DNA from: Candidatus Shapirobacteria bacterium | GTDB taxonomy: Bacteria; Patescibacteriota; Microgenomatia; UBA12405 | DNA length: 64,000 nt | Reading direction: 5' to 3' | Assembly (NCBI GenBank): GCA_028704635.1 | Contig: JAQWFB010000002.1 | Span: 128,693 to 192,692 of the forward strand | Shown: positions 1 to 64,000 of the stretch, in pieces | Position numbering within the stretch: the stretch's first letter is position 1 | Layout of the letters: each line of letters starts with the position of its first letter | The notes under the pieces: model-generated | Databases searched by the model: none | What the model was told of the DNA's origin: nothing | Seen by the model: the letters and a program-made list of their open reading frames with translations, nothing else | Position numbers and translations under genes: made by a program

Positions 1-1094
1 TACCTCAACACACTCAATGGATCCAAATTCCCATTTGGACCTTTAATTTCAAAATGCAAATGAGTTCCAGTTGAACGACCAGTATTTCCCATTGTTCCAA
101 TTTTTTGTCCTTGTCTCACCACTTGTCCTGGTTGTACCACAATTGATCCAGTCACCATATGAGCATACAAAGTTGAATAACCATTACCATGATTAATCAC
201 CACATAATTACCATAACCACCACCATTCCATCCAGCACTCGTCACAGTTCCACCTTGTGCTGCCACGATTGGCGGATTACTATGATTAGCAATATCCACA
301 GCTCGATGATACCAATAATATTTTTGACTAATTGTTCCCGAAGTTGGCCACATAAAGTTACCCTCTCCTTTCACCCCTGCCACCGGTGCCACTGTTCTAG
401 CCGCATATCTAGTTGTATCCAAAACAGTTTCTTTAGGTTTAATTCCATCTGGAATAATCAATTCTTGTCCAGCACTCAACGCAAAAGTTTCATCATTACT
501 AAAAGTATTAAAAGGATAATCAATAATGTTTTGAGCATCGACTTGATAGGCCTTGGCAATACTATAAATAGTTTCTCCTCTTTTTACTTTATATCGAACT
601 CCAGTCACCGGTAAAATTTTTAAAATCTGTCCCACTTTAATCGAATCGACCGTTTTCAAACTGTTTTCCCACATAATTGTATCAATCGTCACTCCAAATT
701 TTAGAGCGATTGACGACACCGTATCTCCATTAGCCACCCGATATTCTGTTGTTTCTCCTTTTGGTAATTCTGAGACCAAAGTATCCGCTCCACTATTATC
801 CGCGGCCATAATTAAATAAGTACTTCCCTCTCCATTATTACTACTATTAATCAAGTTTTCCAATTGACTCGAAAAAACTATTGTTAAAAAAGATAAAATT
901 GCCATACTGGCTCCAATAAAAGTCTGAGAAAATCTACCCCTTTGTCTATACATTGTCTTAGAAGTTATGATTTTCAAAAACCCAGCCCAACCCAAAAAAG
1001 TTTTCCCAAATCCATTCAAAAATCTCCCCTGTGCTTTTAGGAATTCACTCCACAATTTAATTTCACTATTAATATTTTCTTTTAAGTCCGACAT
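1..1094 (-). CDS. LysM-domain M23 family peptidoglycan peptidase. The C-terminal end runs off the window; the ATG is at 1094..1092.
   Basis: The minus-strand translation gives MSDLKENINSEIKLW... and contains LysM-like segments (YKVKRGETIYSIAKAY) plus the M23 catalytic motifs HRAVDI and GNTGRSTGTHLHFEI. No stop was seen in this frame by manual translation, so the ORF continues past position 1. Confidence 0.75.
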   Translation of the reverse strand, partial: MSDLKENINSEIKLWSEFLKAQGRFLNGFGKTFLGWAGFLKIITSKTMYRQRGRFSQTFIGASMAILSFLTIVFSSQLENLINSSNNGEGSTYLIMAADNSGADTLVSELPKGETTEYRVANGDTVSSIALKFGVTIDTIMWENSLKTVDSIKVGQILKILPVTGVRYKVKRGETIYSIAKAYQVDAQNIIDYPFNTFSNDETFALSAGQELIIPDGIKPKETVLDTTRYAARTVAPVAGVKGEGNFMWPTSGTISQKYYWYHRAVDIANHSNPPIVAAQGGTVTSAGWNGGGYGNYVVINHGNGYSTLYAHMVTGSIVVQPGQVVRQGQKIGTMGNTGRSTGTHLHFEIKGPNGNLDPLSVLR

Positions 1095-1143
1095 GACTTT
1101 TATATTATATCAATTAAATTAAAATCCCTCTCGGCTTCGCCGC

Positions 1144-1167
1144 TTCTCCCTTTGACTAAAGGGAGAC
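1144..1167. repeat. Palindromic element (short form) TCTCCCTTTGACTAAAGGGAGACT
   Basis: The TTGAC/GTCAA-centred inverted repeat shared by the element family. Confidence 0.6.
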
Positions 1168-1183
1168 TCTTTTATTTTATTTA

Positions 1184-1236
1184 GGCCCCCTTTTGTCAAA
1201 GGGGGCAAACGAACGAAGTGAGTTGGGGGATTTTTA
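1184..1236. repeat. Palindromic element GGCCCCCTTTTGTCAAAGGGGGC + AAACGAACGAAGTGAG + TTGGGGGATTTTTAC
   Basis: Has the same tripartite structure and CGAAC.AAGTGAG middle as the copy at 35482-35530. Confidence 0.75.
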
Positions 1237-2583
1237 CTTTTTTCCTATCTTATCCAAAAATTCCTGATTATTTTTAGTTTTAGCCATCTGGCCCAAAATC
1301 ATTTCCGTCGTTTCTTCGCTCTTACCTAAAGCATCAAACATTCTTCTAATTGAAATAATTTTAGCCATCACTGTTGGTTCTAAGAGTAGATTTTCCATTC
1401 TAGTTCCTGATCTCAAAATATCGAAAGCTGGGAAAATTCTTCTCTCAGCCAAATTTCTTTCCAATCTTAATTCCATATTGCCAGTTCCTTTAAATTCTTC
1501 AAAAATCAAATCATCCATTTTTGAACCAGTATCCACTAATGCTGTTCCAATAATAGTCAACGAACCACCATTTTCAATTTTTCTAGCCGCCCCAAAAAAT
1601 CTTTTTGAGGGGTATAAAGCTGCTGGGTCAAAACCACCCGACAATGTTCTACCTGAAGTTGGAATTGCTAAATTATAAGCTCGAGCCAATCTTGTAATTG
1701 AGTCAAACACAATTACCACATCTTTACCCATTTCCACTAATCTTTTAGCTCTTTCCATGGCAATTTCAGCCGATCTGGTTTGATCTTCTGGTTTTTGATC
1801 AAAAGAAGACGCCACCACTTCACCTTTAATAAATCTTTGCATATCAGTTACTTCTTCTGGTCTTTCACCTACCAACACTGCCATCAAATGAGCTTCTGGA
1901 TAATTAATTGCCACTCCAGCCGCAATTTCTTTTAATAAAGTTGTTTTACCAGCTTTTGGTGGTGACACCACCATTCCTCTTTGACCAAATCCAATTGGTG
2001 AAAATAAATCAATTATTCTCGTCGAATAAATATCTGAATTTGTTTCCAATTTAATCTGTTTTTGAGGATAAATTGGCACTAAATCTTTAAAGTCCGGTCG
2101 GTTTTGCACTTGAGCTAAATCTAAGCCATTAACTTTATCAATTCGAGTCATTGCCCAATATTTTTCATTTTCTTTTGGTGCTTTGGCCTGACCTAAAATC
2201 ATATCCCCTGCTCGAAGTCCATATCGTCGAATTTGCATTGATCCAATAAAAGCATCTCTAATAGTTGGAATAAATTTAGGTCTCACAAATCCCTGTCCGT
2301 CCTGCATTATTTCCAATGCCCCCACAATTGTCTCTGTTTGAACTGGAGCCGGTGGATTATAACGAGGTATTTGTTGTTGTGGTGATCTTGATATTTGAGT
2401 TTGTGGTTGTTGAACCGGTGGTTTAACAAAACTTACAACATTATTATCTTTTTTAATTTCTTCAGCTTTCACTTCTTCTTTTACCTCAACAATATTCTGT
2501 TTTACAGAATTAGCTTTAATTTCTGAAACCTCAGCTTTAACAAGTTCAGAAACAACAACATCGTCGGTTTTTTTCTTTATCAT
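1234..2583 (-). CDS. rho: Transcription termination factor Rho
   Basis: The 449-aa protein has P-loop SPPKAGKTTLL, the LVGERPEEVTDM motif, RLARAYN and a C-terminal RNA-binding region. The low-complexity N-terminal insertion is typical of divergent Rho proteins. Confidence 0.95.
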   Translation of the reverse strand: MIKKKTDDVVVSELVKAEVSEIKANSVKQNIVEVKEEVKAEEIKKDNNVVSFVKPPVQQPQTQISRSPQQQIPRYNPPAPVQTETIVGALEIMQDGQGFVRPKFIPTIRDAFIGSMQIRRYGLRAGDMILGQAKAPKENEKYWAMTRIDKVNGLDLAQVQNRPDFKDLVPIYPQKQIKLETNSDIYSTRIIDLFSPIGFGQRGMVVSPPKAGKTTLLKEIAAGVAINYPEAHLMAVLVGERPEEVTDMQRFIKGEVVASSFDQKPEDQTRSAEIAMERAKRLVEMGKDVVIVFDSITRLARAYNLAIPTSGRTLSGGFDPAALYPSKRFFGAARKIENGGSLTIIGTALVDTGSKMDDLIFEEFKGTGNMELRLERNLAERRIFPAFDILRSGTRMENLLLEPTVMAKIISIRRMFDALGKSEETTEMILGQMAKTKNNQEFLDKIGKK

Positions 2584-2717
2584 TTTTTTTGGAAATTTAT
2601 AATCAATTAAATAAATTACTTCTGTAAAGGCGTGACTCGCCTAAAAACAAACAGTAAAACGGGAAATCTTCTTAATTCAAACCAATTTTAATAGTTTTTT
2701 TCCATTAAGTCAACAAT

Positions 2718-3983
2718 TTGTTATCATCATTTATGAACGAGCCTTTTATTCCTATTCAATCTCCTAAGTTACCAATACCAATTTGCGCACCAATTTCAAA
2801 AAAATCCCCCTTTAATCAAACAGTCATAATTACTATTGTTGTCGGATTTGAACTGTTTCTCTATGGCTTACTAACTCAAATCACTGAATCACTCAAATTA
2901 TCCGTATACACTGCAGTAGGAATACTACTCATTATTACTAGCTTGGTTCTAGTCAAAAATCAAAAATATGGAAAAATACTATTTTCCATTATTACTTGGA
3001 CAATTACCCTATCTATTTTAATCCTCACCCTTTTAATTATAATCAATCCATTCGGTATATTATTTCTTATTGCACTTACGGCAAATTTTTCAACTGAAAC
3101 TATAGCTCAAATAGGATTCATAATTGGTCTAAATATTTATATGCATTCAGCCAACAAAACACTGTCTGATTACATAAAACACAACACAGTCCAAACATTA
3201 AATATAACAAGTAAATTACTATATTTTGGTCTATTTATAATTTGTTTATCAATGGCTACTTTTTTGTATCCCTTAATATATCCATCGCAAGGAAAAGCCA
3301 AGGAATTTAAGTCATATCTCGAGAATAAATATCACGAAAAATTTGAGTTGTCTAATTTTAAAACCACCAGCAAATATGAAAACTCCTTTGTTTCTTGTGA
3401 TGAGTTAATTGCCACCGCTCATCCAAAAAATAACCACGAAATAACTTTTGAAGTTAGTAGTTTTATTAGAAATTGTAAAGGCTACGATAAATACTACGAC
3501 GACTATATTGATAAATCTTTAAAATACAAAATAAGTAAAAAAATAAAAGAAGTTTTTGGTGTAACACCTAAATACGACATAGACTTATCATTCGATTCAA
3601 GAGGACAGACTAGTAATAAAAATATTCAACCAATTTTAACTCTCAGCATATTTATAGAATCTTCATTAACAAAAGATAACGTCAACCTATCAGAAGAACA
3701 AATTCGTGAAATGTCCAACTATATTGTCAACGAACTTGGATTAACAGAATTCTATTTCTACTACATAATAAAAAGCCAACTTTCTGCCGACGAATTCCAA
3801 AGGTTGCAAATAGAACCAGGTATTAAAGTAAATTGCCAAGAAAAATTTTCCATTGATTACAACAATTACCAGCAAATAAATACCGATGTTAATCTAAAAA
3901 AATATTATTCACCAAAAGAGTGTATTTATAACCTAGGAAAATCTCAAACCAGTATCAACTATGTTGATACTTACCCTAATTAA
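2718..3983 (+). CDS. Hypothetical membrane protein with several N-terminal TM helices and a soluble C-terminal part
   Basis: Long 421-aa ORF with a hydrophobic N-terminus. No motif I recognise. Confidence 0.5.
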   Translation: MLSSFMNEPFIPIQSPKLPIPICAPISKKSPFNQTVIITIVVGFELFLYGLLTQITESLKLSVYTAVGILLIITSLVLVKNQKYGKILFSIITWTITLSILILTLLIIINPFGILFLIALTANFSTETIAQIGFIIGLNIYMHSANKTLSDYIKHNTVQTLNITSKLLYFGLFIICLSMATFLYPLIYPSQGKAKEFKSYLENKYHEKFELSNFKTTSKYENSFVSCDELIATAHPKNNHEITFEVSSFIRNCKGYDKYYDDYIDKSLKYKISKKIKEVFGVTPKYDIDLSFDSRGQTSNKNIQPILTLSIFIESSLTKDNVNLSEEQIREMSNYIVNELGLTEFYFYYIIKSQLSADEFQRLQIEPGIKVNCQEKFSIDYNNYQQINTDVNLKKYYSPKECIYNLGKSQTSINYVDTYPN

Positions 3984-4583
3984 CCAAAAATAGAGTTGAA
4001 AGTAGAAGACCTGCCCCCTCTTCTACTCTCAACTCTATTCTCAAAGCTAAATTAATTTAATTTAACCCACAGATCGGTTAATCTTAATTTGACTTTTAGA
4101 CCAAATTTACCTATCTTAGATGTTGAAGAAACAATGTTATTCGTGTTCCACCTGCTTTGAGAACATCGGTAGCCTTGTTTCTTTTTCGTTTCTTTAGCTA
4201 AAAATTCAAGTCGTAGATGATGAATTTTTGTCTAAAGACACGATACCGGCAAAGCCGGTATATAGCCGATTTATCGGAGTATCTTACATCAAAATCAACT
4301 TTCCTCTAAGCTTTCCCATCTCTTTAAACTGTTTTTCCGCCCAAGCATCTTTTTTCTTGCCGGACTTTTTTGCGCTTTTAGAAGAAAACATTTTTTTAAT
4401 TAGTTGAAGCATTGATTTAGTATAACGTGGTTTTTACAGTTGTCTATATCCTATATTAATTTGCCTCCCTAAAACTCACCATCCTATATTTTTTTATTTA
4501 TAAAAATTAGGTTTATTTTCACCACTTTTAAACCATTTTCAGTCATTGTGGAAAACTCAAGGATAACTTTAGTTATCCGCAGC

Positions 4584-4610
4584 CCCGCCACTGCGGGGTC
4601 GTTTTTCCTT
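4584..4610 (+). terminator. Intrinsic-terminator-like hairpin CCCCGCCACTGCGGGG followed by TCGTTTTT
   Basis: A GC stem with a 4-nt loop and a T-run. It is flanked by two further perfect palindromes (4561-4578 and 4618-4645). Confidence 0.45.
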
Positions 4611-4617
4611 CTTTTTG

Positions 4618-4645
4618 TAGGGTACAGGCATGCCTGTACCCTACC
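4618..4645. repeat. 28-bp perfect palindrome GTAGGGTACAGGCATGCCTGTACCCTAC (family copy 1)
   Basis: Exact inverted repeat. Related copies lie at 6923-6950 and 18571-18598. Confidence 0.85.
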
Positions 4646-4753
4646 GAAACCAGACCATGAAAAAAGGCCCCGATTGAAAATTAAAAATAAATAACGCGTG
4701 TGCGTCACCAATTTTTAATCCCCTTTCAGAGCCCATCAAACCAAAGGACAAAT

Positions 4754-5179
4754 CTACTTATTTGAGCAAGGAATAATATCAGATTTATACTCGGAAGCAA
4801 TTGTGTTCCATTTAATATTGAAACCATTTCCAAAAAATGATTTTTTGATTCTGATTTCAACAAATTCCGAAAAGTAAATTGGAAATGAAATATCTCCATC
4901 AATTTCCATCGGTTTTACAAAAACCAATGATGCAATTCCTTTTCCAAAACACTTATACAAACCTTCAATGTCAGAAAAAATATCCACATGGTTAAACCTG
5001 TCATCGACAACAATTGCCAAGACATCACCCTTTTTTATAGTTCTCCTAACAAAACCTGAGATTCCAGCCATACAAACCAAAACCTCAACTCCGGGATAAG
5101 TTTTTTTAATAGATTCTTCCAATAACGGATATTTGTCCAAAACATTTTGTAAAACTACAACCGTACCAATTTTTTTCAT
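4754..5179 (-). CDS. Hypothetical protein
   Basis: 141-aa ORF with coding-like composition. No recognised motif. Confidence 0.45.
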   Translation of the reverse strand: MKKIGTVVVLQNVLDKYPLLEESIKKTYPGVEVLVCMAGISGFVRRTIKKGDVLAIVVDDRFNHVDIFSDIEGLYKCFGKGIASLVFVKPMEIDGDISFPIYFSEFVEIRIKKSFFGNGFNIKWNTIASEYKSDIIPCSNK

Positions 5180-5370
5180 TCACTATCACCCTTTTTTTTT
5201 ATTCTGCCTAGGCAGTAATCTGGACGCTCCTCCGTCCACAGTACCGCCTACGAGAATATTTCGATTTATCTTTTAATTTTAAAAGTACTTAAACAACCCC
5301 ACTTTTTACGCTTTATATAAATAGTGTAATTATTTAATTCTCGACATTATATATTATAAGACGCAAAAAG

Positions 5371-6714
5371 TCAAGTTTTCAACTCAGACACATTCCTAAT
5401 TTCCACCAATTTCCTTCCTAAACTCTCCGCTTCCTTTTTCCTTTTTTCCAAATTCCTCACTTTTCTCACTTCCCCCAACAAACTCACCTCCCCCACCCAA
5501 ACCGGCAAAGTTTTTCTCCCCTCCTTGTCAAAGGAGGGGGTGGGGGTGGATTTATACGAACTCCATATTGCTACCAACACCGCCAAATCTGCTGCCGTCT
5601 CCTCAATTTTCACTCCACCCGTCACCGACAAAAACACATCATACTTATATAAAGGTACCCCTAAACTTTTTTGAGCAATCGCTATCATCAACTGTCCCCG
5701 ATTATAATCAATCCCCGAAAAAATCCTTTTTGGCATCGGTGCAAAACTTTCCACCACCAAAGCCTGAATTTCCAATATCATTGGTCGAGTCCCCTCCATC
5801 ACCACCGTCACTGCACTCCCAATTTTATTTTCACCATTTTCAATTAAATTAATTTCTTCCGATTTAATTTCTCGAAGTCCTTTTTCTTCCATTTTAAAAA
5901 CTCCCACCTCATCTGTCGGACCAAACCGATTTTTACTAGTTCGAAGAATTCTCAAATCGCCATTTTTTTCTCCCTCAAAATACAACACCGTGTCCACCAT
6001 GTGTTCCAACAATTTTGGTCCAGCAATATCCCCGTCTTTCGTCACGTGTCCCACAATAAAAATTGCCATCCCTTTTTTCTTTGCCATTTGTATTAATCGA
6101 AAAGTCGATTCTTTAATTTGACTCACCGACCCTATTACTCCCGTCGCATTTTCACAATTCATGACCTGAATCGAGTCCACCACTGCTATTTTGTATAACT
6201 TTTGTGTTCGATCCAAAAACTCCTCTAATTCATCAATCGAATTTGTGCCTAAAACATCGAAGTTATTAGCATTTAAACCTAACCTTTTTACTCTTAACCC
6301 AATTTGCTCTGCCGATTCCTCCCCAGCCACATACAATCCCCCTATCTTTCCAATTAATTGTGTTAATAAAGTGCTCTTTCCAATCCCTGGTTCACCCGCA
6401 AACAGTACCGCCGACCCCTGAACAATTCCTTTACCCAAAACTCTATCAAATTCCCCTATAGTAGTTGAAAACACACTGTTATTATTTACTGGTTTTAACA
6501 AATTTTCATTATCCATTTTCCCTAAATTTCTCACTTCCAATTTCTCTCCCAATACTCTTTTTCTTTTACTTGATAAACTTGACGAACTTGAAAAACTTTT
6601 AACTTCTTTAAGTGAATTCCACTCTCCACAACCACTACACTGCCCCGCCCATTTTCCAAATTCATTTCCACAATTACTACACACAAAAACAGTCTCTTTA
6701 TTTTTCATTACCAA
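5371..6714 (-). CDS. radA: DNA repair protein RadA/Sms
   Basis: Shows an N-terminal C4 zinc ribbon (CSNCGNEFGKWAGQCSGCGEW), Walker A GEPGIGKSTLL, the RadA-specific KNRFG motif and a Lon-like C-terminal domain. It also contains in-frame repeat insertions (5516-5555 and 6568-6608). Confidence 0.9.
   Translation of the reverse strand: MVMKNKETVFVCSNCGNEFGKWAGQCSGCGEWNSLKEVKSFSSSSSLSSKRKRVLGEKLEVRNLGKMDNENLLKPVNNNSVFSTTIGEFDRVLGKGIVQGSAVLFAGEPGIGKSTLLTQLIGKIGGLYVAGEESAEQIGLRVKRLGLNANNFDVLGTNSIDELEEFLDRTQKLYKIAVVDSIQVMNCENATGVIGSVSQIKESTFRLIQMAKKKGMAIFIVGHVTKDGDIAGPKLLEHMVDTVLYFEGEKNGDLRILRTSKNRFGPTDEVGVFKMEEKGLREIKSEEINLIENGENKIGSAVTVVMEGTRPMILEIQALVVESFAPMPKRIFSGIDYNRGQLMIAIAQKSLGVPLYKYDVFLSVTGGVKIEETAADLAVLVAIWSSYKSTPTPSFDKEGRKTLPVWVGEVSLLGEVRKVRNLEKRKKEAESLGRKLVEIRNVSELKT
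5516..5555. repeat. Palindromic element inside radA, in frame (encodes TPTPSFDKEGRK)
   Basis: CTCCCCTCCTTGTCAAAGGAGGGGGTGGGGGTGGATTTAT. Confidence 0.75.
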
Positions 6715-6922
6715 TTATACTAGATAAATAAAATTTAAATTCGCAGTTGCAATTTTTTATGGCCTTGAACGTGGGCGACCACATTCACCAGACATAAAAA
6801 ATTCTGTAACTAGAATTTCAATTTAAAAGATAAATTAATCAGAAAAATTTAAAAAAACATTTCTAGGGCCTCTCACGAAGTCACCACCAAAAATCCCCCT
6901 ATTACAGGGGGATTTTTATACT

Positions 6923-6950
6923 GTAGGGGACAGGCATGCCTGTACCCTAA
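6923..6950. repeat. Palindrome GTAGGGGACAGGCATGCCTGTACCCTAA (family copy 2, one arm mismatch), 16 bp downstream of the rpsA stop
   Basis: Shares the CAGGCATGCCTG core. It is preceded by the AAAATCCCCCT...AGGGGGATTTT hairpin (6888-6917). Confidence 0.8.
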
Positions 6951-6965
6951 CAAAAAACACACAAA

Positions 6966-8081
6966 TTATTTATAAATCACATTCTTCTTACTTGTCTCTA
7001 CAATTCCCAAAGAGATCTTTCTCTTTTGGACATCAATGCTTTCAATGTAGACTTGGACTTTTTCACCTTCTTTCACCGACACTCCACCAGTCAATTTAGA
7101 AATATGAATTAATCCTTCAACACCAGTTTCCAATTTAACCAAAGCTCCAAAGTTGGCAATTCGAACTACTTCACCCTCAACTTCTTTATCTTTTGGATAT
7201 TTTTCTTCAATTACTGACCATGGATCATCAGATAATCTTTTGATTGAAAATTGCAATCTGCTATCATCTTTATTAATCAATTTAATTTTAATTTTATCTT
7301 TAGCTCTATACATTTGCGATAAGTCATTCACTTTTTCCCAAGAAATTTCTGAGATATGAACCAATCCTTCCAAATTCAAAGGAGCTCCTTTGTTATCAGT
7401 GTTAACTCTCACAAAGATGCCAAATGGTTCCACTCTAACGATATCAGCATCAAATACATCCCCAACTGCTAAATTTTCAATTGCTCCAACTTCCTCACCC
7501 ACTTTTTCCGGTTCAGACACTAATCTTTCAGAGAAAACCAATCTATTTTTAGCTTGATCAACTTCCAAAACTTTAGTTTTAATTTTTTTACCCATCATCT
7601 TATCTGGGTCACCATCATATTTACCTCCAATTTGAGAACCTGGAATAAATCCAAAAAAGCCAAAAGGTGCCACAACCACTGCTCCGCCTCGATTTAATTC
7701 CTTAGCAAAAACAGTCACTTCGCCACCTGATTTTTCTTTTTCTTTAAAATAATTCCAACCATAACCACTAGCTGCTCCACGAATGGAAGCTAAAATTTGA
7801 CCTTTATCATTTTCTGGACTTTTAATTTGAACTTCAATTTCATCGTTGAGTTTCAAATCCGCTACATAGTCTTTCACAAATTCAAATTCTTTACCAGCAA
7901 CTACTGCATCAGTTTTACCACCAACATCAATATAAATTGCTTTATTTTTAATTGCTGTAATTCTTCCTTTAACGTCTTGTCCTTTTTTAAGTCCAGTCAA
8001 TTGGATTCCTTCCATTTTCAAAAGATCCGCCATTGTTAAAGCAGCATCACTCTTTTTTACTTTTTTTTCTTTTTTAGCCAT
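6966..8081 (-). CDS. rpsA: Ribosomal protein S1-like protein with four S1 RNA-binding domains (short form)
   Basis: Repeated S1-domain signatures (GKVTAIKNKAIYIDVGG, FGIFVRV, GEVVRIANFGALVKL, GLIHISKL) in a 371-aa protein. Confidence 0.75.
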   Translation of the reverse strand: MAKKEKKVKKSDAALTMADLLKMEGIQLTGLKKGQDVKGRITAIKNKAIYIDVGGKTDAVVAGKEFEFVKDYVADLKLNDEIEVQIKSPENDKGQILASIRGAASGYGWNYFKEKEKSGGEVTVFAKELNRGGAVVVAPFGFFGFIPGSQIGGKYDGDPDKMMGKKIKTKVLEVDQAKNRLVFSERLVSEPEKVGEEVGAIENLAVGDVFDADIVRVEPFGIFVRVNTDNKGAPLNLEGLVHISEISWEKVNDLSQMYRAKDKIKIKLINKDDSRLQFSIKRLSDDPWSVIEEKYPKDKEVEGEVVRIANFGALVKLETGVEGLIHISKLTGGVSVKEGEKVQVYIESIDVQKRKISLGIVETSKKNVIYK

Positions 8082-8225
8082 AATTTTACACTCCCGCTAC
8101 TGCGGGATTAAAAAAAATCTCCCAATTACTTGGGAGCTTTCGCGGGATTGGTTACCCCAAATAAATTATTAAAATATATTTTGAATTTATTGAACCGAAA
8201 TTAGTTAATTCGACGAGATGATATT

Positions 8226-8300
8226 TTTTCGCGCGCAACATCCGAGGTGCAATGCCGAAGGGCGTGAGCACGACAAAAATGTTATCGAGTCGAAAAATAA
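8226..8300. repeat. Conserved GC-rich element (core CGCGCGCAACATCCGAGGTGCAATGCCGAAGGGCGTGAGCACG, 8230-8272), copy A, just 3' of the 5S rRNA
   Basis: The 43-nt core is identical to 29930-29972, and the flanks are also similar (ATCGAGTC[G/A]AAAAAT). Confidence 0.85.
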
Positions 8301-8314
8301 TTTAGTTTCTGAAT

Positions 8315-8431
8315 TCTGGCCACGACCTATCTTCAGGATCCCTTGCGGGAAGACTATTGTCAGCGCTAAAGCGTTTCACTTCTCTGTTCGAAATGGGAAG
8401 AGGTGGGTCCACCTCGCTCCAATGACCAGAG
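8315..8431 (-). rRNA. rrf: 5S ribosomal RNA
   Basis: The reverse complement reads CUCUGGUCAUUGGAGCGAGGUGGACCCACCUCUUCCCAUUUCGAACAGAGAAGUGAAACGC...GUCGUGGCCAGA. This matches the 5S consensus (helix I pairing UCUGGUCA with GGCCAGA; the CCGAAC-like loop C region). The ends are approximate to within about 3 nt. Confidence 0.8.
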
Positions 8432-8539
8432 TTCAAAAACTAAACTTGTATCGAATTGTAATTATATTTCTAATTTCTTGTTTTAATTTGCTAAATTATT
8501 AAAATTTTTACTTGAAAAACTTTATAAACTTGACAAACT

Positions 8540-11590
<3,051 letters not shown>

Positions 11591-11764
11591 TCAATATTTG
11601 GCAACTCAATTTAGTTGCCAAGAATAAACGAAATTGAAATTAAATTACTTCGATTCAATAAATTGTTAATGTACAAATACTTAGTTTAAGGGAACAAATT
11701 TCTTTCTTCCCTTAGTTCTAACTACTTTATAACTTGATAAACTTTATAACTTTTTACTCAAGTG

Positions 11765-11838
11765 TGGACCTGGGGAGAGTCGAACTCCCGACCTCCTCAT
11801 TGCAAATGAGGCGCTATAACCAACTAAGCCACAGGCCC
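11765..11838 (-). tRNA. tRNA-Ala (anticodon UGC)
   Basis: The reverse complement GGGCCUGUGGCUUAGUUGGUUAUAGCGCCUCAUUUGCAAUGAGGAGGUCGGGAGUUCGACUCUCCCCAGGUCCA folds as a cloverleaf. The G3:U70 identity pair is present, the anticodon loop is UUUGCAA, and CCA is not encoded. Confidence 0.9.
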
Positions 11839-12092
11839 AAGTGCCCACTTCTTTAAAGTACTGCTTCGGGTTTATCCTGCCGTAGCCTTGGCGAAGGCGG
11901 ACATAAAAAAACCGAAAGCTCAATGCCTTCGGCCATTCCTTCATTATTCAACTTACTTTTTAAGCGGGCAATCCCCCTTTAATAAAGTTTTTATTGTTTT
12001 TTAGGTTGGTTTTCAGCATCTCGATAAGTGGAAGTATTCTACCTAATTTAGATATCTCCGTCAACACGCAAATTTGATTACAAACGAATCAC

Positions 12093-12734
12093 TTATTTCT
12101 TCATTTTTGCTTTCATTATTTCCACTCCAATCGGCACCACCGACACCCCAATTATCATCAACACCACATATTCAAAATTTTCTTTCATCACTGGAATATT
12201 CCCCAAGAAAAATCCTCCAAAAATAAACAAAGTATTCCACAATAAAGATCCGATCACACTAAAAGTTAAAAATTTCAAATAAGGCATCTTCCCGATTCCC
12301 GCCACAAATGGAGCGAATGTTCTCACTATCGGCACAAACCTCGCTAAAATCACCGCCTTTGTCCCATATTTAGCGTAAAAATCCTGCGTCTTTTCTAAAT
12401 GTTTTCTTTTAAATAATTTATTATTTGATTCAAACAGTTTTTGGCCAACCAATCTTCCCACCCAATAATTAACATTATCTCCTAAAAAAACTGCCGTTAT
12501 CAGTAAAAAATAAAGTCCTACTACATTAAACATTCCTTTAGCCGCCAAAGCTCCAGCCGCAAATAAAAGCGAATCACCCGGTAAAAACGGGGTAAACACC
12601 AATCCTGTCTCCATAAAAAGTATTCCTGCCAAAATTCCGTAACTTAAAGTACCGTATGTTTGGGTAATAATTAAAAGATGTTCATCAATATGTAAAACAA
12701 AATCAATTATGTTCATTAAAAATTCCATGTCCAA
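12093..12734 (-). CDS. DedA/SNARE-associated family membrane protein
   Basis: 213-aa polytopic protein with the DedA-type signature FTPFLPGDSLLFAAG and several TM helices. Confidence 0.75.
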   Translation of the reverse strand: MDMEFLMNIIDFVLHIDEHLLIITQTYGTLSYGILAGILFMETGLVFTPFLPGDSLLFAAGALAAKGMFNVVGLYFLLITAVFLGDNVNYWVGRLVGQKLFESNNKLFKRKHLEKTQDFYAKYGTKAVILARFVPIVRTFAPFVAGIGKMPYLKFLTFSVIGSLLWNTLFIFGGFFLGNIPVMKENFEYVVLMIIGVSVVPIGVEIMKAKMKK

Positions 12735-12751
12735 ATTATACAGTAATTAAA

Positions 12752-12803
12752 GCCTCCTTTTTCAAGGGAGGTGCCCCGCCAGCTGGCGGGGCGGAGGGTT
12801 TTT
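12752..12803. repeat. Palindromic element, intergenic (between DedA and GH18)
   Basis: GCCTCCTTTTTCAAGGGAGGTG + CCCCGCCAGCTGGCGGGG + CGGAGGGTTTTTAT. Confidence 0.8.
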
Positions 12804-12804
12804 A

Positions 12805-13950
12805 TCAAAATGATTTCATTATTTCCCATACTCTCTTGTCCTCCCCTTCGTATCCCAATGCCCAAAATCCTACTCCTCCCAACTGATTTTGTTTCACCAA
12901 ATCCAATTTTGCTTTCAAACTTCTCTCATTTTCAAAATATATTTGGTGTATTTCTCCACCTTCTTCAAACACCACCCACGGCGTCATCGATAATTCATCC
13001 CAATTAACCATCAAATTACTTGATGAACCTGATAAACTTTCTGACTTGATTAACTCATTTACTCTATTCCAACTAGCCATTTGATACCAACCTCTAATCA
13101 CTGGAGCTTCAAAATCTTTTGTATAAGTTTTCCATTCATATCCATAAAGCGGATAAACCATCACTATTTTTTCTTTATCAAAATTTAGACTTAAAATTTT
13201 TTCTACCACTTCCATTATATTTCTGTCTCCAACCTCTGATTGCATCGGTGCCACTGCTCCAGCATAATCCACCCCTGGTCGATGAAAATCATAAGCCATG
13301 ATAATTAAATTATCAACTGAATTAATTAGACTATTAATTTGCTCCGCCGATCCCTTATTAATAGTATTTACAAAAACATCTAAACTAATTTCTCCCAAAC
13401 CACTTTCTTTTAATTTAGCCATAAAACCAATCATTTTTTCCGATAAAACTGCCGTTGGATTTCCCTGATATTCAAAATCCACATTAATCCCATCAAACTT
13501 TTCCGTTTGCCGAAGAGTTTTTAATTGATTAATCAAATTATTTTGGGCTTCAATCGAAGCCATTAAACTATCAATTTTTTCATCAGTAAATAATTTAATT
13601 CCCAAAATATTTTTCCCGCCATTTTTCCAAATCAAATCTTTTTGCTTTAAATAAGTTTCATTATTTATTTTTTTCGATTGACCATCCCAAATCAAATTTC
13701 CTTTTTCATCCACTTCCACTCCCAAAAAAATCAGATAATCAACTTCATTAGTATATTCAATTGTTTTCCCAATCATCCAAGTTGGCAAAAAACCAAATAC
13801 TTTAATAGAAGCTCCCCTGTCAAGGGGAGATGCCCACAGGGCAGAGGGGTTTGTTCCTTTTGGATTTAAAATTTCTATATTTCCATTCCAATAAAAATAT
13901 CCCGCTAATATTATCAAAAATAATCCCAAACCCAAAAAAACCTTTTTCAT
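12805..13950 (-). CDS. Secreted glycoside hydrolase family 18 (chitinase-like) protein
   Basis: Has a signal peptide and the GH18 catalytic motif DGINVDFEY (DxxDxDxE), plus MAYDFH and LGGVGFWALG. It carries an in-frame palindromic-element insertion near the N-terminus (13812-13853). Confidence 0.7.
   Translation of the reverse strand: MKKVFLGLGLFLIILAGYFYWNGNIEILNPKGTNPSALWASPLDRGASIKVFGFLPTWMIGKTIEYTNEVDYLIFLGVEVDEKGNLIWDGQSKKINNETYLKQKDLIWKNGGKNILGIKLFTDEKIDSLMASIEAQNNLINQLKTLRQTEKFDGINVDFEYQGNPTAVLSEKMIGFMAKLKESGLGEISLDVFVNTINKGSAEQINSLINSVDNLIIMAYDFHRPGVDYAGAVAPMQSEVGDRNIMEVVEKILSLNFDKEKIVMVYPLYGYEWKTYTKDFEAPVIRGWYQMASWNRVNELIKSESLSGSSSNLMVNWDELSMTPWVVFEEGGEIHQIYFENERSLKAKLDLVKQNQLGGVGFWALGYEGEDKRVWEIMKSF
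13812..13853. repeat. Palindromic element inside the GH18 gene, in frame (encodes NPSALWASPLDRGAS)
   Basis: CTCCCCTGTCAAGGGGAGATG + CCCACAGGG + CAGAGGGGTTTG. Confidence 0.8.
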
Positions 13951-13981
13951 GCCCCTTATTCTACCAAAACCAAAAAATCTT

Positions 13982-14024
13982 TATAAAGTGCCCTGTCAAG
14001 GGAAAGGTGGTACGAAGTACCAAA
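13982..14024. repeat. Palindromic element, intergenic (between GH18 and tRNA-Ile)
   Basis: GCCCTGTCAAGGGAAAGGTG + GTACGAAGTAC + CAAAGGGTTTA. Confidence 0.7.
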
Positions 14025-14046
14025 GGGTTTAAACTTAACATTCAAG

Positions 14047-14120
14047 TGGGTGATGGAGGACTCGAACCTCCGACCCCCGTCTTATCAGGACGGTGCTCTA
14101 ACCAACTGAGCTAATCACCC
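14047..14120 (-). tRNA. tRNA-Ile (anticodon GAU)
   Basis: The reverse complement GGGUGAUUAGCUCAGUUGGUUAGAGCACCGUCCUGAUAAGACGGGGGUCGGAGGUUCGAGUCCUCCAUCACCCA has a perfect 7-bp acceptor stem. The anticodon loop is CUGAUAA and the T-loop is GGUUCGAGUCC. Confidence 0.9.
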
Positions 14121-14169
14121 GTAAAAGTAAACCTATTGTAGCAATAAGTTTACTAAATTTAAATAGTCT

Positions 14170-15075
14170 TTATTGTCTTTTCAAAAACATCTCCACTACT
14201 GATTTTGCTACATTAATTCCAGTTGATTTTTCAAATCCTTGAAATTGACATTGTCGATTCACTTCCAAAACATAAGCATTCCCTTCACCATCTTTTATAA
14301 TATCTACTCCACAATAATCCAATCCACAAACTTTGGCCACTTTTTCTGCAATTTCTCTTTCTTTATCCGACAAATCCCAAGACTCCACATTTCCCCCTAA
14401 GCTAAAATTACTTCTAAATTCATCTCCTACTGCTGATCTTTTCATTGCTCCAATTGCCTTTCCATCTAAAACAATAATTCTCAAATCCCATCTAGTTGGT
14501 AAACATTTTTGCCATAAAAACATTCCCACATTTTTTTCATTAATTCTTCTCACAAATCTTCTTAATTCTTTAAAGTTTTCAAATTTTCTTACCGATTTAC
14601 CTTGAAACCCTCTTTCATGTTTGGCAATTATCGGCCATTCAAATTCTCTCCAAAACTTACTCTCTAGCACTTGTTCTTTAGTATAAAAAATTCTAGTTGG
14701 AATCACTGGCACCTCATTTTCTAAAAACACTCCATGTTGAGCAATTTTTCCCATTCTTGTCCAGTTCAAATATCCCTTTTTATTAGCACAAAATATTTCA
14801 CCACCTAAAATTCTCAAAGCTAAATTCCTCGCTTCAGTATATTTTCCCGTTCTCGTCCCAGCCACTCTAAACCACATTCCTAAAGTATTTTCCCCATTAA
14901 TTTCTTCTCCTTTAATAAAAACTTTCGCTTTTCCATTTTCCACATTAAAAGTTAAATCTTTGTAAAGAGATCTATTAACTTCTATCCCTAATTTCTTGGC
15001 TTCCGTTTCTAATCTATCAACTTCAAATTGGCTTTGTCTTAAAGACATTGTAAATGTGACTATTTTTTTATTCAT
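14170..15075 (-). CDS. RimK-type ATP-grasp ligase (alpha-L-glutamate-ligase-like)
   Basis: 301-aa protein with the ATP-grasp fold and signatures WPIIAKHERGFQGKSV, DLRIIVLDGKAIGAMKR and YVLEVN. Confidence 0.7.
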   Translation of the reverse strand: MNKKIVTFTMSLRQSQFEVDRLETEAKKLGIEVNRSLYKDLTFNVENGKAKVFIKGEEINGENTLGMWFRVAGTRTGKYTEARNLALRILGGEIFCANKKGYLNWTRMGKIAQHGVFLENEVPVIPTRIFYTKEQVLESKFWREFEWPIIAKHERGFQGKSVRKFENFKELRRFVRRINEKNVGMFLWQKCLPTRWDLRIIVLDGKAIGAMKRSAVGDEFRSNFSLGGNVESWDLSDKEREIAEKVAKVCGLDYCGVDIIKDGEGNAYVLEVNRQCQFQGFEKSTGINVAKSVVEMFLKRQ

Positions 15076-15096
15076 AATTATTTATTAATTTATAAG

Positions 15097-15135
15097 TCCC
15101 TCTTGTCAAAGAGGGATTTAGGGAGATTGAGCAAG
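15097..15135. repeat. Palindromic element (short form) that forms the C-terminal codons and stop of the RimK-like gene (15118)
   Basis: TCCCTCTTGTCAAAGAGGGA + TTTAGGGAGATTGAGC. Confidence 0.7.
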
Positions 15136-16095
15136 TGATACTAAAAATTTAACCATTTCCGCTGGCACATCAATCCCAGTTGCCTGCATAAATCCTTTAA
15201 ATTGCGGTCCTTTGTTCACTTCCCAAATCACCGGTGCCTTTAAATCATTATCCCTAAATGCCACATCCACCCCCGCCACCGCCAATCCACAAACCTTAGC
15301 CGCTTTGACTGCCAATTGTTTAATTTCTTCAGGTAATTCAGCCAACTCAACCTTTCCTCCGGCTGAATAATTATTTTTAAATTCATCTTTATTTTGACTA
15401 CTTCTTTTCATCACCCCCAACACTTTCTCCCCCAACACCAACACTCGATAATCCCCATCATTAGGAATAAACTCTTGCAACATATATCTTCTTCCTTCAT
15501 CAGTTTCACTTTTTCTCAAATCTCTTACCAATTTTTCCATTTGTTCTAAATTATCTGCCTTGTAAACTCTAGTTCCTCTATCCCCACCACTACCTTTAAT
15601 AATTACAGGCCAATCGTAAGGGCGGACCGATGTGTCCGCCTTCATTTGCTCATATAAATACCACAAACTTCCGTAAACTGTTTTTGGTACTTCTATTCCT
15701 GCCTTTTCCAAAGCCAACATTTGCCAAGCCTTACAAGCCATACTTGGTTTTCCATTTTCTACCAACGGATCAACGATGTACGGGCGACTCTTGTGGTCGC
15801 CCTTATTTATCTGATTAATAATCAAATCAACTTCTTCCCAATGTTTACCAGTGGTTCTAAAAAACAACACATCATAATCATCAATCTTTTTGTAATTATC
15901 AAATTGTTGAATTTTATTTTCTCCACTCAAATTTGGTCTAATTAAAATTTCTCTTTTTTCAGTATTAAAACAAACCCGATTATAAGACACCAAATCCAAA
16001 CTAACCCCCAATTTCCTAGCCGCCTTTTTAACCAACACTAAATGTTGGCTTATCTTTCCTCCAAAAAACACTGCTATTTTAGTTTGTTTATTCAT
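15118..16095 (-). CDS. RimK-type ATP-grasp ligase (second paralog)
   Basis: 325 aa, with ATP-grasp signatures WPVIIKGSGGDRGTRV, YRVLVLGEKVLGVMKR and VIWEVN. The C-terminal codons and the stop lie inside a palindromic element. Two GC-rich hairpins are embedded in frame. Confidence 0.7.
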   Translation of the reverse strand: MNKQTKIAVFFGGKISQHLVLVKKAARKLGVSLDLVSYNRVCFNTEKREILIRPNLSGENKIQQFDNYKKIDDYDVLFFRTTGKHWEEVDLIINQINKGDHKSRPYIVDPLVENGKPSMACKAWQMLALEKAGIEVPKTVYGSLWYLYEQMKADTSVRPYDWPVIIKGSGGDRGTRVYKADNLEQMEKLVRDLRKSETDEGRRYMLQEFIPNDGDYRVLVLGEKVLGVMKRSSQNKDEFKNNYSAGGKVELAELPEEIKQLAVKAAKVCGLAVAGVDVAFRDNDLKAPVIWEVNKGPQFKGFMQATGIDVPAEMVKFLVSLAQSP

Positions 16096-16126
16096 TTTTT
16101 AATTTTAATAATTAATTTTTAAGACT

Positions 16127-16184
16127 TCTCCCTTTGTTAAGGGGAGATGTCTCTCGCTACGCGAGAGACAGAGAGGTTTTTTAT
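16127..16184. repeat. Palindromic element, intergenic
   Basis: TCTCCCTTTGTTAAGGGGAGATG + TCTCTCGCTACGCGAGAGA + CAGAGAGGTTTTTTA. Confidence 0.8.
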
Positions 16185-17545
16185 TTCTTAGCACTAACTA
16201 AAAAATTACCTAAATCTTTTCTTCCTAATAAAAACTTTGTTCTTAATTTGCCTCTATCTGCCACATTCACTGCCGTTATTACTTTCTTCCCATTCAACCA
16301 AAAAGTAATTCCAATTACTGGTCGATCCACATGTTTTCCTAAACTTGATCGATAATTTCGATAATATAAAATTCTTTCTTTAGCTAATAACCCCAACCTT
16401 TGGGCCAAATCTCTATCTATCGAACTCCTAAACGCCCCAGTATCCACCTTAGCTCTCACATTTACCACCCGATGTTTTCCTTGTTTAACAATTGGACTTT
16501 TTTGTAAAACTGGTTTAAATCCTTTTGGAATTTTAACCTTAATTATTTCAATCGGCTCCACCATTTGTCTCTTTTCTTTTTCCTCTACCTTTTCAAAAAA
16601 ACTTTCTCCAAATAAATATTTAGCCAAAGTAATTGCATGATCCACACTTCTTACTGTAATTTCATCCACTTTCTCCATTCTTAATTTCAAGCCTGCCTTA
16701 TTACAAATCTGAATCGATAATCCCGGTCGAGCATTCACTTCCAACACCATCGGTCCTTTCTCTTTATCTAAAACCACATCCACCCCCATAAATCCTAAAG
16801 ACGGAATTGCTTTTTGACAATTAATTGCTGTCTCTAACACTTCTTTCCAAAATGGAATTTTAATTCCATTTACTTTTCTATTTTTCTTTTTTCCATAATC
16901 ATAAATTCGATAAATTGGTTCTCCTTTTCCTTCGACTCCAAAAGTAGTAATTCCTGTCGCCAAATCTACCCCTAAACCTATTGCTCCTTGCTGTAAATTT
17001 GCCTTACCTCCAGACTTTTCTGTTGGAATTCTAAACATCGCCATCACTGGTACATTATTATAAACAATCACTCTAATATCTGGTGTTCCCGCCTTAGTTA
17101 AAGACAAAAACAAGGGATGAATTTTAATTCTCTCTTCCACTATCACCTTATCTGGCATCGCATGTAAACTATATTTCCCTGCCACAATTTCTTGACAGTG
17201 TAAGTTTAAATCATTACTACTAATAATTTCTCCATTCATTTTTTGCCATTCACCTGCCCATTTCCCTCTTTTTCGAATAATCAAAATTCCTTCTCCGCCA
17301 TATCCCGATTCCGGCTTAATCACAAAATTTCCCTCCAAATCCTCCCATCTAAATTTTGCCAAATCCTGTTCATTTTTAAATCTAGCAATCAATTTTGGCA
17401 CCGACACTCCAGCCTTAGAAATTATTTTTTTAGTCTTAAATTTACTATCAGCAATTGCTCTTCCGCTAGCACTATTTTTCCTCAAATAAATTTTATTCCT
17501 CTCATTTTTAGTCAAAAATTGTCGATATTTTCTTAAATTAAACAT
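16181..17545 (-). CDS. ATP-grasp ligase fused to a C-terminal retropepsin-like domain (Pfam Zn_protease/DUF785-like)
   Basis: The N-terminal 300 aa form an ATP-grasp domain (FVIKPESGYGGEGILII, MVLEVNARPG). The C-terminal 120 aa carry the aspartyl-protease-like motif VDTGAFRSSI, typical of the RimK-associated protein family. Confidence 0.65.
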   Translation of the reverse strand: MFNLRKYRQFLTKNERNKIYLRKNSASGRAIADSKFKTKKIISKAGVSVPKLIARFKNEQDLAKFRWEDLEGNFVIKPESGYGGEGILIIRKRGKWAGEWQKMNGEIISSNDLNLHCQEIVAGKYSLHAMPDKVIVEERIKIHPLFLSLTKAGTPDIRVIVYNNVPVMAMFRIPTEKSGGKANLQQGAIGLGVDLATGITTFGVEGKGEPIYRIYDYGKKKNRKVNGIKIPFWKEVLETAINCQKAIPSLGFMGVDVVLDKEKGPMVLEVNARPGLSIQICNKAGLKLRMEKVDEITVRSVDHAITLAKYLFGESFFEKVEEKEKRQMVEPIEIIKVKIPKGFKPVLQKSPIVKQGKHRVVNVRAKVDTGAFRSSIDRDLAQRLGLLAKERILYYRNYRSSLGKHVDRPVIGITFWLNGKKVITAVNVADRGKLRTKFLLGRKDLGNFLVSAKK

Positions 17546-17566
17546 ATTAGTTTTACATTAATTAAG

Positions 17567-17616
17567 GCCTCCCTTCTTCAAGGGAGGCTCCCGGATTTAT
17601 CGGGTGGTGGGTTTAG
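17567..17616. repeat. Palindromic element, intergenic
   Basis: GCCTCCCTTCTTCAAGGGAGGCT + CCCGGATTTATCGGGTG + GTGGGTTTAG. Confidence 0.8.
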
Positions 17617-18469
17617 AACGTATCGCCCCTTTAAATCTCGTAATTTCCGTCAATCTAATTCCTGAATAATTACCAATCATCAAATTTGACACCAATACTA
17701 CTAGTATTATCATTTCTGGATATCTCAAAACCAAATTTTGAATTGAACCAAGACTCATAACCATCGCCCCCGCCAAAGCCAAAACTATGGTTCCCGCCAT
17801 TAATTTTTTGGCTTCTTTTTTACTTTTAACCAATTGCGTTCTTACAAATTCCTCTGCCAAAAGTATCATAAATAAAATTGGAAAAATTGAAATCTCGCTA
17901 ATATCAATTATATTTACAAAACTGGTCAATAACATCAATGCAAATACAGCCACAGAAATAAACATTAAATTAATTGCCCTCGCTGGCCAAAAATGAATCT
18001 TAAATTTTTTCAAAATCATATTACCTAAAAGAGAAATTGCCAAAATCAAAGCAAATAACAACAGTCCTCCAAAAAATCCTGTTGATAAAAAAGCCACTGC
18101 AATCATCGTTGGCATAAAAATGCCATAACCTGACAAACCTACCACATAATGTAAAAATGATACTAAAGTTGCTATCAATGGTAATAATAACAACAAAACT
18201 ATTGTGTTGGTTGATACACCTCTATCAATTGCTGTCTTTATCATCCATCTAAAACTATTAAACCCATTCCACTTACCCACTTCATAACTAATTTTATTAC
18301 TTTTTGCTTCAGTGATATTAATCGTCGGCACTGCCGTCGGTATTAACGTTGCTGTTGGAGTTGCTGTTGTCGTCGGGGTAATTATTGTTGTCTTTGCCAA
18401 AATTGGCTCAACATTTAAAAGAAAACTAAAACCAAAAACTATAAATAGTAGGGCAGCTATTTTTTTCAT
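17597..18469 (-). CDS. Seven-TM membrane protein, resembling the 7TM module linked to ATP-grasp peptide-ligase systems
   Basis: Has a signal peptide and a Thr/Pro-rich linker (TPTTTATPTATLIPTAVPT), followed by about seven hydrophobic helices. It is the first gene of the minus-strand ATP-grasp operon. Confidence 0.5.
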   Translation of the reverse strand: MKKIAALLFIVFGFSFLLNVEPILAKTTIITPTTTATPTATLIPTAVPTINITEAKSNKISYEVGKWNGFNSFRWMIKTAIDRGVSTNTIVLLLLLPLIATLVSFLHYVVGLSGYGIFMPTMIAVAFLSTGFFGGLLLFALILAISLLGNMILKKFKIHFWPARAINLMFISVAVFALMLLTSFVNIIDISEISIFPILFMILLAEEFVRTQLVKSKKEAKKLMAGTIVLALAGAMVMSLGSIQNLVLRYPEMIILVVLVSNLMIGNYSGIRLTEITRFKGAIRSKPTTR

Positions 18470-18570
18470 TAATTAATTTTACTTTATAATTTAATAAACT
18501 TTTTAACTTGATGATCTAATTTGTGGCGTATTATAACACCCTTTTTTCAAAAAAAACCATTAGTTTTATT

Positions 18571-18598
18571 GTAGGGTCCAGGCATGCCTGGACCCTAA
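18571..18598. repeat. Perfect palindrome GTAGGGTCCAGGCATGCCTGGACCCTAA (family copy 3), in the divergent region between the ATP-grasp operon and the pilin array
   Basis: Exact 26-bp inverted repeat with the same core. Confidence 0.85.
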
Positions 18599-18634
18599 TT
18601 ATTTAAAATATATTTTTCCCACAAAAATAATCAT

Positions 18635-18651
18635 TTTTATAGTATAATTCA
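18635..18651 (+). promoter_or_regulatory. Extended -10 promoter TTTTATAGTATAATT (TATAAT at 18644-18649), giving a near-leaderless transcript for pilin gene 1
   Basis: The identical 15-mer recurs at 20533-20547, upstream of pilin gene 6. Only 5-9 nt separate the -10 element from each ATG. Confidence 0.55.
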
Positions 18652-18658
18652 AACAAAT

Positions 18659-18991
18659 ATGAACTCCGTTTTAGCTTTTAATCTCAAAGATATCCAACTC
18701 GGACAAAACTCTAGTACCCTTGGTGGCAGTTATGCCACCACCAGTTCTCTTATTTCCATCATTCTCAAAACTTCTATTACTGTCGCCAGTATTATTTTTC
18801 TTGGTCTTTTGATTTTTGGTGGTATTACCTTTATAATGAACGCAGGTAGTGGTGATCCTAAAAAAGCTGGCCAAGGCCAAGCCGCCATCACCAATGCTTT
18901 AATTGGATTTGCTATTGTGCTTTTAGCCTATACCATCATCCAAATTATTGAAGTTATTACTGGATTAAACATTTTAAATCCAAATTTATAA
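18659..18991 (+). CDS. Small two-TM pilin-like protein (VirB2/TrbC-like topology), paralog 1 of 6
   Basis: 110 aa with TM1, then NAGSGDPKKAGQGQAAITNALIGFAIV, then TM2, and a conserved C-terminal tail ...GLNILNPNL. Confidence 0.6.
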   Translation: MNSVLAFNLKDIQLGQNSSTLGGSYATTSSLISIILKTSITVASIIFLGLLIFGGITFIMNAGSGDPKKAGQGQAAITNALIGFAIVLLAYTIIQIIEVITGLNILNPNL

Positions 18992-18997
18992 TTAATT

Positions 18998-19300
18998 ATG
19001 GCAACCTTTGGAAACATTTCCAACCCCACTTCTTTTGTTAGTGGCCCTCAAGGCTTCTTCGATTTTTTAAGCGCCATTTTTAAAGTTGCTGGCACCGTCG
19101 CTGGTATTTTTTTCATCGTCAAAATTATTCTCGCTGGATTCAAATATCTCAATGCTGGTGGTGACGAAAAGAAAACTGCCCAAGCTTGGGCCACTATCTG
19201 GCAAAGTATGATCGGTTTTGCCATCGTCGCTTCCGCTTTCGTCCTTGCTGGTGTTATTGGTAATTTATTTGGCATTAATATTCTCAATCCCACTCTATGA
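18998..19300 (+). CDS. Two-TM pilin-like protein, paralog 2
   Basis: 100 aa. Has TM1, the loop LNAGGDEKKTAQAW, TM2 and the tail FGINILNPTL. Confidence 0.6.
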   Translation: MATFGNISNPTSFVSGPQGFFDFLSAIFKVAGTVAGIFFIVKIILAGFKYLNAGGDEKKTAQAWATIWQSMIGFAIVASAFVLAGVIGNLFGINILNPTL

Positions 19301-19647
19301 ACCATCTAACTAATCAATTATTAGCGTATACTCTCACCGGTCCTGGAATTGCTGTTACTTCCGGTGCCGATTCCATTTCTACTCTCGAAAAAATTATTAG
19401 TTCTATTATTGGTATCTTAACCATAGTTGGCGTCATCTATTTCACCATCCAAATAATTTTAGCCGGTTTTTCCTTAATCGCTTCCCAGGGTGATCCAAAA
19501 GAATTTCAATCTAGTAAAAAAAGATTAACCACTAATGTTATTGGATTAGTCATTATTATCATTGCCTACGGGCTTGGTGCCCTAATTGCCAGCTTGCTTG
19601 GCATGAATAGTATTTTCGATTTATCAACCGTTTTTCAACCAATATAA
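19297..19647 (+). CDS. Two-TM pilin-like protein, paralog 3
   Basis: 116 aa with TM1, ASQGDPKEFQSSKKRLTTNVIGLVIII and TM2. Overlaps the previous gene by 4 nt. Confidence 0.6.
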   Translation: MNHLTNQLLAYTLTGPGIAVTSGADSISTLEKIISSIIGILTIVGVIYFTIQIILAGFSLIASQGDPKEFQSSKKRLTTNVIGLVIIIIAYGLGALIASLLGMNSIFDLSTVFQPI

Positions 19648-19648
19648 T

Positions 19649-19975
19649 ATGGCTATCACCAATCCTGTCTTAAAAAATAGTTCTAATATCAGCAGTAACC
19701 CCATTGCTTACACTAATAGTGTCATTCAAACCATTATTTCCATCTTTTTTATTTTTGGTCTTATTTATTTCATTTACCACATCGTCCTTTCTGGTTACAA
19801 AATGATTTCTTCCCAAGGAGATCCAAAAAAATACGAAGAAGCTCAACACAGTCTTACTTATGCCGTCATTGGTATCGCTATTGTCTTTTCCATTTTTGCC
19901 TTACTTAAAGTTATTGGTAGTATTTTTGGCATCATCGGCCTAGAAACTTTAACCATTAGTTGGCCATCCCTTTAA
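19649..19975 (+). CDS. Two-TM pilin-like protein, paralog 4
   Basis: 108 aa with TM1, SSQGDPKKYEEAQHSLTYAVIGIAIV and TM2. Confidence 0.6.
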   Translation: MAITNPVLKNSSNISSNPIAYTNSVIQTIISIFFIFGLIYFIYHIVLSGYKMISSQGDPKKYEEAQHSLTYAVIGIAIVFSIFALLKVIGSIFGIIGLETLTISWPSL

Positions 19976-20025
19976 TATTTCAAATTTACTGGTAAAATTA
20001 ATTAATAGTTATTAAATCAAAAAAA

Positions 20026-20406
20026 ATGATCAAAGAAATCAAAAACAAAATTCAATTTGCCGCCATTGCTGCTCCAGTCTACGCTGCTCAAAGTTTAGAA
20101 CTTACTGGTAAAAGTGATAGTTTCACCAATCTCGAAAATTTAACTGTTAATGGTATGGTTTCTGGTGCTATTAGTTTGGTTTTAATTGTGGTTTCATTAG
20201 TTTTCTTCTTTATTCTTGTCATTGGTGGTCTTAAATGGATCACTTCTGGTGGCGACGAAAAGAAAGTTGCTGCCGCTCGTGCTCAAATCACCAATGCCTT
20301 AATTGGCTTAGTTATCGTTTTCGCTGCTTGGGCCATTATGAAACTAATTGGTTCACTCTTCGGTATTGATATTCTTGGAACTTTAACTTTTCCTACTTTC
20401 CAATAA
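20026..20406 (+). CDS. Two-TM pilin-like protein, paralog 5
   Basis: 126 aa with TM1, TSGGDEKKVAAARAQITNALIGLVIVF and TM2. Confidence 0.6.
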   Translation: MIKEIKNKIQFAAIAAPVYAAQSLELTGKSDSFTNLENLTVNGMVSGAISLVLIVVSLVFFFILVIGGLKWITSGGDEKKVAAARAQITNALIGLVIVFAAWAIMKLIGSLFGIDILGTLTFPTFQ

Positions 20407-20425
20407 AATCAAATTAATTTTTGTT

Positions 20426-20457
20426 GTAGGGGCAGACCATTGTGTCTGCCCCTTTTC
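20426..20457 (+). terminator. Intrinsic terminator after pilin gene 5
   Basis: The sequence GTAGGGGCAGACCATTGTGTCTGCCCC forms a GC-rich stem and is followed by TTTT. Confidence 0.6.
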
Positions 20458-20532
20458 GTTTAAATAGGTCTAAATTTGAACCTTAAGGCCAAATTTTGCC
20501 TATTTACACGACCCCGATTTATCGGGGTATAT

Positions 20533-20547
20533 TTTATAGTATAATTA
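20533..20547 (+). promoter_or_regulatory. Second copy of the TTTTATAGTATAATT promoter, upstream of pilin gene 6
   Basis: Identical 15-mer, 5 nt upstream of the ATG at 20552. It is preceded by a CGACCCCGATTTATCGGGGTA hairpin. Confidence 0.55.
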
Positions 20548-20551
20548 ACCT

Positions 20552-20902
20552 ATGAATTTAATCTCAAAAATATTTTCTCCCACCCCTATCTGCGCTGCTG
20601 ATTGGAGTAGTACTTGTGTTAAAGATACTGATGTTGCCACCATTCAAGGTTTCAATTGTCTTTTTGCCAATATTGCCCAAGTTATCATCTATTTTGCTGG
20701 TATTGTCTTTTTTATTATGTTTATTCGTGGCGGCTTCAGTTATTTAACTTCTGGTGGTGACCCAAAAAAAACTGCTAAAGCCAATTCCACTCTTACTCTG
20801 GCTGTTATTGGTTTAGTCGGAGTCATTATTTCCTTTTTAATCATCACCTTCATCGGCGACTTTACCGGTGTCAATGTTACTGAATTCAATATCCCTAATT
20901 AA
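20552..20902 (+). CDS. Two-TM pilin-like protein, paralog 6
   Basis: 116 aa with TM1, LTSGGDPKKTAKANSTLTLAVIGLVGV and TM2. Confidence 0.6.
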   Translation: MNLISKIFSPTPICAADWSSTCVKDTDVATIQGFNCLFANIAQVIIYFAGIVFFIMFIRGGFSYLTSGGDPKKTAKANSTLTLAVIGLVGVIISFLIITFIGDFTGVNVTEFNIPN

Positions 20903-22383
20903 TGAAACGACTTTTAATCGTTTTATTATTTTTCTTATTTTTATTCCCCTCCTTGTCAAGGGAGGGGTCAGGGGTGGGTTTTGTTTATGCCCAATCAACT
21001 ACTATCACTGAAAATCAAACTACTACAACCACTACCCCTCCAGAAGAAAGTTTATTGACTAAATTTTGGAGTTGGATTTCCAAAGTTTTTATTAAAACTG
21101 ATTACACCATCGCCCAACGACCATCCGATGAAATTAATTCTGACATGACCGACTATGATACTGCATCCGACAACCGTAAACACTCTTCCTCTGGTACTCG
21201 TCTTACTGACTCTTCCAGTCAAACTTGTTACAAAGGCAATGTTATCAAAAAAGTTATTTTAGGTGAATACCAAGATTCCGACATTTCTCACATTTGTCCC
21301 GATCCATCAGACTCAAACAAATGTATTGTTTCGTCCGATTCAACTTGTAAACTAATAAAAATTAGTGATCTCGCTCATTATTTTGTTCAAACTCAAAAAC
21401 AATTTTATTGCGCAGGAAATAAATTAACTAATACTGAAAGTAATGTTATCGATAAAGTTAATGAAAAATATTCCAATTCCATTTCCTCTAATGACTTAGA
21501 TTGCTACCAAACTATTTACAACGATTTTTATTTAGTTCCCAAAGAAAGTGTTGAAAATGAAGAAAATTCCAAAAACATAGTTCAAACTCCTATTTCTGCC
21601 GGTGATCAAAAATCAGGTTCCATTAGTGATACTAAAGATCAGCTTAATAAAAATTTTGTTCCCGCTAATCAAAGCTGGGATGGTTTAAGTAGTCTTCGTC
21701 CCCAAAGTTGGGGTAAAGGTTCATCGGGAATTAGTTGGGGTACTAGTGGTGAATTTAACGGTGGTGGTACCAGTTCTGGTACCTGTAATGCCATTGATAG
21801 CCACTGTCGAGGCATGAGCCTTTACGGTGCTCTCGGTCTTTCTCAATCAGGTAAAAATTACGAAGAAATTCTTAATTTTTTTTATGGCAGTATCTCTCTA
21901 AAAACTATTAATACTTCCAATACTAATATTTCTGTTAAAACCGACAGTAACGACGATTGCTCTAGTTATCAACCATTAAATCTTGAAACTTACCTTAGTG
22001 GTCTTGGAGAAATGTCTGATTATTGGGGTGATCCTAGCACCAACGGCTATGAGAGCATGAAAGCTTTAGTAGTTGCTGCCCGTACCTATGCTTATGTTGC
22101 CACCCAAAATTTCACCCAACCAATCTGTAGTAATTCCAATTGTCAAAATTTTCATTGCAGTGTTATCAAAACTAAACCTAATTTAGATCGAGCCATCAAA
22201 GAAACTCAAGGTCAAATTATTGTCGATAGCACTAATCAAACCCCATTTTTAACCGAATACGCTCGTTCATTTTGTGGTCCATCTAAAACTGTTGTTTTTT
22301 CCAACCACACCAATACTTCAGTCAATGGTTATGAATATGAACTCAAAGCTCTCAGCGGCGACTCCCCATTCTGCCTCAATTAA
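20902..22383 (+). CDS. Secreted Cys-rich protein with a C-terminal SpoIID/LytB-like domain (putative cell-wall lytic factor)
   Basis: Has a signal peptide and a Thr-rich linker (TTTITENQTTTTTTPPEE). Near the C-terminus the motifs ESMKALVVAARTYAYVATQN and CQNF match the SpoIID signature. The signal-peptide region contains an in-frame palindromic element (20945-20985). Confidence 0.5.
   Translation: MKRLLIVLLFFLFLFPSLSREGSGVGFVYAQSTTITENQTTTTTTPPEESLLTKFWSWISKVFIKTDYTIAQRPSDEINSDMTDYDTASDNRKHSSSGTRLTDSSSQTCYKGNVIKKVILGEYQDSDISHICPDPSDSNKCIVSSDSTCKLIKISDLAHYFVQTQKQFYCAGNKLTNTESNVIDKVNEKYSNSISSNDLDCYQTIYNDFYLVPKESVENEENSKNIVQTPISAGDQKSGSISDTKDQLNKNFVPANQSWDGLSSLRPQSWGKGSSGISWGTSGEFNGGGTSSGTCNAIDSHCRGMSLYGALGLSQSGKNYEEILNFFYGSISLKTINTSNTNISVKTDSNDDCSSYQPLNLETYLSGLGEMSDYWGDPSTNGYESMKALVVAARTYAYVATQNFTQPICSNSNCQNFHCSVIKTKPNLDRAIKETQGQIIVDSTNQTPFLTEYARSFCGPSKTVVFSNHTNTSVNGYEYELKALSGDSPFCLN
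20945..20985. repeat. Palindromic element inside the SpoIID-like gene (encodes PSLSREGSGVGFV in the signal-peptide region)
   Basis: CCCCTCCTTGTCAAGGGAGGGG + TCAGGGG + TGGGTTTTGTTT. Confidence 0.75.
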
Positions 22384-22428
22384 ACAAATTTCAACAATCT
22401 CTACCCTGCTAGTTGGTAAATATTTTTT

Positions 22429-23997
22429 ATGCTAAAATTATCCATAATGTCCATCTCAAATATCTTACAGAAACTCAACTCCCGCGACACTCGATTAATT
22501 CCCCAACTTCCCAAATTAAATAAAAAAATTAAATTTGCCTCAATTTTAATTGCCTTTGTTTTTTTAGGTTTTCTTAGCCATCAAATATTAGCTGTCACCA
22601 ATATTAATATCAATAATTCTTCAGCCATTGAAAAATTCAAAAATAAGCAAACTGCCATTGATAAAGGAAACAATCAAGAATCTTGGATGAACGAATCTAT
22701 AATGAGTAACGCTATGTCTCTTAATCAAGCCATTGCTGGCACTATTCCTGATAGTGTTCTCAACAGTACCACCACTTCTTGGGTTCCCGGTGGCATGATT
22801 GGTGTTGCCAACCAATCAATTGCTTATCTCTATAATCCCCCCGCTTCTGGAGTTCAATATATTGCTCAATCAGTCGATAATTTTCTCGGCAAACCAGCCT
22901 ATGCTGCTACCGGTTATGAAGGTTTAAAAGGTATCCAAAATATTTGGAAATCATTTAGAAATGCAGTTTATGTTCTCTTTTCAATAATTTTCATTGGCAT
23001 TGGTATTGCCATCATGCTTCGTGTCAAAATCAGTCAACAAGCCGTTATTTCCATTCAATCCGCCATTCCCTCATTAATCACCAGTCTTATTTTAGTTACC
23101 TTCTCCTACGCCATTGCCGGTCTTTTGATTGATTTAAGCTATGTTTTTCAAGGCTTAGTTTTAGCTATACTTTTTAATTCAAAAGGTGGTCTCAGTTCAA
23201 CTCTTTTTTCTGGTGGCTTAGTTAACCCATCTTTTTCTACCCTAATGAATACCGGCTTCTGGGAATTTTTCTTTTTGTCTACAAAAGCAGTTCCTGTAAC
23301 AGCCATAACCTTACTAGCTGGTATCCCTAGTGGAATAATTACCGGTCTTATTGCTGGTTTTAGTTTTGGATTAGCCACACCTATTGCTGTTGCTGTAGGA
23401 GCAGGTACTTTTATTCTCATATTTTTAATGATTATCATAATGATTTTGATTTATGTTATAAAATTTTTCTTCGGTATGATCAAATGTTTTATTAGTCTAA
23501 TTCTTAAAATAATTCTCGCTCCAATCGAAATCGGTATGGGTGCTGTCCCTAATAGTAAAATGAACTTTTCCAGTTGGATTTGGCAAATCATTGCCAATTT
23601 AGCTGTTTTTCCAATTTCTCTTATTTTTTTGGTTTTAGTCAATATGATTATCGATAGTGTTAATACTAATAATCTTTGGGCTCCACCAATGCTTGGTGGT
23701 AGTTGGTTATTATGTCCCGCAATTGGTATCGGCGCTTTAATGATGCTTTCCAAACTCCCATCCATGATCCCTGAATTTATTTTCCAAATCAAACCATCTC
23801 CATTTGGTAAAGCTATTGGCGAAGGCTTTAAGCCTTATAGTTCTGCTACTAAATTCGGCGGCCGTATGGCCGCTGAAGCCGGCGCTGGTCAAATCAGAGA
23901 ATATGAAAAAAATGCCCCTGATAAGGGATGGGTCAAAGCTGGTGGTTACTTAACTAGGGCCGCAGAAATGACAGGTATAATTAAAGAAAGAAAATAA
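22429..23997 (+). CDS. Polytopic membrane protein (VirB6/TrbL-like topology, putative)
   Basis: 522 aa. An N-terminal signal anchor and a roughly 150-aa extracytoplasmic segment are followed by at least six hydrophobic helices. It lies in the pilin/T4SS-like cluster. Confidence 0.4.
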   Translation: MLKLSIMSISNILQKLNSRDTRLIPQLPKLNKKIKFASILIAFVFLGFLSHQILAVTNININNSSAIEKFKNKQTAIDKGNNQESWMNESIMSNAMSLNQAIAGTIPDSVLNSTTTSWVPGGMIGVANQSIAYLYNPPASGVQYIAQSVDNFLGKPAYAATGYEGLKGIQNIWKSFRNAVYVLFSIIFIGIGIAIMLRVKISQQAVISIQSAIPSLITSLILVTFSYAIAGLLIDLSYVFQGLVLAILFNSKGGLSSTLFSGGLVNPSFSTLMNTGFWEFFFLSTKAVPVTAITLLAGIPSGIITGLIAGFSFGLATPIAVAVGAGTFILIFLMIIIMILIYVIKFFFGMIKCFISLILKIILAPIEIGMGAVPNSKMNFSSWIWQIIANLAVFPISLIFLVLVNMIIDSVNTNNLWAPPMLGGSWLLCPAIGIGALMMLSKLPSMIPEFIFQIKPSPFGKAIGEGFKPYSSATKFGGRMAAEAGAGQIREYEKNAPDKGWVKAGGYLTRAAEMTGIIKERK

Positions 23998-24062
23998 TAA
24001 TTAATCCCTTGTTTTTAATATATCAATATTCTGCTTCAGTTTAATTAATTCGGATCTGTAAA

Positions 24063-26321
24063 TTAATTAAAGGCTCTTTTGTTCAATTGTCTATACAACT
24101 TCTCTGTTTTTCTTATATCTCTTTCCCTTTGAGCATCATTTACTATTGTTAATCTAAAACCTCTTGGATCTTCATTTCCTTTAACATTAACACCCATATA
24201 ACGCATTACACTATTTATATCCACATCTGCATTACTTATATTTAAGTCTTGCACTAACAATTTGTATAAAAATAAATTATAACCACTTTTTGATACCTCT
24301 TTTGGTGTTTTTACATAAATATAATCCGAGGACAAACGTGTTGTATCCGCTCCAAATGAGCCTAGTATCATATTTGCCCAATAATCTGGACTAGTTGTAT
24401 ATTTATAAGTGGGTTTCCCATTTATTCTTATCCCTCTCACCATACCAACCTTATCTTTAATATCGTGGACCCAACCTTCCACACTTTTAACCTCCTTCTT
24501 TCCCATCATACAATTGTATGACAAAGCTGCTGTCTCTATTTGATCCCTAAATAAATTCAAAAAATCAACTTGGTTTGTTCCAAAACTAAAATCACCATTT
24601 TCATTCCTATTAATTAATTTTCCTTCATCATCAAACCTTGCATAATTCATCAATAAAGTTGATACTGTTACATCTTCTTCTTTGGTAAACTTTTCACCAT
24701 TTGGTTTACACAAATCTCTTGTTCCATAAGTAAAATCAAAAAATCCATAGCACATTTTATTATCAAAAATTTTCATTTCCCCATCTGTAATCTTTTCTCT
24801 CAATGTCTTTTTTCCATCAATTGGCTTTCCCAATTCTTTTTCCACCCTCATCACTGTTAATGCATAATCCGCCAACGATCCACCAAAATATTCCGCTTCA
24901 AAAATATCCTTTTCTTCTTTAAAAACCTTCCATTTGCTTTTGGCTTTATATTCTGGGTTTAAAGTCCTCATTCCATCATTAATAATCCCTCCATATGTTG
25001 GCATCACTCTCGTTCTATCAGCTAAACTCGAATCACCAAACATATAAAACAAATTCCACGCCGTATATGCATTCATTTTATCCATATAATTAGCCTCTTT
25101 TCTTCCATTTTGTTTTGCCAAAAAATCAGCCATTTCCTCTTTATAATCTCTTATTCCTTCTAATTTATTTTCCACACTTGCCTTGATTCCTTGATGTCCC
25201 TTTTTATTTATCCCCTCCTTATATCTCAAACTCATTCTCCCATTTTTATCCTCATAAAGTTCACATAAATCATTCAACATTTTACTCGATACCAATTTAA
25301 AATCTTCATTAAATAATTTCGTGAATTTTTCGTTATCAAATGCAAACCACATCCTATTACCCTGAATTTTATCCAAATCTTTACCCGCATAACTCATACT
25401 AGCCGCCCCATCGTTAACCATCACCATATATTCAATCCTAGATTGTATTTCTTCAGTAGATTCTTTAACGCTCCCATCCTTGTTTAATATTGGTTTTATC
25501 TTTTTAAACCACTCCGGAGGCGTATATGATTGCCATCTCATACTAGAATCCATAAATTTCATCGCCATTGCCGCATTTTCTGGAGATATTTCCCATCTCG
25601 CCCCACCTCTAGTTTCCTGCGTTTCTGGATCGATAACTATTGGTTCATAATCTACTTCATCGTCTATATCTACCTTTCTTCTTACACTTGGATCCACCTC
25701 TCTTACTAATCCACTATCTAAACATCCCACCACTGCTCCTATTTTTAATCCGTCTTTCGAATCTGGATCAATTTCATCAAATTTATCACATAAAATTTCA
25801 ATTACTCTTTTAGTTTCTATTCCTCGTTTTTCAGCAAAAGCTTTTGGTGCTAAAATTGCCCTTCTGTTAATTTTTTCTAAATCAATTAAATTGGCTACAA
25901 TCTCTTTTCCCACTTTATCACCATCTCCTGATACCAATAAATTTTCCGCCACATACTTCTCTATTCCTACCAAATTAGATGGTAAGTTTTCGCCCAATTT
26001 ACCTTGTAATAATAAATCATTTGCCTTTCCATTTTCTGTTAAACACATTGCTGAACCTAAAAGATTCAAAGCCTCTTCTGCATTTTTTCTTTGGATGTCA
26101 GTTTTACCTGTTAAATCTTTAGTAGTATTTATCATTTCCTCTACACTTTGGTAATTAGCAGCAAAACTTCCCCCTAAAATTTCTCTTGCTTTTTCAGCAG
26201 ACTCTTGAGAAGAATCACCTAAAACCTTATTTCTCTCAATTGTTCTCGACAAATTCACCGCCTTCAACACTTTTTCTGTAGATATATTTATTTCTGGTCC
26301 TCTTTCACTCATATGCCCCAA
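24063..26321 (-). CDS. Large hypothetical soluble protein (752 aa)
   Basis: Long, clean ORF with coding-like composition. It has no TM helices or signal peptide, and no motif I recognise. Confidence 0.55.
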   Translation of the reverse strand: MGHMSERGPEINISTEKVLKAVNLSRTIERNKVLGDSSQESAEKAREILGGSFAANYQSVEEMINTTKDLTGKTDIQRKNAEEALNLLGSAMCLTENGKANDLLLQGKLGENLPSNLVGIEKYVAENLLVSGDGDKVGKEIVANLIDLEKINRRAILAPKAFAEKRGIETKRVIEILCDKFDEIDPDSKDGLKIGAVVGCLDSGLVREVDPSVRRKVDIDDEVDYEPIVIDPETQETRGGARWEISPENAAMAMKFMDSSMRWQSYTPPEWFKKIKPILNKDGSVKESTEEIQSRIEYMVMVNDGAASMSYAGKDLDKIQGNRMWFAFDNEKFTKLFNEDFKLVSSKMLNDLCELYEDKNGRMSLRYKEGINKKGHQGIKASVENKLEGIRDYKEEMADFLAKQNGRKEANYMDKMNAYTAWNLFYMFGDSSLADRTRVMPTYGGIINDGMRTLNPEYKAKSKWKVFKEEKDIFEAEYFGGSLADYALTVMRVEKELGKPIDGKKTLREKITDGEMKIFDNKMCYGFFDFTYGTRDLCKPNGEKFTKEEDVTVSTLLMNYARFDDEGKLINRNENGDFSFGTNQVDFLNLFRDQIETAALSYNCMMGKKEVKSVEGWVHDIKDKVGMVRGIRINGKPTYKYTTSPDYWANMILGSFGADTTRLSSDYIYVKTPKEVSKSGYNLFLYKLLVQDLNISNADVDINSVMRYMGVNVKGNEDPRGFRLTIVNDAQRERDIRKTEKLYRQLNKRAFN

Positions 26322-26336
26322 TTATACCAAATCCGA

Positions 26337-26406
26337 TCCCTCTTTGACTATCACTCCCTTTTCAAGGGAGGGAAATCCCGCATCTGCGGGATGGGTGGGT
26401 TTTATA
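26337..26406. repeat. Palindromic element(s) in the 5' region of the 26344 ORF (encode PFSREGNPASAGWVGF)
   Basis: CCCTCTTTGACTATCACTCCCTTTTCAAGGGAGGGA + AATCCCGCATCTGCGGGAT + GGGTGGGTTTTATAG. Confidence 0.8.
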
Positions 26407-26418
26407 GTACAATTATTT

Positions 26419-28110
26419 ATGCCTTCGCTTCTACCCTCTTCCAATATTTCTTCCATCGAAAATCACGTTCGTTCCTATCGTTCGGCGCTTCAATCCAATC
26501 TCGAAATCACCATCAATTCTCTTTCGAATTCTCACCTTAAAATGCATTCTCTTCTCCACCCCCTCGGTCACACCAAAGAAGTCGATTTTTCCGCACTCAC
26601 TTATTCACTTGACCGTCTCCCTCGAATCAGTCACGAAGTCGAAAAAATTATCATCGGTCAAAGTCCCGAGGTTTTTGAAGAATCAGGTTACAAAAATATC
26701 ACCAAATGGAAAGAGGTTAAATCTAAAAATCGTCGCCGAATTGCCTATCTTAATTCTCAAAAAAAAACATTAGCTTTTTTTATTGCTTCCGTCTCTGATA
26801 TTGATGACCTTGTTAATATTCTTATTACCCTTCAAATCGAATGGAATAAATTAAATCAACTTCTTCGCAAAAATTATTCACTTTTCTCCCTTCTTCAAAA
26901 AGATCTTGAATCTCAAGAATTTTTCCAAAAATTAAAAGTTGACCCCAAAAAATGGCAACTATTCACTTCCTCTCTTGGCTCGAATTGGCGTTCTAAAATT
27001 AAAAAAATCTATAAATCTCCTATCAATCTTAGAGTTCAACTTCTTGCCGCCTCTTGGCTCAACTACACTAAATCAACTCAAAAGTGGTGGCGAAATATCT
27101 CCACCAACGTTTCTCCTGTTTTTCACCACATGTCTCATCAAGAGATTTATTTTGTTTCCAGTAATACTCACAGTTTAATGAATATTTTTACTGGTTTTCC
27201 TTTAGCTCACCAGTTTGAAATTATTTCTGACCTAAAAGCTAATCACCCTTCCCTTTATCAAATTTGGGAACAAATCAAATCCAAAAATTCACTTCTATCC
27301 CCCACCGATTTTATTTATTTTACTTCTAAACATTTCCTCTCCCGCCCAGAAGTCAAGAAAGATTATCAAGCCTTTCAAAAAAAACTCGGTATTTTTAACA
27401 TTCCCAACCCTAATTATCTCGACATCACTTCCCAAATTTTTCCCATAAAAAACTTAATTAAATCAAAATATCTCGACCCACGAATCAAAATCAAAAAACC
27501 TCTCTCTCTCGAAAAATCAAACGCTCTAATTATAAATATTGATTATCCTCTTGGTTTTGCCGCTTATCATATCCTCAGTGAAATCATGGAAAATGTTAAA
27601 AATATCAAAGGAGTTTATATTCTCGGTAAAGCCGCCGCCCTCAATAGTGAAGTCGGCGATCTCATCACCCCTCGTTTAGTTTTTGACGAACACACCCAAA
27701 ATTCCTACCTCTTCAAAAATTGTTTTAATAATTTTTTTCCTTTTGTTAATAATCAAGGTTCAATTTTAACCAATCAAAAGGCTGTTTCTGTTTTTGGCAC
27801 CTTTCTTGAAAATAAAGCTCTCTTAAATTTTTATTTCAAAAATAACATCACTATTATTGAAATGGAATCTGGTCCTTATTTAAGTGCTGTCACTGAGAGT
27901 TGTTATGACCAACAAGCCCCAAAAAAATCTATTGTCGATCTTAACAACTGTCCTTTCGATCTCGGTATCATCAATTATGCCTCTGACACCCCTTATTCCA
28001 GTCTTCAAAATCTCGGCGACAGTCAATTAGGCATCACTGGTATCGAACCAGTCACTTTAGGTAGCTTAGCCATCTTACAACGAATAATAAATCTTGAAGA
28101 AGAAAAGTGA
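26419..28110 (+). CDS. Hypothetical protein with a possible C-terminal nucleoside-phosphorylase-like (PNP/UDP) domain. The ORF opens at 26344, inside a palindromic element, and the likely true start is M at 26419.
   Basis: The C-terminal region GFAAYHILSEIMENVKNIKGVYILGKAAALNSEVGDLITP...IIEMESGPY resembles PNP_UDP_1 motifs. The first 25 codons of the long ORF are element-encoded (PFSREGNPASAGWVGF). Confidence 0.4.
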   Translation: MPSLLPSSNISSIENHVRSYRSALQSNLEITINSLSNSHLKMHSLLHPLGHTKEVDFSALTYSLDRLPRISHEVEKIIIGQSPEVFEESGYKNITKWKEVKSKNRRRIAYLNSQKKTLAFFIASVSDIDDLVNILITLQIEWNKLNQLLRKNYSLFSLLQKDLESQEFFQKLKVDPKKWQLFTSSLGSNWRSKIKKIYKSPINLRVQLLAASWLNYTKSTQKWWRNISTNVSPVFHHMSHQEIYFVSSNTHSLMNIFTGFPLAHQFEIISDLKANHPSLYQIWEQIKSKNSLLSPTDFIYFTSKHFLSRPEVKKDYQAFQKKLGIFNIPNPNYLDITSQIFPIKNLIKSKYLDPRIKIKKPLSLEKSNALIINIDYPLGFAAYHILSEIMENVKNIKGVYILGKAAALNSEVGDLITPRLVFDEHTQNSYLFKNCFNNFFPFVNNQGSILTNQKAVSVFGTFLENKALLNFYFKNNITIIEMESGPYLSAVTESCYDQQAPKKSIVDLNNCPFDLGIINYASDTPYSSLQNLGDSQLGITGIEPVTLGSLAILQRIINLEEEK

Positions 28111-28121
28111 TATTCTAAAAT

Positions 28122-28682
28122 ATGTCTAGTTTTATTATTGGCTTAATATTGATAATTTTTCTTTTAATAATTAAAAAATCTCAAGAACGTAATCGAACCA
28201 CCCCTGATGGTGCTCCTTGGGTCCCTCTGGAACCATTTGTTATTCAAAACATTATGGACATGTCCAAGATTAAAAAGGGAGATATCTTTTATGATTTAGG
28301 TTCAGGTGATGGTCGAGTTGTCATTGCTGCTACTCTTCGTGGCGCCAAAGCTTATGGAGTCGAAATAGACCCTTTTCGTGTTTTATACTCACGAATATGT
28401 ATCTTTTTATTTGGTTTGACTGGTAGAGCTAAAATAATTCAAGGAGATATCTTTAAAATCGATCTTTCAAACGCCGATGTTGTTACCACTTATCTTTTAC
28501 AAGAAACTAATGATAAATTGTTTCCCAAACTAGATAAAGAATTAAAAGAAGGGACTCGAATCGTCAGTTCCGCTTTCAATTATCCCAAATTAAAACCAAT
28601 CACTATCAATCCTAATGGCCCAATTTACGGGCCTCTATATCTATACCACTATTCTAAAACCAAAAACCGAACTAAATTTTAA
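28122..28682 (+). CDS. Small class I SAM-dependent methyltransferase with an N-terminal TM helix
   Basis: Shows methyltransferase motif I (IFYDLGSGDGRVVIAA), followed by a motif II/III-like pattern. Confidence 0.65.
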   Translation: MSSFIIGLILIIFLLIIKKSQERNRTTPDGAPWVPLEPFVIQNIMDMSKIKKGDIFYDLGSGDGRVVIAATLRGAKAYGVEIDPFRVLYSRICIFLFGLTGRAKIIQGDIFKIDLSNADVVTTYLLQETNDKLFPKLDKELKEGTRIVSSAFNYPKLKPITINPNGPIYGPLYLYHYSKTKNRTKF

Positions 28683-28703
28683 AATATTCAAAAAAAAGGG
28701 TAT

Positions 28704-29096
28704 GTGATAAATTCCAAATGTTATAATCGTTCCATGAACCAAAAAATTTTATCCCTTTCTCTCATTCTTTTTTCTACTATTTTATTAACCGGTTGTTCTG
28801 TTAAAAACTCATCTGTCACTTCAACTTCTCCCACTCCTACCACCATTTCTCAATCAACTAATAAAATTGGTTACCCCTGTCTTAAAGGTGAAACTGCTTT
28901 TAGCTCCCTTACTGTCAGTGGCAATAAGATGGAATTTCAGCAAAGTTCTCTCGGTAAAATTATCACTTCTATTAACGGTATTCCTCAAGGTGAGGGTAAA
29001 TATTGGCAATATTCCATCGATGATAAATATGCCGAAGTTGGCGCCGATGCTTATCAATGCCAAGGTGGTGAAATTATTACTTGGGAGTTAAAATAA
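28704..29096 (+). CDS. Lipoprotein (DUF4430-like)
   Basis: Has a lipobox (LLTGCSV) and a C-terminal motif GKYWQYSIDDKYAEVGADAYQCQGGEIITWE. Confidence 0.45.
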   Translation: MINSKCYNRSMNQKILSLSLILFSTILLTGCSVKNSSVTSTSPTPTTISQSTNKIGYPCLKGETAFSSLTVSGNKMEFQQSSLGKIITSINGIPQGEGKYWQYSIDDKYAEVGADAYQCQGGEIITWELK

Positions 29097-29099
29097 GCT

Positions 29100-29630
29100 A
29101 TGAAAAATCTAAAACTAATTCCCTTATTCTTTTTAATTTTTGGCATCATGGCTCGGTTTTTACCTCATCCAGCCAATTTTGCCCCCATCACTGCCATCGC
29201 TCTTTTTGGCGCCAGATATTTACCCAAAAAATTTGCTTTTATCTTACCTATCAGTATTCTCTTAATCAGTGATTTATTTTTAGGTTTCTACGGCCCTGAA
29301 ATGTTCTTTGTCTACGGTAGTTTTATTTTGGCTGGTTTTATTGGCCTAGTCTCTCGTAATAAAAAATCATTATCTTTTATTCCTTTTACTAGTATTTCTT
29401 CCTCGATAATCTTCTTTTTAATTTCTAATTTTGGCGTCTGGCTAACTACTACTATGTATGCCAAAAATATTATCGGTCTAGAATCCTGTTTTATTGCTGC
29501 CATTCCTTTTTTCCGCAGCACTCTTTTAAGCGATCTTTTATACACCACTCTTTTTATTAGTGGTTACGAACTTTCCCTTATTTTAGGTAAAAAATTACTA
29601 TCTCGTCAACAATTTGCCTTGGCTTTTTAA
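29100..29630 (+). CDS. Small polytopic membrane protein (possibly an ECF-transporter S-component-like protein)
   Basis: 176 aa with five or six TM helices. Function inferred only from topology and its position next to the DUF4430-like lipoprotein. Confidence 0.35.
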   Translation: MKNLKLIPLFFLIFGIMARFLPHPANFAPITAIALFGARYLPKKFAFILPISILLISDLFLGFYGPEMFFVYGSFILAGFIGLVSRNKKSLSFIPFTSISSSIIFFLISNFGVWLTTTMYAKNIIGLESCFIAAIPFFRSTLLSDLLYTTLFISGYELSLILGKKLLSRQQFALAF

Positions 29631-29633
29631 ACC

Positions 29634-29912
29634 ATGCCTCAAAGTGACCGACAAATTTTATTAACCAAACTTGAACAAGCCAAAACCCAAATTGAGATTG
29701 GCACCAAATATCGACACACTAAAACCGGTAGCCAATATCTTGTTTTAAATTTAGTTATCCAAGAAGACACCGAAGAAATCCGAGTTATCTATCAAGAACT
29801 CAATCATCAACCTGCCATCATCTGGAGTCGATCATTCGACGGCCCAGACGGCTGGATCATCCCCACCGAAATCAATAGAGAAATGGTTCCCAGATTCACT
29901 AAAATAATTTAA
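29634..29912 (+). CDS. DUF1653-like small protein
   Basis: The YRHTKTGSQYLVLNLVIQEDTEEIRVIYQEL...IWSRSFDG pattern. Confidence 0.45.
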   Translation: MPQSDRQILLTKLEQAKTQIEIGTKYRHTKTGSQYLVLNLVIQEDTEEIRVIYQELNHQPAIIWSRSFDGPDGWIIPTEINREMVPRFTKII

Positions 29913-29925
29913 AAGACGAGATTGT

Positions 29926-30000
29926 AATTTTCCGCGCGCAACATCCGAGGTGCAATGCCGAAGGGCGTGAGCACGGCAAAATTATAATCGAGTCAAAAAA
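29926..30000. repeat. Copy B of the conserved GC-rich element, abutting the ftsH stop codon in a convergent intergenic region
   Basis: Core identical to copy A. Confidence 0.85.
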
Positions 30001-31935
30001 TTATTTCATCAACTCTTCAAACTCTTTCTGATCCAAACTTTCCTTTTCTGCTAAAACCTTAGCCAATTTATCTAATTTTTCTTTATTTTTTATTAATACC
30101 TTTTTAGCTTCAGTATAGGCTTCATCAATGAATTTTTTAATTTCCTCATCAATTTTACCTTGCATTTTATCCGAAAGCTTGGATGTCTCCATATAAGATT
30201 TACCAAAATCATTCACATCAATCTGTGACCCTAAATTAATTGGTCCAATATCACTCATTCCCCATTCAATCACCATATCTCTCGCAATATTGGTTGCATG
30301 TGAAATATCTGAGGAAGCTCCAGTTGTAATATCTTTAAAAATTATTTCTTCCGCCGCTCTTCCACCCATTGCCATCGCCATTTTTTTAATCAATTTACTT
30401 TTAGTATGATGAATAATATCTTTTTGTGGTGGCACTAAAGTGAATCCCAATGCCATCCCTCGAGAAATTATGGAAATTTTTGACACTGGATCTAAATCTT
30501 CCACATAATTCACAATCGCATGACCTGCCTCATGATAAGCCGTCATTAATTTATCTTCATCACTTTGACTTCGTCTTTTTTCTGCTCCCAATTTCACTTT
30601 TAAACTCGCCTCATCAATATCCTTCATTCCAATTTTAGTTTTGTCTAATCTCGCCGCTCCAATTGCCGCCTCATTTAACATATTTTCCAACTCTGCTCCT
30701 GAAAAACCCACCGTTGATTTAGCCACTGTTTCCCAATTAACCTCTTCTTCAAACGGTTTACCTTTAGCATGTATTTTTAAAATTTCTTGTCTTGCTTCCA
30801 AATCTGGTAATTCTAATACCACCCTTCGGTCAAATCGACCTGGTCTTAATAATGCTGGATCTAATAAATCTCCTCGATTAGTTGCCGCCAACACCACCAC
30901 TGCCGAATTTGGTTCAAATCCATCCATTTCCACTAAAATCTGATTTAAAGTCTGCTCCCTTTCACTGTTTCCTCCTTCCATTCCTCCTCTCACTCTACCA
31001 ATCGCATCAATTTCATCAATAAAAATAATTGCCTTTCCTGCTTTTTTAGCTGTTCCAAATAAATCACGAACCCGAGAAGCTCCTACCCCTACCAACATTT
31101 CCATGAATTCAGACCCCGCCATACTATAAAATGGCACTCCAGCCTCTCCAGCCACCGCTTTTGCCAATAAAGTTTTACCAACTCCGCTTGGTCCAACTAA
31201 AAGCACTCCTTTAGGCGCTCTCGCCCCCATTTTTTGATATTTTTCTGGGTGTTTCAAAAAATCAACTATTTCCACTAAATCATTTTTAGCTTCTTCCACT
31301 CCTGCCACATCTTTAAAAGTTAAACTCTGTTTTCCTTTTATAAATAATTTTGCCGTCGATTTTCCAAAACCAAACACTCCACCACCAGCTCCACCACTCT
31401 GCTTTTTAAATAACCATAAAATAAACATTATTGGTAATCCCACTGATAAAACCAAAGTCAATATTTCTCCCAACATTTTCCATCCTTGTCTATTTTCTAT
31501 TTGTAAATTTACCGTTGATAAATTTACTCCTTCTTTCTGTAATATTTCCGTCATCGAAATATCCACCTCTTTTGAAGCTACTAAAATTTTCTTCTCATTC
31601 TTTAATGTTGCCACTATTTGACTATCAGCCACCACTATTTTTTCCACTTCATTATTTTTAGTTTTTTGAATCACTTCCGAAATCGGCACCTGAGAAACCG
31701 TCTCTGGCACTAAAAATTGCATCAATACCGACAAAATCCAATAACCCAAAATCAAATAAATTAAAAATTTCACTATCTGTTTTGGTCCAATTTCAATTCT
31801 CTTAATCTTTACCCCCGGTGGTAATTTATCTAAAAGTTCCTTAGGTATTTGATTTTTATTGTTCTGTTTTGGAGAATTTTTCTTTTCCAGCTTTGGTTTT
31901 TTTATTTTTTTCTTTAAATCTTCAAAAAATTTCAT
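30001..31935 (-). CDS. ftsH: ATP-dependent zinc metalloprotease FtsH
   Basis: Has N-terminal TM helices, an AAA domain (GPSGVGKTLLAKAVAGEAG, the SRH region) and the HEAGHA zinc-binding motif. Confidence 0.95.
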   Translation of the reverse strand: MKFFEDLKKKIKKPKLEKKNSPKQNNKNQIPKELLDKLPPGVKIKRIEIGPKQIVKFLIYLILGYWILSVLMQFLVPETVSQVPISEVIQKTKNNEVEKIVVADSQIVATLKNEKKILVASKEVDISMTEILQKEGVNLSTVNLQIENRQGWKMLGEILTLVLSVGLPIMFILWLFKKQSGGAGGGVFGFGKSTAKLFIKGKQSLTFKDVAGVEEAKNDLVEIVDFLKHPEKYQKMGARAPKGVLLVGPSGVGKTLLAKAVAGEAGVPFYSMAGSEFMEMLVGVGASRVRDLFGTAKKAGKAIIFIDEIDAIGRVRGGMEGGNSEREQTLNQILVEMDGFEPNSAVVVLAATNRGDLLDPALLRPGRFDRRVVLELPDLEARQEILKIHAKGKPFEEEVNWETVAKSTVGFSGAELENMLNEAAIGAARLDKTKIGMKDIDEASLKVKLGAEKRRSQSDEDKLMTAYHEAGHAIVNYVEDLDPVSKISIISRGMALGFTLVPPQKDIIHHTKSKLIKKMAMAMGGRAAEEIIFKDITTGASSDISHATNIARDMVIEWGMSDIGPINLGSQIDVNDFGKSYMETSKLSDKMQGKIDEEIKKFIDEAYTEAKKVLIKNKEKLDKLAKVLAEKESLDQKEFEELMK

Positions 31936-31987
31936 CCCATGATTATACCATCAAATTTGGTTCAAAAAATTAAAAAATAAAGACTTC

Positions 31988-32030
31988 CGCCCTTTTTAAG
32001 GGAGGATGTCCGCAGGACAGGAGGGTTTTA
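31988..32030. repeat. Palindromic element, intergenic (between ftsH and the RNHCP gene)
   Basis: CGCCCTTTTTAAGGGAGGATG + TCCGCAGGACA + GGAGGGTTTTAT. Confidence 0.75.
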
Positions 32031-32354
32031 TCTTCCAATATTATTCACTAACTCCAACAATAATTCCCTATTATCCCTTTTACCTCGATTATCTTCGGCT
32101 GCCTTCACCCAAAATTCATGATTACATTTTTCACATTTATAAAAAATTCTAAAACTATCATTTCGATATTCCGCTGCTTCTGGTCTCATCAACCCTCCAC
32201 ATTGACTTGCCCTATCTCCTGGAATTATTTCATCAACATGTTTTCCCCATAAACAATTTGGACAATGGTCTGTTGTTCCATTTCCAATTACCTTTTCCCC
32301 ACATACTTCACAAACAAAATCCTCCACCACTTTTTTCATAACCCAAATTAACAA
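32028..32354 (-). CDS. RNHCP-domain zinc-ribbon protein
   Basis: The motif GTTDHCPNCLWGKHVD matches the RNHCP motif. Additional CxxC pairs are present. Confidence 0.45.
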   Translation of the reverse strand: MLIWVMKKVVEDFVCEVCGEKVIGNGTTDHCPNCLWGKHVDEIIPGDRASQCGGLMRPEAAEYRNDSFRIFYKCEKCNHEFWVKAAEDNRGKRDNRELLLELVNNIGR

Positions 32355-32360
32355 TTTAAG

Positions 32361-32400
32361 TCTCCCTTGTCAAAGGGAGATTTAGAGGGATTGGTTTTTA
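32361..32400. repeat. Palindromic element (short form), intergenic
   Basis: TCTCCCTTGTCAAAGGGAGA + TTTAGAGGGATTGGTTTTTA. Confidence 0.7.
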
Positions 32401-35400
32401 TTTTCCCAACTCCACTCCCATCCTAATATCCTTATTCAATTTCTGATTAAACAATAATTTTCCCCCCACCATACTCGCCTGTGGTTCTACTTGTAATGGT
32501 TGCCAATCTCTTGGAAAAGATACCAACGTCACTAATCCAGTATCTCCAAATCCAGATTGTTTCTGGACATAGCTTATATAAGAAAATTTATCTTTACCTG
32601 TCAAATTATTTGCACTAGAATATTTTATTTCCACTGTTTCTTTACTCAAAATTGGTACTGCCACCAAAAACCCCACTTCTTTTTTTCCATTAATTTCCTT
32701 GATTCTAATTTCATCAGCTGTATAAATTTTTCTTGAATTAGTCTTATCATCAATCACACTAATTTGCGATAAATTAACATCAATTGGTAAATAAATTCTT
32801 AAATAATTTTTATATTCGCCACCCGGAAAATCATTACTTTTAGCCATATTTTCATAATTAACCTTCAATGTCCTCTCCACTAAACTTTCATTAATATCTA
32901 CTACCTGTTCCATACTTCTAGATAAAAAATAATTTGTTTTATTCACCCCAAAATTAGAATCCACTACAAATAAATAATCTGAAAAACAATTCTCTTTTGT
33001 ACATTTTCCTTGATACATTGTTCCATCCCATCCTAAATCAGCCGCCAATTTAGCTATTTTACCATTATTAAAAGCCAATTGGATTTCATTTTTTTCCAAT
33101 AAATCCACTAAAGAAGAAACTAATTCTAATTGTTGTTTTGCTTTTAATCCCTTTATTTCTTCAAACATCTGACTTCCTAAAGTTCCTAAAAAACTCGCCT
33201 TCTGGGTCGATCCCGGAAAAAATTTACTTTCCGAATAATATTCCGCTTGTTCATATAAATTATCCTTAGTAATTTTTTCTTTAAAATCGGTCACATTAAT
33301 TTCTCCAATCACCCCTACAATTGCTTTCGCCACTGCCAAATTAATTCCAATCACCCCATCTACTTTTTTATTAATTTCTTGACTCAAAAACCATTGAATA
33401 TCTGCTGAAGCCTTTACAAAATCCGGATTCCAATTAGCATCTCTCATAAACCAGTTTGCTTCTCCCAAATAATTTTTTATTTCTATTGGCGGTTCCACAT
33501 GTCCTTTTAACTGACCATCAGCTTCATAAACATCTTTCACTTCAAAATTCAAAAGTTTTCCATTTTGAAAACTCAAAATTGCATAACTTCCAATAAATCC
33601 TCCTGTTGCTCGCAATTCCGCTTCATTTTGAAGTAACACTAAATATTCCCTCTTTCTTCCATCTAAACCCAACATTTCTGGCAAAATTTTCATTCCTTTC
33701 GACACTAAATTCAATTTTTCTTTTATTTCCTTTAAACCTTGGGCTTCTTTTTGCAAAGATATTCTCCATTTTGCCGGCATCCAGCTATAATCACCATTCA
33801 GTCTTGCTAAAACCAAACCCAACTCATTATCAAAATTAATTAAATATTCCTCTTCTTTACTTAACTCGTCAGAAAAATTTATTTCTCTTTCTTTAAAAAT
33901 TGCCTGGCTTATTAAATCCGCACTTTGACTAATTACAATCGCATCTTTTTCTAAATTTAAAACATCTTCCCCTATTTTAAGTAACGTTTGATAATTTCTA
34001 ACTATTTTAAATTTATTCAACCCCCAATCATCAATTTGCTGATCAATATCTTTGATCCTAATTAAATTTTTATCCGCCAAAATTTCTACCTGCTTATATT
34101 TTTTCGCTTCAATTAAAGTTACATTTTCTTTAATATTATTACAAGCCAAAACTGTTAATATCGTCCATTTTACAGGCAATATTAATAACAAAACTACTAA
34201 AAATAAAACCCACCACTTCAATTTGGCCGAAATTTTCAAAACTGGCATTTTTCTTTTCGGTTTTACTTCCACTTCTTTTTTAATCCCTCCATTTTCAAGG
34301 GAGGGAAATTCCGCTACAGCGGAATGGGTGGGTTTTATTATTTCATCTTCAAAACTATCGTCAAATTCCTCAATAATTTTTTTTGAATTCTCCCTTTCTT
34401 TAAGGGGAGATGTCTCCGCAATAGCGGAGACAGAGGGGTTTTGAATTGACTTTACTTTCTCAACCTCCAACCCCATCTTTTTTTGCTTATAAAAACTTTC
34501 TATCTCTTCCATCGGCTCCTCGTTCTTAATCTTAACTTCTTCTTGTTCATCTTCCACTACCACTTCCATCTTTCTTTTATTAACTTCCTTTTTAATCGGT
34601 TCCGACTCTTTTTTTATAGCCTCCCCTGTTTCAGCCAAAGGCTGATCGGCCTCTGGTCGAAAGGGAGGTTTGGAGGGTTTTTTAGGTTTTCTACTTTCTT
34701 CATCAGCCCTCGAAAAAAAATATTGCAAAGTTTCTGTTATTCCACCTTTAAAATCACTTTTTGGCTCCCATCGTAATTTTCTTACTGACTCCCTTAGTCT
34801 TTCCTCATCGATTTTTTCAATTTCAATCTCCTTTTGCATCACTTTATACCTTGTCATTTTTGCCTCATCTATCAACACTTTTGCCACTTCCTCACTATTT
34901 GTTTCCTCCCCTAAAATCAAAAATTTCTCCTTCTCTGTTCCCGATAAAAAACTCGCTCTTAAAATTGCTTCAACCAAATCTTCGATTGCTAAAATTCTAA
35001 ATTTACTTTTTAAACTTGGTAACACCAAATTTTTATTAACTACCGCCAATTTTATTGCCTCTGCTAAAAAATTATTTTCATCCATTCCTGGACCATAAAC
35101 TCCCTCTGCCTCCACCATTCTCCAATTTAAATTTAAATCATCTAAATCATCTTTTAAAAATTCCGCTCTCTCTCTATCGTTCACACAAACTAAAGTAATT
35201 TTTTCCCCTTTAAACTGATCTGTTTTCCACAGGTTTTTATCTCCCAAAAAATCAAAAACATAATTAAATTTACCACTAACTTCCGACAAATCCATCAATA
35301 ATTCAAAATTCTTTATATCACTTAATCCTGCCACATATTCCCCTACCCCGACCACATTTATATCTTTATTTGATAATTCTTCCGCCAACTTTTTAGCCGC

Positions 35401-35448
35401 AAATTGATCTATCCCAATAATTAAAGCGTAAGGCAATGCCGGATTCAT
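32398..35448 (-). CDS. Large membrane-anchored DUF4012-domain protein (cell-envelope associated). It has an N-terminal Rossmann-like domain and a long low-complexity linker.
   Basis: The C-terminal domain carries the DUF4012 signature LLQNEAELRATGGFIGSYA. There is a single TM helix around aa 410. The linker region contains four in-frame palindromic elements (34284-34684). Confidence 0.6.
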   Translation of the reverse strand: MNPALPYALIIGIDQFAAKKLAEELSNKDINVVGVGEYVAGLSDIKNFELLMDLSEVSGKFNYVFDFLGDKNLWKTDQFKGEKITLVCVNDRERAEFLKDDLDDLNLNWRMVEAEGVYGPGMDENNFLAEAIKLAVVNKNLVLPSLKSKFRILAIEDLVEAILRASFLSGTEKEKFLILGEETNSEEVAKVLIDEAKMTRYKVMQKEIEIEKIDEERLRESVRKLRWEPKSDFKGGITETLQYFFSRADEESRKPKKPSKPPFRPEADQPLAETGEAIKKESEPIKKEVNKRKMEVVVEDEQEEVKIKNEEPMEEIESFYKQKKMGLEVEKVKSIQNPSVSAIAETSPLKERENSKKIIEEFDDSFEDEIIKPTHSAVAEFPSLENGGIKKEVEVKPKRKMPVLKISAKLKWWVLFLVVLLLILPVKWTILTVLACNNIKENVTLIEAKKYKQVEILADKNLIRIKDIDQQIDDWGLNKFKIVRNYQTLLKIGEDVLNLEKDAIVISQSADLISQAIFKEREINFSDELSKEEEYLINFDNELGLVLARLNGDYSWMPAKWRISLQKEAQGLKEIKEKLNLVSKGMKILPEMLGLDGRKREYLVLLQNEAELRATGGFIGSYAILSFQNGKLLNFEVKDVYEADGQLKGHVEPPIEIKNYLGEANWFMRDANWNPDFVKASADIQWFLSQEINKKVDGVIGINLAVAKAIVGVIGEINVTDFKEKITKDNLYEQAEYYSESKFFPGSTQKASFLGTLGSQMFEEIKGLKAKQQLELVSSLVDLLEKNEIQLAFNNGKIAKLAADLGWDGTMYQGKCTKENCFSDYLFVVDSNFGVNKTNYFLSRSMEQVVDINESLVERTLKVNYENMAKSNDFPGGEYKNYLRIYLPIDVNLSQISVIDDKTNSRKIYTADEIRIKEINGKKEVGFLVAVPILSKETVEIKYSSANNLTGKDKFSYISYVQKQSGFGDTGLVTLVSFPRDWQPLQVEPQASMVGGKLLFNQKLNKDIRMGVELGK
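34284..34338. repeat. Palindromic element inside the DUF4012 gene (encodes KPTHSAVAEFPSLENGG)
   Basis: TCCCTCCATTTTCAAGGGAGGGA + AATTCCGCTACAGCGGAAT + GGGTGGGTTTTAT. Confidence 0.8.
34389..34444. repeat. Palindromic element inside the DUF4012 gene (encodes QNPSVSAIAETSPLKE)
   Basis: TCTCCCTTTCTTTAAGGGGAGATG + TCTCCGCAATAGCGGAGA + CAGAGGGGTTTTG. Confidence 0.8.
34618..34684. repeat. Palindromic element, long variant, inside the DUF4012 gene (encodes KPSKPPFRPEADQPLAETGEA)
   Basis: CCTCCCCTGTTTCAGCCAAAGGCTGATCGGCCTCTGGTCGAAAGGGAGG + TTTGGAGGGTTTTTT. Related copy at 55144-55208. Confidence 0.8.
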
Positions 35449-35481
35449 ACCCTTATTTTAAACTAAATCCATTCAAAAAAA

Positions 35482-35530
35482 GCCTCCCTGTCAAGGGAGG
35501 TGTCGAACAAAGTGAGACGGAGGGTTTAAA
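35482..35530. repeat. Palindromic element, intergenic
   Basis: GCCTCCCTGTCAAGGGAGGTG + TCGAACAAAGTGAGA + CGGAGGGTTTAAAT. Confidence 0.8.
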
Positions 35531-35652
35531 TTTCAAAATTCCTTGCGGTTATATTTCGGCAATTATGCGGTTATTACCTTTAAAATATGTTCTGATTTTT
35601 ATTATTTATACCTCTGAAACGTGAAAAAACGTCATAACCCAATTAAAAACAA

Positions 35653-35700
35653 TCACCCTGTTAAGGGAGATGTCTCGTAGCTGCGGGACAGAGGGTTTGA
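35653..35700. repeat. Palindromic element, intergenic
   Basis: TCACCCTGTTAAGGGAGATG + TCTCGTAGCTGCGGGA + CAGAGGGTTTGAAC. Confidence 0.8.
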
Positions 35701-35925
35701 ACCTTAAAAAGAAAAACTAACCAAGATGGGTGAAGTTAAAAACGTCCGAACCAGTTCCAAATGGCTAAAATTAAAATTCAAAATCTGTACTGATTTTAAG
35801 TAGGGGAATATATCAAAAATTATTATTTTTATAATAAAATTTTGAAGTTGCTATTTTTTCGTGCTTTGAACACGCCAGTATTCACGCAAAGAAAAAATAC
35901 GTAACGAAAAATTTAAAATAAAAAA

Positions 35926-37143
35926 TTAAAGAGACCTTCTTTTCAACGCTAAAATCGTCAACACACACGCCACCGCTTCTGATAAACCCGTCACCCAAGC
36001 CGCTCCTACAATTCCGAATCTCGGAATCACTAATAAATTACCAGTAAAATTGACTACTAAAGTTATCAACCCTAAAATCAGAATTTGTTTTTGTCCACCT
36101 TTAGCAATCAAAGTAAAACCAAATAGGTGATTAATATAAGAGAAAAAGAGGGGAATTAAAAGAATTCTTAAAACTACTACTGATGATTCATAACCATTTC
36201 CCGCTAATATTTTAATCATTAATGGCGCCAACCAATAAGCGAGGGGAATTATTACCACCAATGATCCTAATACAATCCAAGTTGACCATTTAAATAAACT
36301 TCTTTTATTCTCTGATTTACCCGAAAAAACTGGAAAAATACTATTCACAAAATAATAAGCCGGTTGCACCATATTAGAATAAATTTTATAAGCCAATCCA
36401 TAGAAAGCTACTTCTTTAACTCCAATAAATTTATCAATCATTAATGAATCAATTGCTCTGTCATATCCAGTAAATATCAACATATAAACACCCATTGGCC
36501 ATGATTCTTTCAAAAAATTTAAAACAAATTTTTTATTTAAAATTTCTAATTTAAACCCACTCAAAACTTTTTTGAGCAATTTCCAACCAATACTTAAACT
36601 TAAAATCCTAGCTATTAAATAAACCCCAAACACCCACATTAAACTAATTGAATCGTGCCAAACCAATAAAACTATTAAAAATAGTAATGGGAAAATAATA
36701 TCAATCAATACTTTTAAATCCATTCTCAATTCTGTCTGAAAAATTATTTCCAAACTTCCAGCCACCGATGTAAACCAAATCATCATTAAAGCCACTAAAA
36801 CTTCACCTTTAATTGATACAAAACCACCCCAACTAAAAATTAAAATTATTCCCAAAATAAAAGCTACTAATGTCGTCAATAATCTTGCCCAAGTTACCTG
36901 CATAAATAATTGATTCCTTTCCTTACTATCCTTTCCCGAAGCTTCTTTTACTCCTATCACTTTTGTTCCAAAATCCGATATTGAATCCAACAGTAATAGC
37001 ACTGATGTTACCAAAATATAACTACCATAAACATCAGCTCCCAATTTCCTCGTCAATAAACCAGTCGTCACTAAACTAATTAAAACCGTAATTCCTTTAG
37101 CCACAATCTGCACCCAGGTATTTAACAGCGACTTTTTCAACAT
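35926..37143 (-). CDS. Polysaccharide biosynthesis protein / Wzx-like flippase (multi-TM)
   Basis: 405-aa polytopic protein with a PST-family-like N-terminus LLTRKLGADVYGSY and about 12 TM helices. Confidence 0.65.
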   Translation of the reverse strand: MLKKSLLNTWVQIVAKGITVLISLVTTGLLTRKLGADVYGSYILVTSVLLLLDSISDFGTKVIGVKEASGKDSKERNQLFMQVTWARLLTTLVAFILGIILIFSWGGFVSIKGEVLVALMMIWFTSVAGSLEIIFQTELRMDLKVLIDIIFPLLFLIVLLVWHDSISLMWVFGVYLIARILSLSIGWKLLKKVLSGFKLEILNKKFVLNFLKESWPMGVYMLIFTGYDRAIDSLMIDKFIGVKEVAFYGLAYKIYSNMVQPAYYFVNSIFPVFSGKSENKRSLFKWSTWIVLGSLVVIIPLAYWLAPLMIKILAGNGYESSVVVLRILLIPLFFSYINHLFGFTLIAKGGQKQILILGLITLVVNFTGNLLVIPRFGIVGAAWVTGLSEAVACVLTILALKRRSL

Positions 37144-37176
37144 TACCTATTTTATCTTAAAAAACAAAAGAAAAAG

Positions 37177-37223
37177 CCGCCCTGTCAAGGGAGGTGCCCC
37201 ACAAAGCGGGGCGGAGGGTTTAA
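37177..37223. repeat. Palindromic element, intergenic (between the flippase and the ligase-like gene)
   Basis: CGCCCTGTCAAGGGAGGTG + CCCCACAAAGCGGGG + CGGAGGGTTTAAAC. Confidence 0.8.
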
Positions 37224-38458
37224 ACCAACCCCAATACTAATACTAACAACCAAACGTTTTGTGGTAAGGTCAACCAATAATGATCAACCATTCCACTTAT
37301 AATCACTATTCCTAAAATTATTTTAAAAATCCAATTTATTTTTTTTCTAGAAAAATTTTCACTAAAAAACAAAAACATTAAAGATAACCCCAATATTCCA
37401 ATCTCACTCCAAGCCAATATTAAAACATTATGAACCGGTTGTAACCAAAAAATTCCATTATTTTTCTGAAACTCGGGTAATCTCACTAAAAAATTACCCA
37501 AACCTACTCCAAATAAAGATGATTCTTTTATCATTTTTAATCCAGCTACATTTAATTGAATTCTTTTTCCAATTCCATCAGAATCCCATCCGCCTAAAAA
37601 ATCAGACACTTGATATTCCATATTTACCAATCTCAATCCAAAAATTATCACTCCCAAAACCAATAATATTAAACCCACAATATTAACCTTATTTTTTATA
37701 TTTTTTAATAAAAACCAAAAAATTAAACCCAAAGTCAAAATCCAAATTGTTCTACTCCCCGAAACCATTATTCCCAAAAATCCAAACCAAAAAACCATCC
37801 ACCACCAAGTCTTATTTATTTTCTCTCTTAACCACCACCATAATAATAAACTCACTAATAAAAATCCTGCCAAACTATTTGGGTGAGAAAAAGTTCCATA
37901 AGCTCTAATTAAACCTTTTCCAAAAACTGACATTTGGGCAATTCCAATTGTATTAAAACTAAAACTTCTTTCCCCTAACCAATAAAAAATTCCATTTAAA
38001 CTTCCACTTTTAGCCATTTGGGCCATCGCCAATAAACTCTCTAAAATGATCCAACAGGGGATAATTTTTATCAAATTTTCCTTAACTAATATTTTATTTT
38101 TTCTAAAATAAAAAAACGTTATCAATAATTGAACCACCCTTAACCATTTATAAACAGCCACCCACGGATTCACCGCCATCAAAATATTTATCCCCACAAA
38201 CACCGCTATTAAAAAATATTTAAATTTAAAAATTTTAGAAAGTCGCCCTGTCAAGGGAGATGTCCGCAGGACAGAGGGTTTAATCCAATTAAAAATCAAA
38301 ACTACCCAAACCAAATCTAATAAATACAAAGTAGGGGATAAATAATCAATTCTAATTCCCATTAAATAACTCCACTCTGGCCAAAAATGTTTACCTAATT
38401 GGGTCGGAATTAAAAGCAAAAATAAAAATAACCACACAACCCAATATAACACAATCAA
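37220..38458 (-). CDS. O-antigen ligase-like (Wzy_C) membrane protein
   Basis: Polytopic protein with a Wzy_C-like loop motif GTFSHPNSLAGFLLVS. Contains an in-frame palindromic element (38243-38283). Confidence 0.5.
   Translation of the reverse strand: MIVLYWVVWLFLFLLLIPTQLGKHFWPEWSYLMGIRIDYLSPTLYLLDLVWVVLIFNWIKPSVLRTSPLTGRLSKIFKFKYFLIAVFVGINILMAVNPWVAVYKWLRVVQLLITFFYFRKNKILVKENLIKIIPCWIILESLLAMAQMAKSGSLNGIFYWLGERSFSFNTIGIAQMSVFGKGLIRAYGTFSHPNSLAGFLLVSLLLWWWLREKINKTWWWMVFWFGFLGIMVSGSRTIWILTLGLIFWFLLKNIKNKVNIVGLILLVLGVIIFGLRLVNMEYQVSDFLGGWDSDGIGKRIQLNVAGLKMIKESSLFGVGLGNFLVRLPEFQKNNGIFWLQPVHNVLILAWSEIGILGLSLMFLFFSENFSRKKINWIFKIILGIVIISGMVDHYWLTLPQNVWLLVLVLGLV
38243..38283. repeat. Palindromic element inside the O-antigen-ligase-like gene (encodes KPSVLRTSPLTGRLS)
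   Basis: CGCCCTGTCAAGGGAGATG + TCCGCAGGAC + AGAGGGTTTAATC. Confidence 0.8.
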
Positions 38459-38463
38459 GACTT

Positions 38464-38511
38464 CGCCCCTGTTAAGGGGAGATGTCCCGCAAACGGGACA
38501 GAGGGGTTTAA
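38464..38511. repeat. Palindromic element at or just upstream of the start of the ligase-like gene
   Basis: CGCCCCTGTTAAGGGGAGATG + TCCCGCAAACGGGA + CAGAGGGGTTTAATTC. Confidence 0.8.
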
Positions 38512-38516
38512 TTCCT

Positions 38517-38984
38517 TTAGGCCTTCTTTATTACGATGTGTCTCTCTTCACCTTCACCCTCAGATTCACTCTCTATTCCTTCAATTTCTGCTAATACCAT
38601 ATGGCAAATTCTCCTTTCATAAGAGCTCATACTTGCCATTGCCATTGGATTACCAGTTTCTAATACTTTTTCTGCTAAAGACTTAACCATATTCTCTAAT
38701 CTTACTTTTTGTTCTCCTCGATAATTATTTACATCCAAAAGCACTCTAATTCCTTCACTAATTTGAGATCTAATAATCAAAGATAAAACAAATTGAATTG
38801 AAGCTAAATTTCGACCTCTAAAACCAATTAATCCCGCTGGATTTTTAACCGTTATTCCCACTAACACTTGATTTTCTTCTCCATCCATATCTTCCACAAA
38901 GGCTTTTTCCACCTCAAAATTCATTTTTTCTAAAAGTTCACAAGTGAATTTTAATATTTCTTCGTTTCTTTTTTTATTATCCAT
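38517..38984 (-). CDS. jag: Jag/KhpB-like KH + R3H RNA-binding protein
   Basis: 155 aa with KH-like and R3H-like segments. It sits in the conserved position downstream of yidC. Confidence 0.7.
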   Translation of the reverse strand: MDNKKRNEEILKFTCELLEKMNFEVEKAFVEDMDGEENQVLVGITVKNPAGLIGFRGRNLASIQFVLSLIIRSQISEGIRVLLDVNNYRGEQKVRLENMVKSLAEKVLETGNPMAMASMSSYERRICHMVLAEIEGIESESEGEGEERHIVIKKA

Positions 38985-39019
38985 AGTCGCTATTTTAACA
39001 CGAAAATTTTAAAAAAATT

Positions 39020-39071
39020 GCTCCCTTGTCAAGGGGAGCTGTCCCGATTTATCGGGACTGAGGGGTTTTAT
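39020..39071. repeat. Palindromic element covering the last codons and stop of yidC
   Basis: GCTCCCTTGTCAAGGGGAGCTG + TCCCGATTTATCGGGA + CTGAGGGGTTTTATTT. Confidence 0.8.
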
Positions 39072-39846
39072 TTATTTTATCAACCACTAATTGTTGAACT
39101 ACCATAAAACCTGAGGTTATAAACCAATACAATAATAATCCCAATGAAAAACTCCAACCAATAAAAATTGTCATCAATGGCATAAAGTAAGTTGATTGAG
39201 TCCTCATCATCGCCATCATATCATCCTCTTTATCTTTAGTTGCATCAGCAATCGATTCGCTTACTTTTGGTGCCGGCATCATCAATTTAGCACTTAAATA
39301 TTGTAAAAACCCTGAACCAATCAAAAGTATTAATGGTAATATTAAACCCGAATCCATTCCTTGAGAAAATATCTTTGCTGGAGTCTGTACTAAATCAGAA
39401 CCAAAAAAACTCATATCAAATTTAAAATTTTGATCAATTCTAAAAGACTGAATTAAATTACTATTAATCTTTTCTAAAGGAACTTTCCCTTCAGAAAAAA
39501 GGCTCACCATATTAAAAGCATAGAAAAATAAAAGTAGCACCGCTATTTGAATAATCTGAGGCAAACAACCAGACATCGGGTTAACTCCTTCTTGTTTGTA
39601 AAGATCCATTTGGGCTTTAGCTAAAGCTTGTTTATCTTTTCCAAATTTCTCTTTTAGTTTATTTAGTTTTGGCTGTAACTCTCTTATTTTTTGGGCCGAT
39701 TTCAAACTTGGCATTACCAGTGGTAATAAAACTAATCTAATTATCACTGTCACTATAATTATGGCCAATCCAAAATTACCAATCATATAATAAACAGCAA
39801 ACAAGGCATTTACAAACGGGGCTAGAAATAAATTCATATCGTTCAT
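39049..39846 (-). CDS. yidC: Membrane protein insertase YidC/Oxa1 (short form)
   Basis: 265-aa polytopic protein following yidD. The last six codons and the stop lie inside a palindromic element. Confidence 0.85.
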   Translation of the reverse strand: MNDMNLFLAPFVNALFAVYYMIGNFGLAIIIVTVIIRLVLLPLVMPSLKSAQKIRELQPKLNKLKEKFGKDKQALAKAQMDLYKQEGVNPMSGCLPQIIQIAVLLLFFYAFNMVSLFSEGKVPLEKINSNLIQSFRIDQNFKFDMSFFGSDLVQTPAKIFSQGMDSGLILPLILLIGSGFLQYLSAKLMMPAPKVSESIADATKDKEDDMMAMMRTQSTYFMPLMTIFIGWSFSLGLLLYWFITSGFMVVQQLVVDKINKTPQSR

Positions 39847-40055
39847 TCTACCAAATCGACTCCACCTTTTGATAGGGGGTTACATTTTAAAATCCTTTTA
39901 AAACCTAAAACTAAACCCTTCATTACCCCATATTTTTTCACGGCCAAATAAGTATATTCCGAACAAGTCGGAGTAAACCGACAATGATTCCCAATTCCCA
40001 TTCCAGAAATATATTTCCTGTAAAACACCAGCATCTTTAAAACAATTTTTTTCAT
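39843..40055 (-). CDS. yidD: Membrane protein insertion efficiency factor YidD
   Basis: 70 aa with GNHCRFTPTCSEY, the YidD signature. Confidence 0.85.
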   Translation of the reverse strand: MKKIVLKMLVFYRKYISGMGIGNHCRFTPTCSEYTYLAVKKYGVMKGLVLGFKRILKCNPLSKGGVDLVE

Positions 40056-40381
40056 TTTATGAATTTTTCCACTTCCTTTTCAACTTCATCATACTTTTTA
40101 CCTAAAATTTCTTTCTTCATCAAAAAAATTATTCTAGTCCCATTTTCAAATCTTTCTAAATTTTCTCGCACCACTTCCGATAGAATTCTTCTAATTTTAT
40201 TTCTGTCCACCGCCCTTTTGGAAATTTTTTTTGATACTATAAACCCAAATTTTTTCTGGTCATCATTTTCTTTACAAGTCAAAAAACCAAAAAGAGGGGA
40301 GTATAAAATTCTCCCTTTATTTTTAATTTCTGTAAATTCTTTTTTTAACCTAATTCTATTTTCTCTTTTCAACACCACCAA
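40052..40381 (-). CDS. rnpA: RNase P protein component
   Basis: 109-aa basic protein with the KKISKRAVDRNKIRR motif, located between rpmH and yidD. Confidence 0.8.
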   Translation of the reverse strand: MVVLKRENRIRLKKEFTEIKNKGRILYSPLFGFLTCKENDDQKKFGFIVSKKISKRAVDRNKIRRILSEVVRENLERFENGTRIIFLMKKEILGKKYDEVEKEVEKFIK

Positions 40382-40392
40382 TTATACTAAAA

Positions 40393-40530
40393 TTAGCCAG
40401 TTATTTTCTTTCTACCCTTAGCTCTTCTTCTTTTAAGCACATTTCTACCATCATGATCCATCATTCTTTTTAAAAATCCATGAACTCGGGCATGTTTTTT
40501 TGCTTTTCGTTGTAAAGTCATTTTTGTCAT
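40393..40530 (-). CDS. rpmH: 50S ribosomal protein L34. It is 45 aa and is not in the ORF track because it falls below the size cut-off.
   Basis: Minus-strand translation gives MTKMTLQRKAKKHARVHGFLKRMMDHDGRNVLKRRRAKGRKKITG, which matches the L34 consensus (...RRRAKGRKRL). Confidence 0.85.
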   Translation of the reverse strand: MTKMTLQRKAKKHARVHGFLKRMMDHDGRNVLKRRRAKGRKKITG

Positions 40531-40565
40531 AGCTGCTATTTTAACATAAAATAATCACCAAAACA

Positions 40566-40607
40566 GCCTCCCTGTTAAGGGAGGTGCCCGCAGGGCGAAG
40601 GGTTTAA
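40566..40607. repeat. Palindromic element, intergenic (between rpmH and dnaA)
   Basis: CCTCCCTGTTAAGGGAGGTG + CCCGCAGGG + CGAAGGGTTTAATTT. Confidence 0.8.
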
Positions 40608-40619
40608 TTTGATATCTTT

Positions 40620-40680
40620 TCTTTTGTGGAAAACTCATCTAATATAAACATTACCCCAATCGATTTTTCCACAATTTCGA
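40620..40680 (+). promoter_or_regulatory. DnaA-box-like sites (TTTTCCACA, present twice) in the dnaA upstream region
   Basis: TGTGGAAAA at 40625-40633 (reverse orientation) and TTTTCCACA at 40665-40673. Each has one mismatch to TTATCCACA. Confidence 0.4.
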
Positions 40681-40738
40681 TTTTAAATTCCTGCCTATTT
40701 AACCGTTATTTTTTATGTTGTAAATTTTACAATCCATT

Positions 40739-42082
40739 ATGGATAATATTGAAAGAATTTGGAAAAATACTCAAGAAGAGTTAAAAATAACTCTTGCTCC
40801 AGCTATCTTTCAAACCTTTGTTCTAAAAACCCAATTAATTAGTCTCGAAAACAATCTTGCCATTATCGGTTGCCCTAATACCTACTCTGTTGATTTTAAT
40901 AAAAAACGCCACTACGACATCATTAAAAACGCCCTCGATAATCAAACTAAAAACGACAACACTCTTAATTTTATTGTCCAAGAAAATTTAAAAACTGATT
41001 TTGACACCACCAACAATACTCCACTTTTTTCCTATTCTCCCAACAGAGCTAATAATTCTTTTCTTCACCCCAAATACACTTTTGAAAACCTAATTGTCGG
41101 CAATAGTAATAACTTTGCCTTCGCTGCTGCTCAAGGTATTATTAAAAACCCCGGTCTTTCTTACAATCCTTTCTTTATTTGGGGTGGAGTAGGGGTTGGA
41201 AAAACTCACCTTATGCAAGCTATCGGCCATGAACTTCTTAAAAATAATCCTGATTTAAAAATAAAATATTTCTCCGCCGAAAATTTTGGCAATGAGTTGG
41301 TCAGTGCCCTTAAAACAAAAACCATGAATCAATTTAAAGAAAAATACCGTAATTTAGACTGTATTCTTGTTGACGATATTCAATTTATTGCCGGTAAAGA
41401 ATATACCCAACAAGAATTTTTTCACACTTTTAATGCTCTCCATATGAACGGTAAACAGGTCATTTTAACCTCCGACCGTAAACCTAGCGAGATTGACCAT
41501 CTTGAAGATCGTCTTGTCTCTCGTTTTATGGGTGGATTAACTGTCGACATCCAGCTTCCCGACTATGAAATGCGTATTGCTATTATCAGCCAAAAAATCG
41601 AAGAAAAGGGGATTAATATTACCCCCGAAGCTGTTGAATTTTTAGCCAACAATATTGAATCAAACATTCGTGAAATTGAAGGTAAGCTTCAACAAATTTC
41701 CGTTCAATCTCTTTCTCAACAAACAGAGGAAATTGATCTTTCTTTTGTTCAAAACTTTTTTAATCCAAACCTACGAACCAACACCTACGAACCAACCCCT
41801 AAATTAAACCCTCGTCATATTATCTCTGTCTGCGCTAAACATTTTAATATTAAAACCAGTGACCTTTGTGGAAAAAGTCGCAAGAAAGAATTAGTCACCG
41901 CTCGTCATATTACCGCCTACTTACTTCTAACCCAAATAAACCTACCTTTAGAAGAAGTTGGCCATCTCCTTGGTGGTCGTGACCACACCAGTATTATGCA
42001 CGCTCGAGACAAAATTCAAAGTGACTTTTCCACTAATCCACAAACCCGACAACTTATCAACCAAATTAAAAACACTTTTTAA
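40739..42082 (+). CDS. dnaA: Chromosomal replication initiator DnaA
   Basis: Walker A (GGVGVGKTHLMQAIG), the sensor motifs and a C-terminal DNA-binding domain (HTSIMHARDKI). Confidence 0.95.
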   Translation: MDNIERIWKNTQEELKITLAPAIFQTFVLKTQLISLENNLAIIGCPNTYSVDFNKKRHYDIIKNALDNQTKNDNTLNFIVQENLKTDFDTTNNTPLFSYSPNRANNSFLHPKYTFENLIVGNSNNFAFAAAQGIIKNPGLSYNPFFIWGGVGVGKTHLMQAIGHELLKNNPDLKIKYFSAENFGNELVSALKTKTMNQFKEKYRNLDCILVDDIQFIAGKEYTQQEFFHTFNALHMNGKQVILTSDRKPSEIDHLEDRLVSRFMGGLTVDIQLPDYEMRIAIISQKIEEKGINITPEAVEFLANNIESNIREIEGKLQQISVQSLSQQTEEIDLSFVQNFFNPNLRTNTYEPTPKLNPRHIISVCAKHFNIKTSDLCGKSRKKELVTARHITAYLLLTQINLPLEEVGHLLGGRDHTSIMHARDKIQSDFSTNPQTRQLINQIKNTF

Positions 42083-42393
42083 TCCCAAAAAAGTTTTCCA
42101 CTTTCTACCACCACTTATCCACATTTTTATCCACAATCACTATTATCTTTTTCCCCCGAAGTTTACCCAAACTCAAAATCAAATTATAAGCTACAACTAC
42201 TCTTTTTTACCCAACATTCAATCATTTTTTATTTTCTAACACTCTAACTAATTCAATTAGAACACAACTTTCCATTATTTTTAAAACTACCCCACTTATC
42301 AACACTCTCTACTAATCATTACTACTATTTTTGATATTAAATATCTTTATTAACAACCTTTAAACCCAAATCATTTTTTGATAATATAAGTCA
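42083..42393 (+). promoter_or_regulatory. Putative oriC: AT-rich dnaA-dnaN spacer with two perfect DnaA boxes
   Basis: TTATCCACA occurs at 42115-42123 and at 42127-42135. The region is about 80% AT and contains further near-boxes (TTATCAACA at about 42293). Confidence 0.65.
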
Positions 42394-43512
42394 ATGAAAC
42401 TTTCCCTTTTACAAGAAAATTTAAACACAGCCCTAACCAATGTTTCTCGATTTGTCTCTTCTAAAAATCAACTACCTATATTAAATAATATTTTATTATC
42501 AACCGATAATGGTCGACTTAAACTTTCAGCTACCAACTTAGAATTAAGTATTAATTATTGGATCGGAGCCAAGATCGAAGAAGAGGGGACAATTACTATT
42601 CCTTCAAAAGAAATCACCGAGTTTGTTTCATATTTAACTCCCGGAAAAATCGATCTATCTCTAAAAGGAAACAATCTTTTAAATTTATCTTCATCAAAAA
42701 CCGAGTCAACTTTCACTACTAATCCTTCTACTGATTACCCTGATTTTCCCACTCTCAATCCAGACACCTGTTTTGAACTAGACTTAAATGTTTTAACCCA
42801 AGCCGTTTCCCAAATCGCTTTTTCTGCCGCCACCGACGATACCCGTCCAGTTTTAACTGCCATTCTTTGCCAGTTTACTTCTGATAGTTTAAATTTAGTT
42901 GCCACCGACGGTTTTCGTTTATCTTTTAAAAATATTAAATTAATTAACCCTATTGATTTAAAAACCGACCAAATCACTTTTTTAATTCCTGCCAAAAGCC
43001 TTTTAGAGGTCACTAAACTCGCTAAAACCAACACTAAAATTAAAATAGGCTTAACATCTGATGAACATCAAGTAGTCTTCGTTCTAGACGATGTAGAGTT
43101 GGTCTCTCGACTTATTGAAGGGGAGTATCCCGCCTACCAAAGAATTGTTCCAGAATCTTTTTCCACCAAAGTCTTTCTAAATAAAGACGAATTAACTCAA
43201 GCTGTTAAAATCGCCTCTGTTTTTGCCAAAGAATCAGCCAATATTGTTCGTTTTAATATTAAAACTAATTCTATTGAACTTACTGCTAATGCTCCTCAAA
43301 TTGGCCAAAATAAGGCCACCATTGATGCTAAAATCGAAGGCGAAACCCTGGAAATTGCCTTTAATTATAAATTCTTAATGGATTTTCTCAGTGTTTGCAA
43401 AAGCCAAGAAATTATTATTGAATTAAACGAATCCTTAACCCCAGCCTTTTTTCATGACCAATCAGATAAAGATTTTTCTCACATCATCATGCCTGTCCGT
43501 CTCCAAGACTAA
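42394..43512 (+). CDS. dnaN: DNA polymerase III beta sliding clamp
   Basis: 372 aa with a three-domain beta-clamp architecture, immediately after dnaA. Confidence 0.9.
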   Translation: MKLSLLQENLNTALTNVSRFVSSKNQLPILNNILLSTDNGRLKLSATNLELSINYWIGAKIEEEGTITIPSKEITEFVSYLTPGKIDLSLKGNNLLNLSSSKTESTFTTNPSTDYPDFPTLNPDTCFELDLNVLTQAVSQIAFSAATDDTRPVLTAILCQFTSDSLNLVATDGFRLSFKNIKLINPIDLKTDQITFLIPAKSLLEVTKLAKTNTKIKIGLTSDEHQVVFVLDDVELVSRLIEGEYPAYQRIVPESFSTKVFLNKDELTQAVKIASVFAKESANIVRFNIKTNSIELTANAPQIGQNKATIDAKIEGETLEIAFNYKFLMDFLSVCKSQEIIIELNESLTPAFFHDQSDKDFSHIIMPVRLQD

Positions 43513-43603
43513 TTTATTGCCCGTAAATAATTTTAACAATCAACATTATTACCACCATCAGACCTAAAAAAAATAATATTTGATATTTTTTAATTAAATT
43601 CAT

Positions 43604-44035
43604 TTAGTCTTTAACTCTAAATTCAATTTCATGGTTAGGTGGATTTATATCTTTACTTATTATCCATTTATTAATCAATTCTTTTATTTCTTCCTGATTT
43701 TCACTTTTTGAAACATAAACCACCAAAGTCATATTTTTAATATAATGACTAATTTTAAATCGATCAGTTTCGTAAGGTAGGCTCTCCCATAATGGGTGAG
43801 TTGTTAAATAATCATCAGATTCCTTTTTATTCTGTTTCACTTCTTCTTCATTTGGATTAATTAACTCTTCTCCCAGCTCTGAAGCAGTTTTGGTCGGAAT
43901 CGGAGATATTGTAATTTGATTGATTGTTTCATTTATCTTATTATTCTTATTTTGTTCCCAAAACAATAACCAAAAGATTAAAACTAATAAAACAACACCA
44001 ATTATTATCAATATTATTTTTTTTAAATTTGACAT
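43604..44035 (-). CDS. Small signal-anchored hypothetical protein
   Basis: 143 aa with an N-terminal TM helix. It is the last gene of the minus-strand T4SS-like operon. Confidence 0.45.
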   Translation of the reverse strand: MSNLKKIILIIIGVVLLVLIFWLLFWEQNKNNKINETINQITISPIPTKTASELGEELINPNEEEVKQNKKESDDYLTTHPLWESLPYETDRFKISHYIKNMTLVVYVSKSENQEEIKELINKWIISKDINPPNHEIEFRVKD

Positions 44036-45969
44036 TAGTTACAATTCCATACTATCGCATTTTTTCCTCTAATATAATCATCAATATTATCTCCAGCCAT
44101 ATTTCTAATTCCTCCTCTACCATCCCAATTAGCTTCAGATAATACAAAACTTCTATCTGTCCTTAATACCGACAACACTTGTATATGGTGATAACTTGTT
44201 GGGAAATGAATAAAATCACCGGCACCAGCTTGGGTTGAACTAACTTCAGCACATACATTGTTTCCATACCACCAATATGATCTTCCTATTGTTCCTTGAC
44301 GTAATTTTTGATTAGTCGCTTGAGCAAAAATAATACATTGAAGATTGCCAGAACTAGAGGTTCCGTTGATTCCAATAGAACTGTCTATTGTTTGAATAAA
44401 AAAATTTTTATTAAAACCAGATATTGGTGTCCAATTATTAATACTGTTTTTAACAAACCCCCAATTTCCAGAATTAACATTTTTTACTCCCAAATTATTC
44501 AAATAAAAAACCAAATTACAGGCATTACTTTGATTACAATCCTCAATAAATTGCGGGCTGGATATGTTTGAAGTTAAACTTGAATCATCATAAACACTTT
44601 TGGGTGGCACTAAACTTGAAACCGAATTTCCCAACAACATCTGGTATCCAAATAACCCCCCAAAAACCAAAAGTAATATTGGCCCCACTGCCGCCGCCGA
44701 TATCGCTCCAATTAAAAGAAACGGCAAACCCACCACAAACATCCCACCACCAATAATTGCTCCACCTACTTTTCCAAAATTTTCTTCTAAACCTTTTTTA
44801 ATTCCTATTCCCAGTTTTTCCGCTATTTTACTAACTGCATTTTTTAACATTTTAGCCGCCGCCGCCACCGCTACCACAATCGCCCCTATTCCAGTTGCCG
44901 AAACTGCTGCTGCCCCAGCTGCGGTTACTGCTCCTGCCGCCGCCGCAGTACCAGTCGTTGCTGCTGCTTTAACTCCACCACCTAAAATTCCACTTAAAAC
45001 TGTGGAAATTCCTTTTTGAAATCCTTGTTCCGCTATTACCCCTAAAGAATTTTTTGCAAACTCACCCACTGCCTGATTTCCAATTTTAGTTACCAATTTT
45101 TGACCAGCCCCAGACATTGTCTTGTTTAGCCATCCTCCCGTCAATTTATCCACTCTTCCATACCAACCTAAATAACCTTGAGTTTTAGAAAATAAATTAC
45201 TCACACCTTGATCATTAAAACCAGAAATTACATTCTCAAATGACCGTGTCTCTTTTATATTTCCTGGCAAATTAACGTTTTTTAAAATACCCTTAATTGA
45301 TTCATGTTTATTTTTAATCCCTTTTACTTCTTCCGGCTTTTTAGTTAAAAAATTAGTCACTCCTCTTAAATCAGTCCAAGCATTTTCCAGCTTACCTGGA
45401 CTATATGTTTGGTTATTGGCTTGTAGTGCCTCGTCTTTATGCTCATCAATTATACTTTCACTGAAATATATTTCCGAAACTAATTTACCATATGCCCTCA
45501 CATTATTCGATTCTTCTGCCTTCAAATCGGGATTCAATTTTTTAGTTTCTTCTAATAGTTTTTTTTCAAAAACTTCCTTTTTAAATTCATTTACTTCACC
45601 TATGTTTTCTTCTTTCCACCTATCAATTTCAATTTTTATTTTTTTTACCTCAATTTCCGTTCCTTGCTTGTCTTCCACTATTAAATTTTTAGAAATCACT
45701 TCTATTAGATCTTTTATTTCTTCTCCACTGGTTTTTACTTCTTCTTCTCCAATAATAGATTTAATTTTAGATTCAAGTTCATTTTTTAAATTATCATCTC
45801 CATTCAAATTTTTCGTTATTTTTTCACTTACTTCTACTACTTTCTGTTCAACCGGATTTTTATTTTTTCTGTAATCATCTATATTAAAAACTTTTACACC
45901 ACCAGAAAAATTATCTTGATCAATATCTTGTAAAGCTGAACTTCCGTCCGTTCTATTTGCCATTACCAA
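44035..45969 (-). CDS. Membrane-anchored protein with a C-terminal CHAP-like amidase/peptidase domain (T4SS-associated cell-wall hydrolase, putative)
   Basis: An N-terminal coiled-coil region is followed by a Gly/Ala-rich TM region. The C-terminal 170 aa carry CHAP-like motifs: Cys (NACNLVFYL...SGNW), His (GDFIHF) and SEANWDG. Confidence 0.5.
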   Translation of the reverse strand: MVMANRTDGSSALQDIDQDNFSGGVKVFNIDDYRKNKNPVEQKVVEVSEKITKNLNGDDNLKNELESKIKSIIGEEEVKTSGEEIKDLIEVISKNLIVEDKQGTEIEVKKIKIEIDRWKEENIGEVNEFKKEVFEKKLLEETKKLNPDLKAEESNNVRAYGKLVSEIYFSESIIDEHKDEALQANNQTYSPGKLENAWTDLRGVTNFLTKKPEEVKGIKNKHESIKGILKNVNLPGNIKETRSFENVISGFNDQGVSNLFSKTQGYLGWYGRVDKLTGGWLNKTMSGAGQKLVTKIGNQAVGEFAKNSLGVIAEQGFQKGISTVLSGILGGGVKAAATTGTAAAAGAVTAAGAAAVSATGIGAIVVAVAAAAKMLKNAVSKIAEKLGIGIKKGLEENFGKVGGAIIGGGMFVVGLPFLLIGAISAAAVGPILLLVFGGLFGYQMLLGNSVSSLVPPKSVYDDSSLTSNISSPQFIEDCNQSNACNLVFYLNNLGVKNVNSGNWGFVKNSINNWTPISGFNKNFFIQTIDSSIGINGTSSSGNLQCIIFAQATNQKLRQGTIGRSYWWYGNNVCAEVSSTQAGAGDFIHFPTSYHHIQVLSVLRTDRSFVLSEANWDGRGGIRNMAGDNIDDYIRGKNAIVWNCN

Positions 45970-45981
45970 ATTATATCAACC

Positions 45982-48570
45982 TTAAACAATCCCGTCTCCA
46001 AATAATTTATCATAATCCATTTTATTGTCTTCTTTTTTAATTTCTCCCATATTTTTTTGCCCTCCATTTTCAAGGGAGGGTGACCCCGCAGCTGCGGGGG
46101 CGGGTGGGTTTATTTCAAACACCGGCTGCGGTTTTCTCGCTAATTGAGGTGGCTGAGGTATTCGCTGTTCCTCAGTTTTAATAAAAATTGGTTTTTTTAT
46201 CTCATTTTGGTCAACCGCTACTTCTGGTCTTTTAAATAATACTGATTCAGTTTTCATTTCCGGTTTCACTTCCATCATTTCAATTTTCCTGTCAATAGAA
46301 TTATTTTGTGGCAACACTACTGGAGGTTTTTCATTAACTTCCACTGTTTTTAAATCCAAGACATCAACTTTAGGGGTAAAATTAACAGTTTTAATTTCTG
46401 TAGTTTTTAAAGGTTCCTCTTTATCAAATGGAACTAGTCCTACAGCTGTCGAGACAGAGGGGTTCTGAACTGGTTTTACTTCAATCGGCTTAATTTGAGG
46501 CTCCACTACCGGTTTAACTTGAACCGGAATTTTGTTTTCAATCTCTACCGTTTTTATTTCTGGAATATTAATTTTTGGTGCTACTTCAACTTTTTGCGGT
46601 TCAACAGGTTTATTTATTGGAGGTAATGTCGATGGAAATGTTTTGAAATCTTCCTTGTCTCGGACATAATCCGATCCGCCTGTGGCGGAAAAAGGAGATT
46701 TAGAGGGATTTTGAAATGGTTTCGTTTCTATTGGCTTAATTGGTGGCTTCATTCCATTATTTGGCTTTTGATCACTCAAAAAACTTTGCTTTTTTAAGAT
46801 ATCTTCCGGATTTGAAGTAATCAAATTATGTTCATCCACCGAAGCAATTATTTGAATTGCCACATGATTTTGACCAGCAAAAAAGATTCCTTCACCTTTA
46901 CTTGCTGATAATAATAATTGCTTTTCTCCATCACTCAAATAAAATACCTCACCAATTTGATCAATCGCCGCACTATGCTGTTTTAATAAAATTTGAATTG
47001 AGCTATTAGTCACTATTTCTTTACCATAAGCAGTCCTTAAAAAGTCATCCACGTCCTGAGTTATTGTTGTTACTCCCAAATAATATTTTCTTCCTCTTTT
47101 AACAATTCCTCTCAAAAATTCCGCCGAATCATCATGTTGCATTAAATACCAGGCTTCATCCACCACTAATATTCTTTTTTTCAATGTTTTTTTAACCATT
47201 GTCCAGATATAATCCAAAATAATTTGCATTGCCACTGGTCTTAATGCGTCCTCTAAGTTTCTAATTCCAAAAACCACAAATTTATTCGTTAAATTAACTG
47301 TTGTTTTTTGATTAAAAATCCCCGAAAACGACCCTTTAATATATTTTTCCAGTCTGGCTGCCAACCCTTTGGCCTTTTCATCCTCCATCCCAATCAAAGA
47401 TTTGTATAAATCTTCAATTAATGGTGGTTCTTTGTCTTGAGTTGCTGGATCAGGAGTAATCCCTTTCATTTTATAAGCATCCATCATTGCTCGATCCATA
47501 ATCGATTCTTCAATTGGATCCATCTCACCCAACATCACTTTTAATAATTTATGTAAAGATAAAATTTTAGTATTTAAACCATTTTCACCTTGTTCTTCAG
47601 CTAAAGTTAAATCAAACGGATTAATTTTAGAACCTTCACCATAACCGAAGGCAATATATTGACCGCCAGAATTATCACACAATTCCTTATATTCATTTTC
47701 TGGGTCAATTACAATAATATCTGTCCCCATCATTAATGATCGAAGAACTTCCAATTTAATCAAATAAGACTTACCAGCCCCAGCCATAGCAAAAACCACT
47801 GAGTTATAATTTGGCATTGAAAATCTATCAAAAATTACCAACGATCCATTATGCATATTAATTCCATACATTATTCCCTGATCATCCGATAAATCTGATG
47901 ACACAAAAGGGAAAGTAGTTGCCAAAGAAGTCGTATCCATATTTCGACTAATTGCCAATCTGTCTTGGCAAATCGGCAAAGTTGACACAAACCCATCTTC
48001 CATTTGCAACGTTGCCTTTTTACTTATAATCAACAATGCCCCCAAGGCTGCTTCTAAATTTTTATTCACTCTATCCAATTCCACCACTGAATCCGCTGTT
48101 ATTGTCACATAAAGTCCAAATTGAAAAAATCTTTCTTCACCTTTAACCAAATTAGCTTGTAAATTTAACGCATCCTCTAATTTTGCCTGTGTTGCCGGAT
48201 TAATCAATCGACCCCTTTGAATATCAGTGCTCAGCTCGGCTTCCATTTCTGTAATTTTTCGTCGAAGATCATCTAAAACTTCCTTTCCATCGGTTGGATA
48301 AATAAACATTGAAATATTTAAAGAAGAATCAAAATTAATCAACGATGATAGCCAATTAATTCCTACAAATCTTGGATATGCCGCCACAAATAAAGTTCGA
48401 TAATATTTATTATCAATTCTAATATGATTAAAATCCACTTCTAGAGCCGATGGGGCAATTATATCCTTAGTTGTTACCAACCCTTGAGTAAATTCTCTTT
48501 TATTAGGATCCACTATCGGTGTTGGTTCTGAATTATTTGCTGTTGTATTTTTTTTATTAAAAAATTTCAT
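45982..48570 (-). CDS. VirB4/TrbE-family type IV secretion ATPase with a roughly 260-aa proline-rich C-terminal extension
   Basis: Walker A (VVFAMAGAGKSYLIK), Walker B (RILVVDEAWYLMQ) and overall VirB4 architecture. The tail contains three in-frame palindromic elements. Confidence 0.8.
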   Translation of the reverse strand: MKFFNKKNTTANNSEPTPIVDPNKREFTQGLVTTKDIIAPSALEVDFNHIRIDNKYYRTLFVAAYPRFVGINWLSSLINFDSSLNISMFIYPTDGKEVLDDLRRKITEMEAELSTDIQRGRLINPATQAKLEDALNLQANLVKGEERFFQFGLYVTITADSVVELDRVNKNLEAALGALLIISKKATLQMEDGFVSTLPICQDRLAISRNMDTTSLATTFPFVSSDLSDDQGIMYGINMHNGSLVIFDRFSMPNYNSVVFAMAGAGKSYLIKLEVLRSLMMGTDIIVIDPENEYKELCDNSGGQYIAFGYGEGSKINPFDLTLAEEQGENGLNTKILSLHKLLKVMLGEMDPIEESIMDRAMMDAYKMKGITPDPATQDKEPPLIEDLYKSLIGMEDEKAKGLAARLEKYIKGSFSGIFNQKTTVNLTNKFVVFGIRNLEDALRPVAMQIILDYIWTMVKKTLKKRILVVDEAWYLMQHDDSAEFLRGIVKRGRKYYLGVTTITQDVDDFLRTAYGKEIVTNSSIQILLKQHSAAIDQIGEVFYLSDGEKQLLLSASKGEGIFFAGQNHVAIQIIASVDEHNLITSNPEDILKKQSFLSDQKPNNGMKPPIKPIETKPFQNPSKSPFSATGGSDYVRDKEDFKTFPSTLPPINKPVEPQKVEVAPKINIPEIKTVEIENKIPVQVKPVVEPQIKPIEVKPVQNPSVSTAVGLVPFDKEEPLKTTEIKTVNFTPKVDVLDLKTVEVNEKPPVVLPQNNSIDRKIEMMEVKPEMKTESVLFKRPEVAVDQNEIKKPIFIKTEEQRIPQPPQLARKPQPVFEINPPAPAAAGSPSLENGGQKNMGEIKKEDNKMDYDKLFGDGIV
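46059..46111. repeat. Palindromic element inside the virB4 tail (encodes PAPAAAGSPSLENGG)
   Basis: CCCTCCATTTTCAAGGGAGGGTG + ACCCCGCAGCTGCGGGGG + CGGGTGGGTTTATTTC. Confidence 0.8.
46438..46468. repeat. Partial palindromic element inside the virB4 tail (encodes VQNPSVSTAVGLV)
   Basis: TCCTACAGCTGTCGAGA + CAGAGGGGTTCTGAAC. Confidence 0.65.
46674..46722. repeat. Partial palindromic element inside the virB4 tail (encodes FQNPSKSPFSATGGSD)
   Basis: TCCGCCTGTGGCGGA + AAAAGGAGATTTAGAGGGATTTTGAAATGG. Confidence 0.65.
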
Positions 48571-49274
48571 TACAATTGTCCTCCTGTAACCACCGGTGCT
48601 TGATAATTTACATTCTGAACCTTTTGATTAATGGCCGTTTCTTCATTGTAAGTTCGATAAAAAAGATCAATTATTTCCTTATTACTCAAAGGTTTTATCT
48701 CTAATCCTAATCTTGAAAAAAGCCTTAATAAATGATCTCTTTTTGGCTCCAAATTAGCCTTGGCCTTTTCTAAAATATATTCCTTAGTAAAGGGTAATTC
48801 TTGACTCTTCCCTTGTGATAAAAACATTTTTACTCCTTTAACTCCACCAGTTTTAATTCCCAATTCTAAAGATGAAAAAGTAATAGCAATATAAAATGAT
48901 TTTGATAAAATATCACTTTTTTTAACTGTTTCTTCAATAAATTTTCTGTATTGACTAATTCTCTCTTTAAGACGCGGATTTAATTGTTTTTCTTCCATGT
49001 TCTGTAAATTTTTTAAATAAGAACTTACATCTTTAGCATGTGATTGAATAATAATTTGTATTGGAAAATTTAAAGAATTTATAATTCCTCCATATGCAAA
49101 GACTAATGCCGACTGTTCTGGTTCTGATAATAAATCGAAATTAACCGATGATACGCTTAAAACCGTCGAACAAGACCCATCCTTCATAATCACAATCCCA
49201 TCAATTACATCTTCTATTGGTAAATGTTCCTGGGTACTTCCTTTAATGGCAATTTTTAATGGATCTGTTGACAT
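48570..49274 (-). CDS. Hypothetical soluble protein, T4SS-associated by position
   Basis: 234-aa ORF whose stop/start overlaps virB4. Confidence 0.45.
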   Translation of the reverse strand: MSTDPLKIAIKGSTQEHLPIEDVIDGIVIMKDGSCSTVLSVSSVNFDLLSEPEQSALVFAYGGIINSLNFPIQIIIQSHAKDVSSYLKNLQNMEEKQLNPRLKERISQYRKFIEETVKKSDILSKSFYIAITFSSLELGIKTGGVKGVKMFLSQGKSQELPFTKEYILEKAKANLEPKRDHLLRLFSRLGLEIKPLSNKEIIDLFYRTYNEETAINQKVQNVNYQAPVVTGGQL

Positions 49275-49277
49275 ATT

Positions 49278-50189
49278 TTAATTATTAGAAATAATCCTAA
49301 TTGGTTGAACTATTTGATTTTTTAAATCTATATTAACTCTATCAAAATTATAACCATCTTTCTCTGCAATTATTAGATATCTACCATTTGCTAAAGGTGT
49401 CGTTGTTTTAAACTGACCTAAAGAATTTGTTTTCAACACTCTCGAAGGATTTCCATTTTCATCTTGGACCTCAATAATTACCCCGTCAATTATTTTCCCT
49501 TCGATATTTGTTGCCATACCTACCACCACATTAGGTATTTCCGGAATATCTGGCATTGGAATAGAACCGAAAACCGCCTTTCCTGTTGCTCCTAGCTTTT
49601 CTGTTTTAAGATTCAAATTTGCCTTAGTATCTCTCCAATCTTCCATTTTTATTTCACTTTTTTCATCTGGTTTTTCATCTATTACCGGTTTCTGTTCTAC
49701 GATTACCTTCTTAACCTCAGACTTACTCTCAAGTTCTATATTAATTTTCTTCTTAATTTCTTTCTCTTTTGCTCCAATTACACTTATTTCATCTTTTATT
49801 TTATTTCCCAAAAGATTAGATTTAACCCTATTAACCATCACCATATCCTCTTCATTTTGTTTTATGTTTTTGGTTAAATCTAAATCAAGCCAATTTTTAT
49901 CAGCTTTTCTTCGGTAAATATAAATTGTTGGTGAATAAATTGCTTTCAAAAAAGAAAGAACCCATACCTCTAATGGTCTATCCTCAAAAGGTACAAAAGC
50001 CAAAGCTAATCCACCTCCAGCTAAAAACAACATTAATGGCCATTTAACTAAAATTATTAACTTAGTTGAATTAACCATTATTGCCAAAATTATTCCTACA
50101 GCCGCCTTTAAAAATTGTTTTAATGTCATGTCTCCCACGAGTTTAAATTCATAGGATGTTATTTGTTGTGGAATCGGGTGTTGTTCCAT
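49278..50189 (-). CDS. Membrane protein (two N-terminal TM helices, VirB3/PrgI-like position) with a C-terminal beta-sandwich (carboxypeptidase-regulatory-like) domain
   Basis: 303 aa. The N-terminus is hydrophobic and the C-terminus has GKIIDGVIIEVQDENGNP...GRYLIIAEKDGY. It lies immediately upstream of virB4. Confidence 0.45.
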   Translation of the reverse strand: MEQHPIPQQITSYEFKLVGDMTLKQFLKAAVGIILAIMVNSTKLIILVKWPLMLFLAGGGLALAFVPFEDRPLEVWVLSFLKAIYSPTIYIYRRKADKNWLDLDLTKNIKQNEEDMVMVNRVKSNLLGNKIKDEISVIGAKEKEIKKKINIELESKSEVKKVIVEQKPVIDEKPDEKSEIKMEDWRDTKANLNLKTEKLGATGKAVFGSIPMPDIPEIPNVVVGMATNIEGKIIDGVIIEVQDENGNPSRVLKTNSLGQFKTTTPLANGRYLIIAEKDGYNFDRVNIDLKNQIVQPIRIISNN

Positions 50190-50242
50190 TTCTTAATTCT
50201 ACCAACAAATTTCAACTTGATAAACCTGATGAACTTTAAAAC

Positions 50243-51202
50243 TTGATAAACTACCTTATGTCCAAATTAGTCATCGTCGACGGTCATGCCATTATTCATC
50301 GCGCCTATCATTCAATTCCACCTTTAACTTCCAACGGTCAACCTGTCAACGGTCTCTATGGTTTTTATTCCATGCTCCTTACCGCCATTAATAATCTTAA
50401 CCCTAAATATTTAGTTGTTTGTCTTGACTCGCCTGGTCCCAATTTTCGCAACCATGAATTTTTAGGTTATCGAGCTAAACGCAAACCCGCCGATTCTGAT
50501 TTAATTTCTCAATTACCTCTTTTAAAATCAACCCTAGAACAGGCCAATATTGCCACTTTTTCTATGGGCGGTTTTGAGGCCGATGATTTAATTGCTGCCA
50601 TTACCGCCAAAGCTCTTAAAAAAATAAATAAAAATAAAAAGAAGTTGGTTAATGAGGTTGTTATTATCACTGGTGATAAAGACTTAATGCAATTGGTTGA
50701 TAAAAAAGTTTCTCTTTTTGTCCCTATTCGCGGCCTTTCTGAAACTAAGATTTTTAAACCAGAAGATGTTCAAGAAAAACTCGGTGTTTTACCCACCCAA
50801 GTTGTTGATCTTAAAGCTTTAATGGGGGATATGTCTGACAATTACCCTGGTGTGGCTGGTATTGGCCCCAAAGTGGCCACCGATCTTCTTTCTGAATATC
50901 AAAACTTAAATAACATTTATCAAAATCTCGACCAAATTAAACCTTCTATTCGAGAAAAATTAGAAAAAGATAAAGACAACGCCTATCTTTCACAAAAATT
51001 AGCCACCTTAGTTAGCAACATTCCTCTCGATTTTAAACTCTCTTCTGCTAAATTAACCTCATCTTCTTTCCAAAAATTAATTTCCCTTTTTAAAATTTAT
51101 AATTTTAAATCTCTTATTCAACGAGTCGAAAAACAAAACCCAACTAGTATTAAAATTAATCATAAAAATGAAATCCAAACATACCAAACCTCATTATTCT
51201 AA
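50243..51202 (+). CDS. Standalone 5'-3' exonuclease (PolA N-terminal-domain / FEN-like)
   Basis: VIVDGHAIIHRAYHS, GFEADDLIAAI and a helix-hairpin-helix region. There is no polymerase domain. Confidence 0.85.
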   Translation: MINYLMSKLVIVDGHAIIHRAYHSIPPLTSNGQPVNGLYGFYSMLLTAINNLNPKYLVVCLDSPGPNFRNHEFLGYRAKRKPADSDLISQLPLLKSTLEQANIATFSMGGFEADDLIAAITAKALKKINKNKKKLVNEVVIITGDKDLMQLVDKKVSLFVPIRGLSETKIFKPEDVQEKLGVLPTQVVDLKALMGDMSDNYPGVAGIGPKVATDLLSEYQNLNNIYQNLDQIKPSIREKLEKDKDNAYLSQKLATLVSNIPLDFKLSSAKLTSSSFQKLISLFKIYNFKSLIQRVEKQNPTSIKINHKNEIQTYQTSLF

Positions 51203-52325
51203 AGAAAAAACTCCTAAAATCGCCATTATTCAAGATTACATCAAAGAATTCGGTGGGGCAGAGTCAGTCTTAGAAACCTTATCCGAAATTTTCCCCAACG
51301 CTCCTATTTACACCACGCTCTATAAACCAGAATTTCTTGGTCCTCATCAATTTCGTCTTCAAAAAAAATGGGACAATCGAGTTCATCAAAGCTTTTTTCA
51401 ATACATTCCTTTTGCCCACAAAATCATCAGTCCTCTTCGTCTTTTATCTCCACTTGCTTTTAAATCTTTCGATTTTTCTCAATTCGACATCATCATTACT
51501 TCCGCCACTGGTGCCTATTTTCCTAATTTAATTAACAAAAAAAATGCCAAATTAATTTCTTATTGCCACACTCCACCACGCTATCTTTATGGTCTTCCCA
51601 CTGCCCGTAATTTTACTAAAAATAAATTCATTTATGCTTTAATTCAGATCTTAAATCACTTTTTAAGAATCACTGATTTTAAATCTGCCCAAAATGTTGA
51701 TCAGTTTATCGCCAATTCCCAAACCACCGCCGACCGCATCAAAAAATTCTACCGCCGGGATTCCATTATCATTAATCCTCCAATTGAAATAAATCAAAAT
51801 AATCTACGATCTAACATCGACGATCGACAAAACTATTTTCTTGCTGGTGGCCGACTTGCCCGAGCCAAACGCTACGATATCGCCATTAAAGCTTGTAACC
51901 AATTAAATTTAAAATTAAAAATTTTCGGCCGTGATTTTGCCGGCTTTTCCGATGAATTAAAAGCTATGGCTAGTTCCAGTATCGAATTTTTAGGTGAAGT
52001 TACTCAAGATCAAAAAGACCAACTTTATTCTCAAGCCAAAGCTTTTATTTTCTGTTCCGACAACGAAGATTTTGGTATGGTTCCAGTTGAATCAATGGCT
52101 CATGGTTGCCCGGTTATTGCTTATAAAAGTGGTGGAACCACTGAGACTGTTATTGATGGTAAAACCGGCGTCTTTTTTGATGAATTAACATCCAAGTCTT
52201 GTGTTGCTGCCATTCAAAAATTTCAAAAATTAAAAATCAATCCTCAGGATTGTATCTCCCGTGCTTCCGATTTCTCCACCGAAAAATTCATTTCCAAAAT
52301 CAAAAAATTAGTTTTAAAAGACTAA
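51168..52325 (+). CDS. Family GT4 glycosyltransferase
   Basis: The C-terminal half has the GT1/GT4 signature EDFGMVPVESMAHGCPVIAYKSGGTTETV. The true start may be downstream of 51168, which overlaps the previous gene by 35 nt. Confidence 0.75.
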   Translation: MKSKHTKPHYSKEKTPKIAIIQDYIKEFGGAESVLETLSEIFPNAPIYTTLYKPEFLGPHQFRLQKKWDNRVHQSFFQYIPFAHKIISPLRLLSPLAFKSFDFSQFDIIITSATGAYFPNLINKKNAKLISYCHTPPRYLYGLPTARNFTKNKFIYALIQILNHFLRITDFKSAQNVDQFIANSQTTADRIKKFYRRDSIIINPPIEINQNNLRSNIDDRQNYFLAGGRLARAKRYDIAIKACNQLNLKLKIFGRDFAGFSDELKAMASSSIEFLGEVTQDQKDQLYSQAKAFIFCSDNEDFGMVPVESMAHGCPVIAYKSGGTTETVIDGKTGVFFDELTSKSCVAAIQKFQKLKINPQDCISRASDFSTEKFISKIKKLVLKD

Positions 52326-53278
52326 CGTTCTTTAAGCCATTTCTGTGTTTCTAAAGCCGCTCGACAGCCTTCACCAGCCGCAAGAATTGCTTGTCGGTGA
52401 TTTTCATTCACACAATCTCCAGCCGCAAAAATTCCTTCCACACTAGCCATAGTTACCAATTTTTCATTTTTACCTACCACTATTTGCCCCATCTCCTTTA
52501 ATTTCACCAATCCTTCTAAAAATTTTGTCGCTGGACTATAACCAACCGCCACAAACATCCCATCTAATGGCAATATTGTTTCTTTCTCAGTTTTATTGTT
52601 TAAAATCTTTACTGATTCTAATTTTTCTTCTCCATTTAATTCTTTCACTTCTGAACTCCACCAAATCTCTATTTTTTCATTATCCAATACCTTTTTCTGT
52701 TCCGCCGCACTAGCCCTAAATTCTTCTCTTCTAACAATCATAAAAACTTTTTTAGTAAATTTTGCCAAAAATACTGCATCTTCACATGCCGTATCTCCAC
52801 CACCCACCACTGCCACCGTCTTATCCCTAAAAAACATTCCATCACAAGTCGCGCAACTGCTTATTCCATGCCCAATTAATTCCTGTTCTTTTGGTAAACC
52901 CAACCATTTTACCCCTGCTCCAGTCGCCACAATCACAGTCTTGCTTTGCAAAACCTCTCCACTTTCCAATTCCACTTCAAAACTTGATGAACTTTCAACT
53001 TGATGAACTTGATGAACTAACCCTCCCTTTATCTCTACTCCCAATTTTTTTACTTGAGTTTGGGTATCCATCATCAACTTAAACCCACCAACTCCGTCTG
53101 GAAACCCTGGATAATTTTCTACCATTGGCGTAATTGTCAATTGACCTCCAGGTTGATTTCCCGCAATCACAATTGTCTTAATATCCGCTCGAGCCTGATA
53201 AATTGCTGCTGTTAAACCAGCCGGGCCTGAACCGATAATCACACAATCATATTTAATATTTTCATTCATACCCATCAT
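52322..53278 (-). CDS. trxB: Thioredoxin reductase
   Basis: FAD-binding site (DCVIIGSGPAGLTAAIY), the redox-active site (CATCDG) and an NADPH-binding site (VAVVGGGDTACEDA). Contains an in-frame tandem repeat encoding VHQVHQVESSS (52979-53020). Confidence 0.9.
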   Translation of the reverse strand: MMGMNENIKYDCVIIGSGPAGLTAAIYQARADIKTIVIAGNQPGGQLTITPMVENYPGFPDGVGGFKLMMDTQTQVKKLGVEIKGGLVHQVHQVESSSSFEVELESGEVLQSKTVIVATGAGVKWLGLPKEQELIGHGISSCATCDGMFFRDKTVAVVGGGDTACEDAVFLAKFTKKVFMIVRREEFRASAAEQKKVLDNEKIEIWWSSEVKELNGEEKLESVKILNNKTEKETILPLDGMFVAVGYSPATKFLEGLVKLKEMGQIVVGKNEKLVTMASVEGIFAAGDCVNENHRQAILAAGEGCRAALETQKWLKER

Positions 53279-53327
53279 TCTATCAAAACAACTTTACTTT
53301 TTTTGTTTTTTAATTAATACTTAAATA

Positions 53328-54248
53328 ATGTCCAAGAAAACTCGTCAAGTTATAAAATTAATTTTTGATCTCATCCAAAATAAACAGAGATTTTTTCTTT
53401 GGACTGGTATTCGTTTTATTTCCAGTTTTATACCCTTAATTACTATTTATCTTTTTTCAAAAACGATTAATTTGGTTGAAGTTAAATCAGATTTTTCTGC
53501 CATCTTTTTTTTAATACTTATTGTTTTTACTATTAGGATTATAGACAATTTCACTCGTATTAAATCTGTCGCTAAATTAGATGAATGTATTAGTGATATT
53601 AGCTTTGATATTCATAATCATTTTATCAACGACATTAAAACTGAAACCAAACTCGAACGTCATCAAAGTATTCAAATTATTCGTAATTTTACCGATGCTA
53701 CCACTTGGACTTTAAAACTTTTGCGTCAGCCGGGGATTGATAGCATTGTTTCTTTAATTGCCATTCCTGTTATTCTTCTCTTTGTTGATTTTCGAATTTT
53801 TATTTTAGAAATTGTTTTTATTACTATTTACTTTTTTATTGATCGCTACACCACTCAACATTACATTGCTTTTAAAGATCTTCAAGACACTAAAACTGAA
53901 AGTTATTACGCCAAACTTCATGAAACTAATGATGTTGATCTTGAACAAAAAACCTTCAGTCGTCATTTTTCTCGACTTTGCAATTGGTTTTTTACTGAAT
54001 GGTTTACCCTCCAAAACACGGCCGTTTTCTTTTACACTCTAATTTTTGCTTATTTAATAATGTCTGTTTCCAATGGTACTAAATTAATATCCGAATTAGT
54101 TTTAATTATGACTTATATCACTTCTACCCAAACTTATTTAAATTCTTTTTCTGAAATTAAAGATAGTCTAGCCGACATGTCCGTTTCAGTTGATCATTTG
54201 GCTAAAAACAAATCCATCACCGCCATCGATTTTGAAGATTTAGTATAA
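53328..54248 (+). CDS. Membrane protein resembling an ABC-exporter transmembrane domain with no ATPase domain (possible gene fragment)
   Basis: 306 aa with about six TM helices. It ends in ...ITAIDFEDLV, where an ABC nucleotide-binding domain would normally begin. mutM starts 8 nt later. Confidence 0.35.
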   Translation: MSKKTRQVIKLIFDLIQNKQRFFLWTGIRFISSFIPLITIYLFSKTINLVEVKSDFSAIFFLILIVFTIRIIDNFTRIKSVAKLDECISDISFDIHNHFINDIKTETKLERHQSIQIIRNFTDATTWTLKLLRQPGIDSIVSLIAIPVILLFVDFRIFILEIVFITIYFFIDRYTTQHYIAFKDLQDTKTESYYAKLHETNDVDLEQKTFSRHFSRLCNWFFTEWFTLQNTAVFFYTLIFAYLIMSVSNGTKLISELVLIMTYITSTQTYLNSFSEIKDSLADMSVSVDHLAKNKSITAIDFEDLV

Positions 54249-54255
54249 TGGCAAC

Positions 54256-55134
54256 ATGCCAGAACTTCCCGAAGTTGAGGTCGTCCGACTTTTTTTAGAC
54301 AACCATTTAATTGGTAAAACTATTTCTAATTTAGAGATTTTAAATAAAAAATCCTTCACTGGCGATCCAAAAAAAATAATTAATCAAAAAATCACCAAAA
54401 CTTCTCGTATTGGCAAACAGCTCTCAATTCATTTGAAAAATAATTTAATTCTTCTTTTTCATCTCAAAATGACCGGCCAAATTATATACAGTCCCCTTTT
54501 TTCAAGGGGGATGCCCGCAGGGCAGGGGGTTTCAACATTTGGTCATCCCACTCCCAAAGAAGATAAATCAACTTTACCCAATAAATCCACTCGTCTCGTT
54601 TTTACTTTTTCCAATGGTTCTAAATTATTTTTTAACGATCAACGCAAATTTGGCTGGGTTAAACTTTTTACCTCTAACGAACTCGATGACTCTCAAAAAA
54701 ATCTTGGTCTTGATATTTTAAGTTCCAAATTTACCTCTAAATATTTTTATCAGCAAATTCAGAATACTACTCGTCCTATTAAAGTAGTTTTACTCGATCA
54801 ATCTAAATTTGCCGGCATTGGCAATATTTATGCCAACGATGCCCTCTTTTTATCCAAAATTAATCCACAAACACCTTCAAATAAAATTAGTTTTAAAAAA
54901 GCTTTGCTTCTACACCATTTTTTAATCCAAATTATGACCGAGTCTATTAAAGCCGGTGGTTCCACTGCCAAAGATAATAAATATATTCACCCCGATGGTT
55001 CCAGTGGTCAACATCAATTTAATTTTCAAGTTTACCAACGAGCTGGCGAACCTTGTTTAGTTTGTCAAACTCCAATTAAACGAATCACTCTCGCCGGCCG
55101 CGGCACCTTCTATTGCCCCAAATGTCAAAAATAA
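54256..55134 (+). CDS. mutM: Formamidopyrimidine-DNA glycosylase (Fpg/MutM)
   Basis: Starts MPELPEVE with the catalytic Pro2. Shows the H2TH region and a C-terminal zinc finger (CLVCQTPIKRITLAGRGTFYCPKCQ). An in-frame palindromic element lies at 54491-54534. Confidence 0.9.
   Translation: MPELPEVEVVRLFLDNHLIGKTISNLEILNKKSFTGDPKKIINQKITKTSRIGKQLSIHLKNNLILLFHLKMTGQIIYSPLFSRGMPAGQGVSTFGHPTPKEDKSTLPNKSTRLVFTFSNGSKLFFNDQRKFGWVKLFTSNELDDSQKNLGLDILSSKFTSKYFYQQIQNTTRPIKVVLLDQSKFAGIGNIYANDALFLSKINPQTPSNKISFKKALLLHHFLIQIMTESIKAGGSTAKDNKYIHPDGSSGQHQFNFQVYQRAGEPCLVCQTPIKRITLAGRGTFYCPKCQK
54491..54534. repeat. Palindromic element inside mutM, in frame (encodes SPLFSRGMPAGQGVSTF)
   Basis: GTCCCCTTTTTTCAAGGGGGATG + CCCGCAGGG + CAGGGGGTTTCAAC. 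Confidence 0.85.
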
Positions 55135-55143
55135 AAAGACTAC

Positions 55144-55208
55144 CTGTCTCAGCCAAAGGCTGATTGGCCTCTGGCCAAAAAGGAGGGGTTAGGGGTGGAT
55201 TGGTTTTT
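55144..55208. repeat. Palindromic element, long variant, intergenic (between mutM and iscS)
   Basis: CCTGTCTCAGCCAAAGGCTGATTGGCCTCTGGCCAAAAAGGAGG + GGTTAGGGGTGGATTGGTTTTTT. Confidence 0.8.
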
Positions 55209-55251
55209 TAATTCTTGACAACCTTTCTATATCGGACTAAAATAGTCCAGT

Positions 55252-56781
55252 ATGAATTTATCAACCAAATCTCGTTATGGACTTCGTGCTCTGACCAATC
55301 TTCTTGATCAAGACTGTTGTTGTTCTGTCAAACAGATTTCTAAAAAAGAACATATTTCTTCCGATTATTTAGAAAAAATTTTTGCCAAATTAAAAAAAGC
55401 CGGTCTTTTAAAAGTTGAAAGGGGAGCTTGCGGTGGCTATTCTCTCAGCCGCGACCCTAAAAAAATTACTTTAGGTGAAGTCATTAATGCTCTTGAAAAA
55501 CCAGAATTTATTTGTCCTGATTTTTGTGATTGTCAAAGCAAATCAGTTTGGCAAAAAATTCAATCCGGCTTTAGTCATGTTTTAAATTCTATTACCCTTG
55601 ATCAATTAAAAACTTCTAATAATAAATCAGTTTATCTCGACTATGCTGCTTCCACTCCTGTCGACCCCGAAGTTTTAAACGCCATGCTTCCTTGTTTTGA
55701 TTTTTCTTTTTGTGGCAACACCATGTCGCTACATCAAATGGGCAGTGCCGCTTCCCAAGTTGTTGAATCGTGTCGTGTATCCTTTGCCGATATTTTAAAA
55801 GTTCAACCCCAAGAAATTATTTTTACTGGCTCAGCCACCGAAAGTAACAATACTGTTTTAAAAGGCATTGCTTTTGCTAATAAATCAAAAGGTAAACATA
55901 TTATCATTTCTTCAGTTGAACACGACTGTGTTTTAAACAGTGCCAAATGGTTAGAAACTCAAGGTTTTGAAATCAGTCAAATTTCTGTCGATAAATTTGG
56001 TCTCTTAAATTTAGACGAATTTAAAAAAACCATTCGCCCCGACACTATTTTGGTGTCCATTATTCATGGCAATAACGAAATTGGCACCATTCAAGATCTC
56101 CAAAGCATCGGCCAAATTTGTCACGATCGCGGAGTTTATTTTCACACCGATGCCTCTCAAAGTTTTACTAAAACCCCCATCGATTTATCTAAGTTAAACA
56201 TCGATCTCTTAACCGCTTCCTCTCATAAAATTTATGGTCCTAAAGGTGCTGCTCTTCTCTACATCAAAACCGGCACTAAAATTACCCCACTTCTTCATGG
56301 TGGCGGTCATGAATTTGGTTTTCGTTCTTCCACGGTTAATTTACCCGCCATCGTTGGTTTTACTAAAGCCGCCGAAATTTCTGTCAAAAATTTTGATCAA
56401 GAAAATAAAAAATTATCTGAACTTCGAGATTATTTAATCAAAAATATTTTAAAAACTATTCCCGAATCTCATCTTAATGGTCACCCTCAAAAACGTCTTT
56501 ACAATAATATTAATATTTCTTTTGCTCGAGTCGAAGGTGAATCCCTTCTTTTGGAATTAGATTTTTATGGCATCGCCGTTTCTACTGGTTCAGCCTGTTC
56601 TTCATCTTCCCTTGAGCCCAGTCATGTTCTTTTAGCCACCGGCCTTCGTCCTGAGCAAGCCCATGGCTCGCTTCGTTTTAGTCTTGGTCGTTTTACCACC
56701 AAATCAGAAGTCGATTATCTGTTAAAAGTTTTACCTCAAGTTATTAATAAATTTAGGCAAATTTCGCCATTTAAATCATAA
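55252..56781 (+). CDS. iscS: Fusion protein: N-terminal Rrf2/IscR-like regulator domain and C-terminal cysteine desulfurase (IscS/NifS)
   Basis: Residues 1-130 (MNLSTKSRYGLRALTNLL...ISSDYLEKIFAKLKKAGLLKVERGACGGYSLS...CPDFCDC) form an Rrf2 wHTH domain with a Cys cluster. From about residue 140 the desulfurase begins: VYLDYAASTPVDPEV, PLP-Lys SSHKIYGPKG and active-site STGSACSS. The ORF is continuous. Confidence 0.8.
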   Translation: MNLSTKSRYGLRALTNLLDQDCCCSVKQISKKEHISSDYLEKIFAKLKKAGLLKVERGACGGYSLSRDPKKITLGEVINALEKPEFICPDFCDCQSKSVWQKIQSGFSHVLNSITLDQLKTSNNKSVYLDYAASTPVDPEVLNAMLPCFDFSFCGNTMSLHQMGSAASQVVESCRVSFADILKVQPQEIIFTGSATESNNTVLKGIAFANKSKGKHIIISSVEHDCVLNSAKWLETQGFEISQISVDKFGLLNLDEFKKTIRPDTILVSIIHGNNEIGTIQDLQSIGQICHDRGVYFHTDASQSFTKTPIDLSKLNIDLLTASSHKIYGPKGAALLYIKTGTKITPLLHGGGHEFGFRSSTVNLPAIVGFTKAAEISVKNFDQENKKLSELRDYLIKNILKTIPESHLNGHPQKRLYNNINISFARVEGESLLLELDFYGIAVSTGSACSSSSLEPSHVLLATGLRPEQAHGSLRFSLGRFTTKSEVDYLLKVLPQVINKFRQISPFKS

Positions 56782-56783
56782 TT

Positions 56784-57236
56784 ATGTACACACAAAAAGT
56801 TCTCGAACATTTTAGAACTCCTCACAATTTTGGTTCCATGGACAATCCTACCGCTGTCGGTCAAGTCGGCAATCTTGCTTGTGGCGATGTCATGAAACTT
56901 TATTTAAAAATCGCTAAAAATAAAAAAGGCGAGGATTATATCCAAGACATTAAATTCGAGACCCTTGGTTGTGCTGCTGCTATTGCCACCAGTAGTGTCG
57001 TCACCGATTTAGCTAAAAACAAAACCTTAATCGAAGCTCTTAAAATTAAAAATGAAGATATTATTAAAGCCCTCGACGATTTGCCCGCCGTCAAAATTCA
57101 TTGTTCTTTATTAGCTGCCGACGCTCTAGCCGAAGCCATTTATGAGTTTTATCAAAAAAATCACCAACCTATTTCTCCTGAATTAGAAAAACTTCATCAA
57201 CGCATCACTGTCTGTCAAACTCGTTTAAACCATTAA
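56784..57236 (+). CDS. iscU: Fe-S cluster scaffold protein IscU/NifU-like
   Basis: Conserved Cys ligands are present (GNLACGDVMKLY, ETLGCAAAIATS, HCSLLAADAL). Confidence 0.85.
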   Translation: MYTQKVLEHFRTPHNFGSMDNPTAVGQVGNLACGDVMKLYLKIAKNKKGEDYIQDIKFETLGCAAAIATSSVVTDLAKNKTLIEALKIKNEDIIKALDDLPAVKIHCSLLAADALAEAIYEFYQKNHQPISPELEKLHQRITVCQTRLNH

Positions 57237-57254
57237 ATATTGATAAAATAAATT

Positions 57255-57713
57255 ATGTTTTTAGTTAAAGCGGCTTATGCTCAATGTCCAGTTTGTATTG
57301 TCACTGTTGGTGGGGGAATGTTTTTAGCACAAAAACTAGGTGTCGATGATTTTTTAGTTTCTCTTTGGATTTCTGGACTCAACACCGCCATTTCTTTTTG
57401 GTTAGCCCCTAAAATCAAAAATCGAATTTTAGGCAGTCCCATTATTTTCTCTCTTTTAATGTTTGGATTAACTCTCTTTTATTTTATTTCTACTGACCAA
57501 ACTGGCTCTCCTACTAATCAAATTTTTGGTTTAGATAAAATTATTTTTGGCCAAATTTTAGGTTTATTCATTATGTTTTTGGGTATTTTTATTGATCGTC
57601 ATTCTCGTAAACTAAATGGTGATAAAATTCTTTTTCCTTACCAAAAAGTTGTTTTTCCAGTTGGTACTTTAATTATTTTTACCTTATTATTCAAGTTAAT
57701 TTTTAAACTCTAA
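57255..57713 (+). CDS. Small hypothetical membrane protein
   Basis: 152 aa with four hydrophobic helices. Confidence 0.4.
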   Translation: MFLVKAAYAQCPVCIVTVGGGMFLAQKLGVDDFLVSLWISGLNTAISFWLAPKIKNRILGSPIIFSLLMFGLTLFYFISTDQTGSPTNQIFGLDKIIFGQILGLFIMFLGIFIDRHSRKLNGDKILFPYQKVVFPVGTLIIFTLLFKLIFKL

Positions 57714-58262
57714 ATGACCACTCCAAAAGAAATTGAAAAATTTATTAATAAAACTAAAGAACTCGAAAAAGGCCATCAACTCGATCTTTCTTCTGGAGAA
57801 GATTTATCCATCGCTATCATGAATCTTATCGGTATTGAAGAACATATGTTTTTCACTTCCCAAAAATTAGGCGATACTAAATATCTCGACGTTTTAAACA
57901 CTGCTCGGGAAATGAGAAAAGAATTAATGAAAAAAATCGTCAAGGAAGGGCAGGGAGAAGTTTGGTGTACCAGCAAACATCTTTTATCTGCTTCCATGCG
58001 CCTTATGGAAGTTGGCACCAAAAGCTTAACTAAAGGCGATCAAAAAGAAGCCAATGATTACTTTAAAAAATCTTTTGATTTATATAATCTTTTTTGGGGT
58101 TTAAATTTGGGTTTAATTGACTCCTCTGTAGAGACGTTGCGCGCAACGTCTCTACTTTCTAATAAAAATCTACCCCTCAAAGAAAAACCTATTCCCGAAA
58201 AAAGTCTAATGGGTACCATCAGCCAAACTATCGGTAAAATTCTCGACTGTTGTCGTGAATAA
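57714..58262 (+). CDS. Hypothetical soluble protein
   Basis: 182-aa ORF, start-stop adjacent to the previous gene. Confidence 0.4.
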   Translation: MTTPKEIEKFINKTKELEKGHQLDLSSGEDLSIAIMNLIGIEEHMFFTSQKLGDTKYLDVLNTAREMRKELMKKIVKEGQGEVWCTSKHLLSASMRLMEVGTKSLTKGDQKEANDYFKKSFDLYNLFWGLNLGLIDSSVETLRATSLLSNKNLPLKEKPIPEKSLMGTISQTIGKILDCCRE

Positions 58263-58715
58263 TTAATCCCTAAAAATTAACAGCATTCCCACTAGAATCA
58301 AAATAATTGGCCAAAACATATCCCAATCAATCATTTTTGGAAATATTTGATTCCAAATAGCGGTCAGTCCTATTAAAATTAATACCACTCCTAAAATATT
58401 AATTCTTTTTGTTCTTTTTATTTTAGTTTCAAGTTTAATTTCTTTAGCCATTGATTTTGTTTTATCTTTAACTTCATCAGCAAACTCCTTAATTTTCTCC
58501 TCTTTATTTTGTTTTCCAGAACTATTCTGATTTACAGAAGGCACCACTAACCATAAAATTAAATAGATTAATACTCCACTTCCGCCACCAATTGCCAATA
58601 AAATAAAAATAATTCTAACTAATGAGCCGTCAATTTGAAAATATTCAGCCAATCCACCACAAACACCCGCAACTATATTATCGTCAACTGATCTAAATAA
58701 TTTTTTTGTTTCCAT
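58263..58715 (-). CDS. PspC-domain membrane protein
   Basis: Shows the PspC signature LFRSVDDNIVAGVCGGLAEYFQIDGSLVRIIF, followed by TM helices. Confidence 0.65.
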   Translation of the reverse strand: METKKLFRSVDDNIVAGVCGGLAEYFQIDGSLVRIIFILLAIGGGSGVLIYLILWLVVPSVNQNSSGKQNKEEKIKEFADEVKDKTKSMAKEIKLETKIKRTKRINILGVVLILIGLTAIWNQIFPKMIDWDMFWPIILILVGMLLIFRD

Positions 58716-58717
58716 TA

Positions 58718-59362
58718 TTAAATTCTAGCAATTTCTTTTATCTTTTCAATATTTTTAATTACCATCGTTCTTTTTTTATTATAAAGATATCCTTGCTTTT
58801 GAAATTTCAAAATTTGCAAAGTTACCGTTTCTCGGGTTAATCCGGCCATACTCGCCAATACTCGGTGTGGAGTGTTGAATTTAATTAAAATTTCATTGCC
58901 CTTTTTCTCGCCCACATCCTTTGCGATCAAGCAAATTAAACCTGCCACTTTACCCTCTGCGTCTGCTGCTACAATTTGTCGCCAAGTTATAGATAAATCA
59001 CTTAATTCATCTATTAGTTTCTTATTAACCTCATTTAATATGTTTTCATCTTTTTCAATAAATTTTACAAACTCATTCATCGGTACTGCCCAAAGCTCTA
59101 CTGCCGTTATTGCTTCAACAAAATATCTATTTGGTTTTTTATGAAGACCATTCATTCCTGCACAAAAAAACAATGGTTTTAAGTTTGGTAAACTTGTTTC
59201 CTTTTCACCATTAATTACATAAGCTCTTAAAAACCCACTCTTTTCTATGTAAGCCGTATTCAAATCCTCTCCTGATCTAAACAAAACCTGCCCCTTTTTA
59301 TATTTAATTACCTCAAATTGGCTAAAAAATGACTCTAACTGTTTCTTAATTTTATCGTTCAT
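58718..59362 (-). CDS. Crp/Fnr-family transcriptional regulator
   Basis: Has a cNMP-binding-like beta-roll and a C-terminal HTH (HRVLASMAGLTRETVTLQILKFQKQGYL). Confidence 0.65.
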   Translation of the reverse strand: MNDKIKKQLESFFSQFEVIKYKKGQVLFRSGEDLNTAYIEKSGFLRAYVINGEKETSLPNLKPLFFCAGMNGLHKKPNRYFVEAITAVELWAVPMNEFVKFIEKDENILNEVNKKLIDELSDLSITWRQIVAADAEGKVAGLICLIAKDVGEKKGNEILIKFNTPHRVLASMAGLTRETVTLQILKFQKQGYLYNKKRTMVIKNIEKIKEIARI

Positions 59363-59499
59363 AAAATAAAAACTATTAATTATTAAAAAATTATTAAAAA
59401 TTTATTAAAAGATAACAAAATTCATTATATCACTAAGTTTTACTAATATTTATTACTAATTTTAATAATTTTTTAATAATTAAATAATAATATGGATTT

Positions 59500-60094
59500 A
59501 TGACCAAAGGTATGGAGTTTATTAATCCAAATCTAAATTTAGATCTACCACCAAAACCAGATATTTTTATCCCAATTTTAAAAGCCGCCGATAAATTAAA
59601 AGAAAGAATAGATAAAGCCGAGCAAGAAAGTGTGGTTGATTCTTTAACCGGTTGTTACAATCGTAACTTTTTTGAAAAATTCAAACAAGAACATTTTGAT
59701 CCTAATCGCGACAACAATAGAATCGGCTTAGTCTTTGTTGATGTCAATAATTTAAAAATCATTAATGACACTCAAGGCCACGAAGCAGGTGACACTTTAA
59801 TTAAAAATACGGCTAATTTTTTGAAATCAAATTTTAGAAAAGAAGATCTAATTATTCGTCTTGGCGGTGATGAATTTATAGTTATTTGTCGCAATTATGA
59901 CAATAGTTCTAATTTTGAAGAAAAACTTCTTTACAAAATAACAGAAAAACTAGCCGTTAATCCAAATAAAAAACCTTGCTTTTGGAGTTGCTGTTTACGA
60001 TAGAAATCAAGATTTTTCTAATTTAGATAAAACTAAAGATCGTGCCGACACCCAAATGTATCAAAATAAAAGAGAGATGAAAGCTGGAAAATAA
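59500..60094 (+). pseudogene. GGDEF-domain diguanylate cyclase interrupted by a +1 frameshift in an A6 run (59968-59973)
   Basis: Frame 1 encodes DSLTGCYNRNFF...RLGGDEFIVIC and then stops at 60001. The next frame continues ...LAFGVAVYDRNQDFSNLDKTKDRADTQMYQNKREMKAGK*, which is the typical GGDEF C-terminus. Confidence 0.6.
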
Positions 60095-60120
60095 TTTTTT
60101 GTAAGTATAATAAAGTATAA

Positions 60121-61869
60121 ATGAGAAAAATTATTAAATTTTGGTTGATTTTAATAAATGTTTTAATTCTAATTACCGCTAATAGTATTGGGAATAAAGT
60201 TCAAGCCAATGAAAAATATGTCACCATCGTCAATCCAATCAGAAGTAGGGAGTTATGGGTCAATAAAACTCTTAAACCAATAGATGATCAATATCAAATA
60301 ATAAATAATCTAAAACTAAAAGCCACTTGGTTAATTCAAGATGATGTCGTTAATGATCAAGATCTTATCAAAGAAATTAAAGAGTTTAATCAAGACCAAG
60401 AATTAGGCTTATTTTTAGAAGTTAGTCCAGGTTTAACTAAAAAAGCTCGAGTTTATTATCCCACCCAAACAGTCTGGTACAGCCCCAAAGCTATTTTTTT
60501 ATCAGCCTACACTCTCAATGATCGAAAAAAAATAATTGATCAAATGGTTACTGATTTTAAAAACACCTTTGGATTTCTACCTAAATCAGCTGGATCTTGG
60601 TGGATCGACAGTTGGTCTCAGCAATATTTAGAAAAAAAATATCACATCACCACCGTTATGATTTGTGCTGACCAAAAAACCACCGACCAATACGGCATTT
60701 GGGGGCAGTGGTGGGGTTATCCCTATCATCCATCGCCAAATAATATTTTAGTACCAGGCAACTCAAAAACAGTAGTTATTCAATGGGCCCAAAGAGACTT
60801 AGAAAAAGCCTATCATGGCAGTGGTCCTTTGGTTTCTAATTATTCACTTCAAGCCAATGATTATACCAGCCAAGGATTAGACTTTAATTATTTTGCCAAT
60901 TTAGCCAACCAATATTTATCAGTTGAAAAATTAGGTCAAATTACGGTCGGTTTAGAAACAGGTATGGAAAGTATTGGCCATGAACAAGAATATGAAAAAC
61001 AGTTAACCTGGATTGCCAATAATCAGATTATTAGTCTAAAAATGAGTGATTTTGGTGATAAATATCGAGAGTTGTATGAAAATAAAAACCCAGAAAAAAT
61101 AATTCTAAGTAGTTGGACATTAACGCCGGAATATCGGGAAAATCAAAATCTAGGTGAAAAAACAATTTATAATTCCAATCTAAGTTTTAGCGATAAATTT
61201 ATGGCCGATAAATCTGATTTTTTAAATCGAGTTTTATCAAATTTAGACAATCGACCAAAAATTAATTATTGGCCGTTCTTTTTATTATTAATTCCAATTT
61301 TGTGGTGGTGGAGTAAAAGTTTGACTCCAATATTATGGATTATTATTCTTTATTTACCTGTTTTTAGGTCATATTATGGATCAGGTTGGAAAATATTTTT
61401 TGGCCCCACTTTCGATAATTTAATTTTAGTACAGTTATCAATATTACTTGTTGGTGGATTTTTAATCACCAAAATTAATCAAAAACTAAAAATTAATTGG
61501 AGTGCTTGGTGGTCGGTTTGGGTTCTAAATTTATTAATTTTTACTGCCAGATATTCAGTTATTAATGGTCAACGTCATCTTGGTTGGCTAGTCGATAATT
61601 TTAGATTTATTGGTATCACTTTTGGTCAGGGTATTAAATTTTTAAATCAAGATTTACCTGGTTATATCGCCGCCACCATGTTGAAGTTTGATCCAGGTTG
61701 GATTTGGAATAATTGGTGGGTTTGGATAATTATTTATCCTATCATCGAAATTGGATTAGTCTTTTTAATTAGCAAACTAATTCCTAAAAAACTTAGATAT
61801 TTTCTGGCTATATTATCAATCTTTTTTATAATTTATATGTTTGGATTAGATCCAATAATAATAAAATGA
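60121..61869 (+). CDS. Hypothetical protein: secreted N-terminal domain plus C-terminal multi-TM domain
   Basis: 582-aa ORF with a signal peptide. The C-terminal 200 aa are Trp-rich and hydrophobic. Confidence 0.5.
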   Translation: MRKIIKFWLILINVLILITANSIGNKVQANEKYVTIVNPIRSRELWVNKTLKPIDDQYQIINNLKLKATWLIQDDVVNDQDLIKEIKEFNQDQELGLFLEVSPGLTKKARVYYPTQTVWYSPKAIFLSAYTLNDRKKIIDQMVTDFKNTFGFLPKSAGSWWIDSWSQQYLEKKYHITTVMICADQKTTDQYGIWGQWWGYPYHPSPNNILVPGNSKTVVIQWAQRDLEKAYHGSGPLVSNYSLQANDYTSQGLDFNYFANLANQYLSVEKLGQITVGLETGMESIGHEQEYEKQLTWIANNQIISLKMSDFGDKYRELYENKNPEKIILSSWTLTPEYRENQNLGEKTIYNSNLSFSDKFMADKSDFLNRVLSNLDNRPKINYWPFFLLLIPILWWWSKSLTPILWIIILYLPVFRSYYGSGWKIFFGPTFDNLILVQLSILLVGGFLITKINQKLKINWSAWWSVWVLNLLIFTARYSVINGQRHLGWLVDNFRFIGITFGQGIKFLNQDLPGYIAATMLKFDPGWIWNNWWVWIIIYPIIEIGLVFLISKLIPKKLRYFLAILSIFFIIYMFGLDPIIIK

Positions 61870-63347
61870 TAAAAAAATATAATTGGTGGAAAATTATTAT
61901 TTTATTTTTTTGTTTTTTTACTATATTTTTAGTTCAGCGACAAAATTTACTAAAACCAATTTTTGTTGATGAACAAGACAATTTTGTTGTTGCTAAAAAT
62001 TTAATTAATGGTAATAAAATTTATACCAATATTTTTTCACACCACCAACCAGGGACCTATATCTTAAGTGGAATAATTCAAAAAATTACCAACCCGAACA
62101 CAATAGAAATGCTTATTCAATATCATCGACAGTTTATTATATTATGGTCAATTTTATGGATTGTTTTTATTCTTTGCCGCTTTGGTTTTCAGATGTTAGG
62201 GCCGATGATAGCTATAGAATTAGTTAAAAATATATATTTAGGTAGTCTATTTTTGGCTGAATCATTAGTATTTGCTCCAATGATTTATTTAGTTTTAAGT
62301 TTTTTAGAAAATAAATTTTCTAAAAAAGAAGCTTTTTTCTGGGGGTTAATTGCTAGTATTGTTGGAATAACCTTAGCACCAATGTGGCCAGTATTAGCCT
62401 TAATGATTTTAACCTTTTGTTGGAGATATCGAAAAAAAACAAAAAATATTGAATTAATGATTGGAGGAGGAGTTTTGATTTTAATAATAACTTTTTGCTT
62501 CATTAACATTAAAGGTTATTTTGAAAATGCTATATTAATCAATCAAAAATACTACATTCCATTTGCCGGTGGAGATAATTTAATAAGATCAATTATTAAA
62601 TCAATTACCACTCCATTCTTATATTTAAAAGACGGCTTGAATTCACCAGAGTCATTATTAATCAAATTTTTTATTTTAATATTTTTTATTTTAATATTTT
62701 TTTTATTTAAAGAAAAAAAATGGCAAAAAATATTTTGGATTTTACTGTTATTAAGTTTAACCAACTTAAGAAATTTTGAACTTCAAAAAATTTATTACGA
62801 CGGATTTCATATTTTAATTTGGGTAGGGTTGGTTATGACAACTCCATTTTATTGGTTGAAAAAGAAATGGTGGATATTAGGTCTTTTGCCAGTTATTTTT
62901 ATGATTTCTCTCAATAGAGAAACAATATTAAATAAATCTAACACTAGGCAAGATTTTGAGATTTATTATTCAAGGATATTTAATATGAGTGAGGCTATTA
63001 GAACCACTAAAAATAATAACGACAGACTATTAACAATACCAGGAGAGGTTTTAGGATATTGGCAGGCAGAAATCAAACCAGCTGGTAGGTTTATCTTCTT
63101 TTACAAATGGATGGCCGGAGTAGAACAATTAAAGAATGAGGAATTAGAAACTTTTCAAACAAAACCAGAATATTTAATATTTGGAGGTGATGAAGGACTA
63201 AGCTTAACTGAAATATTAAAAAATTATAAAAATTTCAGTTACAGAGGAAGTGAAAGTAGCGAATTTTTTATCAGAAATGATATTTATAAAAACTTTTCCA
63301 AGGAAAAGATTGATAAATTAAAATACTACGGGCTAGAAGTAATATAA
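61866..63347 (+). CDS. Polytopic membrane protein (GT-C-like glycosyltransferase topology, putative)
   Basis: 493 aa with many TM helices in the first 350 aa. It overlaps the previous gene by 4 nt. Confidence 0.45.
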   Translation: MIKKYNWWKIIILFFCFFTIFLVQRQNLLKPIFVDEQDNFVVAKNLINGNKIYTNIFSHHQPGTYILSGIIQKITNPNTIEMLIQYHRQFIILWSILWIVFILCRFGFQMLGPMIAIELVKNIYLGSLFLAESLVFAPMIYLVLSFLENKFSKKEAFFWGLIASIVGITLAPMWPVLALMILTFCWRYRKKTKNIELMIGGGVLILIITFCFINIKGYFENAILINQKYYIPFAGGDNLIRSIIKSITTPFLYLKDGLNSPESLLIKFFILIFFILIFFLFKEKKWQKIFWILLLLSLTNLRNFELQKIYYDGFHILIWVGLVMTTPFYWLKKKWWILGLLPVIFMISLNRETILNKSNTRQDFEIYYSRIFNMSEAIRTTKNNNDRLLTIPGEVLGYWQAEIKPAGRFIFFYKWMAGVEQLKNEELETFQTKPEYLIFGGDEGLSLTEILKNYKNFSYRGSESSEFFIRNDIYKNFSKEKIDKLKYYGLEVI

Positions 63348-63362
63348 ATATTTTTATTTTTT

Positions 63363-63944
63363 TTAAAAAAATATTAATATCATTGGCGCTATTGTAAGTA
63401 AATAAACCCAAAATAATGGACTTAAAAAAGGTTCTTTTATTTTAGATAAAAACCACCAACCCAACTTTTCTGGATTTTTTAGCAAGTCAGTTTTGTTTAA
63501 AAAATAAACTGAAATAAATTGATTTTCTTTTTGGCTTATCACCACTTCGTCCAGAGAATTTTCCGGCTCTATTTTATATTCAATATAATATTTTTTATCT
63601 TTAGAATCAGACTGAACGGGAAATCCAAATGGATAAAAGTTATTTTCCACCATCGTATTAGTATCGAACCTACTTTCAGAAATTATCTTTCCATTAGAAT
63701 CAAATATTTTAATTAATAAAATCGAATTTTCCCTATCCTCATTTTTTATACTCTTAATATTCGTACTAATCATTCCTAAATTATTTTCTTTTGCCACCAA
63801 GTCTCTCATTAAATTATTTTTACTAGTCACCATTATTTCGTTTTTATTTTTTATTAAAGACAAAGGAGTTTTTGTTTGATGAGGATAAGTATAAGTTAAT
63901 AAAGAAAATGGTGTTTTAAAAGCCAAAATTAATATTAATAACAT
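63363..63944 (-). CDS. Hypothetical signal-anchored protein
   Basis: 193-aa ORF with a hydrophobic N-terminus. Confidence 0.4.
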   Translation of the reverse strand: MLLILILAFKTPFSLLTYTYPHQTKTPLSLIKNKNEIMVTSKNNLMRDLVAKENNLGMISTNIKSIKNEDRENSILLIKIFDSNGKIISESRFDTNTMVENNFYPFGFPVQSDSKDKKYYIEYKIEPENSLDEVVISQKENQFISVYFLNKTDLLKNPEKLGWWFLSKIKEPFLSPLFWVYLLTIAPMILIFF

Positions 63945-64000
63945 TGCTAAACTAAAACCAAAAAATGTCCATTTAAACTTATTTTTAATAATTTTTACAC

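Follow-up and report, generated by a model that had tools for sequence, protein, structure and literature searches.

The 64-kb stretch of Candidatus Shapirobacteria (Microgenomatia) DNA analyzed here, hereafter the window, very probably encodes a chromosomal, non-conjugative T4SS of the Patescibacteria type, split over two loci located on opposite sides of dnaA and dnaN. The general picture of such systems, comprising the dnaA/dnaN adjacency, pilin arrays, and a missing relaxase, is already published (PMC10633639, 2023; PMC12102498, 2025). The chief new detail is that the wall-cutting enzyme attached to this T4SS appears to swap its catalytic module between close relatives.

The VirB4 platform of locus 1

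Locus 1 comprises five minus-strand ORFs transcribed from 50189 to 43604, all found at the positions assigned to them in a preliminary description of this DNA, and densely packed, with 1-nt overlaps or 4-12 nt gaps. The first three genes and the upstream site are as follows.

50196..50223, minus strand: promoter-like site just 5' of the operon (TTATCA-16-TAGAAT with TG)
49278..50189, minus strand: PrgI/VirB3-like membrane protein, 303 aa, two N-terminal membrane helices followed by a C-terminal CarboxypepD_reg-like beta-sandwich
48570..49274, minus strand: TrsD-like protein, 234 aa (NCBIfam TrsD, E=2.7e-8)
45982..48570, minus strand: VirB4 ATPase, 862 aa (NCBIfam NF045971 and Pfam P-loop_TraG)

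The promoter-like site is a consensus match only, such sites being not enriched over shuffled sequence. The 303-aa protein covers the full Pfam PrgI model (E=1.4e-5, 26.0 bits for a cut-off of 27), and PrgI is matched by all 16 of its orthologues out of 16 (best E 7.7e-12), in agreement with the VirB3/PrgI-like position given to it earlier; the beta-sandwich is matched in 8 of these 16. The 234-aa protein, previously reported as a soluble protein, is indeed encoded by an ORF at this place, but its identity has to be corrected: its match to the CD1110 VirB4 model covers positions 3-122, that of the next ORF positions 179-734, and the two genes share a 1-nt overlap. By homology, this TrsD-like protein is assigned as a detached N-terminal domain of VirB4.

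The 862-aa protein returns a hit with NF045971, the "VirB4-like conjugal transfer ATPase, CD1110 family" (382 bits for a cut-off of 325), and with Pfam P-loop_TraG (1e-30), exhibits a Walker A motif (AMAGAGKS) at residue 261, and is 46-84% identical to its counterparts in 80 Patescibacteria loci. On these matches it is classified as a VirB4, as initially proposed, of the CD1110/MPF-FATA type, and not as an FtsK/HerA ATPase. Its core (residues ~1-600) is followed by a tail of ~260-290 residues rich in Pro, Lys, and Val (~45982-46770), the gene segment of which contains a GC-rich double-hairpin repeat (46049-46113). The prgI-trsD-virB4 order is kept in Shapirobacteria, WWE3, Dojkabacteria, and Saccharimonadia, prgI being located directly 5' of trsD-virB4 in nearly all loci that reach far enough upstream; the few tblastn misses of prgI concern five Saccharimonadia and one other locus.

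The tethered hydrolase and its exchangeable cassette

Downstream of virB4, the operon encodes a membrane hydrolase and a small anchored protein.

44035-45969, minus strand: 644-aa membrane hydrolase, a scaffold with a CHAP-type C-terminus
44605..45969, minus strand: hydrolase N-terminal scaffold (residues 1-455), conserved among relatives
44038..44604, minus strand: divergent CHAP-type (papain-fold) peptidoglycan hydrolase domain (residues 456-644), from family profile, PDB search, and Foldseek
43604..44035, minus strand: small membrane-anchored protein, 143 aa, N-terminal anchor and conserved C-terminal domain of ~65 aa (LPYetd.F...W motif)
43519..44602, no strand assigned: exchangeable cassette (catalytic domain and small gene), from DNA identity to the loci L001 and L002

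The scaffold comprises a charged soluble part and Gly/Ala-rich membrane segments, and ends with a junction motif, SSLVPP, that occurs across Shapirobacteria; no relative of it was found in Pfam or the PDB. The C-terminal domain possesses an invariant Cys545, His595, and Asn614, together with further conserved cysteines. The 644-aa protein alone matches Pfam CHAP only with E=0.056, but 11 of the 17 members of its domain family match CHAP (best 4.8e-6), and CHAP proteins rank first in a PDB profile search with this family. Foldseek with the AlphaFold model (pLDDT 83.8) retrieves CHAP domains almost exclusively among its first 20 matches, most of them from phage endolysins. This domain family is uncommon, with 22 cluster representatives out of 1.84 billion. 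The CHAP-like assignment of the preliminary description is thus retained, with the correction that the domain is, as judged from profiles and the predicted fold, a divergent member, and that six or more catalytic modules, CHAP being one, can occupy its place. Indeed, the types encoded at this position include CHAP-like, NlpC/P60, M23, VanY, M15, and C39-like domains, NlpC/P60 being the commonest and matching the Tn916/CTn hydrolases.

Despite these differing C-termini, the scaffold is 88-96% identical in P0001-P0007. At the DNA level, identity to L001/L002 is ~84-88% on either side of the cassette, breaks off at 44603, and resumes at 43518, delimiting a tract of ~1.1 kb exchanged among close relatives. 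The 143-aa protein did not return any family match, and its family sits 3' of the hydrolase in Shapirobacteria loci. Small-protein similarity tracks the C-domain type when the scaffold is controlled for (S~C|N, partial Mantel r=0.31, p=0.012), with a lower correlation for the scaffold (S~N|C, r=0.14, p=0.18). Whatever the hydrolase type, all small proteins belong to a single homologous family. Simple genetic linkage could be an alternative cause of this co-exchange.

The pilin locus and the chromosomal setting

Locus 2 spans 18659-23997 and contains the genes for six pilins of the VirB2 type, followed by those for a SpoIID-like and a polytopic protein.

18659..20902, plus strand: six VirB2/TrbC-type T4SS pilin genes (18659-18991, 18998-19300, 19297-19647, 19649-19975, 20026-20406, 20552-20902; Pfam T4SS_pilin)
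20902..22383, plus strand: secreted SpoIID-like protein, 493 aa (Pfam SpoIID)
22429..23997, plus strand: polytopic membrane protein, 522 aa, candidate VirB6

Pfam T4SS_pilin recognizes all six pilin genes; five reach or exceed the cut-off, and the third (19297-19647), just under it, also has a near-cut-off TrbC/VirB2 match. They share a helix-GGDPKK-helix layout with 26-35% identity to the first paralogue, and the same array is present in L081 and L082. The 493-aa protein matches Pfam SpoIID (36 bits, cut-off 23) and the NCBIfam SpoIID_LytB domain (1.9e-15, 57.5 bits, below the 83.3 cut-off), and the SpoIID domain is also found in its L082 orthologue. The reported succession of a pilin array and a SpoIID-like protein therefore holds, and the latter may be a glycan-strand-cleaving enzyme in a VirB1 role.

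The 522-aa protein, announced as VirB6-like, matches neither Pfam nor NCBIfam, and no sequence-profile match to VirB6/TrbL was obtained; Pfam domains are likewise all but absent from its homologues, of which there are at least 788. With its AlphaFold model (pLDDT 72), the top 7 Foldseek hits in the PDB all come from the R388 stalk complex of TrwJ/VirB5 and TrwI/VirB6; the matched chains, interpreted as TrwI/VirB6, have E 6.5e-3 to 0.6, TM 0.3-0.4, and an RMSD of about 11 A. In addition, hhalign aligns the 522-aa protein with the polytopic protein encoded in the T4SS cluster of Saccharimonadia (81% probability, E=1.2e-5). These matches give weak to moderate support to a VirB6-like protein. Of the three components suggested for profile searches, VirB3 is thus represented by the PrgI match, VirB6 by this candidate, and no VirB8-like component was identified in the window.

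As previously noticed, the 64 kb contain no VirD4-type coupling protein (T4CP) or relaxase. Neither these nor an integrase were detected when almost every plausible ORF with a length of 100 aa or more was compared with Pfam or NCBIfam (for dnaA, dnaN, rnpA, and four small ORFs, 108-152 aa long, by visual inspection only), and the Walker A motifs of the window are confined to RadA, FtsH, DnaA, and VirB4. A T4CP or relaxase could lie elsewhere in the genome, as the contig, of which the window represents 64 kb, is 193 kb long or more; VirD4 homologues are far from virB4 in many Patescibacteria according to the literature.

Locus 1 is flanked by the same housekeeping genes in ~20 Shapirobacteria species-level genomes (trxB, GT4, 5'-3' exonuclease, dnaN, dnaA, rnpA, yidC) and adjoins dnaN in WWE3, while synteny of the pilin/SpoIID/polytopic locus extends to other Microgenomatia. 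This synteny argues for a core feature and not a recent island, as was proposed. In Saccharimonadia, a single cluster unites the genes of the pilins, polytopic protein, PrgI, TrsD, VirB4, and hydrolases, and this arrangement ties the two loci of the window together functionally. The context genes are as follows.

40739-42082, plus strand: dnaA
42394-43512, plus strand: dnaN

The spacer between them holds the window's only two perfect DnaA boxes (42115 and 42127). The claim that the loci flank the origin is partly supported by these boxes, dnaA, and dnaN, but GC skew shows no origin-type sign change at dnaA, so that the window lends no support to the published "origin-proximal dosage" argument.

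Proposed function and relation to known systems

VirB4, its detached TrsD-like N-terminal domain, and the PrgI/VirB3-like anchor would form, by homology, a membrane ATPase platform, and the 522-aa VirB6-like protein may provide the membrane channel or base. The six divergent pilins would polymerize into a pilus or conduit. Peptidoglycan would be opened by two wall-cutting enzymes, the SpoIID-like glycan-strand enzyme encoded with the pilins and the membrane-tethered CHAP-type amidase/endopeptidase encoded beside virB4; the catalytic module of the latter and the small anchored protein are probably swapped by recombination among close relatives, and such exchange would be easier to reconcile with a substrate that varies, e.g. 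the cell wall of the host, than with the wall of the bacterium itself. With no T4CP or relaxase nearby, the machine is presumably not a DNA-conjugation device. To our knowledge, no Shapirobacteria are in culture; from parts lists and by analogy with one cultivated relative of another class, the most likely role would be an exchange with a host bacterium that depends on contact and serves either to export proteins or to acquire nutrients.

This relative, Southlakia epibionticum, was studied by Wang et al. (2023), who reported Tn-seq essentiality, a pilin array, and missing relaxase and T4CP; the related Saccharibacteria T4SS is essential for epibiotic growth (PMC10633639). The Patescibacteria-clade T4SSs, as known from its locus (SEML1_0006-0019) and from a 2025 survey (PMC12102498), share with the window an MPF-FATA-related VirB4 with TrsD and PrgI/VirB3 directly upstream, six divergent VirB2-like pilins in an array, wall hydrolases 3' of virB4, no relaxase or T4CP nearby, and adjoining dnaN/dnaA. 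In contrast with the single Saccharimonadia cluster, the pilins, SpoIID-like, and VirB6-like proteins are here ~20 kb off, across dnaA, and VirB4 carries a low-complexity tail of ~260-290 aa that theirs lacks. L068 encodes Amidase_2 and lysozyme/M23/GDSL proteins, whereas the window encodes one scaffold with an exchangeable catalytic module. The monoderm conjugative T4SSs of MPF-FATA (Clostridioides CTn2/CD1110, Tn916, pGO1 Trs, pCF10 Prg, pIP501 Tra) have in common with the window a CD1110-family VirB4, TrsD (pGO1), PrgI (pCF10), and a membrane-anchored VirB1-like hydrolase, with the Tn916 Orf14-type, PrgK, and TraG proteins likewise using NlpC/P60 and CHAP modules. However, the present system is chromosomally fixed and lacks in the window a relaxase, T4CP, oriT, integrase, and any PrgL/TraM homologue of the VirB8 type, and has VirB2-type pilins that, according to the literature, monoderm conjugation systems do not have. 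The initial view of a monoderm-type T4SS that is probably not a conjugative element agrees with these features.

It is rather improbable, but the likeliest of the alternatives, that the hydrolase is a polymorphic antibacterial effector with the small 3' protein as its cognate immunity protein or inhibitor, the T4SS being then chiefly a weapon or lysis device against neighbor or host cells, like the bacteria-killing T4SS effectors of Xanthomonas or the amidase-immunity pairs of T6SS/T7SS. As in polymorphic toxin loci (Xanthomonas X-T4SS effectors, T6SS Tae/Tsi, CdiA-CT/CdiI), a constant delivery or anchoring part and a sharp junction motif precede a variable, peptidoglycan-targeting C-terminus of at least six unrelated types, and the swapped tract is exactly the catalytic domain and the small gene, whose product tracks the catalytic type and not the scaffold. 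However, immunity proteins to unrelated toxin folds are normally unrelated, whereas the 3' proteins are mutually homologous; the hydrolase bears its own membrane segments and appears tethered, not secreted; both a T4CP-recognition domain and a T4CP are absent; monoderm conjugative T4SSs routinely have a membrane-anchored VirB1-like hydrolase at this place, with the commonest NlpC/P60 type matching Tn916/CTn; and linkage alone could explain the co-variation.

A DNA-uptake system like Helicobacter ComB or archaeal Ced, importing host DNA for nucleotides, is somewhat less probable still. It would account for the absence of relaxase and T4CP from the window and has been proposed for Saccharibacteria, which cannot make nucleotides (PMC11665869), and VirB4 weakly matches CedB/CedD models, but the CedB match (50 bits) is far under the 700 cut-off, ComB-type or Ced-type partner genes are not in the window, direct evidence exists in no Patescibacterium, and the title of a 2026 preprint suggests that a related lineage feeds on host RNA by other means. 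A conventional or decaying ICE with its relaxase, coupling protein, and integrase outside the 64 kb is largely refuted and very unlikely: VirB4, TrsD, PrgI, and the hydrolase do derive from MPF-FATA conjugation modules (PMC12102498), but the conserved housekeeping neighbors, the lack of an integrase and of any att-like context around the locus, tRNA genes located only >29 kb away, and an operon base composition equal to that of its surroundings all argue against it, as does the rarity of relaxases, which were detected in just 103 of the 3,035 Patescibacteria genomes surveyed and seldom near virB4 (PMC12102498). The non-conjugative Patescibacteria-type T4SS also agrees with the survey of these 3,035 genomes by Quinonero-Coronel et al. 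(2025), in which the Patescibacteria VirB4 clade is nested within MPF-FATA, TrsD is abundant, VirB2 arrays and dnaA/dnaN proximity are found, and relaxases are rare (PMC12102498). In Microgenomatia, the same survey reports scarce VirB6 and a VirB3 rarely linked to virB4 (PMC12102498); in contrast, PrgI is always linked in these Shapirobacteria, and the VirB6 that the survey found scarce has a candidate here, the 522-aa protein.

The virB4 operon and its relatives

The window very probably carries a Patescibacteria-type chromosomal T4SS, encoded by a minus-strand operon (locus 1, 50189 to 43604) and a plus-strand pilin region (locus 2, 18659-23997). The T4SS-like module of the preliminary description is confirmed and its interpretation supported; the basic picture of such a system is already published, and the earlier finding is a correct rediscovery. 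ORF reading and family searches resolve locus 1 as follows:

43604-50189, minus strand: five tightly packed ORFs forming the T4SS operon
49278-50189, minus strand: PrgI/VirB3-like protein, 303 aa
48570-49274, minus strand: TrsD-like protein, 234 aa
45982-48570, minus strand: VirB4 ATPase, 862 aa
44035-45969, minus strand: hydrolase, 644 aa
43604-44035, minus strand: small membrane-anchored protein, 143 aa, without family match

The 303-aa protein matches the full Pfam PrgI model (E=1.4e-5, 26.0 bits for a cut-off of 27), 16 out of 16 orthologues match PrgI as well (best 7.7e-12), and Pfam assigns its C-terminus a CarboxypepD_reg-like beta-sandwich. The 234-aa protein is matched by NCBIfam TrsD (2.7e-8) and covers positions 3-122 of the CD1110 VirB4 family model (NF045971), of which the 862-aa protein covers positions 179-734 (382 bits, exceeding a curated cut-off of 325). 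The two ORFs thus tile a full-length VirB4, and the 234-aa product, previously listed as a soluble protein, keeps its ORF and is relabelled a TrsD-like, detached VirB4 N-terminal domain. Both the TrsD-like and the PrgI/VirB3-like genes adjoin virB4. The 862-aa protein also matches Pfam P-loop_TraG (1e-30) and other VirB4/TraC models, with its Walker A motif at residue 261. An FtsK/HerA-type ATPase would have removed it from the T4SS; HerA (DUF87) returns a partial P-loop match and the VirB4 models score far higher, placing the ATPase in the VirB4 family, as first described. Its Pro/Lys/Val-rich tail (residues ~600-862, ~260-290 aa, 45982-46770) is present in Shapirobacteria, WWE3, and Dojkabacteria, and absent in Saccharimonadia, where VirB4 has ~640 aa. 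No tandem repeats were found in this tail, and a scan for promoters and terminators gave no signals above chance. The tail and an unrelated 1016-aa DUF4012 protein have in common short DNA repeats encoding 'QNPSVS' (34427, 46451, 46697).

In a VirB4 scan of GTDB species representatives, the best 80 loci all belong to Patescibacteria, at 46-84% identity to the VirB4 encoded here, the closest two being Candidatus Shapirobacteria (84% and 82%). Many public MAG records with a Shapirobacteria-type locus (L001, L003, L005, and others) are titled 'uncultured Gammaproteobacteria bacterium', apparently because the source records were assigned the wrong taxon. A survey of 3,035 genomes (Quinonero-Coronel et al. 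2025) placed the Patescibacteria VirB4 clade within MPF-FATA, the monoderm conjugative T4SS class, with TrsD as the most abundant partner, PrgI/VirB3 found, and relaxases rare (PMC12102498); a 2025 review repeats these points (PMC12857230). By tblastn, prgI, trsD, and virB4 are collinear in every locus of Shapirobacteria, WWE3, Dojkabacteria, and Saccharimonadia that reaches far enough upstream, prgI being missed by this method in a few Saccharimonadia loci.

A conjugative element (ICE or plasmid) would be expected to bring a relaxase, a type IV coupling protein (T4CP), and an integrase or att sites, and to be patchily distributed among relatives. None of the three proteins was found in the 64 kb by Pfam and NCBIfam searches, which covered almost every plausible ORF of 100 aa or more, dnaA, dnaN, rnpA, and four small ORFs being judged by eye only. 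The other ORFs match housekeeping or unknown families only, and Walker A motifs occur in the window only in RadA, FtsH, DnaA, and VirB4. Within the 64 kb, virB4 is therefore associated with neither a relaxase nor a T4CP, in agreement with the initial reading, and no integrase flanks the locus as in a conventional ICE. A VirB8-like protein was not found in the window either. Synteny of the locus holds in every related genome that was examined; by tblastn, ~20 Shapirobacteria genomes keep the order trxB, glycosyltransferase, 5'-3' exonuclease, T4SS operon, dnaN-dnaA, rnpA-yidC. Given this synteny and the gene content of the 64 kb, the conjugative-island reading is rejected, and the view of the apparatus as a core feature rather than a recent island holds. 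The chromosomal Patescibacteria-type system has a studied counterpart in Southlakia epibionticum, whose T4SS cluster SEML1_0006-0019 is essential by Tn-seq (Wang et al. 2023), has a pilin array, and is devoid of recognisable coupling protein and relaxase; a T4SS requirement for epibiotic growth has been shown only in that organism (PMC10633639). The function of Patescibacteria T4SSs has been called 'completely unknown', effector delivery or nucleic-acid uptake being proposed (PMC11665869). Few machines are known to be indispensable to the epibiotic lifestyle of this very large uncultured radiation, and the Patescibacteria T4SS is one of them. The window adds little to the published basic picture; for Microgenomatia, which have been little studied, it gives three leads that can be tested.

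The pilin locus and a VirB6 candidate

Locus 2 and the two genes directly following it, which are conserved in Microgenomatia, comprise:

18659-20902, plus strand: six pilin genes, Pfam T4SS_pilin on all six, five of them at or above cut-off
locus 2, after the pilins, plus strand: SpoIID-domain protein (Pfam SpoIID, 36 bits for a cut-off of 23)
locus 2, after the SpoIID-like gene, plus strand: polytopic protein, 522 aa, without family match
24063-26321, minus strand: 752-aa protein, without family, Walker motif, or PDB relative
26344-28110, plus strand: DUF6909 protein, with family match

The six pilins follow the layout helix-GGDPKK-helix, and identity to the first paralogue is 26-35%. They form a VirB2-like array, but one that does not adjoin virB4 and lies ~23 kb away; arrays of 2-11 VirB2 genes have been reported, especially in Microgenomatia and Saccharimonadia (PMC12102498). 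The domain match above cut-off bears out the SpoIID-like assignment of the following gene.

The 522-aa protein had been called VirB6-like. It is indeed polytopic, and returned no sequence or profile match in Pfam, NCBIfam, or the PDB; of the at least 788 members of its family, practically none has a Pfam domain. Its AlphaFold model (pLDDT 72) was compared by Foldseek with 350,542 PDB chains, and the seven best-matching chains all come from the R388 stalk complex (TrwJ/VirB5-TrwI/VirB6), with weak scores (E 6.5e-3 to 0.6, TM 0.3-0.4). These chains, unlabelled in the Foldseek output and assigned by modelled length, are taken to be TrwI/VirB6. With hhalign, the protein aligns with a polytopic protein encoded in a Saccharimonadia T4SS cluster (probability 81%, E=1.2e-5, motifs in common), and with a second such protein at a probability of 25% only. 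The polytopic character thus stands, the VirB6 fold match is weak, and a VirB6-like nature of the protein, predicted from sequence and model comparison, is moderately supported. It provides a concrete VirB6 candidate for Microgenomatia, the gene of which accompanies the pilin genes and not virB4.

The 752-aa protein was considered as an unrecognised T4CP or relaxase and rejected in this role: it shows neither a Walker A motif nor a family match, and the single-cluster Saccharimonadia loci lack it. Its homologues are mostly from Shapirobacteria and relatives, none with a Pfam domain, and one protein of a Shapirobacteria MAG is 100% identical to it.

Locus 2 is conserved in two other Microgenomatia genomes (L081 and L082), in the order three RimK-type ATP-grasp genes, 7TM_transglut, 6 or 7 pilins, optional SLT, SpoIID-like gene, polytopic protein, ~750-800-aa unknown protein, DUF6909, and FtsH. 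A single cluster holds pilin array, polytopic protein, PrgI, TrsD, VirB4, and large hydrolases (Amidase_2; lysozyme+M23+GDSL) in Saccharimonadia. Parts of both window loci are united there, which connects loci 1 and 2 functionally; the comparison with Saccharibacteria-type loci proposed at the outset thus finds the same parts clustered.

Head-to-head with the pilin array, minus-strand genes at 14170-18469 encode three RimK-type ATP-grasp proteins, one carrying a Zn-protease/aspartyl-protease-like tail, and a 7TM_transglut membrane protein. This head-to-head arrangement is kept in L081 and L082, and a pilin-linked peptide-modifying system is conceivable.

An exchangeable hydrolase cassette

The 644-aa hydrolase consists of a conserved N-terminal scaffold (residues 1-455) and an exchangeable C-terminal catalytic domain (residues 456-644). 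Sequence and profile searches of the PDB with the scaffold gave nothing useful. The whole protein matches Pfam CHAP below cut-off (E=0.056, 15.8 bits for a cut-off of 26), and a search of residues 456-644 against 1.84 billion cluster representatives returned 22 relatives only. The alignment of this domain family displays an invariant Q-C...H...N pattern and three more invariant cysteines. Pfam CHAP is matched by 11 of 17 family members (best 4.8e-6), and the best PDB profile matches are the CHAP proteins 5t1q and 2k3a. The AlphaFold model of the domain (pLDDT 83.8) retrieves CHAP domains, mostly of phage endolysins, as nearly all of the top 20 Foldseek matches (probability up to 0.98, the leading ones at 0.9-0.98; E>=0.015). 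The catalytic Cys and His are therefore found in conserved order on a papain-like fold (CHAP, PF05257, clan CA). Family, profile, and fold agree that the original CHAP-like call was right, for a rare and divergent member.

Among 73 homologues of the 644-aa protein, the first ~455 residues are in common and the precomputed C-terminal domains differ:

C-terminal domains recorded in the 73 homologues
NlpC/P60: 35
VanY: 8
M23: 7
Peptidase_C39_2: 6
M15_4: 2
none recorded: 15

Scaffolds 88-96% identical bear unrelated C-termini, and the switch occurs directly after a conserved '(V/I)SS(L/I)VPP' where the last membrane segment ends, that is, a variable C-terminal domain beyond a conserved junction, as in polymorphic toxins. 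Compared with the two nearest genomes, the DNA is ~84-88% identical on both sides; this identity is lost at 44603 and regained at 43518, just beyond the dnaN stop (43512). The exchanged tract thus comprises the catalytic domain and the 143-aa gene.

All Shapirobacteria loci encode homologous small proteins, which have a common C-terminal domain of ~65 aa. Their similarity correlates with that of the catalytic domain given the scaffold (partial Mantel r=0.31, p=0.012), and not with that of the scaffold given the catalytic domain (r=0.14, p=0.18). A classical immunity protein would be unrelated between cassette types; all versions bear the one conserved C-terminal domain, which leads us to reject an immunity protein of this classical kind. 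The co-variation with the catalytic domain remains despite this single family across types, and could reflect functional coupling or mere linkage. Nor is a VirB8-like identity supported, the folded part of ~65 aa being too small for an NTF2-like domain. Searches of the 143-aa family against Pfam and PDB profiles gave no match except that of one member to SpoIIIAH (1.7e-5).

As to the origin of the hydrolase, the NlpC/P60 part of its family profile matches the hydrolases of Tn916/CTn conjugative transposons, which fits descent from a VirB1-like hydrolase of MPF-FATA systems, as far as profile similarity can tell. Genomes with near-identical housekeeping genes presumably have the same wall of their own, and a swapped bond specificity would therefore suggest a variable external substrate, most plausibly the wall of the host. 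We regard a host-directed role of the exchangeable hydrolase as possible, the odds being rather against it, and the fuller proposal, in which the tethered hydrolase would be a host-range determinant and, secondarily, the 522-aa family the 'missing' Microgenomatia VirB6, is put forward equally tentatively. If true, Shapirobacteria would swap modules (CHAP-like, NlpC/P60, M23, VanY, M15, and C39-like), each with a partner protein, and so adapt to host bacteria that differ in peptidoglycan chemistry. For epibionts otherwise near-identical, the cassette type would then predict the host that each can breach. The wall-cutting enzyme is in any case modular and swapped between near-identical strains; should this track host-wall diversity, it would offer a sequence-based handle on host specificity in unculturable organisms. 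The survey paper makes no mention of NlpC, CHAP, SpoIID, or polymorphism, and reports VirB6 as scarce in Microgenomatia (PMC12102498); the cassette exchange, a new detail, and the VirB6 candidate thus appear to be modest additions.

Repeats, strand asymmetry, and the rRNA region

The repeat scan revealed GC-rich double-hairpin repeats of ~40-65 nt, roughly CTCCCTTGTCAAGGGAG + GTGCCCGCAGGGC... + GGGTTT, at the following positions, among others:

1188, 5521, 12754, 13812, 16129, 17569, 20949, 26354
32362, 34391, 35484, 39021, 40568, 46049-46113, 54492

Folding confirms two adjacent stem-loops. In-frame copies lie inside the ORFs of RadA, GH18, the SpoIID-like protein, DUF4012, Fpg, and the VirB4 tail, recalling the Rickettsia palindromic elements, and the intergenic copies resemble bidirectional terminators. 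Every copy found is oriented alike on the plus strand, whatever the strand of the gene.

The two T4SS loci had been described as flanking the origin. The survey reports dnaA/dnaN near virB4 in Microgenomatia (PMC12102498), and dnaA and dnaN are indeed present here, with the only two perfect DnaA boxes of the window in their spacer. However, the GC skew does not change sign at dnaA: on the plus strand it is strongly negative from 1 to ~59.4 kb regardless of gene strand, and at third codon positions it is ~-0.6 to either side of dnaA, for genes of both strands. A change of sign occurs only close to an AT-rich spacer (59362-59500) with a perfect 24-nt inverted repeat, beyond which GC falls to 26-30%. 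Five relatives (L002, L004, L012, L018, and L079) likewise show a single-sign skew across dnaA. The single-sign skew and the uniform repeat orientation place both T4SS loci on one replichore, leaving the flanking arrangement only partly supported. In the Shapirobacteria lineage, the skew-defined origin may not coincide with dnaA; proximity to dnaA would then not equal proximity to the origin, which weakens the published gene-dosage argument.

A second repeat family, TGTAGGGTACAGGCATGCCTGTACCCTAC, is a near-perfect 28-33-nt palindrome present in three intergenic spacers (4612-4649, 6922-6958, and 18563-18603), one copy lying directly upstream of the first pilin gene. Additionally, a 106-nt direct repeat (85% identity) occupies spacers 21.7 kb apart, at 8198-8303 and 29901-30006, one copy located between the 5S rRNA and S1 genes and the other adjoining ftsH. 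The rRNA region (8314-14120) is unusual: no 16S gene was found in the window, and the region contains tRNA-Ile (14046-14120), tRNA-Ala (11764-11838), 23S (8626-11590), and 5S (8314-8430) genes, with a GH18-like gene (12805-13950) and a DedA/VTT gene (12093-12734) between the two tRNAs.

What the first reader, a model, noticed from the sequence alone, without database searches (positions are those of the whole stretch)
46059..46722. The VirB4-like ATPase carries a roughly 260-aa proline-rich C-terminal extension seeded by three palindromic-element copies
After the conserved VirB4 core, which ends around ...ILKKQSFLSDQ, the ORF continues through a low-complexity P/K/V/E-rich tail. This tail contains the element-derived peptides FQNPSKSPFSATGGSD, VQNPSVSTAVGLV and PAPAAAGSPSLENGG. 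VirB4 proteins do not normally have such a tail. The tail may have grown through repeat insertion and expansion.
Basis: partly seen in the sequence, partly recalled or inferred. Interest (0 to 1): 0.55.

Follow-up and report, generated by a model that had tools for sequence, protein, structure and literature searches.

The report
Disordered VirB4 tail hosting hairpin repeats
A secretion-system motor protein (VirB4) of an ultra-small Shapirobacteria bacterium carries a conserved, floppy 270-residue tail. Small GC-rich hairpin repeats have been inserted into it in frame and are translated, but the tail is older than the repeats and was not built from them.

Summary
Window 45982..48570 (-) is one 862-aa ORF. 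A VirB4 (CD1110-family) core ends at about aa 585-590, followed by a 268-aa tail rich in P, K, V and E and predicted to be unstructured. Three copies of the window's GC-rich hairpin element lie in the tail, in frame:
- A (46059-46114): canonical, 48 bits.
- C (46650-46715): composite subtype with intact hairpins.
- B (46414-46469): decayed.

The tail is ancestral to this Shapirobacteria VirB4 clade:
- 112 of the 120 best homologs have tails of 140-356 aa.
- The tails share a conserved motif block (KKPIFIKTEE..IPQPPQL..PQPVF) and a terminal DYDKLFGDGIV peptide.
- dN/dS is 0.12-0.26 for the tail and 0.04-0.12 for its last 68 non-element codons.
- 38 species have 137-371-aa tails with no element hit in the tail or in 687 kb of flanks.

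The elements are later insertions that are present in some relatives and absent in others. Empty and filled sites are both seen. Together they make up roughly a quarter of this tail.

The closest precedent is the in-frame Rickettsia palindromic elements. Here the element is a short, terminator-like, strand-biased repeat in a CPR genome. My inference is that the tail is a flexible tether that presents conserved docking peptides. The partner is unknown.

The parts
45982..48570 (-). VirB4-like ATPase ORF, 862 aa (stop codon 45982-45984)
   Evidence: ORF list. Pfam P-loop_TraG, E 1e-30. NCBIfam conju_CD1110, 382.4 bits against cutoff 325.
46801..48570 (-). Conserved VirB4 core, aa 1 to about 590
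   Evidence: Family model and 4AG5 alignments end at aa 572-585. dN/dS is about 0.03 against five relatives.
45985..46788 (-). C-terminal tail, aa 595-862 (268 aa), rich in P/K/V/E and predicted to be unstructured
   Evidence: Composition. AF2 pLDDT about 30-37 with no secondary structure except two 4-residue helices. Homologous tails in 112 of the 120 best homologs. dN/dS 0.12-0.26.
46059..46114 (+). Element copy A. Canonical double hairpin, antisense to the gene. Encodes INPPAPAAAGSPSLENGGQ. Sits in the spacer between the PQPVF motif and the terminal motif.
   Evidence: CM 48.2 bits, E 2.5e-15. RNA fold -22.5 kcal/mol with two hairpins. The same spacer is 8-16 aa and AT-rich in L010, L019-L021, L023, L024, L028 and L075.
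46414..46469 (+). Element copy B, decayed. Encodes VQNPSVSTAVGLVPFDKEE.
   Evidence: CM 9.4 bits, E 0.38. 87% identity over 31 nt to the copy at 34389-34444. No stable fold, z +0.8. Shared with L001, where it is partly deleted.
46650..46715 (+). Element copy C. Composite subtype with an outer stem and two inner hairpins. Encodes FQNPSKSPFSATGGSDYVRDKE. The 78-nt indel relative to L001 is 46642-46719. It is flanked by the direct repeat TTTTGAAAT at 46641-46649 and 46709-46717.
   Evidence: Alignment with the copies at 34610 and 55135, with compensatory stem changes. Fold -21.8 kcal/mol, z -2.6. Absent from L001, L002 and L007. Coordinates.
46117..46248 (-). Conserved tail motif block, aa 775-818: ESVLFKRPEV...KKPIFIKTEEQRIPQPPQLARKPQPVF
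   Evidence: Invariant F796, E801, Q806, P807, Q809 and F818 in 54 homologs. An IPQPPQ-like match (one mismatch allowed) in 68 of the 75 complete tails listed. dN/dS 0.04-0.12 for the last 68 non-element codons.
45985..46023 (-). Conserved C-terminal peptide, aa 850-862: KMDYDKLFGDGIV
   Evidence: Invariant Y853 and F857; nearly invariant K850, D854, G858, G860 and I861. Present in distant element-free tails, for example L015, L018, L021, L068 and L069. Found only in VirB4 ORFs within the loci.
46525..46578 (-). Clade-level conserved motif PKINIPEIKTVEIENKIP, aa 665-682
   Evidence: Conserved in the close relatives.
48570..49274 (-). Separate ORF (234 aa) corresponding to the VirB4 N-terminal domain (TraC/TrsD-like). 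Its stop overlaps the VirB4 start.
   Evidence: NCBIfam hits to TrsD and to CD1110 model positions 3-122. PF26593 TraC-like in the syntenic loci.

Best explanation
The gene encodes the VirB4 ATPase of the chromosomal T4SS-like cluster of a Candidatus Shapirobacteria (CPR/Patescibacteria) genome. The cluster resembles the conjugation machinery of single-membrane bacteria and lies near dnaA.

The 268-aa C-terminal tail is an ancestral feature of this clade. It is an intrinsically disordered linker rich in P, K, E and V. It carries conserved short motifs: the F-x-x-P-E-V / KKPIFIKTEE / IPQPPQL / PQPVF block and the terminal DYDKLFGDGIV peptide.

The variable spacers between those motifs tolerate insertions. 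Copies of the genome's dispersed GC-rich hairpin element have landed there antisense to the gene. Elsewhere this element mostly sits at or over the stop codons of minus-strand genes and looks like an intrinsic terminator. Two of its three antisense reading frames are free of stop codons in canonical copies (my reading of the sequence). The copies in the tail lack a U-tract. They are therefore read through and translated, adding 17-26 residues each.

The copies differ in number, site and subtype between species, and they decay with time. B is decayed. A and C still fold.

Shown here: ORF continuity, the core boundary, tail conservation and purifying selection, presence/absence of the elements at orthologous sites, and tails without elements.

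Inferred: the tail works as a flexible tether or spacer that presents the conserved peptides to a partner. This is analogous to the FtsZ C-terminal linker with its terminal peptide, or the SSB tail. The partner is unknown.
For: Identity and boundary.

Taxonomy and context:
- Homologs are named Ca. Shapirobacteria.
- Five distinct loci (six loci, L001-L006) show the same gene order: PrgI-like, TraC-like, VirB4, peptidoglycan hydrolase, and (where the contig extends that far) dnaN and dnaA.
- This matches the Patescibacteria T4SS described in PMC12102498.

The tail is ancestral and under selection:
- 112 of 120 homologs have tails of 140-356 aa.
- Invariant tail residues in 54 sequences.
- Motifs are present in distant tails.
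- dN/dS is 0.03 for the core, 0.12-0.26 for the tail and 0.04-0.12 for the terminal block.

Disorder: AF2 gives no structure and pLDDT in the 30s.

The elements are secondary insertions:
- Thirty-eight loci have tails but no element hits.
- Site A is empty (8-16 aa, GC 0.25-0.40, folding energy 0 to -3.6 kcal/mol) in L010, L019-L021, L023, L024, L028 and L075. Where filled it is 24-96 aa with GC 0.36-0.51.
- Site C is empty in L001, L002 and L007.
- Relatives carry canonical copies at the same sites.

Element family:
- 23 CM hits with E < 1e-3, all on the + strand.
- Most lie at the 3' ends of genes.
- Hairpin 2 covaries.
- No minus-strand terminator is predicted inside the tail.

In-frame insertion is general in this genome:
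- Fpg has a 12-aa insertion in the window and in L003, absent from L001, L005 and L006.
- There are three copies in the linker of the 1016-aa DUF4012 protein.
Against: - The function of the tail is not tested by anything here, and no partner was identified.
- The AF2 model is poor overall (mean pLDDT 48). Low confidence in the tail is therefore weaker evidence of disorder than it would be with a deep alignment.
- The element detector was trained on this window's copies. It could miss divergent element families in the 'element-free' species. Some of those tails do have GC-rich islands, for example L080.
- Only 7-22 kb per species was scanned, not whole genomes.
- Copies A and C keep near-perfect hairpins. 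That could mean selection on nucleic-acid structure rather than mere tolerance.
- At site A the orthologous copies differ far more than the flanks do. Simple insert-then-decay does not fully explain this.
Confidence: 0.72

Rival explanations
1. The tail originated from palindromic-element insertions and grew by their repetition and expansion, so that most of it is element-derived.
For: There are three element copies in 804 nt, about a nine-fold enrichment over the window average. Tails with hits are longer. Some relatives carry four or more copies (L013 and L074). A possible fourth decayed remnant lies at 46276-46305: SIDRKIEM here against SLDREAKM in relatives.
Against: Thirty-eight species have homologous tails of 137-371 aa without element hits. 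The conserved motif blocks are AT-rich, not element-like, and under purifying selection. There are no tandem repeats. The elements make up about 25% of this tail.
Confidence: 0.06
2. The tail is an annotation or assembly artefact. The true protein stops near aa 600, and the downstream frame is open by chance or through a sequencing error.
For: GC-rich elements in an AT-rich genome carry few stop codons, so long open frames could arise by chance. The window is a single assembly.
Against: The ORF stays open through 137-371 codons to the same terminal motif in more than 70 independent assemblies, despite many indels, all of which preserve the frame. dN/dS is well below 1. L001 and L002, from different samples, have the same tail length and the same sequence in all three segments compared. 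Copy C's peptide recurs in P0004.
Confidence: 0.02
3. The in-gene hairpins are kept for a function at the RNA or DNA level. Examples would be mRNA stabilisation, translational pausing between tail modules, partial attenuation, or a protein-binding site. Their translation would then be incidental.
For: Copies A and C fold at about -22 kcal/mol, against -3 to -6 for control tail segments. Hairpin stems covary across copies. Site A is occupied in most close relatives by different-looking copies that still form hairpin 1. Orientation is uniform.
Against: Copy B and several orthologous copies have lost pairing. Sites are empty in many species with otherwise conserved tails. There is no U-tract or predicted terminator on the mRNA strand. 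Shuffle z-scores are modest, -2.1 and -2.6.
Confidence: 0.15
4. The similarity runs the other way. QNPSVP..PLDKRE-like peptides are protein-level repeats selected in the tail, and the DNA resemblance to the intergenic hairpins is convergent or derived from coding sequence.
For: The same peptide types recur across many homologs' tails. The three subtypes occur in the same order in a second protein.
Against: The family is mostly intergenic or at stop codons. It is defined by covarying stems rather than by a peptide. It is read in different frames and in both orientations: Fpg carries the sense orientation, and KPT is read at 34284-34338 where copy A reads NPP. It forms sharp GC spikes. It shows clean presence/absence at the DNA level.
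Confidence: 0.04

Closest known systems
Rickettsia palindromic elements (RPEs) inserted in frame into protein-coding genes (Ogata et al. 2000; summarised in PMC10969869)
   Same: A dispersed palindromic repeat family found both between genes and, in frame, inside unrelated genes. The copies are translated and tolerated, and they are polymorphic between related genomes. The host has a reduced genome and depends on other organisms.
   Different: RPEs are about 100-150 bp. These elements are about 45-70 nt: GC-rich double or triple hairpins in a 34% GC genome. They look like intrinsic terminators at gene ends and are almost uniformly oriented. I made no sequence comparison with RPE families. The host phylum (CPR) is different.
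Terminator-like or extragenic palindromic repeats: pneumococcal SPRITE (PMC3049150) and enterobacterial REP/BIME
   Same: Short, repeated, stem-loop-forming elements concentrated just downstream of genes. They plausibly act as terminators or mRNA stabilisers. The stems covary.
   Different: Those families are described as essentially extragenic. Here about a third of the window's copies are inside ORFs and translated. No RAYT-like or other transposase was looked for.
Patescibacteria chromosomal T4SS related to the MPF-FATA class of monoderm conjugation systems, with VirB4 near dnaA (PMC12102498)
   Same: VirB4 of the CD1110 / monoderm type. PrgI-like and peptidoglycan-hydrolase neighbours. Adjacent to dnaN and dnaA. 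No relaxase among the genes called in the syntenic loci.
   Different: That paper does not mention a VirB4 C-terminal tail, disorder or embedded repeats: a term search found 0 hits for 'tail', 'disordered' and 'extension'. Here the N-terminal domain is a separate ORF.
Disordered linker plus conserved terminal peptide, as in the FtsZ C-terminal linker and peptide or the SSB linker and acidic tip. Proline-rich spacers of TonB and titin PEVK are similar in composition (my own knowledge).
   Same: A folded core, then a low-complexity linker of variable length, then a short, strongly conserved C-terminal peptide. P, E, V and K dominate the composition.
   Different: There is no sequence homology, and partner binding is untested. 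This is an analogy of architecture only.
C-terminal autoinhibitory helix of the VirB4 homolog TrwK (Pena et al. 2011, my own knowledge; not read here)
   Same: A precedent for the extreme C-terminus of a VirB4 ATPase having a regulatory role.
   Different: TrwK's segment is a short helix that is part of the fold, not a 270-residue disordered extension.

Membership tests
VirB4-like conjugal transfer ATPase, CD1110 family (NCBIfam NF045971) | Whole-protein score above the curated cutoff | tested here: met
   382.4 bits against cutoff 325, E 4.4e-114.
VirB4-like conjugal transfer ATPase, CD1110 family (NCBIfam NF045971) | P-loop ATPase C-terminal domain homologous to solved VirB4 structures | tested here: met
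   4AG5 E 2.3e-48 over aa 225-585. TrwK E 3.6e-4. Pfam P-loop_TraG and AAA_10. The Walker A-like GAGKS is readable in the sequence.
VirB4-like conjugal transfer ATPase, CD1110 family (NCBIfam NF045971) | Single polypeptide that includes the N-terminal domain (model positions 1 to about 178) | tested here: not met
   The match starts at model position 179. Positions 3-122 match the separate upstream ORF 48570..49274. The same split is seen in all syntenic relatives. This is a split-gene variant, not a reason to doubt homology.
VirB4-like conjugal transfer ATPase, CD1110 family (NCBIfam NF045971) | Protein ends shortly after the ATPase domain (model length 752) | tested here: not met
   The alignment reaches model position 734 of 752 at aa 572, and 290 further residues follow. 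The 4AG5 chain ends 4 residues after the aligned region.
T4SS gene cluster (Patescibacteria, MPF-FATA-like) | VirB4 together with other T4SS components | tested here: met
   PrgI-family hit on ORF 49278..50189, E 1.4e-5, just under the Pfam cutoff. A TraC-like ORF. NlpC/P60 or M23 hydrolase downstream in relatives. No VirD4 or relaxase among the called genes of the loci.
In-frame palindromic repeat insertions (RPE-like phenomenon) | A dispersed repeat family with conserved secondary-structure potential | tested here: met
   23 CM hits with E < 1e-3 in 64 kb. Covarying hairpin 2. At least 120 matching stretches in metagenomes.
In-frame palindromic repeat insertions (RPE-like phenomenon) | Copies inside ORFs that keep the reading frame, with empty orthologous sites in relatives | tested here: met
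   VirB4 sites A and C. Fpg 12-aa insertion.
In-frame palindromic repeat insertions (RPE-like phenomenon) | Sequence homology or size class of the Rickettsia RPE families (about 100-150 bp) | not tested
   No RPE sequences were compared. Element length here is about 45-70 nt, so it is not the same family. There was no Rfam match at gathering thresholds.
MITE (non-autonomous transposon) | Terminal inverted repeats and target-site duplications | tested here: inconclusive
   A 9-nt direct repeat, TTTTGAAAT, flanks copy C, and TTTTGAAT flanks 34389-34444. Removing the element plus one repeat would not keep the frame, and the other copies show no consistent duplication.
Intrinsic (Rho-independent) terminator | GC-rich hairpin followed by a U-tract on the transcribed strand | tested here: not met
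   For the three tail copies, no minus-strand terminator-like site was predicted in 45500-47000. Hairpin 1 of copy A is followed by CAAAAAAA. Intergenic copies, for example 37174-37225, do have CTTTTT after hairpin 1 on the minus strand.
Intrinsically disordered tether with terminal short linear motif | Low-complexity, structure-poor linker of variable length | tested here: met
   AF2 pLDDT 30-37 with no secondary structure. Composition and GRAVY -0.67. Tail length ranges from 104 to 424 aa across species.
Intrinsically disordered tether with terminal short linear motif | Conserved terminal peptide that binds a partner | not testable with these tools
   Conservation is shown. Binding and the identity of the partner cannot be tested here.

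The most novel reading that the evidence does not exclude
Shapirobacteria, and perhaps other CPR lineages, may host a previously undescribed family of mobile hairpin elements. The elements are short, terminator-like and strand-specific. Their orientation follows the sign of the local GC skew, as expected for movement through single-stranded DNA at the replication fork. They repeatedly colonise disordered segments of essential proteins in frame. In this way they would generate species-level length and sequence variation in the tail of the T4SS motor, which in turn presents conserved docking peptides to an unknown partner.
Probability: 0.3. Interest if true: 0.7.

Novelty: new variant of a known kind. 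Interest (0 to 1): 0.45.

Why it matters
In Saccharimonadia, T4SS genes have been identified as essential for epibiotic growth, according to the abstract of PMC12102498. How the Patescibacteria machine is assembled and what it moves are unknown.

A clade-wide disordered tail on its VirB4 motor ends in strongly conserved peptides. That points to an undescribed interaction surface, which can be tested directly by truncations and pull-downs.

Separately, translated terminator-like hairpin repeats in VirB4, Fpg and a DUF4012 protein extend the 'selfish DNA inside genes' phenomenon, known from Rickettsia, to a CPR genome. They also have practical consequences. They inflate protein lengths, create spurious similarity between unrelated proteins (shared QNPSVP / SLENGG peptides), and could mislead homology clustering and gene calling in CPR MAGs.

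Tried and rejected
- **Rfam scan of the window.** Only rRNA and tRNA matched. There is no family for the element.
- **Tandem Repeats Finder on the tail.** Nothing found, so there is no evidence of expansion by tandem duplication.
- **Tail-only phmmer against 1.84 billion representatives.** Only 12 hits, all short fragments matching the same tail region. This was uninformative about wider distribution. It also showed no full-length protein from another family carrying the tail.
- **AF2 of the full protein with a 54-sequence alignment.** The model is poor overall (pLDDT 48), so I ran no fold search. I used it only as weak support for disorder.
- **Searching for the tail motifs in other ORFs of 87 sequences (the window and 86 loci).** Apart from one 204-aa ORF carrying both motifs, which I did not examine, all matches were in VirB4 ORFs, so neighbours gave no clue to a partner.
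- **A clamp-binding reading of the terminal peptide.** DKLFG resembles QLxLF, and dnaN is adjacent. I considered this, but the motif lacks the leading Q and I could not test it, so I dropped it as speculation.
- **Target-site duplication for copy C.** A 9-nt flanking repeat exists, but excising the element plus one repeat would break the frame, and the other copies lack such repeats. This is left open.
- **The covariance model for B and C.** It barely detects them (E 0.38 and 0.79). Their membership rests on pairwise alignments to specific copies and on canonical copies at the same sites in relatives.
Full report
**What is there.** Window 45982..48570 on the minus strand is a single 862-aa ORF.
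- Pfam finds the TraG/VirB4 P-loop domain at aa 252-559.
- NCBIfam places the protein in the CD1110 family of VirB4-like conjugal ATPases: 382.4 bits against a cutoff of 325. The match covers aa 26-572, which is model positions 179-734 of 752.
- The solved C-terminal domain of Thermoanaerobacter VirB4 (4AG5) aligns to aa 225-585 and stops four residues before the end of that chain.
About 262-268 further residues follow.
- The missing N-terminal part of the family model matches the separate upstream ORF 48570..49274, whose stop overlaps the VirB4 start.

**The tail.**
- Residues 595-862 are 14.2% P, 12.7% K, 10.1% V and 9.7% E. They contain no W, H or C. GRAVY is -0.67.
- No tandem repeat is detectable in the DNA.
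- An AF2 model built on 54 homologs is poor overall (mean pLDDT 48). Still, parts of the core reach 70-86, while residues 601-862 stay near 30-37. The tail has no secondary structure except two four-residue helices, at 808-811 and 854-857.

**The three element copies.** The window has 34% GC and is littered with a GC-rich element. Read on the + strand it is a hairpin CCTCCC-TGTCAA-GGGAGG, then a second hairpin of variable sequence, then GGAGGGTTT.
- A covariance model built from 16 copies finds 23 matches with E < 1e-3, all on the + strand.
- The second stem covaries.
- Rfam has no such family.
- Copy A (46059-46114) is canonical: 48.2 bits, two hairpins, -22.5 kcal/mol.
- Copy C (46650-46715) scores poorly on that model. 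It aligns end to end with the composite copies at 34610 and 55135, which have an outer stem enclosing two small hairpins. Both inner stems are kept through compensatory changes. It folds at -21.8 kcal/mol, z -2.6.
- Copy B (46414-46469) has lost its pairing. It is 87% identical over 31 nt to the end of the copy at 34389-34444 and aligns with it along its whole length.
- The shared word AGAGGGRTTYTGAA occurs three times against 0.3 expected.
- Three copies in 804 nt is about nine times the window average, Poisson P 0.0046.
- The quoted peptides sit exactly on these copies.

**Is the tail made from the elements? No.** The organism is a Candidatus Shapirobacteria.
- Among the 120 best homologs (61-100% identity), 112 have a recognisable core end followed by a tail of 140-356 aa, median 194.
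- In a 54-sequence alignment the tail has invariant residues F796, E801, Q806, P807, Q809, F818, Y853 and F857. A dozen more are nearly invariant.
- These define a block, KKPIFIKTEE-x-IPQPPQL-x-KPQPVF, and a terminal peptide, KMDYDKLFGDGIV.
- I fetched 80 species-representative loci and scanned them with a profile of the element.
- Of 74 complete tails, 38 (137-371 aa, median 218) have no hit in the tail, even at E 10. They also have no significant hit anywhere in 687 kb of their loci.
- About a dozen of the tails listed contain no GC-rich island at all, about half of them in loci with no element hit anywhere.
- These tails still carry the IPQPPQ block and the DYDxLFGxGIV end.
One caveat applies: only 7-22 kb per species was scanned, and with a profile trained on this window.
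- Against five syntenic relatives, dN/dS is about 0.03 for the core, 0.12-0.26 for the non-element tail codons, and 0.04-0.12 for the last 68 non-element codons.
- The tail is therefore translated and constrained. This also disposes of the artefact explanation.

**The elements are later, polymorphic insertions.** DNA and peptide alignments of orthologous segments show both empty and filled sites.
- Site A is the spacer between PQPVF and MDYDKLFG. It is 8-16 aa with GC 0.25-0.40 and folding energy 0 to -3.6 kcal/mol in L010, L019-L021, L023, L024, L028 and L075.
- Where elements sit, that spacer is 24-96 aa with GC 0.36-0.51. It is 32 aa in the window.
- Copy C is a clean 78-nt (26-codon) indel relative to L001, L002 and L007. 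Other relatives have a canonical copy at the same place.
- Copy B is shared with L001 but is partly deleted there.
- Tails with hits are somewhat longer: median 256 aa against 202 aa, Spearman 0.34, p 0.003.
- So the elements add length, about 65-70 of the 268 residues here, but they did not found the tail.

**What the element is elsewhere.**
- Most window copies lie at or across the stop codons of minus-strand genes. On that strand, hairpin 1 is followed by CTTTTT, so they resemble intrinsic terminators.
- The tail copies lack a U-tract, and no minus-strand terminator is predicted there.
- Other in-ORF copies exist. There are three in the linker of a 1016-aa DUF4012 protein and one in a Wzy_C protein.
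- One, in the sense orientation, is in Fpg. There it is a 12-aa in-frame insertion present in the window and L003 but absent from L001, L005 and L006.
- This is the same phenomenon as the Rickettsia palindromic elements (PMC10969869). The element here is smaller and terminator-like, which recalls SPRITE (PMC3049150).

**How it most likely works.**
- Shown: an ancestral, constrained, structure-poor tail with conserved peptides, and hairpin elements inserted into its variable spacers, read through and translated.
- Inferred: the tail is a flexible tether or spacer that presents the motif block and the terminal peptide to a partner, in the way the FtsZ and SSB tails do.
- The motifs occur only in VirB4 ORFs within the window and the 86 loci searched, apart from one 204-aa ORF that I did not examine. 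The neighbours therefore give no clue to the partner.
- The main live alternative is that the hairpins inside the gene are kept for an RNA-level role. A and C still fold well, and site A is usually occupied by hairpin-forming sequence. Against this, B and several orthologous copies have decayed, and many species have empty sites.

**Context and novelty.**
- The cluster is PrgI-like, TraC-like, VirB4, peptidoglycan hydrolase, then dnaN and dnaA. It is syntenic in five distinct relatives' loci (six loci, L001-L006), although dnaN and dnaA lie beyond the end of the L006 contig.
- It matches the Patescibacteria T4SS described in PMC12102498. A term search of that paper found no mention of a VirB4 tail, disorder or extension.
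- I found no paper describing in-frame palindromic elements in CPR.
- I rate this as a new variant of a known kind, of moderate interest.

Noticed in passing
window 32398..35448 (-), elements at 34618-34684, 34389-34444 and 34284-34338: A 1016-aa protein has a DUF4012 domain at aa 599-734, and its N-terminal region looks epimerase-like to me. The linker carries three in-frame element copies. They are of the same three subtypes, and in the same order along the gene, as the VirB4 tail: composite, QNPSVS type, SLENGG type. Each is the closest window relative of its VirB4 counterpart. The sequence between the elements is not obviously homologous. I have no explanation for the matching order.
   Followed up: partly
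window 54491-54536, in Fpg ORF 54256..55134 (+): An element copy in the sense orientation makes a 12-aa in-frame insertion (YSPLFSRGMPAGQ) in the N-terminal domain of formamidopyrimidine-DNA glycosylase. It is also present in L003 and is absent from L001, L005 and L006. So folded housekeeping enzymes are hit too.
   Followed up: yes
window 38240-38285, in ORF 37220..38458 (-): An element copy lies inside the N-terminal region of a Wzy_C (O-antigen ligase-like) membrane protein and encodes IKPSVLRTSPLTGRL. I did not compare it with relatives.
   Followed up: no
whole window; loci L001-L086 and L087 onward: Strand bias is extreme. All 23 significant copies in the window are on the + strand. All strong hits in the VirB4 loci are antisense to VirB4. 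In 120 metagenome stretches, 168 of the 189 copies with a clear local GC skew have the orientation predicted from its sign. This is confounded with gene direction. It is also what movement through single-stranded DNA at the replication fork would give.
   Followed up: partly
window 1-64000, especially 58000-64000: GC skew on the + strand is strongly negative from 1 to about 60 kb and does not switch at dnaA (40739). The cumulative minimum is near 60 kb, next to AT-rich repeats at 59362-59491. The replication origin may therefore lie about 20 kb from dnaA.
   Followed up: no
window 48570..49274 (-) and 45982..48570 (-): VirB4 is split. Its N-terminal domain is a separate 234-aa TraC/TrsD-like ORF whose stop overlaps the ATPase start codon. 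The split is conserved in all syntenic relatives.
   Followed up: partly
window 46641-46649 and 46709-46717; also 34380-34387 and 34438-34445: Direct repeats flank two copies: TTTTGAAAT around copy C and TTTTGAAT around the copy at 34389-34444. They look like target-site duplications. The other copies lack them, and excising the element plus one repeat would not preserve the VirB4 frame.
   Followed up: partly
window 46276-46305: This may be a fourth, heavily decayed element remnant in the tail. TTTCCTGTCAATAGAA resembles hairpin 1 (CTCCCTGTCAAGGGAG). The peptide SIDRKIEM corresponds to SLDREAKM or TSIDPVSGRAGSEAKM in relatives, which have a GC-rich element at this position.
   Followed up: partly
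window 39018-39071, 37174-37225, 31985-32031, 16126-16182, 12751-12805, 1185-1237: Several minus-strand genes, for example YidC at 39049..39846, end inside or right at an element. The last few codons and the stop codon of those genes are therefore element-derived.
   Followed up: partly
L013 and L074, VirB4 tails (spacer between PQPVF and MDYDKLFG): In these species the terminal spacer has grown to 80 and 96 aa, with several stacked element-like segments. This site is a recurrent insertion hot spot.
   Followed up: partly
window 44035..45969 (-): The 644-aa protein downstream of VirB4 has no Pfam hit here. Its orthologs carry NlpC/P60 hits, or M23 in L001. It has a long Gly/Ala-rich hydrophobic middle region. 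It is probably the cluster's peptidoglycan hydrolase.
   Followed up: no

Follow-up and report, generated by a model that had tools for sequence, protein, structure and literature searches.

Positions 54488-54537 (plus strand) of the window, i.e., of the whole 64,000 nt stretch of DNA that was analysed, hold an in-frame copy of a dispersed, GC-rich Candidatus Shapirobacteria element within mutM, and this copy is likely a tolerated passenger there. In the proposed explanation, the dispersed element would have landed in mutM, and the copy would have stayed in frame and be translated. A two-residue beta-turn would be exchanged for a flexible 13-residue loop, the enzyme would keep working, and the turn would represent a hot spot hit by different subtypes depending on the lineage. 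Near-identical strains carry either a filled or an empty allele, and these appear to be shuffled by homologous recombination.

The host gene is an unbroken mutM/fpg open reading frame (54256..55134, plus strand) in the ORF list, with a translated sequence of 292 aa that includes HLKMTGQIIYSPLFSRGMPAGQGVSTFGHPTPKEDKSTLPNKSTRLVFTFSNG. Pfam matches are PF01149 (97.9 bits), PF06831 (87.6 bits) and PF06827 (38.4 bits), all above cut-offs, and the three-domain Fpg/MutM architecture is present, consisting of the Fapy_DNA_glyco N domain, the H2TH domain and the four-Cys zinc finger. The preliminary description of this DNA had proposed an in-frame insertion of a palindromic element in the N-terminal domain of MutM. 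This is confirmed by the unbroken ORF, by the position of the insert within the PF01149 match (residues 1-134) and by the closest allele, P0002, which is empty at the site. The ORF opens with MPELPEVE. Among 83 homologues, P2, E3 and E6 are invariant, as are K54, M72, R130, F132 and N190 and the zinc-finger residues C267, C270, C287 and C290; the reading frame, the catalytic Pro2 and the zinc finger are thus preserved, as had been stated. K54, M72, R130 and F132 of the window protein align with the HLRMEG and RKFG motifs of solved MutM structures. Based on published MutM structures, K54 is the active-site Lys, and Met72, R130 and F132 are the intercalating triad.

MutM entries of the PDB match the window protein at E 3e-42. 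A comparison with MutM structures had been suggested at the outset; the HMMER alignment to these structures breaks exactly at query residues 78-110, which face only 10 residues (83-92) of G. stearothermophilus MutM. The identical filled 292-aa protein is found on three contigs or assemblies, JAQVCE010000012.1 among them. The retained residues, together with structure models, predict that the window MutM is very probably still a working enzyme.

The element copy in mutM reads, in order, ACAGT, pyrimidine (Y) arm, loop, purine (R) arm, mini-hairpin, mirror arm and TTTCAACA; the letters at 54491-54534 are GTCCCCTTTTTTCAAGGGGGATGCCCGCAGGGCAGGGGGTTTCA. Both the DNA fold and the motif scan place a first hairpin with the Y arm CCCCTT at 54493..54498 and the R arm AAGGGG at 54504..54509, separated by the loop TTTTC (54499-54503). 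Mini-hairpin 2, TGCCC-GCA-GGGCA (54512..54524 in the DNA fold), is the module that varies between alleles, and the second loop of the mutM copy consists of this 13-nt hairpin and 2 additional nt. The third arm, GGGGG plus TTT (54525..54532), is defined by the mirror test, the scan and the sequence itself. Within it, GGGGTT (54526-54531) is AAGGGG mirrored, with T replacing A, and represents a reverse-Hoogsteen-type arm. All of these segments are on the plus strand. The copy displays the class II order CCCCTT / AAGGGG / GGGGTT, in which the first two arms are Watson-Crick complementary. The term palindromic, used for the element at first, understates the structure, which combines a hairpin, a mini-hairpin and a mirror-repeat (triplex-type) motif.

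The 17 element-derived residues, Y78-T94, are YSPLFSRGMPAGQGVST and are encoded by 54487-54537 (T54487 plus the element), in agreement with the approximately 17 residues given earlier. Only YSPLFSRGMPAGQGVST derives from the element; FGHPTPKEDKSTLPN is present in all close homologues without the element and is native to this Fpg lineage. The base composition of the site differs from that of its surroundings: a 60-nt patch around the insert has 57% G+C, vs approximately 34% for both gene and genome, and GC3 is 0.50 in the insert vs 0.26 across the remaining mutM. When the insert peptide was recoded synonymously 2000 times, no more than 11 of the resulting sequences folded equally well at the DNA level. 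The two hairpins have folding energies of -9.8 kcal/mol as DNA (z -2.7) and -19.2 kcal/mol as RNA (z -2.0), values from tools that model Watson-Crick pairs only. The 5′ flank ACAGYC and the 3′ flank GGGTTTNAAY of the mutM copy are also found on intergenic copies. Just 3′ of the mutM stop codon there is a variant element (55140..55209, plus strand) with the hairpins AGCCAAAGGCT and GGCCTCTGGCC added in loop 1, followed by GGAGGGG-TTA-GGGGTGG-ATTGGTTTTTT. At the orthologous site, the related sequence L162 displays the simple form CCCTTCCTTATCAAAGGAGGGGTTAGGGGTGGATT.

A 37-mer search, exact or with 3 mismatches, revealed no match beyond the query itself because the family is too degenerate, and GC-patch and architecture scans were therefore used. 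These detected approximately 25 elements of the same architecture within the 64-kb window. A strict motif scan gave 16 plus-strand matches, compared with 0-1 in 30 block shuffles (0-1 matches per strand in the shuffled sequence). With some 25 elements against 0-1 in shuffles, the mutM copy is therefore not a chance occurrence. On one strand, the order is pyrimidine arm, loop (TTGTCAA-like), complementary purine arm, an optional and exchangeable GC mini-hairpin, a third arm with the purine arm sequence in mirror image (G opposite G, A/T opposite A), and a T run. At least seven covarying arm types are found, e.g., AAGGGAGA|AGAGGGAT, AAGAGGGGG|GGGGGAGAT and AAGGAGGGG|GGGGGTGGA.

The mirror relationship was assayed with 44 unique hairpins that have an asymmetric purine arm of 6 nt or more. 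A full-length mirror match is found downstream in 18 of the 44 and a full direct match in one; the mirror score exceeds the direct score 25 times and the reverse is seen 4 times, although G-rich low-complexity arms make part of such a signal easy to reach and copies that share ancestry do not count as independent cases. The two G arms are not to be read as a direct repeat or a Shine-Dalgarno-like sequence, a reading rejected by this mirror-versus-direct test. The element family has an antiparallel third arm that would give G.G-C and A/T.A-T triads, i.e., a mirror repeat, and its sequence has the hallmarks of a class II purine-motif intrastrand triplex. We infer that the element may physically form such a triplex.

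Copies of the family are spread over the window, and all but one are in the same orientation. The exception (1123..1166, minus strand) pairs with an intergenic copy at 1186..1232. The following are all on the plus strand. An intergenic copy is at 12753..12801, and two copies are in divergent intergenic regions, one at 26354..26401 and the other, upstream of dnaA, at 40567..40603. Short forms are found at 15097..15127 (GAGGGA-TTT-AGGGAG, without mini-hairpin), at 20946..20977 between plus-strand genes, and at 32361..32391, the last nearly identical to the element in the mutM gene of L101. Further family copies are at 13812..13850, 16127..16178, 17568..17613, 31990..32026, 35483..35525, 35656..35698, 37180..37220, 38246..38281, 38466..38507 and 39021..39066.

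In addition to mutM, three other genes have in-frame copies: radA and those for a DUF4012 protein and a TraG-like ATPase. The radA copy (5518..5551, in the minus-strand gene 5371..6714) is read in reverse as STPTPSFDKEGRK; the alignment with RadA of S. pneumoniae (5LKM) has a gap of 8 aa. The same RadA loop is empty in many RadA orthologues and is polymorphic like the MutM turn. The C-terminal tail of the TraG/VirB4-like ATPase (45982..48570, minus strand) contains a copy at 46060..46103, read as NPPAPAAAGSPSLENGG. The DUF4012 protein ORF (32398..35448, minus strand) contains a copy in its linker at 34284..34331, a second one at 34389..34437 and a nested double-hairpin variant at 34617..34679, these being on the plus strand like the radA and ATPase copies.

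Several other identities were considered for the family. At gathering threshold, Rfam detected only rRNA, 5S and two tRNAs in the window, and no element family. An intrinsic terminator as general role is rejected, since the copies keep one absolute orientation beside genes of either strand; two copies lie between divergent genes, and the third arm separates the T run from the last stem, which also weakens this reading. A replication origin at approximately 60 kb, suggested by a change of the GC skew to positive values, is rejected because the skew is negative again at 64-66 kb. A further element at 64-66 kb has the same orientation as the others. No transposase and no RAYT, Y1 or IS200-like gene was detected among the 30 window ORFs scanned against Pfam. 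The element does not have the properties of a MITE, as there is no target-site duplication and its ends, ACAGTC... and ...TTTCAACA, do not form an inverted repeat. Literature searches did not reveal an account of such elements in CPR/Patescibacteria.

A comparison of sister mutM genes with and without the insertion had been proposed, and both filled and empty alleles are found, strongly mixed with one another on the gene tree. P0002, an allele of 280 aa and the closest one, is identical outside of the loop region and has LGDFV in place of the insert; in the alignment, its LGDFVF faces YSPLFSRGMPAGQGVSTF of the window protein. The net gain over LGDFV is 12 residues, or 36 nt. The short E. coli Fpg loop had been taken as the baseline, which would imply a gain of about 22 residues, but the native loop of this lineage is already longer. 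At the nucleotide level, the window element replaces TTAGGAGATTTTGTT of the empty allele L161, such that 51 nt stand in place of 15 nt rather than a simple addition of 36 nt, and the filled/empty alignment of window and L161 shows no target duplication.

The window and L161 differ by 18 substitutions, 17 of which are within a 139-nt mosaic tract (54483..54621); outside of the tract there is 1 difference in approximately 800 nt. The tract suggests recombination between filled and empty alleles, with the limitation that L161 is a 935-nt contig of 0.55x coverage whose mosaic could also stem from two strains joined in assembly. L162, from an independent sequencing run, has the window insert too, with identical junctions. 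The MutM turn is filled in 36 of the 120 best homologues, a share that is inflated because both searches favour sequences with words of the filled query (one of the patterns was KMTGQIIY). Fitch parsimony on the neighbor-joining tree gives 30 filled/empty state changes, and most filled alleles have an empty allele as nearest neighbour. The insert is not a fixed feature; it segregates, appears to recombine and occupies a recurrent hot spot.

The alleles also differ in what they contain. At least five element subtypes are found at the same MutM turn among relatives, each with a family-typical 5′ flank of its own and with junctions that differ by 0-3 nt. In the filled alleles L001, L002, L012, L013, L014, L024 and L083, and likewise in L092, L093, L095, L099, L101, L102 and L107, the peptides differ, while the Y, R and mirror arms match and the mini-hairpin is self-complementary; mini-hairpins of other alleles include TGACC-GAA-GGTCA, CCCCGAATATTCGGG and TCGC-GAA-GCGG, each again self-complementary. 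Thus, judged from the aligned alleles, it is the DNA pairing ability that is conserved and not the peptide. The frame is kept in 17 of 17 related DNA alleles with an element at this site, and filled alleles persist without frameshifts in lineages down to approximately 60% identity. Alleles of the YEGVSL type (L004, L106) resemble partial deletions that keep the 3′ end of the element. A second MutM loop carries an element in L013, L014, L100 and L102, and in the distant relative L024 a second-site element splits mutM into ORFs 3001..3378 and 3351..3923. We infer that several subtypes inserted independently at the MutM turn. A single ancient insertion followed by vertical descent is unlikely, given the five or more arm subtypes with flanks of their own, the shifted junctions and the 30 state changes. 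That the empty GDFVF/GEFVF sequences are excision products is rejected, as distant CPR MutM have the homologous DRFVGGHP/EDFGGGHP.

Structure modeling places the insert at the tip of a beta-hairpin, as a low-confidence loop. The AlphaFold model of the filled window protein has a mean pLDDT of 83.9, and Foldseek aligns it with MutM structures at TM 0.78-0.88. The model of the empty allele displays a tight beta-hairpin with strands 75-78 and 81-84; in the filled allele both strands are kept (74-79 and 93-96), with a 13-residue loop between them in which residues 83-88 have pLDDT < 50. In these models, the insert replaces a two-residue beta-turn (L-GD-F) and not a core strand, the placement that had been named beforehand as an argument against a functional protein. 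Met72, the wedge residue, begins this hairpin, and the insert sits at its far end. As judged from strand topology, the loop would be clear of the DNA, and the insert is predicted to leave the catalytic centre, the zinc finger and the DNA-binding loops untouched.

A more far-reaching interpretation is that the element is a strand-specific, self-propagating module, whereby the folded hairpin-plus-triplex would pick sites that look like its own 3′ arm, as the empty mutM site GGGGAGTTTGTTTTTGG resembles the third arm with its T-tail, and recolonise the beta-turns of genes such as mutM and radA, with alleles that recombine and could modulate the mutation rate. We regard this as unlikely. Under it, interchangeable alleles, some of them frameshifted, would spread by recombination in reduced genomes.

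It is quite unlikely that the mutM copy acts in cis as a nucleic-acid signal, where the hairpin or triplex would pause a polymerase or the ribosome, or slippage at the G5-G7 runs would turn mutM off and on, as a reversible mutator state. The two stable hairpins would fit such a role, as would the fact that two DNA-repair genes in one window, mutM and radA, hold copies with G runs, and that the L024 frameshift lies within an element. Triplex repeats are also known to stop polymerases in vitro and have been connected with instability (PMC4666352). However, purine-motif triplexes do not form in RNA (PMC4666352), G5 runs are short for efficient slippage, and the one frameshifted example, L024, could be a homopolymer sequencing error. 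Copies are also found in unrelated genes and mostly in intergenic regions, so there is no specificity for repair genes.

That the insertion crippled or inactivated MutM, and that the gene is becoming a pseudogene, is very unlikely. Repair-gene loss is common in reduced CPR genomes, the mutM of L024 is split by its second-site element, and the insert is only 6 residues past the DNA wedge residue Met72. However, the ORF is complete with all catalytic and zinc-binding residues, the fold is kept in the AlphaFold model, and filled alleles are free of frameshifts over the range of identities given above; the single difference outside of the mosaic tract gives no sign of relaxed constraint.

Highly improbable is an adaptive loop of some Shapirobacteria MutM, e.g., a contact surface, in which the repeat was exapted and the peptide is under selection. 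The frame kept in all 17 DNA alleles could be viewed in this manner, and the peptide pattern P-[LP]-x-S-[RK]-G...G-V-S recurs in many homologues, but the recurring peptide is the translation of conserved nucleotides (CCC, TCAAGG, GGG GTT TC), and the central residues are free to vary, with complementarity of the DNA arms maintained. The insert is absent altogether from the closest relative, AlphaFold predicts a disordered loop, and intergenic copies show the same degree of conservation as the coding copy. The insert is most likely a passenger and not a designed feature of the protein. An assembly or binning artefact, in which a repeat copy was misjoined into mutM, has a practically negligible probability: the source is a metagenome-assembled genome and many-copy repeats can confuse assemblers, but the identical protein is on three contigs including JAQVCE010000012.1, L162 has the same insert and junctions from an independent run, variant inserts are at the same codon in dozens of independent assemblies, and the 50-nt element is shorter than a read.

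The mutM copy is a clean natural case of a non-B-DNA (triplex-type) repeat written into proteins. The Fpg and RadA loops tolerate 8-45 extra residues, and loop-length variation in CPR proteins can stem from DNA elements and not from selection on the protein. Such elements, when unrecognised, make proteins look more divergent than they are and can lead to spurious frameshifts in MAGs.

Elements with some of these properties are found in other genomes. Yeast mitochondrial GC clusters have been reported inserted in frame into var1. Like the element described here, these clusters and the double-hairpin or repetitive hairpin elements in mitochondria of fungi and sponges are GC-rich hairpin modules that invade a very AT-rich genome, coding regions included, and they are strain-polymorphic and recombination hot spots (PMC4464245, PMC2800124). 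They are organellar and unrelated in sequence, and are not known to have a triplex-type third arm. REP/BIME and REPIN sequences, which go with RAYT transposases, are likewise short, GC-rich, many-copy palindromes, considered to act as DNA hairpins (PMC3116915). In contrast to these, the GTAG-type 5′ motif is absent here, and the mirror arm is absent from REPs; REPs are also extragenic by definition, whereas copies here are also inside genes.

A closer parallel in behaviour is found in the Rickettsia palindromic elements (RPE), which, according to Ogata et al. 2000, reportedly lie in frame inside many protein genes. Both are hairpin-forming, selfish-looking repeats of an AT-rich, reduced genome that are found in frame in protein genes and also in intergenic regions; ORFs stay open and the added peptide is on the protein surface. 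As with RPEs, the element here is a dispersed repeat in ORFs that keeps the frame and is absent from orthologues (mutM, radA; two further genes in frame). RPEs differ in that they are about 100-150 bp, are known only from Rickettsia, are not known to have a mirror-repeat (triplex) arm and are unrelated in sequence, whereas the element here is a modular sequence of approximately 30-60 nt that keeps to one orientation in the genome, and its various subtypes have hit one and the same loop repeatedly. No sequence relation to the Rickettsia RPE families was found (the copy here is 50 nt, has another architecture and gave no Rfam or other match), and the likeness is a functional one only. Like RPEs, the element is most probably a selfish or unstable piece of DNA that is tolerated.

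In architecture, the nearest parallels are the intrastrand triplex repeats of E. coli and further Proteobacteria, which Hoyne and Maher are said to have described in 2000. Holder et al. 2015 (PMC4666352) treat class II triplex repeats and their link to genomic instability. As in BoxC/PIT/TMECO repeats, a pyrimidine arm, loop, purine arm, loop and reverse-Hoogsteen arm follow one another on one strand and are G/C-rich (PMC4666352). Both groups are strongly over-represented and now and then form inverted pairs; neither is linked to a transposase, and both go along with instability of the surrounding genome. Short forms here have TTA or TTT as second loop, and GGAGGGG-TTA-GGGGTGG can be compared with GGGNGAGGG-TTA-GGGNGAGGG of TMECO. 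However, TMECO, with 9-nt arms of fixed consensus, always lies between genes and in E. coli favours neither strand (PMC4666352), whereas the element here has 6-10 nt arms with many covarying sequences, a loop 2 that is often a GC mini-hairpin of 12-22 nt, nearly all copies in the same orientation and some copies translated inside genes. The TMECO consensus CCCTCNCCC N3-6 GGGNGAGGG N3 GGGNGAGGG, with 9-nt arms and a 3-nt second loop, is not found here. The element shares the BoxC/PIT/TMECO architecture but does not belong to the TMECO family by sequence. TMECO is on record from 262 genomes of Proteobacteria, and Cyanobacteria have other G/C-rich triplex motifs (PMC4666352). Intrastrand-triplex repeats, earlier known as intergenic sequences of these two groups, would with the present family extend to the Candidate Phyla Radiation, and three added traits, the modular mini-hairpin, the near-total strand bias and the recurrent use of sites, constrain models of their origin.

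The sequence GTCCCCTTTTTTCAAGGGGGATGCCCGCAGGGCAGGGGGTTTCA occupies window positions 54491-54534, within a mutM ORF (54256..55134, plus strand) that is unbroken for 292 aa, starts with MPELPEVE and has a C-terminal CxxC...CxxC. Three domains score above the Pfam threshold: Fpg N-terminal (residues 1-134), H2TH and Fpg zinc finger. MutM/Fpg enzymes are the best solved relatives of the window protein (E 3e-42), and the HMMER alignment is split at the insert, with query residues 78-110 opposite G. stearothermophilus residues 83-92. Thus the coordinates, flanking peptides, kept frame, Pro2 and zinc finger reported in the preliminary description are confirmed by the sequence, ORF, Pfam and HMMER results. 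Its baseline, the E. coli loop LPEELPPEK, has to be replaced. The modal length of the 120 best MutM homologues is 280 aa (those with names are Candidatus Shapirobacteria), and their consensus at the site is HLKMTGQIIL-GDFVF-GHPTPKEDKSILPNKSTR. This form indicates that FGHPTPKEDKSTLPN is native to the Shapirobacteria MutM lineage and that the E. coli loop is the wrong comparison. The element-derived residues are only YSPLFSRGMPAGQGVST (54487-54537), which take the place of LGDFV, with a net gain of 12 residues. P0002, the closest MutM protein without the element, is empty at the loop and identical throughout to the window protein outside the loop region. In the DNA the filled site has 51 nt and the empty allele L161, from a relative, has 15 nt (TTAGGAGATTTTGTT); no target duplication is visible in the alignment of the two.

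The insert is an island of 57% G+C, compared with ~34% in the gene and genome. The DNA fold of the mutM copy has two hairpins, at -9.8 kcal/mol (z -2.7). When the insert peptide was recoded synonymously, just 11 of 2000 sequences folded as well as the real DNA, and GC3 is 0.50 in the insert vs 0.26 elsewhere in mutM; thus the insert nucleotides are not dictated by the peptide. All three frames of this copy are open in the sense direction.

About 25 copies of the element are found in the window, one per ~2.5 kb, as GC-rich patches of shared build. They consist of a 5′ flank (ACAGYC-like), a pyrimidine arm (e.g., CCTCCC), a loop (commonly TTGTCAA or TGTTAA), the complementary purine arm (GGGAGG), an optional GC mini-hairpin of variable sequence (e.g., GTCCCGATTTATCGGGAC or CCCCGCAGCTGCGGGG), a second G-rich arm, and TTT. 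The mutM copy has the full set of family features, with the pyrimidine arm CCCCTT at 54493-54498, the purine arm AAGGGG at 54504-54509, the mini-hairpin TGCCC-GCA-GGGCA at 54512-54524 and the third arm, GGGGTT, at 54526-54531. Mini-hairpin loops of the C-GNA-G type (GCA, GAA) form unusually stable DNA hairpins. No Rfam family matches the element. A strict three-arm motif scan yields 16 plus-strand matches in the window vs 0-1 in block shuffles. Frames on the element's own strand are open in 55 of 72 cases, vs 45% for random 45-mers; the element is poor in stop codons because it is GC-rich.

The second G arm is the mirror image of the purine arm, with A matched by A or T, as in GGGAGG/GGAGGG, GGGGAGA/AGAGGGG, AAGAGGGGG/GGGGGAGAT, AAGGAGGGG/GGGGGTGGA and GGGAAGG/GGAAGGG. 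This was assayed with 44 unique hairpins from the window and 46 related loci whose purine arm is asymmetric and 6 nt or longer. A full mirror match is present downstream in 18 of the 44 and a full direct match in one; the mirror score exceeds the direct score in 25 hairpins, and the reverse is found in 4. The second arm is neither complementary to the first nor a direct repeat of it.

In the AlphaFold model of the empty P0002 (pLDDT 85.8), the site is a tight beta-hairpin with strands 75-78 and 81-84. In the window-protein model, with pLDDT 83.9 and pTM 0.79, both strands persist (74-79 and 93-96) and are connected by a 13-residue loop in which residues 83-88 have pLDDT <50; superposed on MutM/Fpg structures, this model gives TM 0.78-0.88. 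The insert is thus modeled as a loop between two kept strands and, by the model, lies in neither a core strand nor the cleft, the locations that the preliminary description had named as contradicting it. The hairpin begins directly after the wedge residue Met72, so topology would place its tip some six residues away, along the strand, from the end that contacts DNA. Across 83 homologues, filled or empty, there is no variation at P2, E3, K54, M72, R130, F132, N190, R282 or the four Cys. Homologues also display a second variable patch after the insert, at MutM residues 99-109 (window 54550-54582), where PKEDKSILPN is swapped in some for PLHSFSEGWPN, PNLPAEALAKVG or KDAFGDLPN, independently of filling at the first site.

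An insert at the same turn is present in 36 of the 120 best homologues, a share that is inflated, as sequences with words in common with the filled query are favoured by both searches. Built without the loop, a neighbour-joining tree of MutM requires 30 filled/empty changes under Fitch parsimony, and filled alleles mostly have empty alleles as their nearest neighbours. At the DNA level, 45 related loci show at least five element subtypes at the turn: CCCC(C)TT/AAGGGGG with differing mini-hairpins (window, L002, L012, L014, L095); CCTCCCC/GGGGAGG (L001, L013); CCTGCCC/GGGAAGG (L093); a short form, TCTCCCTTGTCAAAGGGAGATTTAGAGGGATT (L101), near-identical to the intergenic window copy at 32361-32391 and with nested derivatives in L099 and L107; and TCCCCCCTTT.../AGGGGGGATTT (L102). 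The matched three arms are kept in each subtype, and the alleles of L016 and L098 look decayed. Because the subtypes have their own family-typical 5′ flanks (AAGTC, CAGCC, ACAGT) and the gene junctions vary by 0-3 nt, we infer several independent insertions at the mutM turn and not one ancient event. The YEGVSL-type alleles (L004, L106), in which only the element 3′ end (GAGGGGGTTTC) is left, look like partial deletions.

Between the window and L161, which form the closest filled/empty pair, there are 18 differences, 17 of them inside 54483-54621. The insert region is identical at 59 of 60 positions to that of L162, a filled locus from a separate sequencing run, whereas the remainder of the L162 gene is only ~85% identical. 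Allelic exchange by homologous recombination would leave such a mosaic, but L161 is a short contig of low coverage and is possibly chimeric. The empty site, TTAGGGGAGTTTGTTTTTGG, is similar to the third arm and tail of the element, e.g., GAGGGGTTTGTTCCTTTTGG at 13838-13857, and this likeness may explain the hot spot. A selection filter that removes insertions everywhere but in permissive turns would likewise enrich them at this turn.

Three more genes read the element through in frame, on its opposite strand: radA and those of a TraG-like ATPase and a DUF4012 protein. Compared with S. pneumoniae RadA, the radA copy (STPTPSFDKEGRK, 5518-5551, in radA 5371..6714, minus strand) adds 8 residues. 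Many Shapirobacteria RadA proteins have an empty SSYKEKPL..VxVGEV loop, and in the others this loop holds diverse element-derived peptides, with gains of roughly 8 to over 40 residues, the longest from tandem element peptides. As judged by these sequences, the polymorphism is the same picture as in MutM. The TraG/VirB4-like ATPase (ORF 45982..48570, minus strand) has a fresh-looking copy in its C-terminal tail (46060-46103) and two older, decayed-looking ones, QNPSVSTAVGLVPFDKEE and QNPSKSPFSATGGSDYVRDKE. The 1016-aa DUF4012 protein (ORF 32398..35448, minus strand) has three copies in a K/E-rich linker (34284-34679). More distant relatives (L013, L014, L100, L102) have elements in a second N-terminal-domain loop of MutM, FSN-GSK-LFFND. 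At locus L024 (3001-3923) a second-loop element divides mutM between two ORFs that overlap and differ in frame, either by a real frameshift or by a G-run sequencing error; the split suggests that the element is not always harmless.

In copies from 5.5 to 55 kb, the G-rich strand is always the plus strand, and a further co-oriented copy is found 2 kb past the window, inside the called queH (L164:13717-13772). Plus-strand genes contain or flank three copies, divergent intergenic regions hold two, and the remainder are among minus-strand genes. Copies in the related loci, without exception, point the same way as mutM. As the shared orientation in the window persists despite genes on both strands, the bias tracks the chromosome strand and not transcription. 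The sole inverted copy of the ~25 (1123-1166) is paired with that at 1186-1232; 20 nt separate the two elements, and rho (1234..2583, minus strand) lies upstream of them. For at least 60 kb, the dnaA-dnaN region (40.7-43.5 kb) included, plus-strand GC skew is between -0.15 and -0.49; it is strongly negative at 1-60 kb, positive locally at 60-64 kb, and negative again past the window. A C-skewed strand is usually lagging-strand sequence, and by this rule so is the plus strand. An origin-type gene set is present at 38517-43512, with jag/R3H, yidC and the divergent dnaA (40739..42082) and dnaN (42394..43512). There is no skew sign change around dnaA-dnaN; thus the skew switch is not at dnaA, for at least 20 kb on either side.

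Read on the opposite strand, the first loop of the element is TTGACA. Several minus-strand genes begin 20-40 nt past it (window 39021-38984, 35483-35448, 32361-32339 and 26354-26321), with TGnTAAAAT-like -10 boxes just 6-8 nt before the ATG; these sequences suggest that the mRNAs are leaderless and that the element perhaps supplies -35 boxes. Another GC-rich repeat, ~85 nt long and different from the element, has the core CGCGCGCAACATCCGAGGTGCAATGCCGAAGGGCGTGAGCACG and two copies, at 8212-8292 and 29917-29997 (87% identical when aligned). One adjoins the 5S rRNA gene, the other is between converging genes, and no Rfam match was found at the gathering threshold.

The best-supported account has four parts. 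A structure-forming, DNA-level repeat would have inserted at the beta-turn of mutM; its frame and stop-free sequence would allow translation as a floppy surface loop; the filled enzyme, judging from sequence and model, most probably works; and the filled allele would persist, recombine and be re-created by new insertions. Three features merit follow-up by specialists: covarying arms in a triplex-type architecture, uniform strand orientation, and repeated occupation of the same protein turns.

As an in-frame insertion the element is similar in effect to the Rickettsia RPE, and by analogy the insertion by itself may be regarded as an RPE-like curiosity. The element has neither the TIR nor the TSD that define MITEs. 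The 5′ GTAG motif of REP/RAYT is absent from it, and no RAYT-type gene was found among 30 window ORFs scanned. Literature searches turned up no description of an element of this type in CPR bacteria. A class II purine-motif intrastrand triplex is defined by a Watson-Crick hairpin and, after it, an antiparallel mirror arm of G, A or T (PMC4666352), and E. coli and relatives carry such repeats, BoxC/PIT/TMECO (Holder et al. 2015, PMC4666352). By its architecture the element is grouped with these repeats, as a putative triplex. According to Holder et al. (2015, PMC4666352), RNA does not adopt the purine motif, which points to structure at the DNA level. The element shares the architecture of TMECO, yet is outside its sequence family. 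E. coli TMECO has no strand bias (PMC4666352), in contrast to the strand-biased Shapirobacteria element; inverted pairs are described for TMECO, and the pair at 1123-1232 resembles them.
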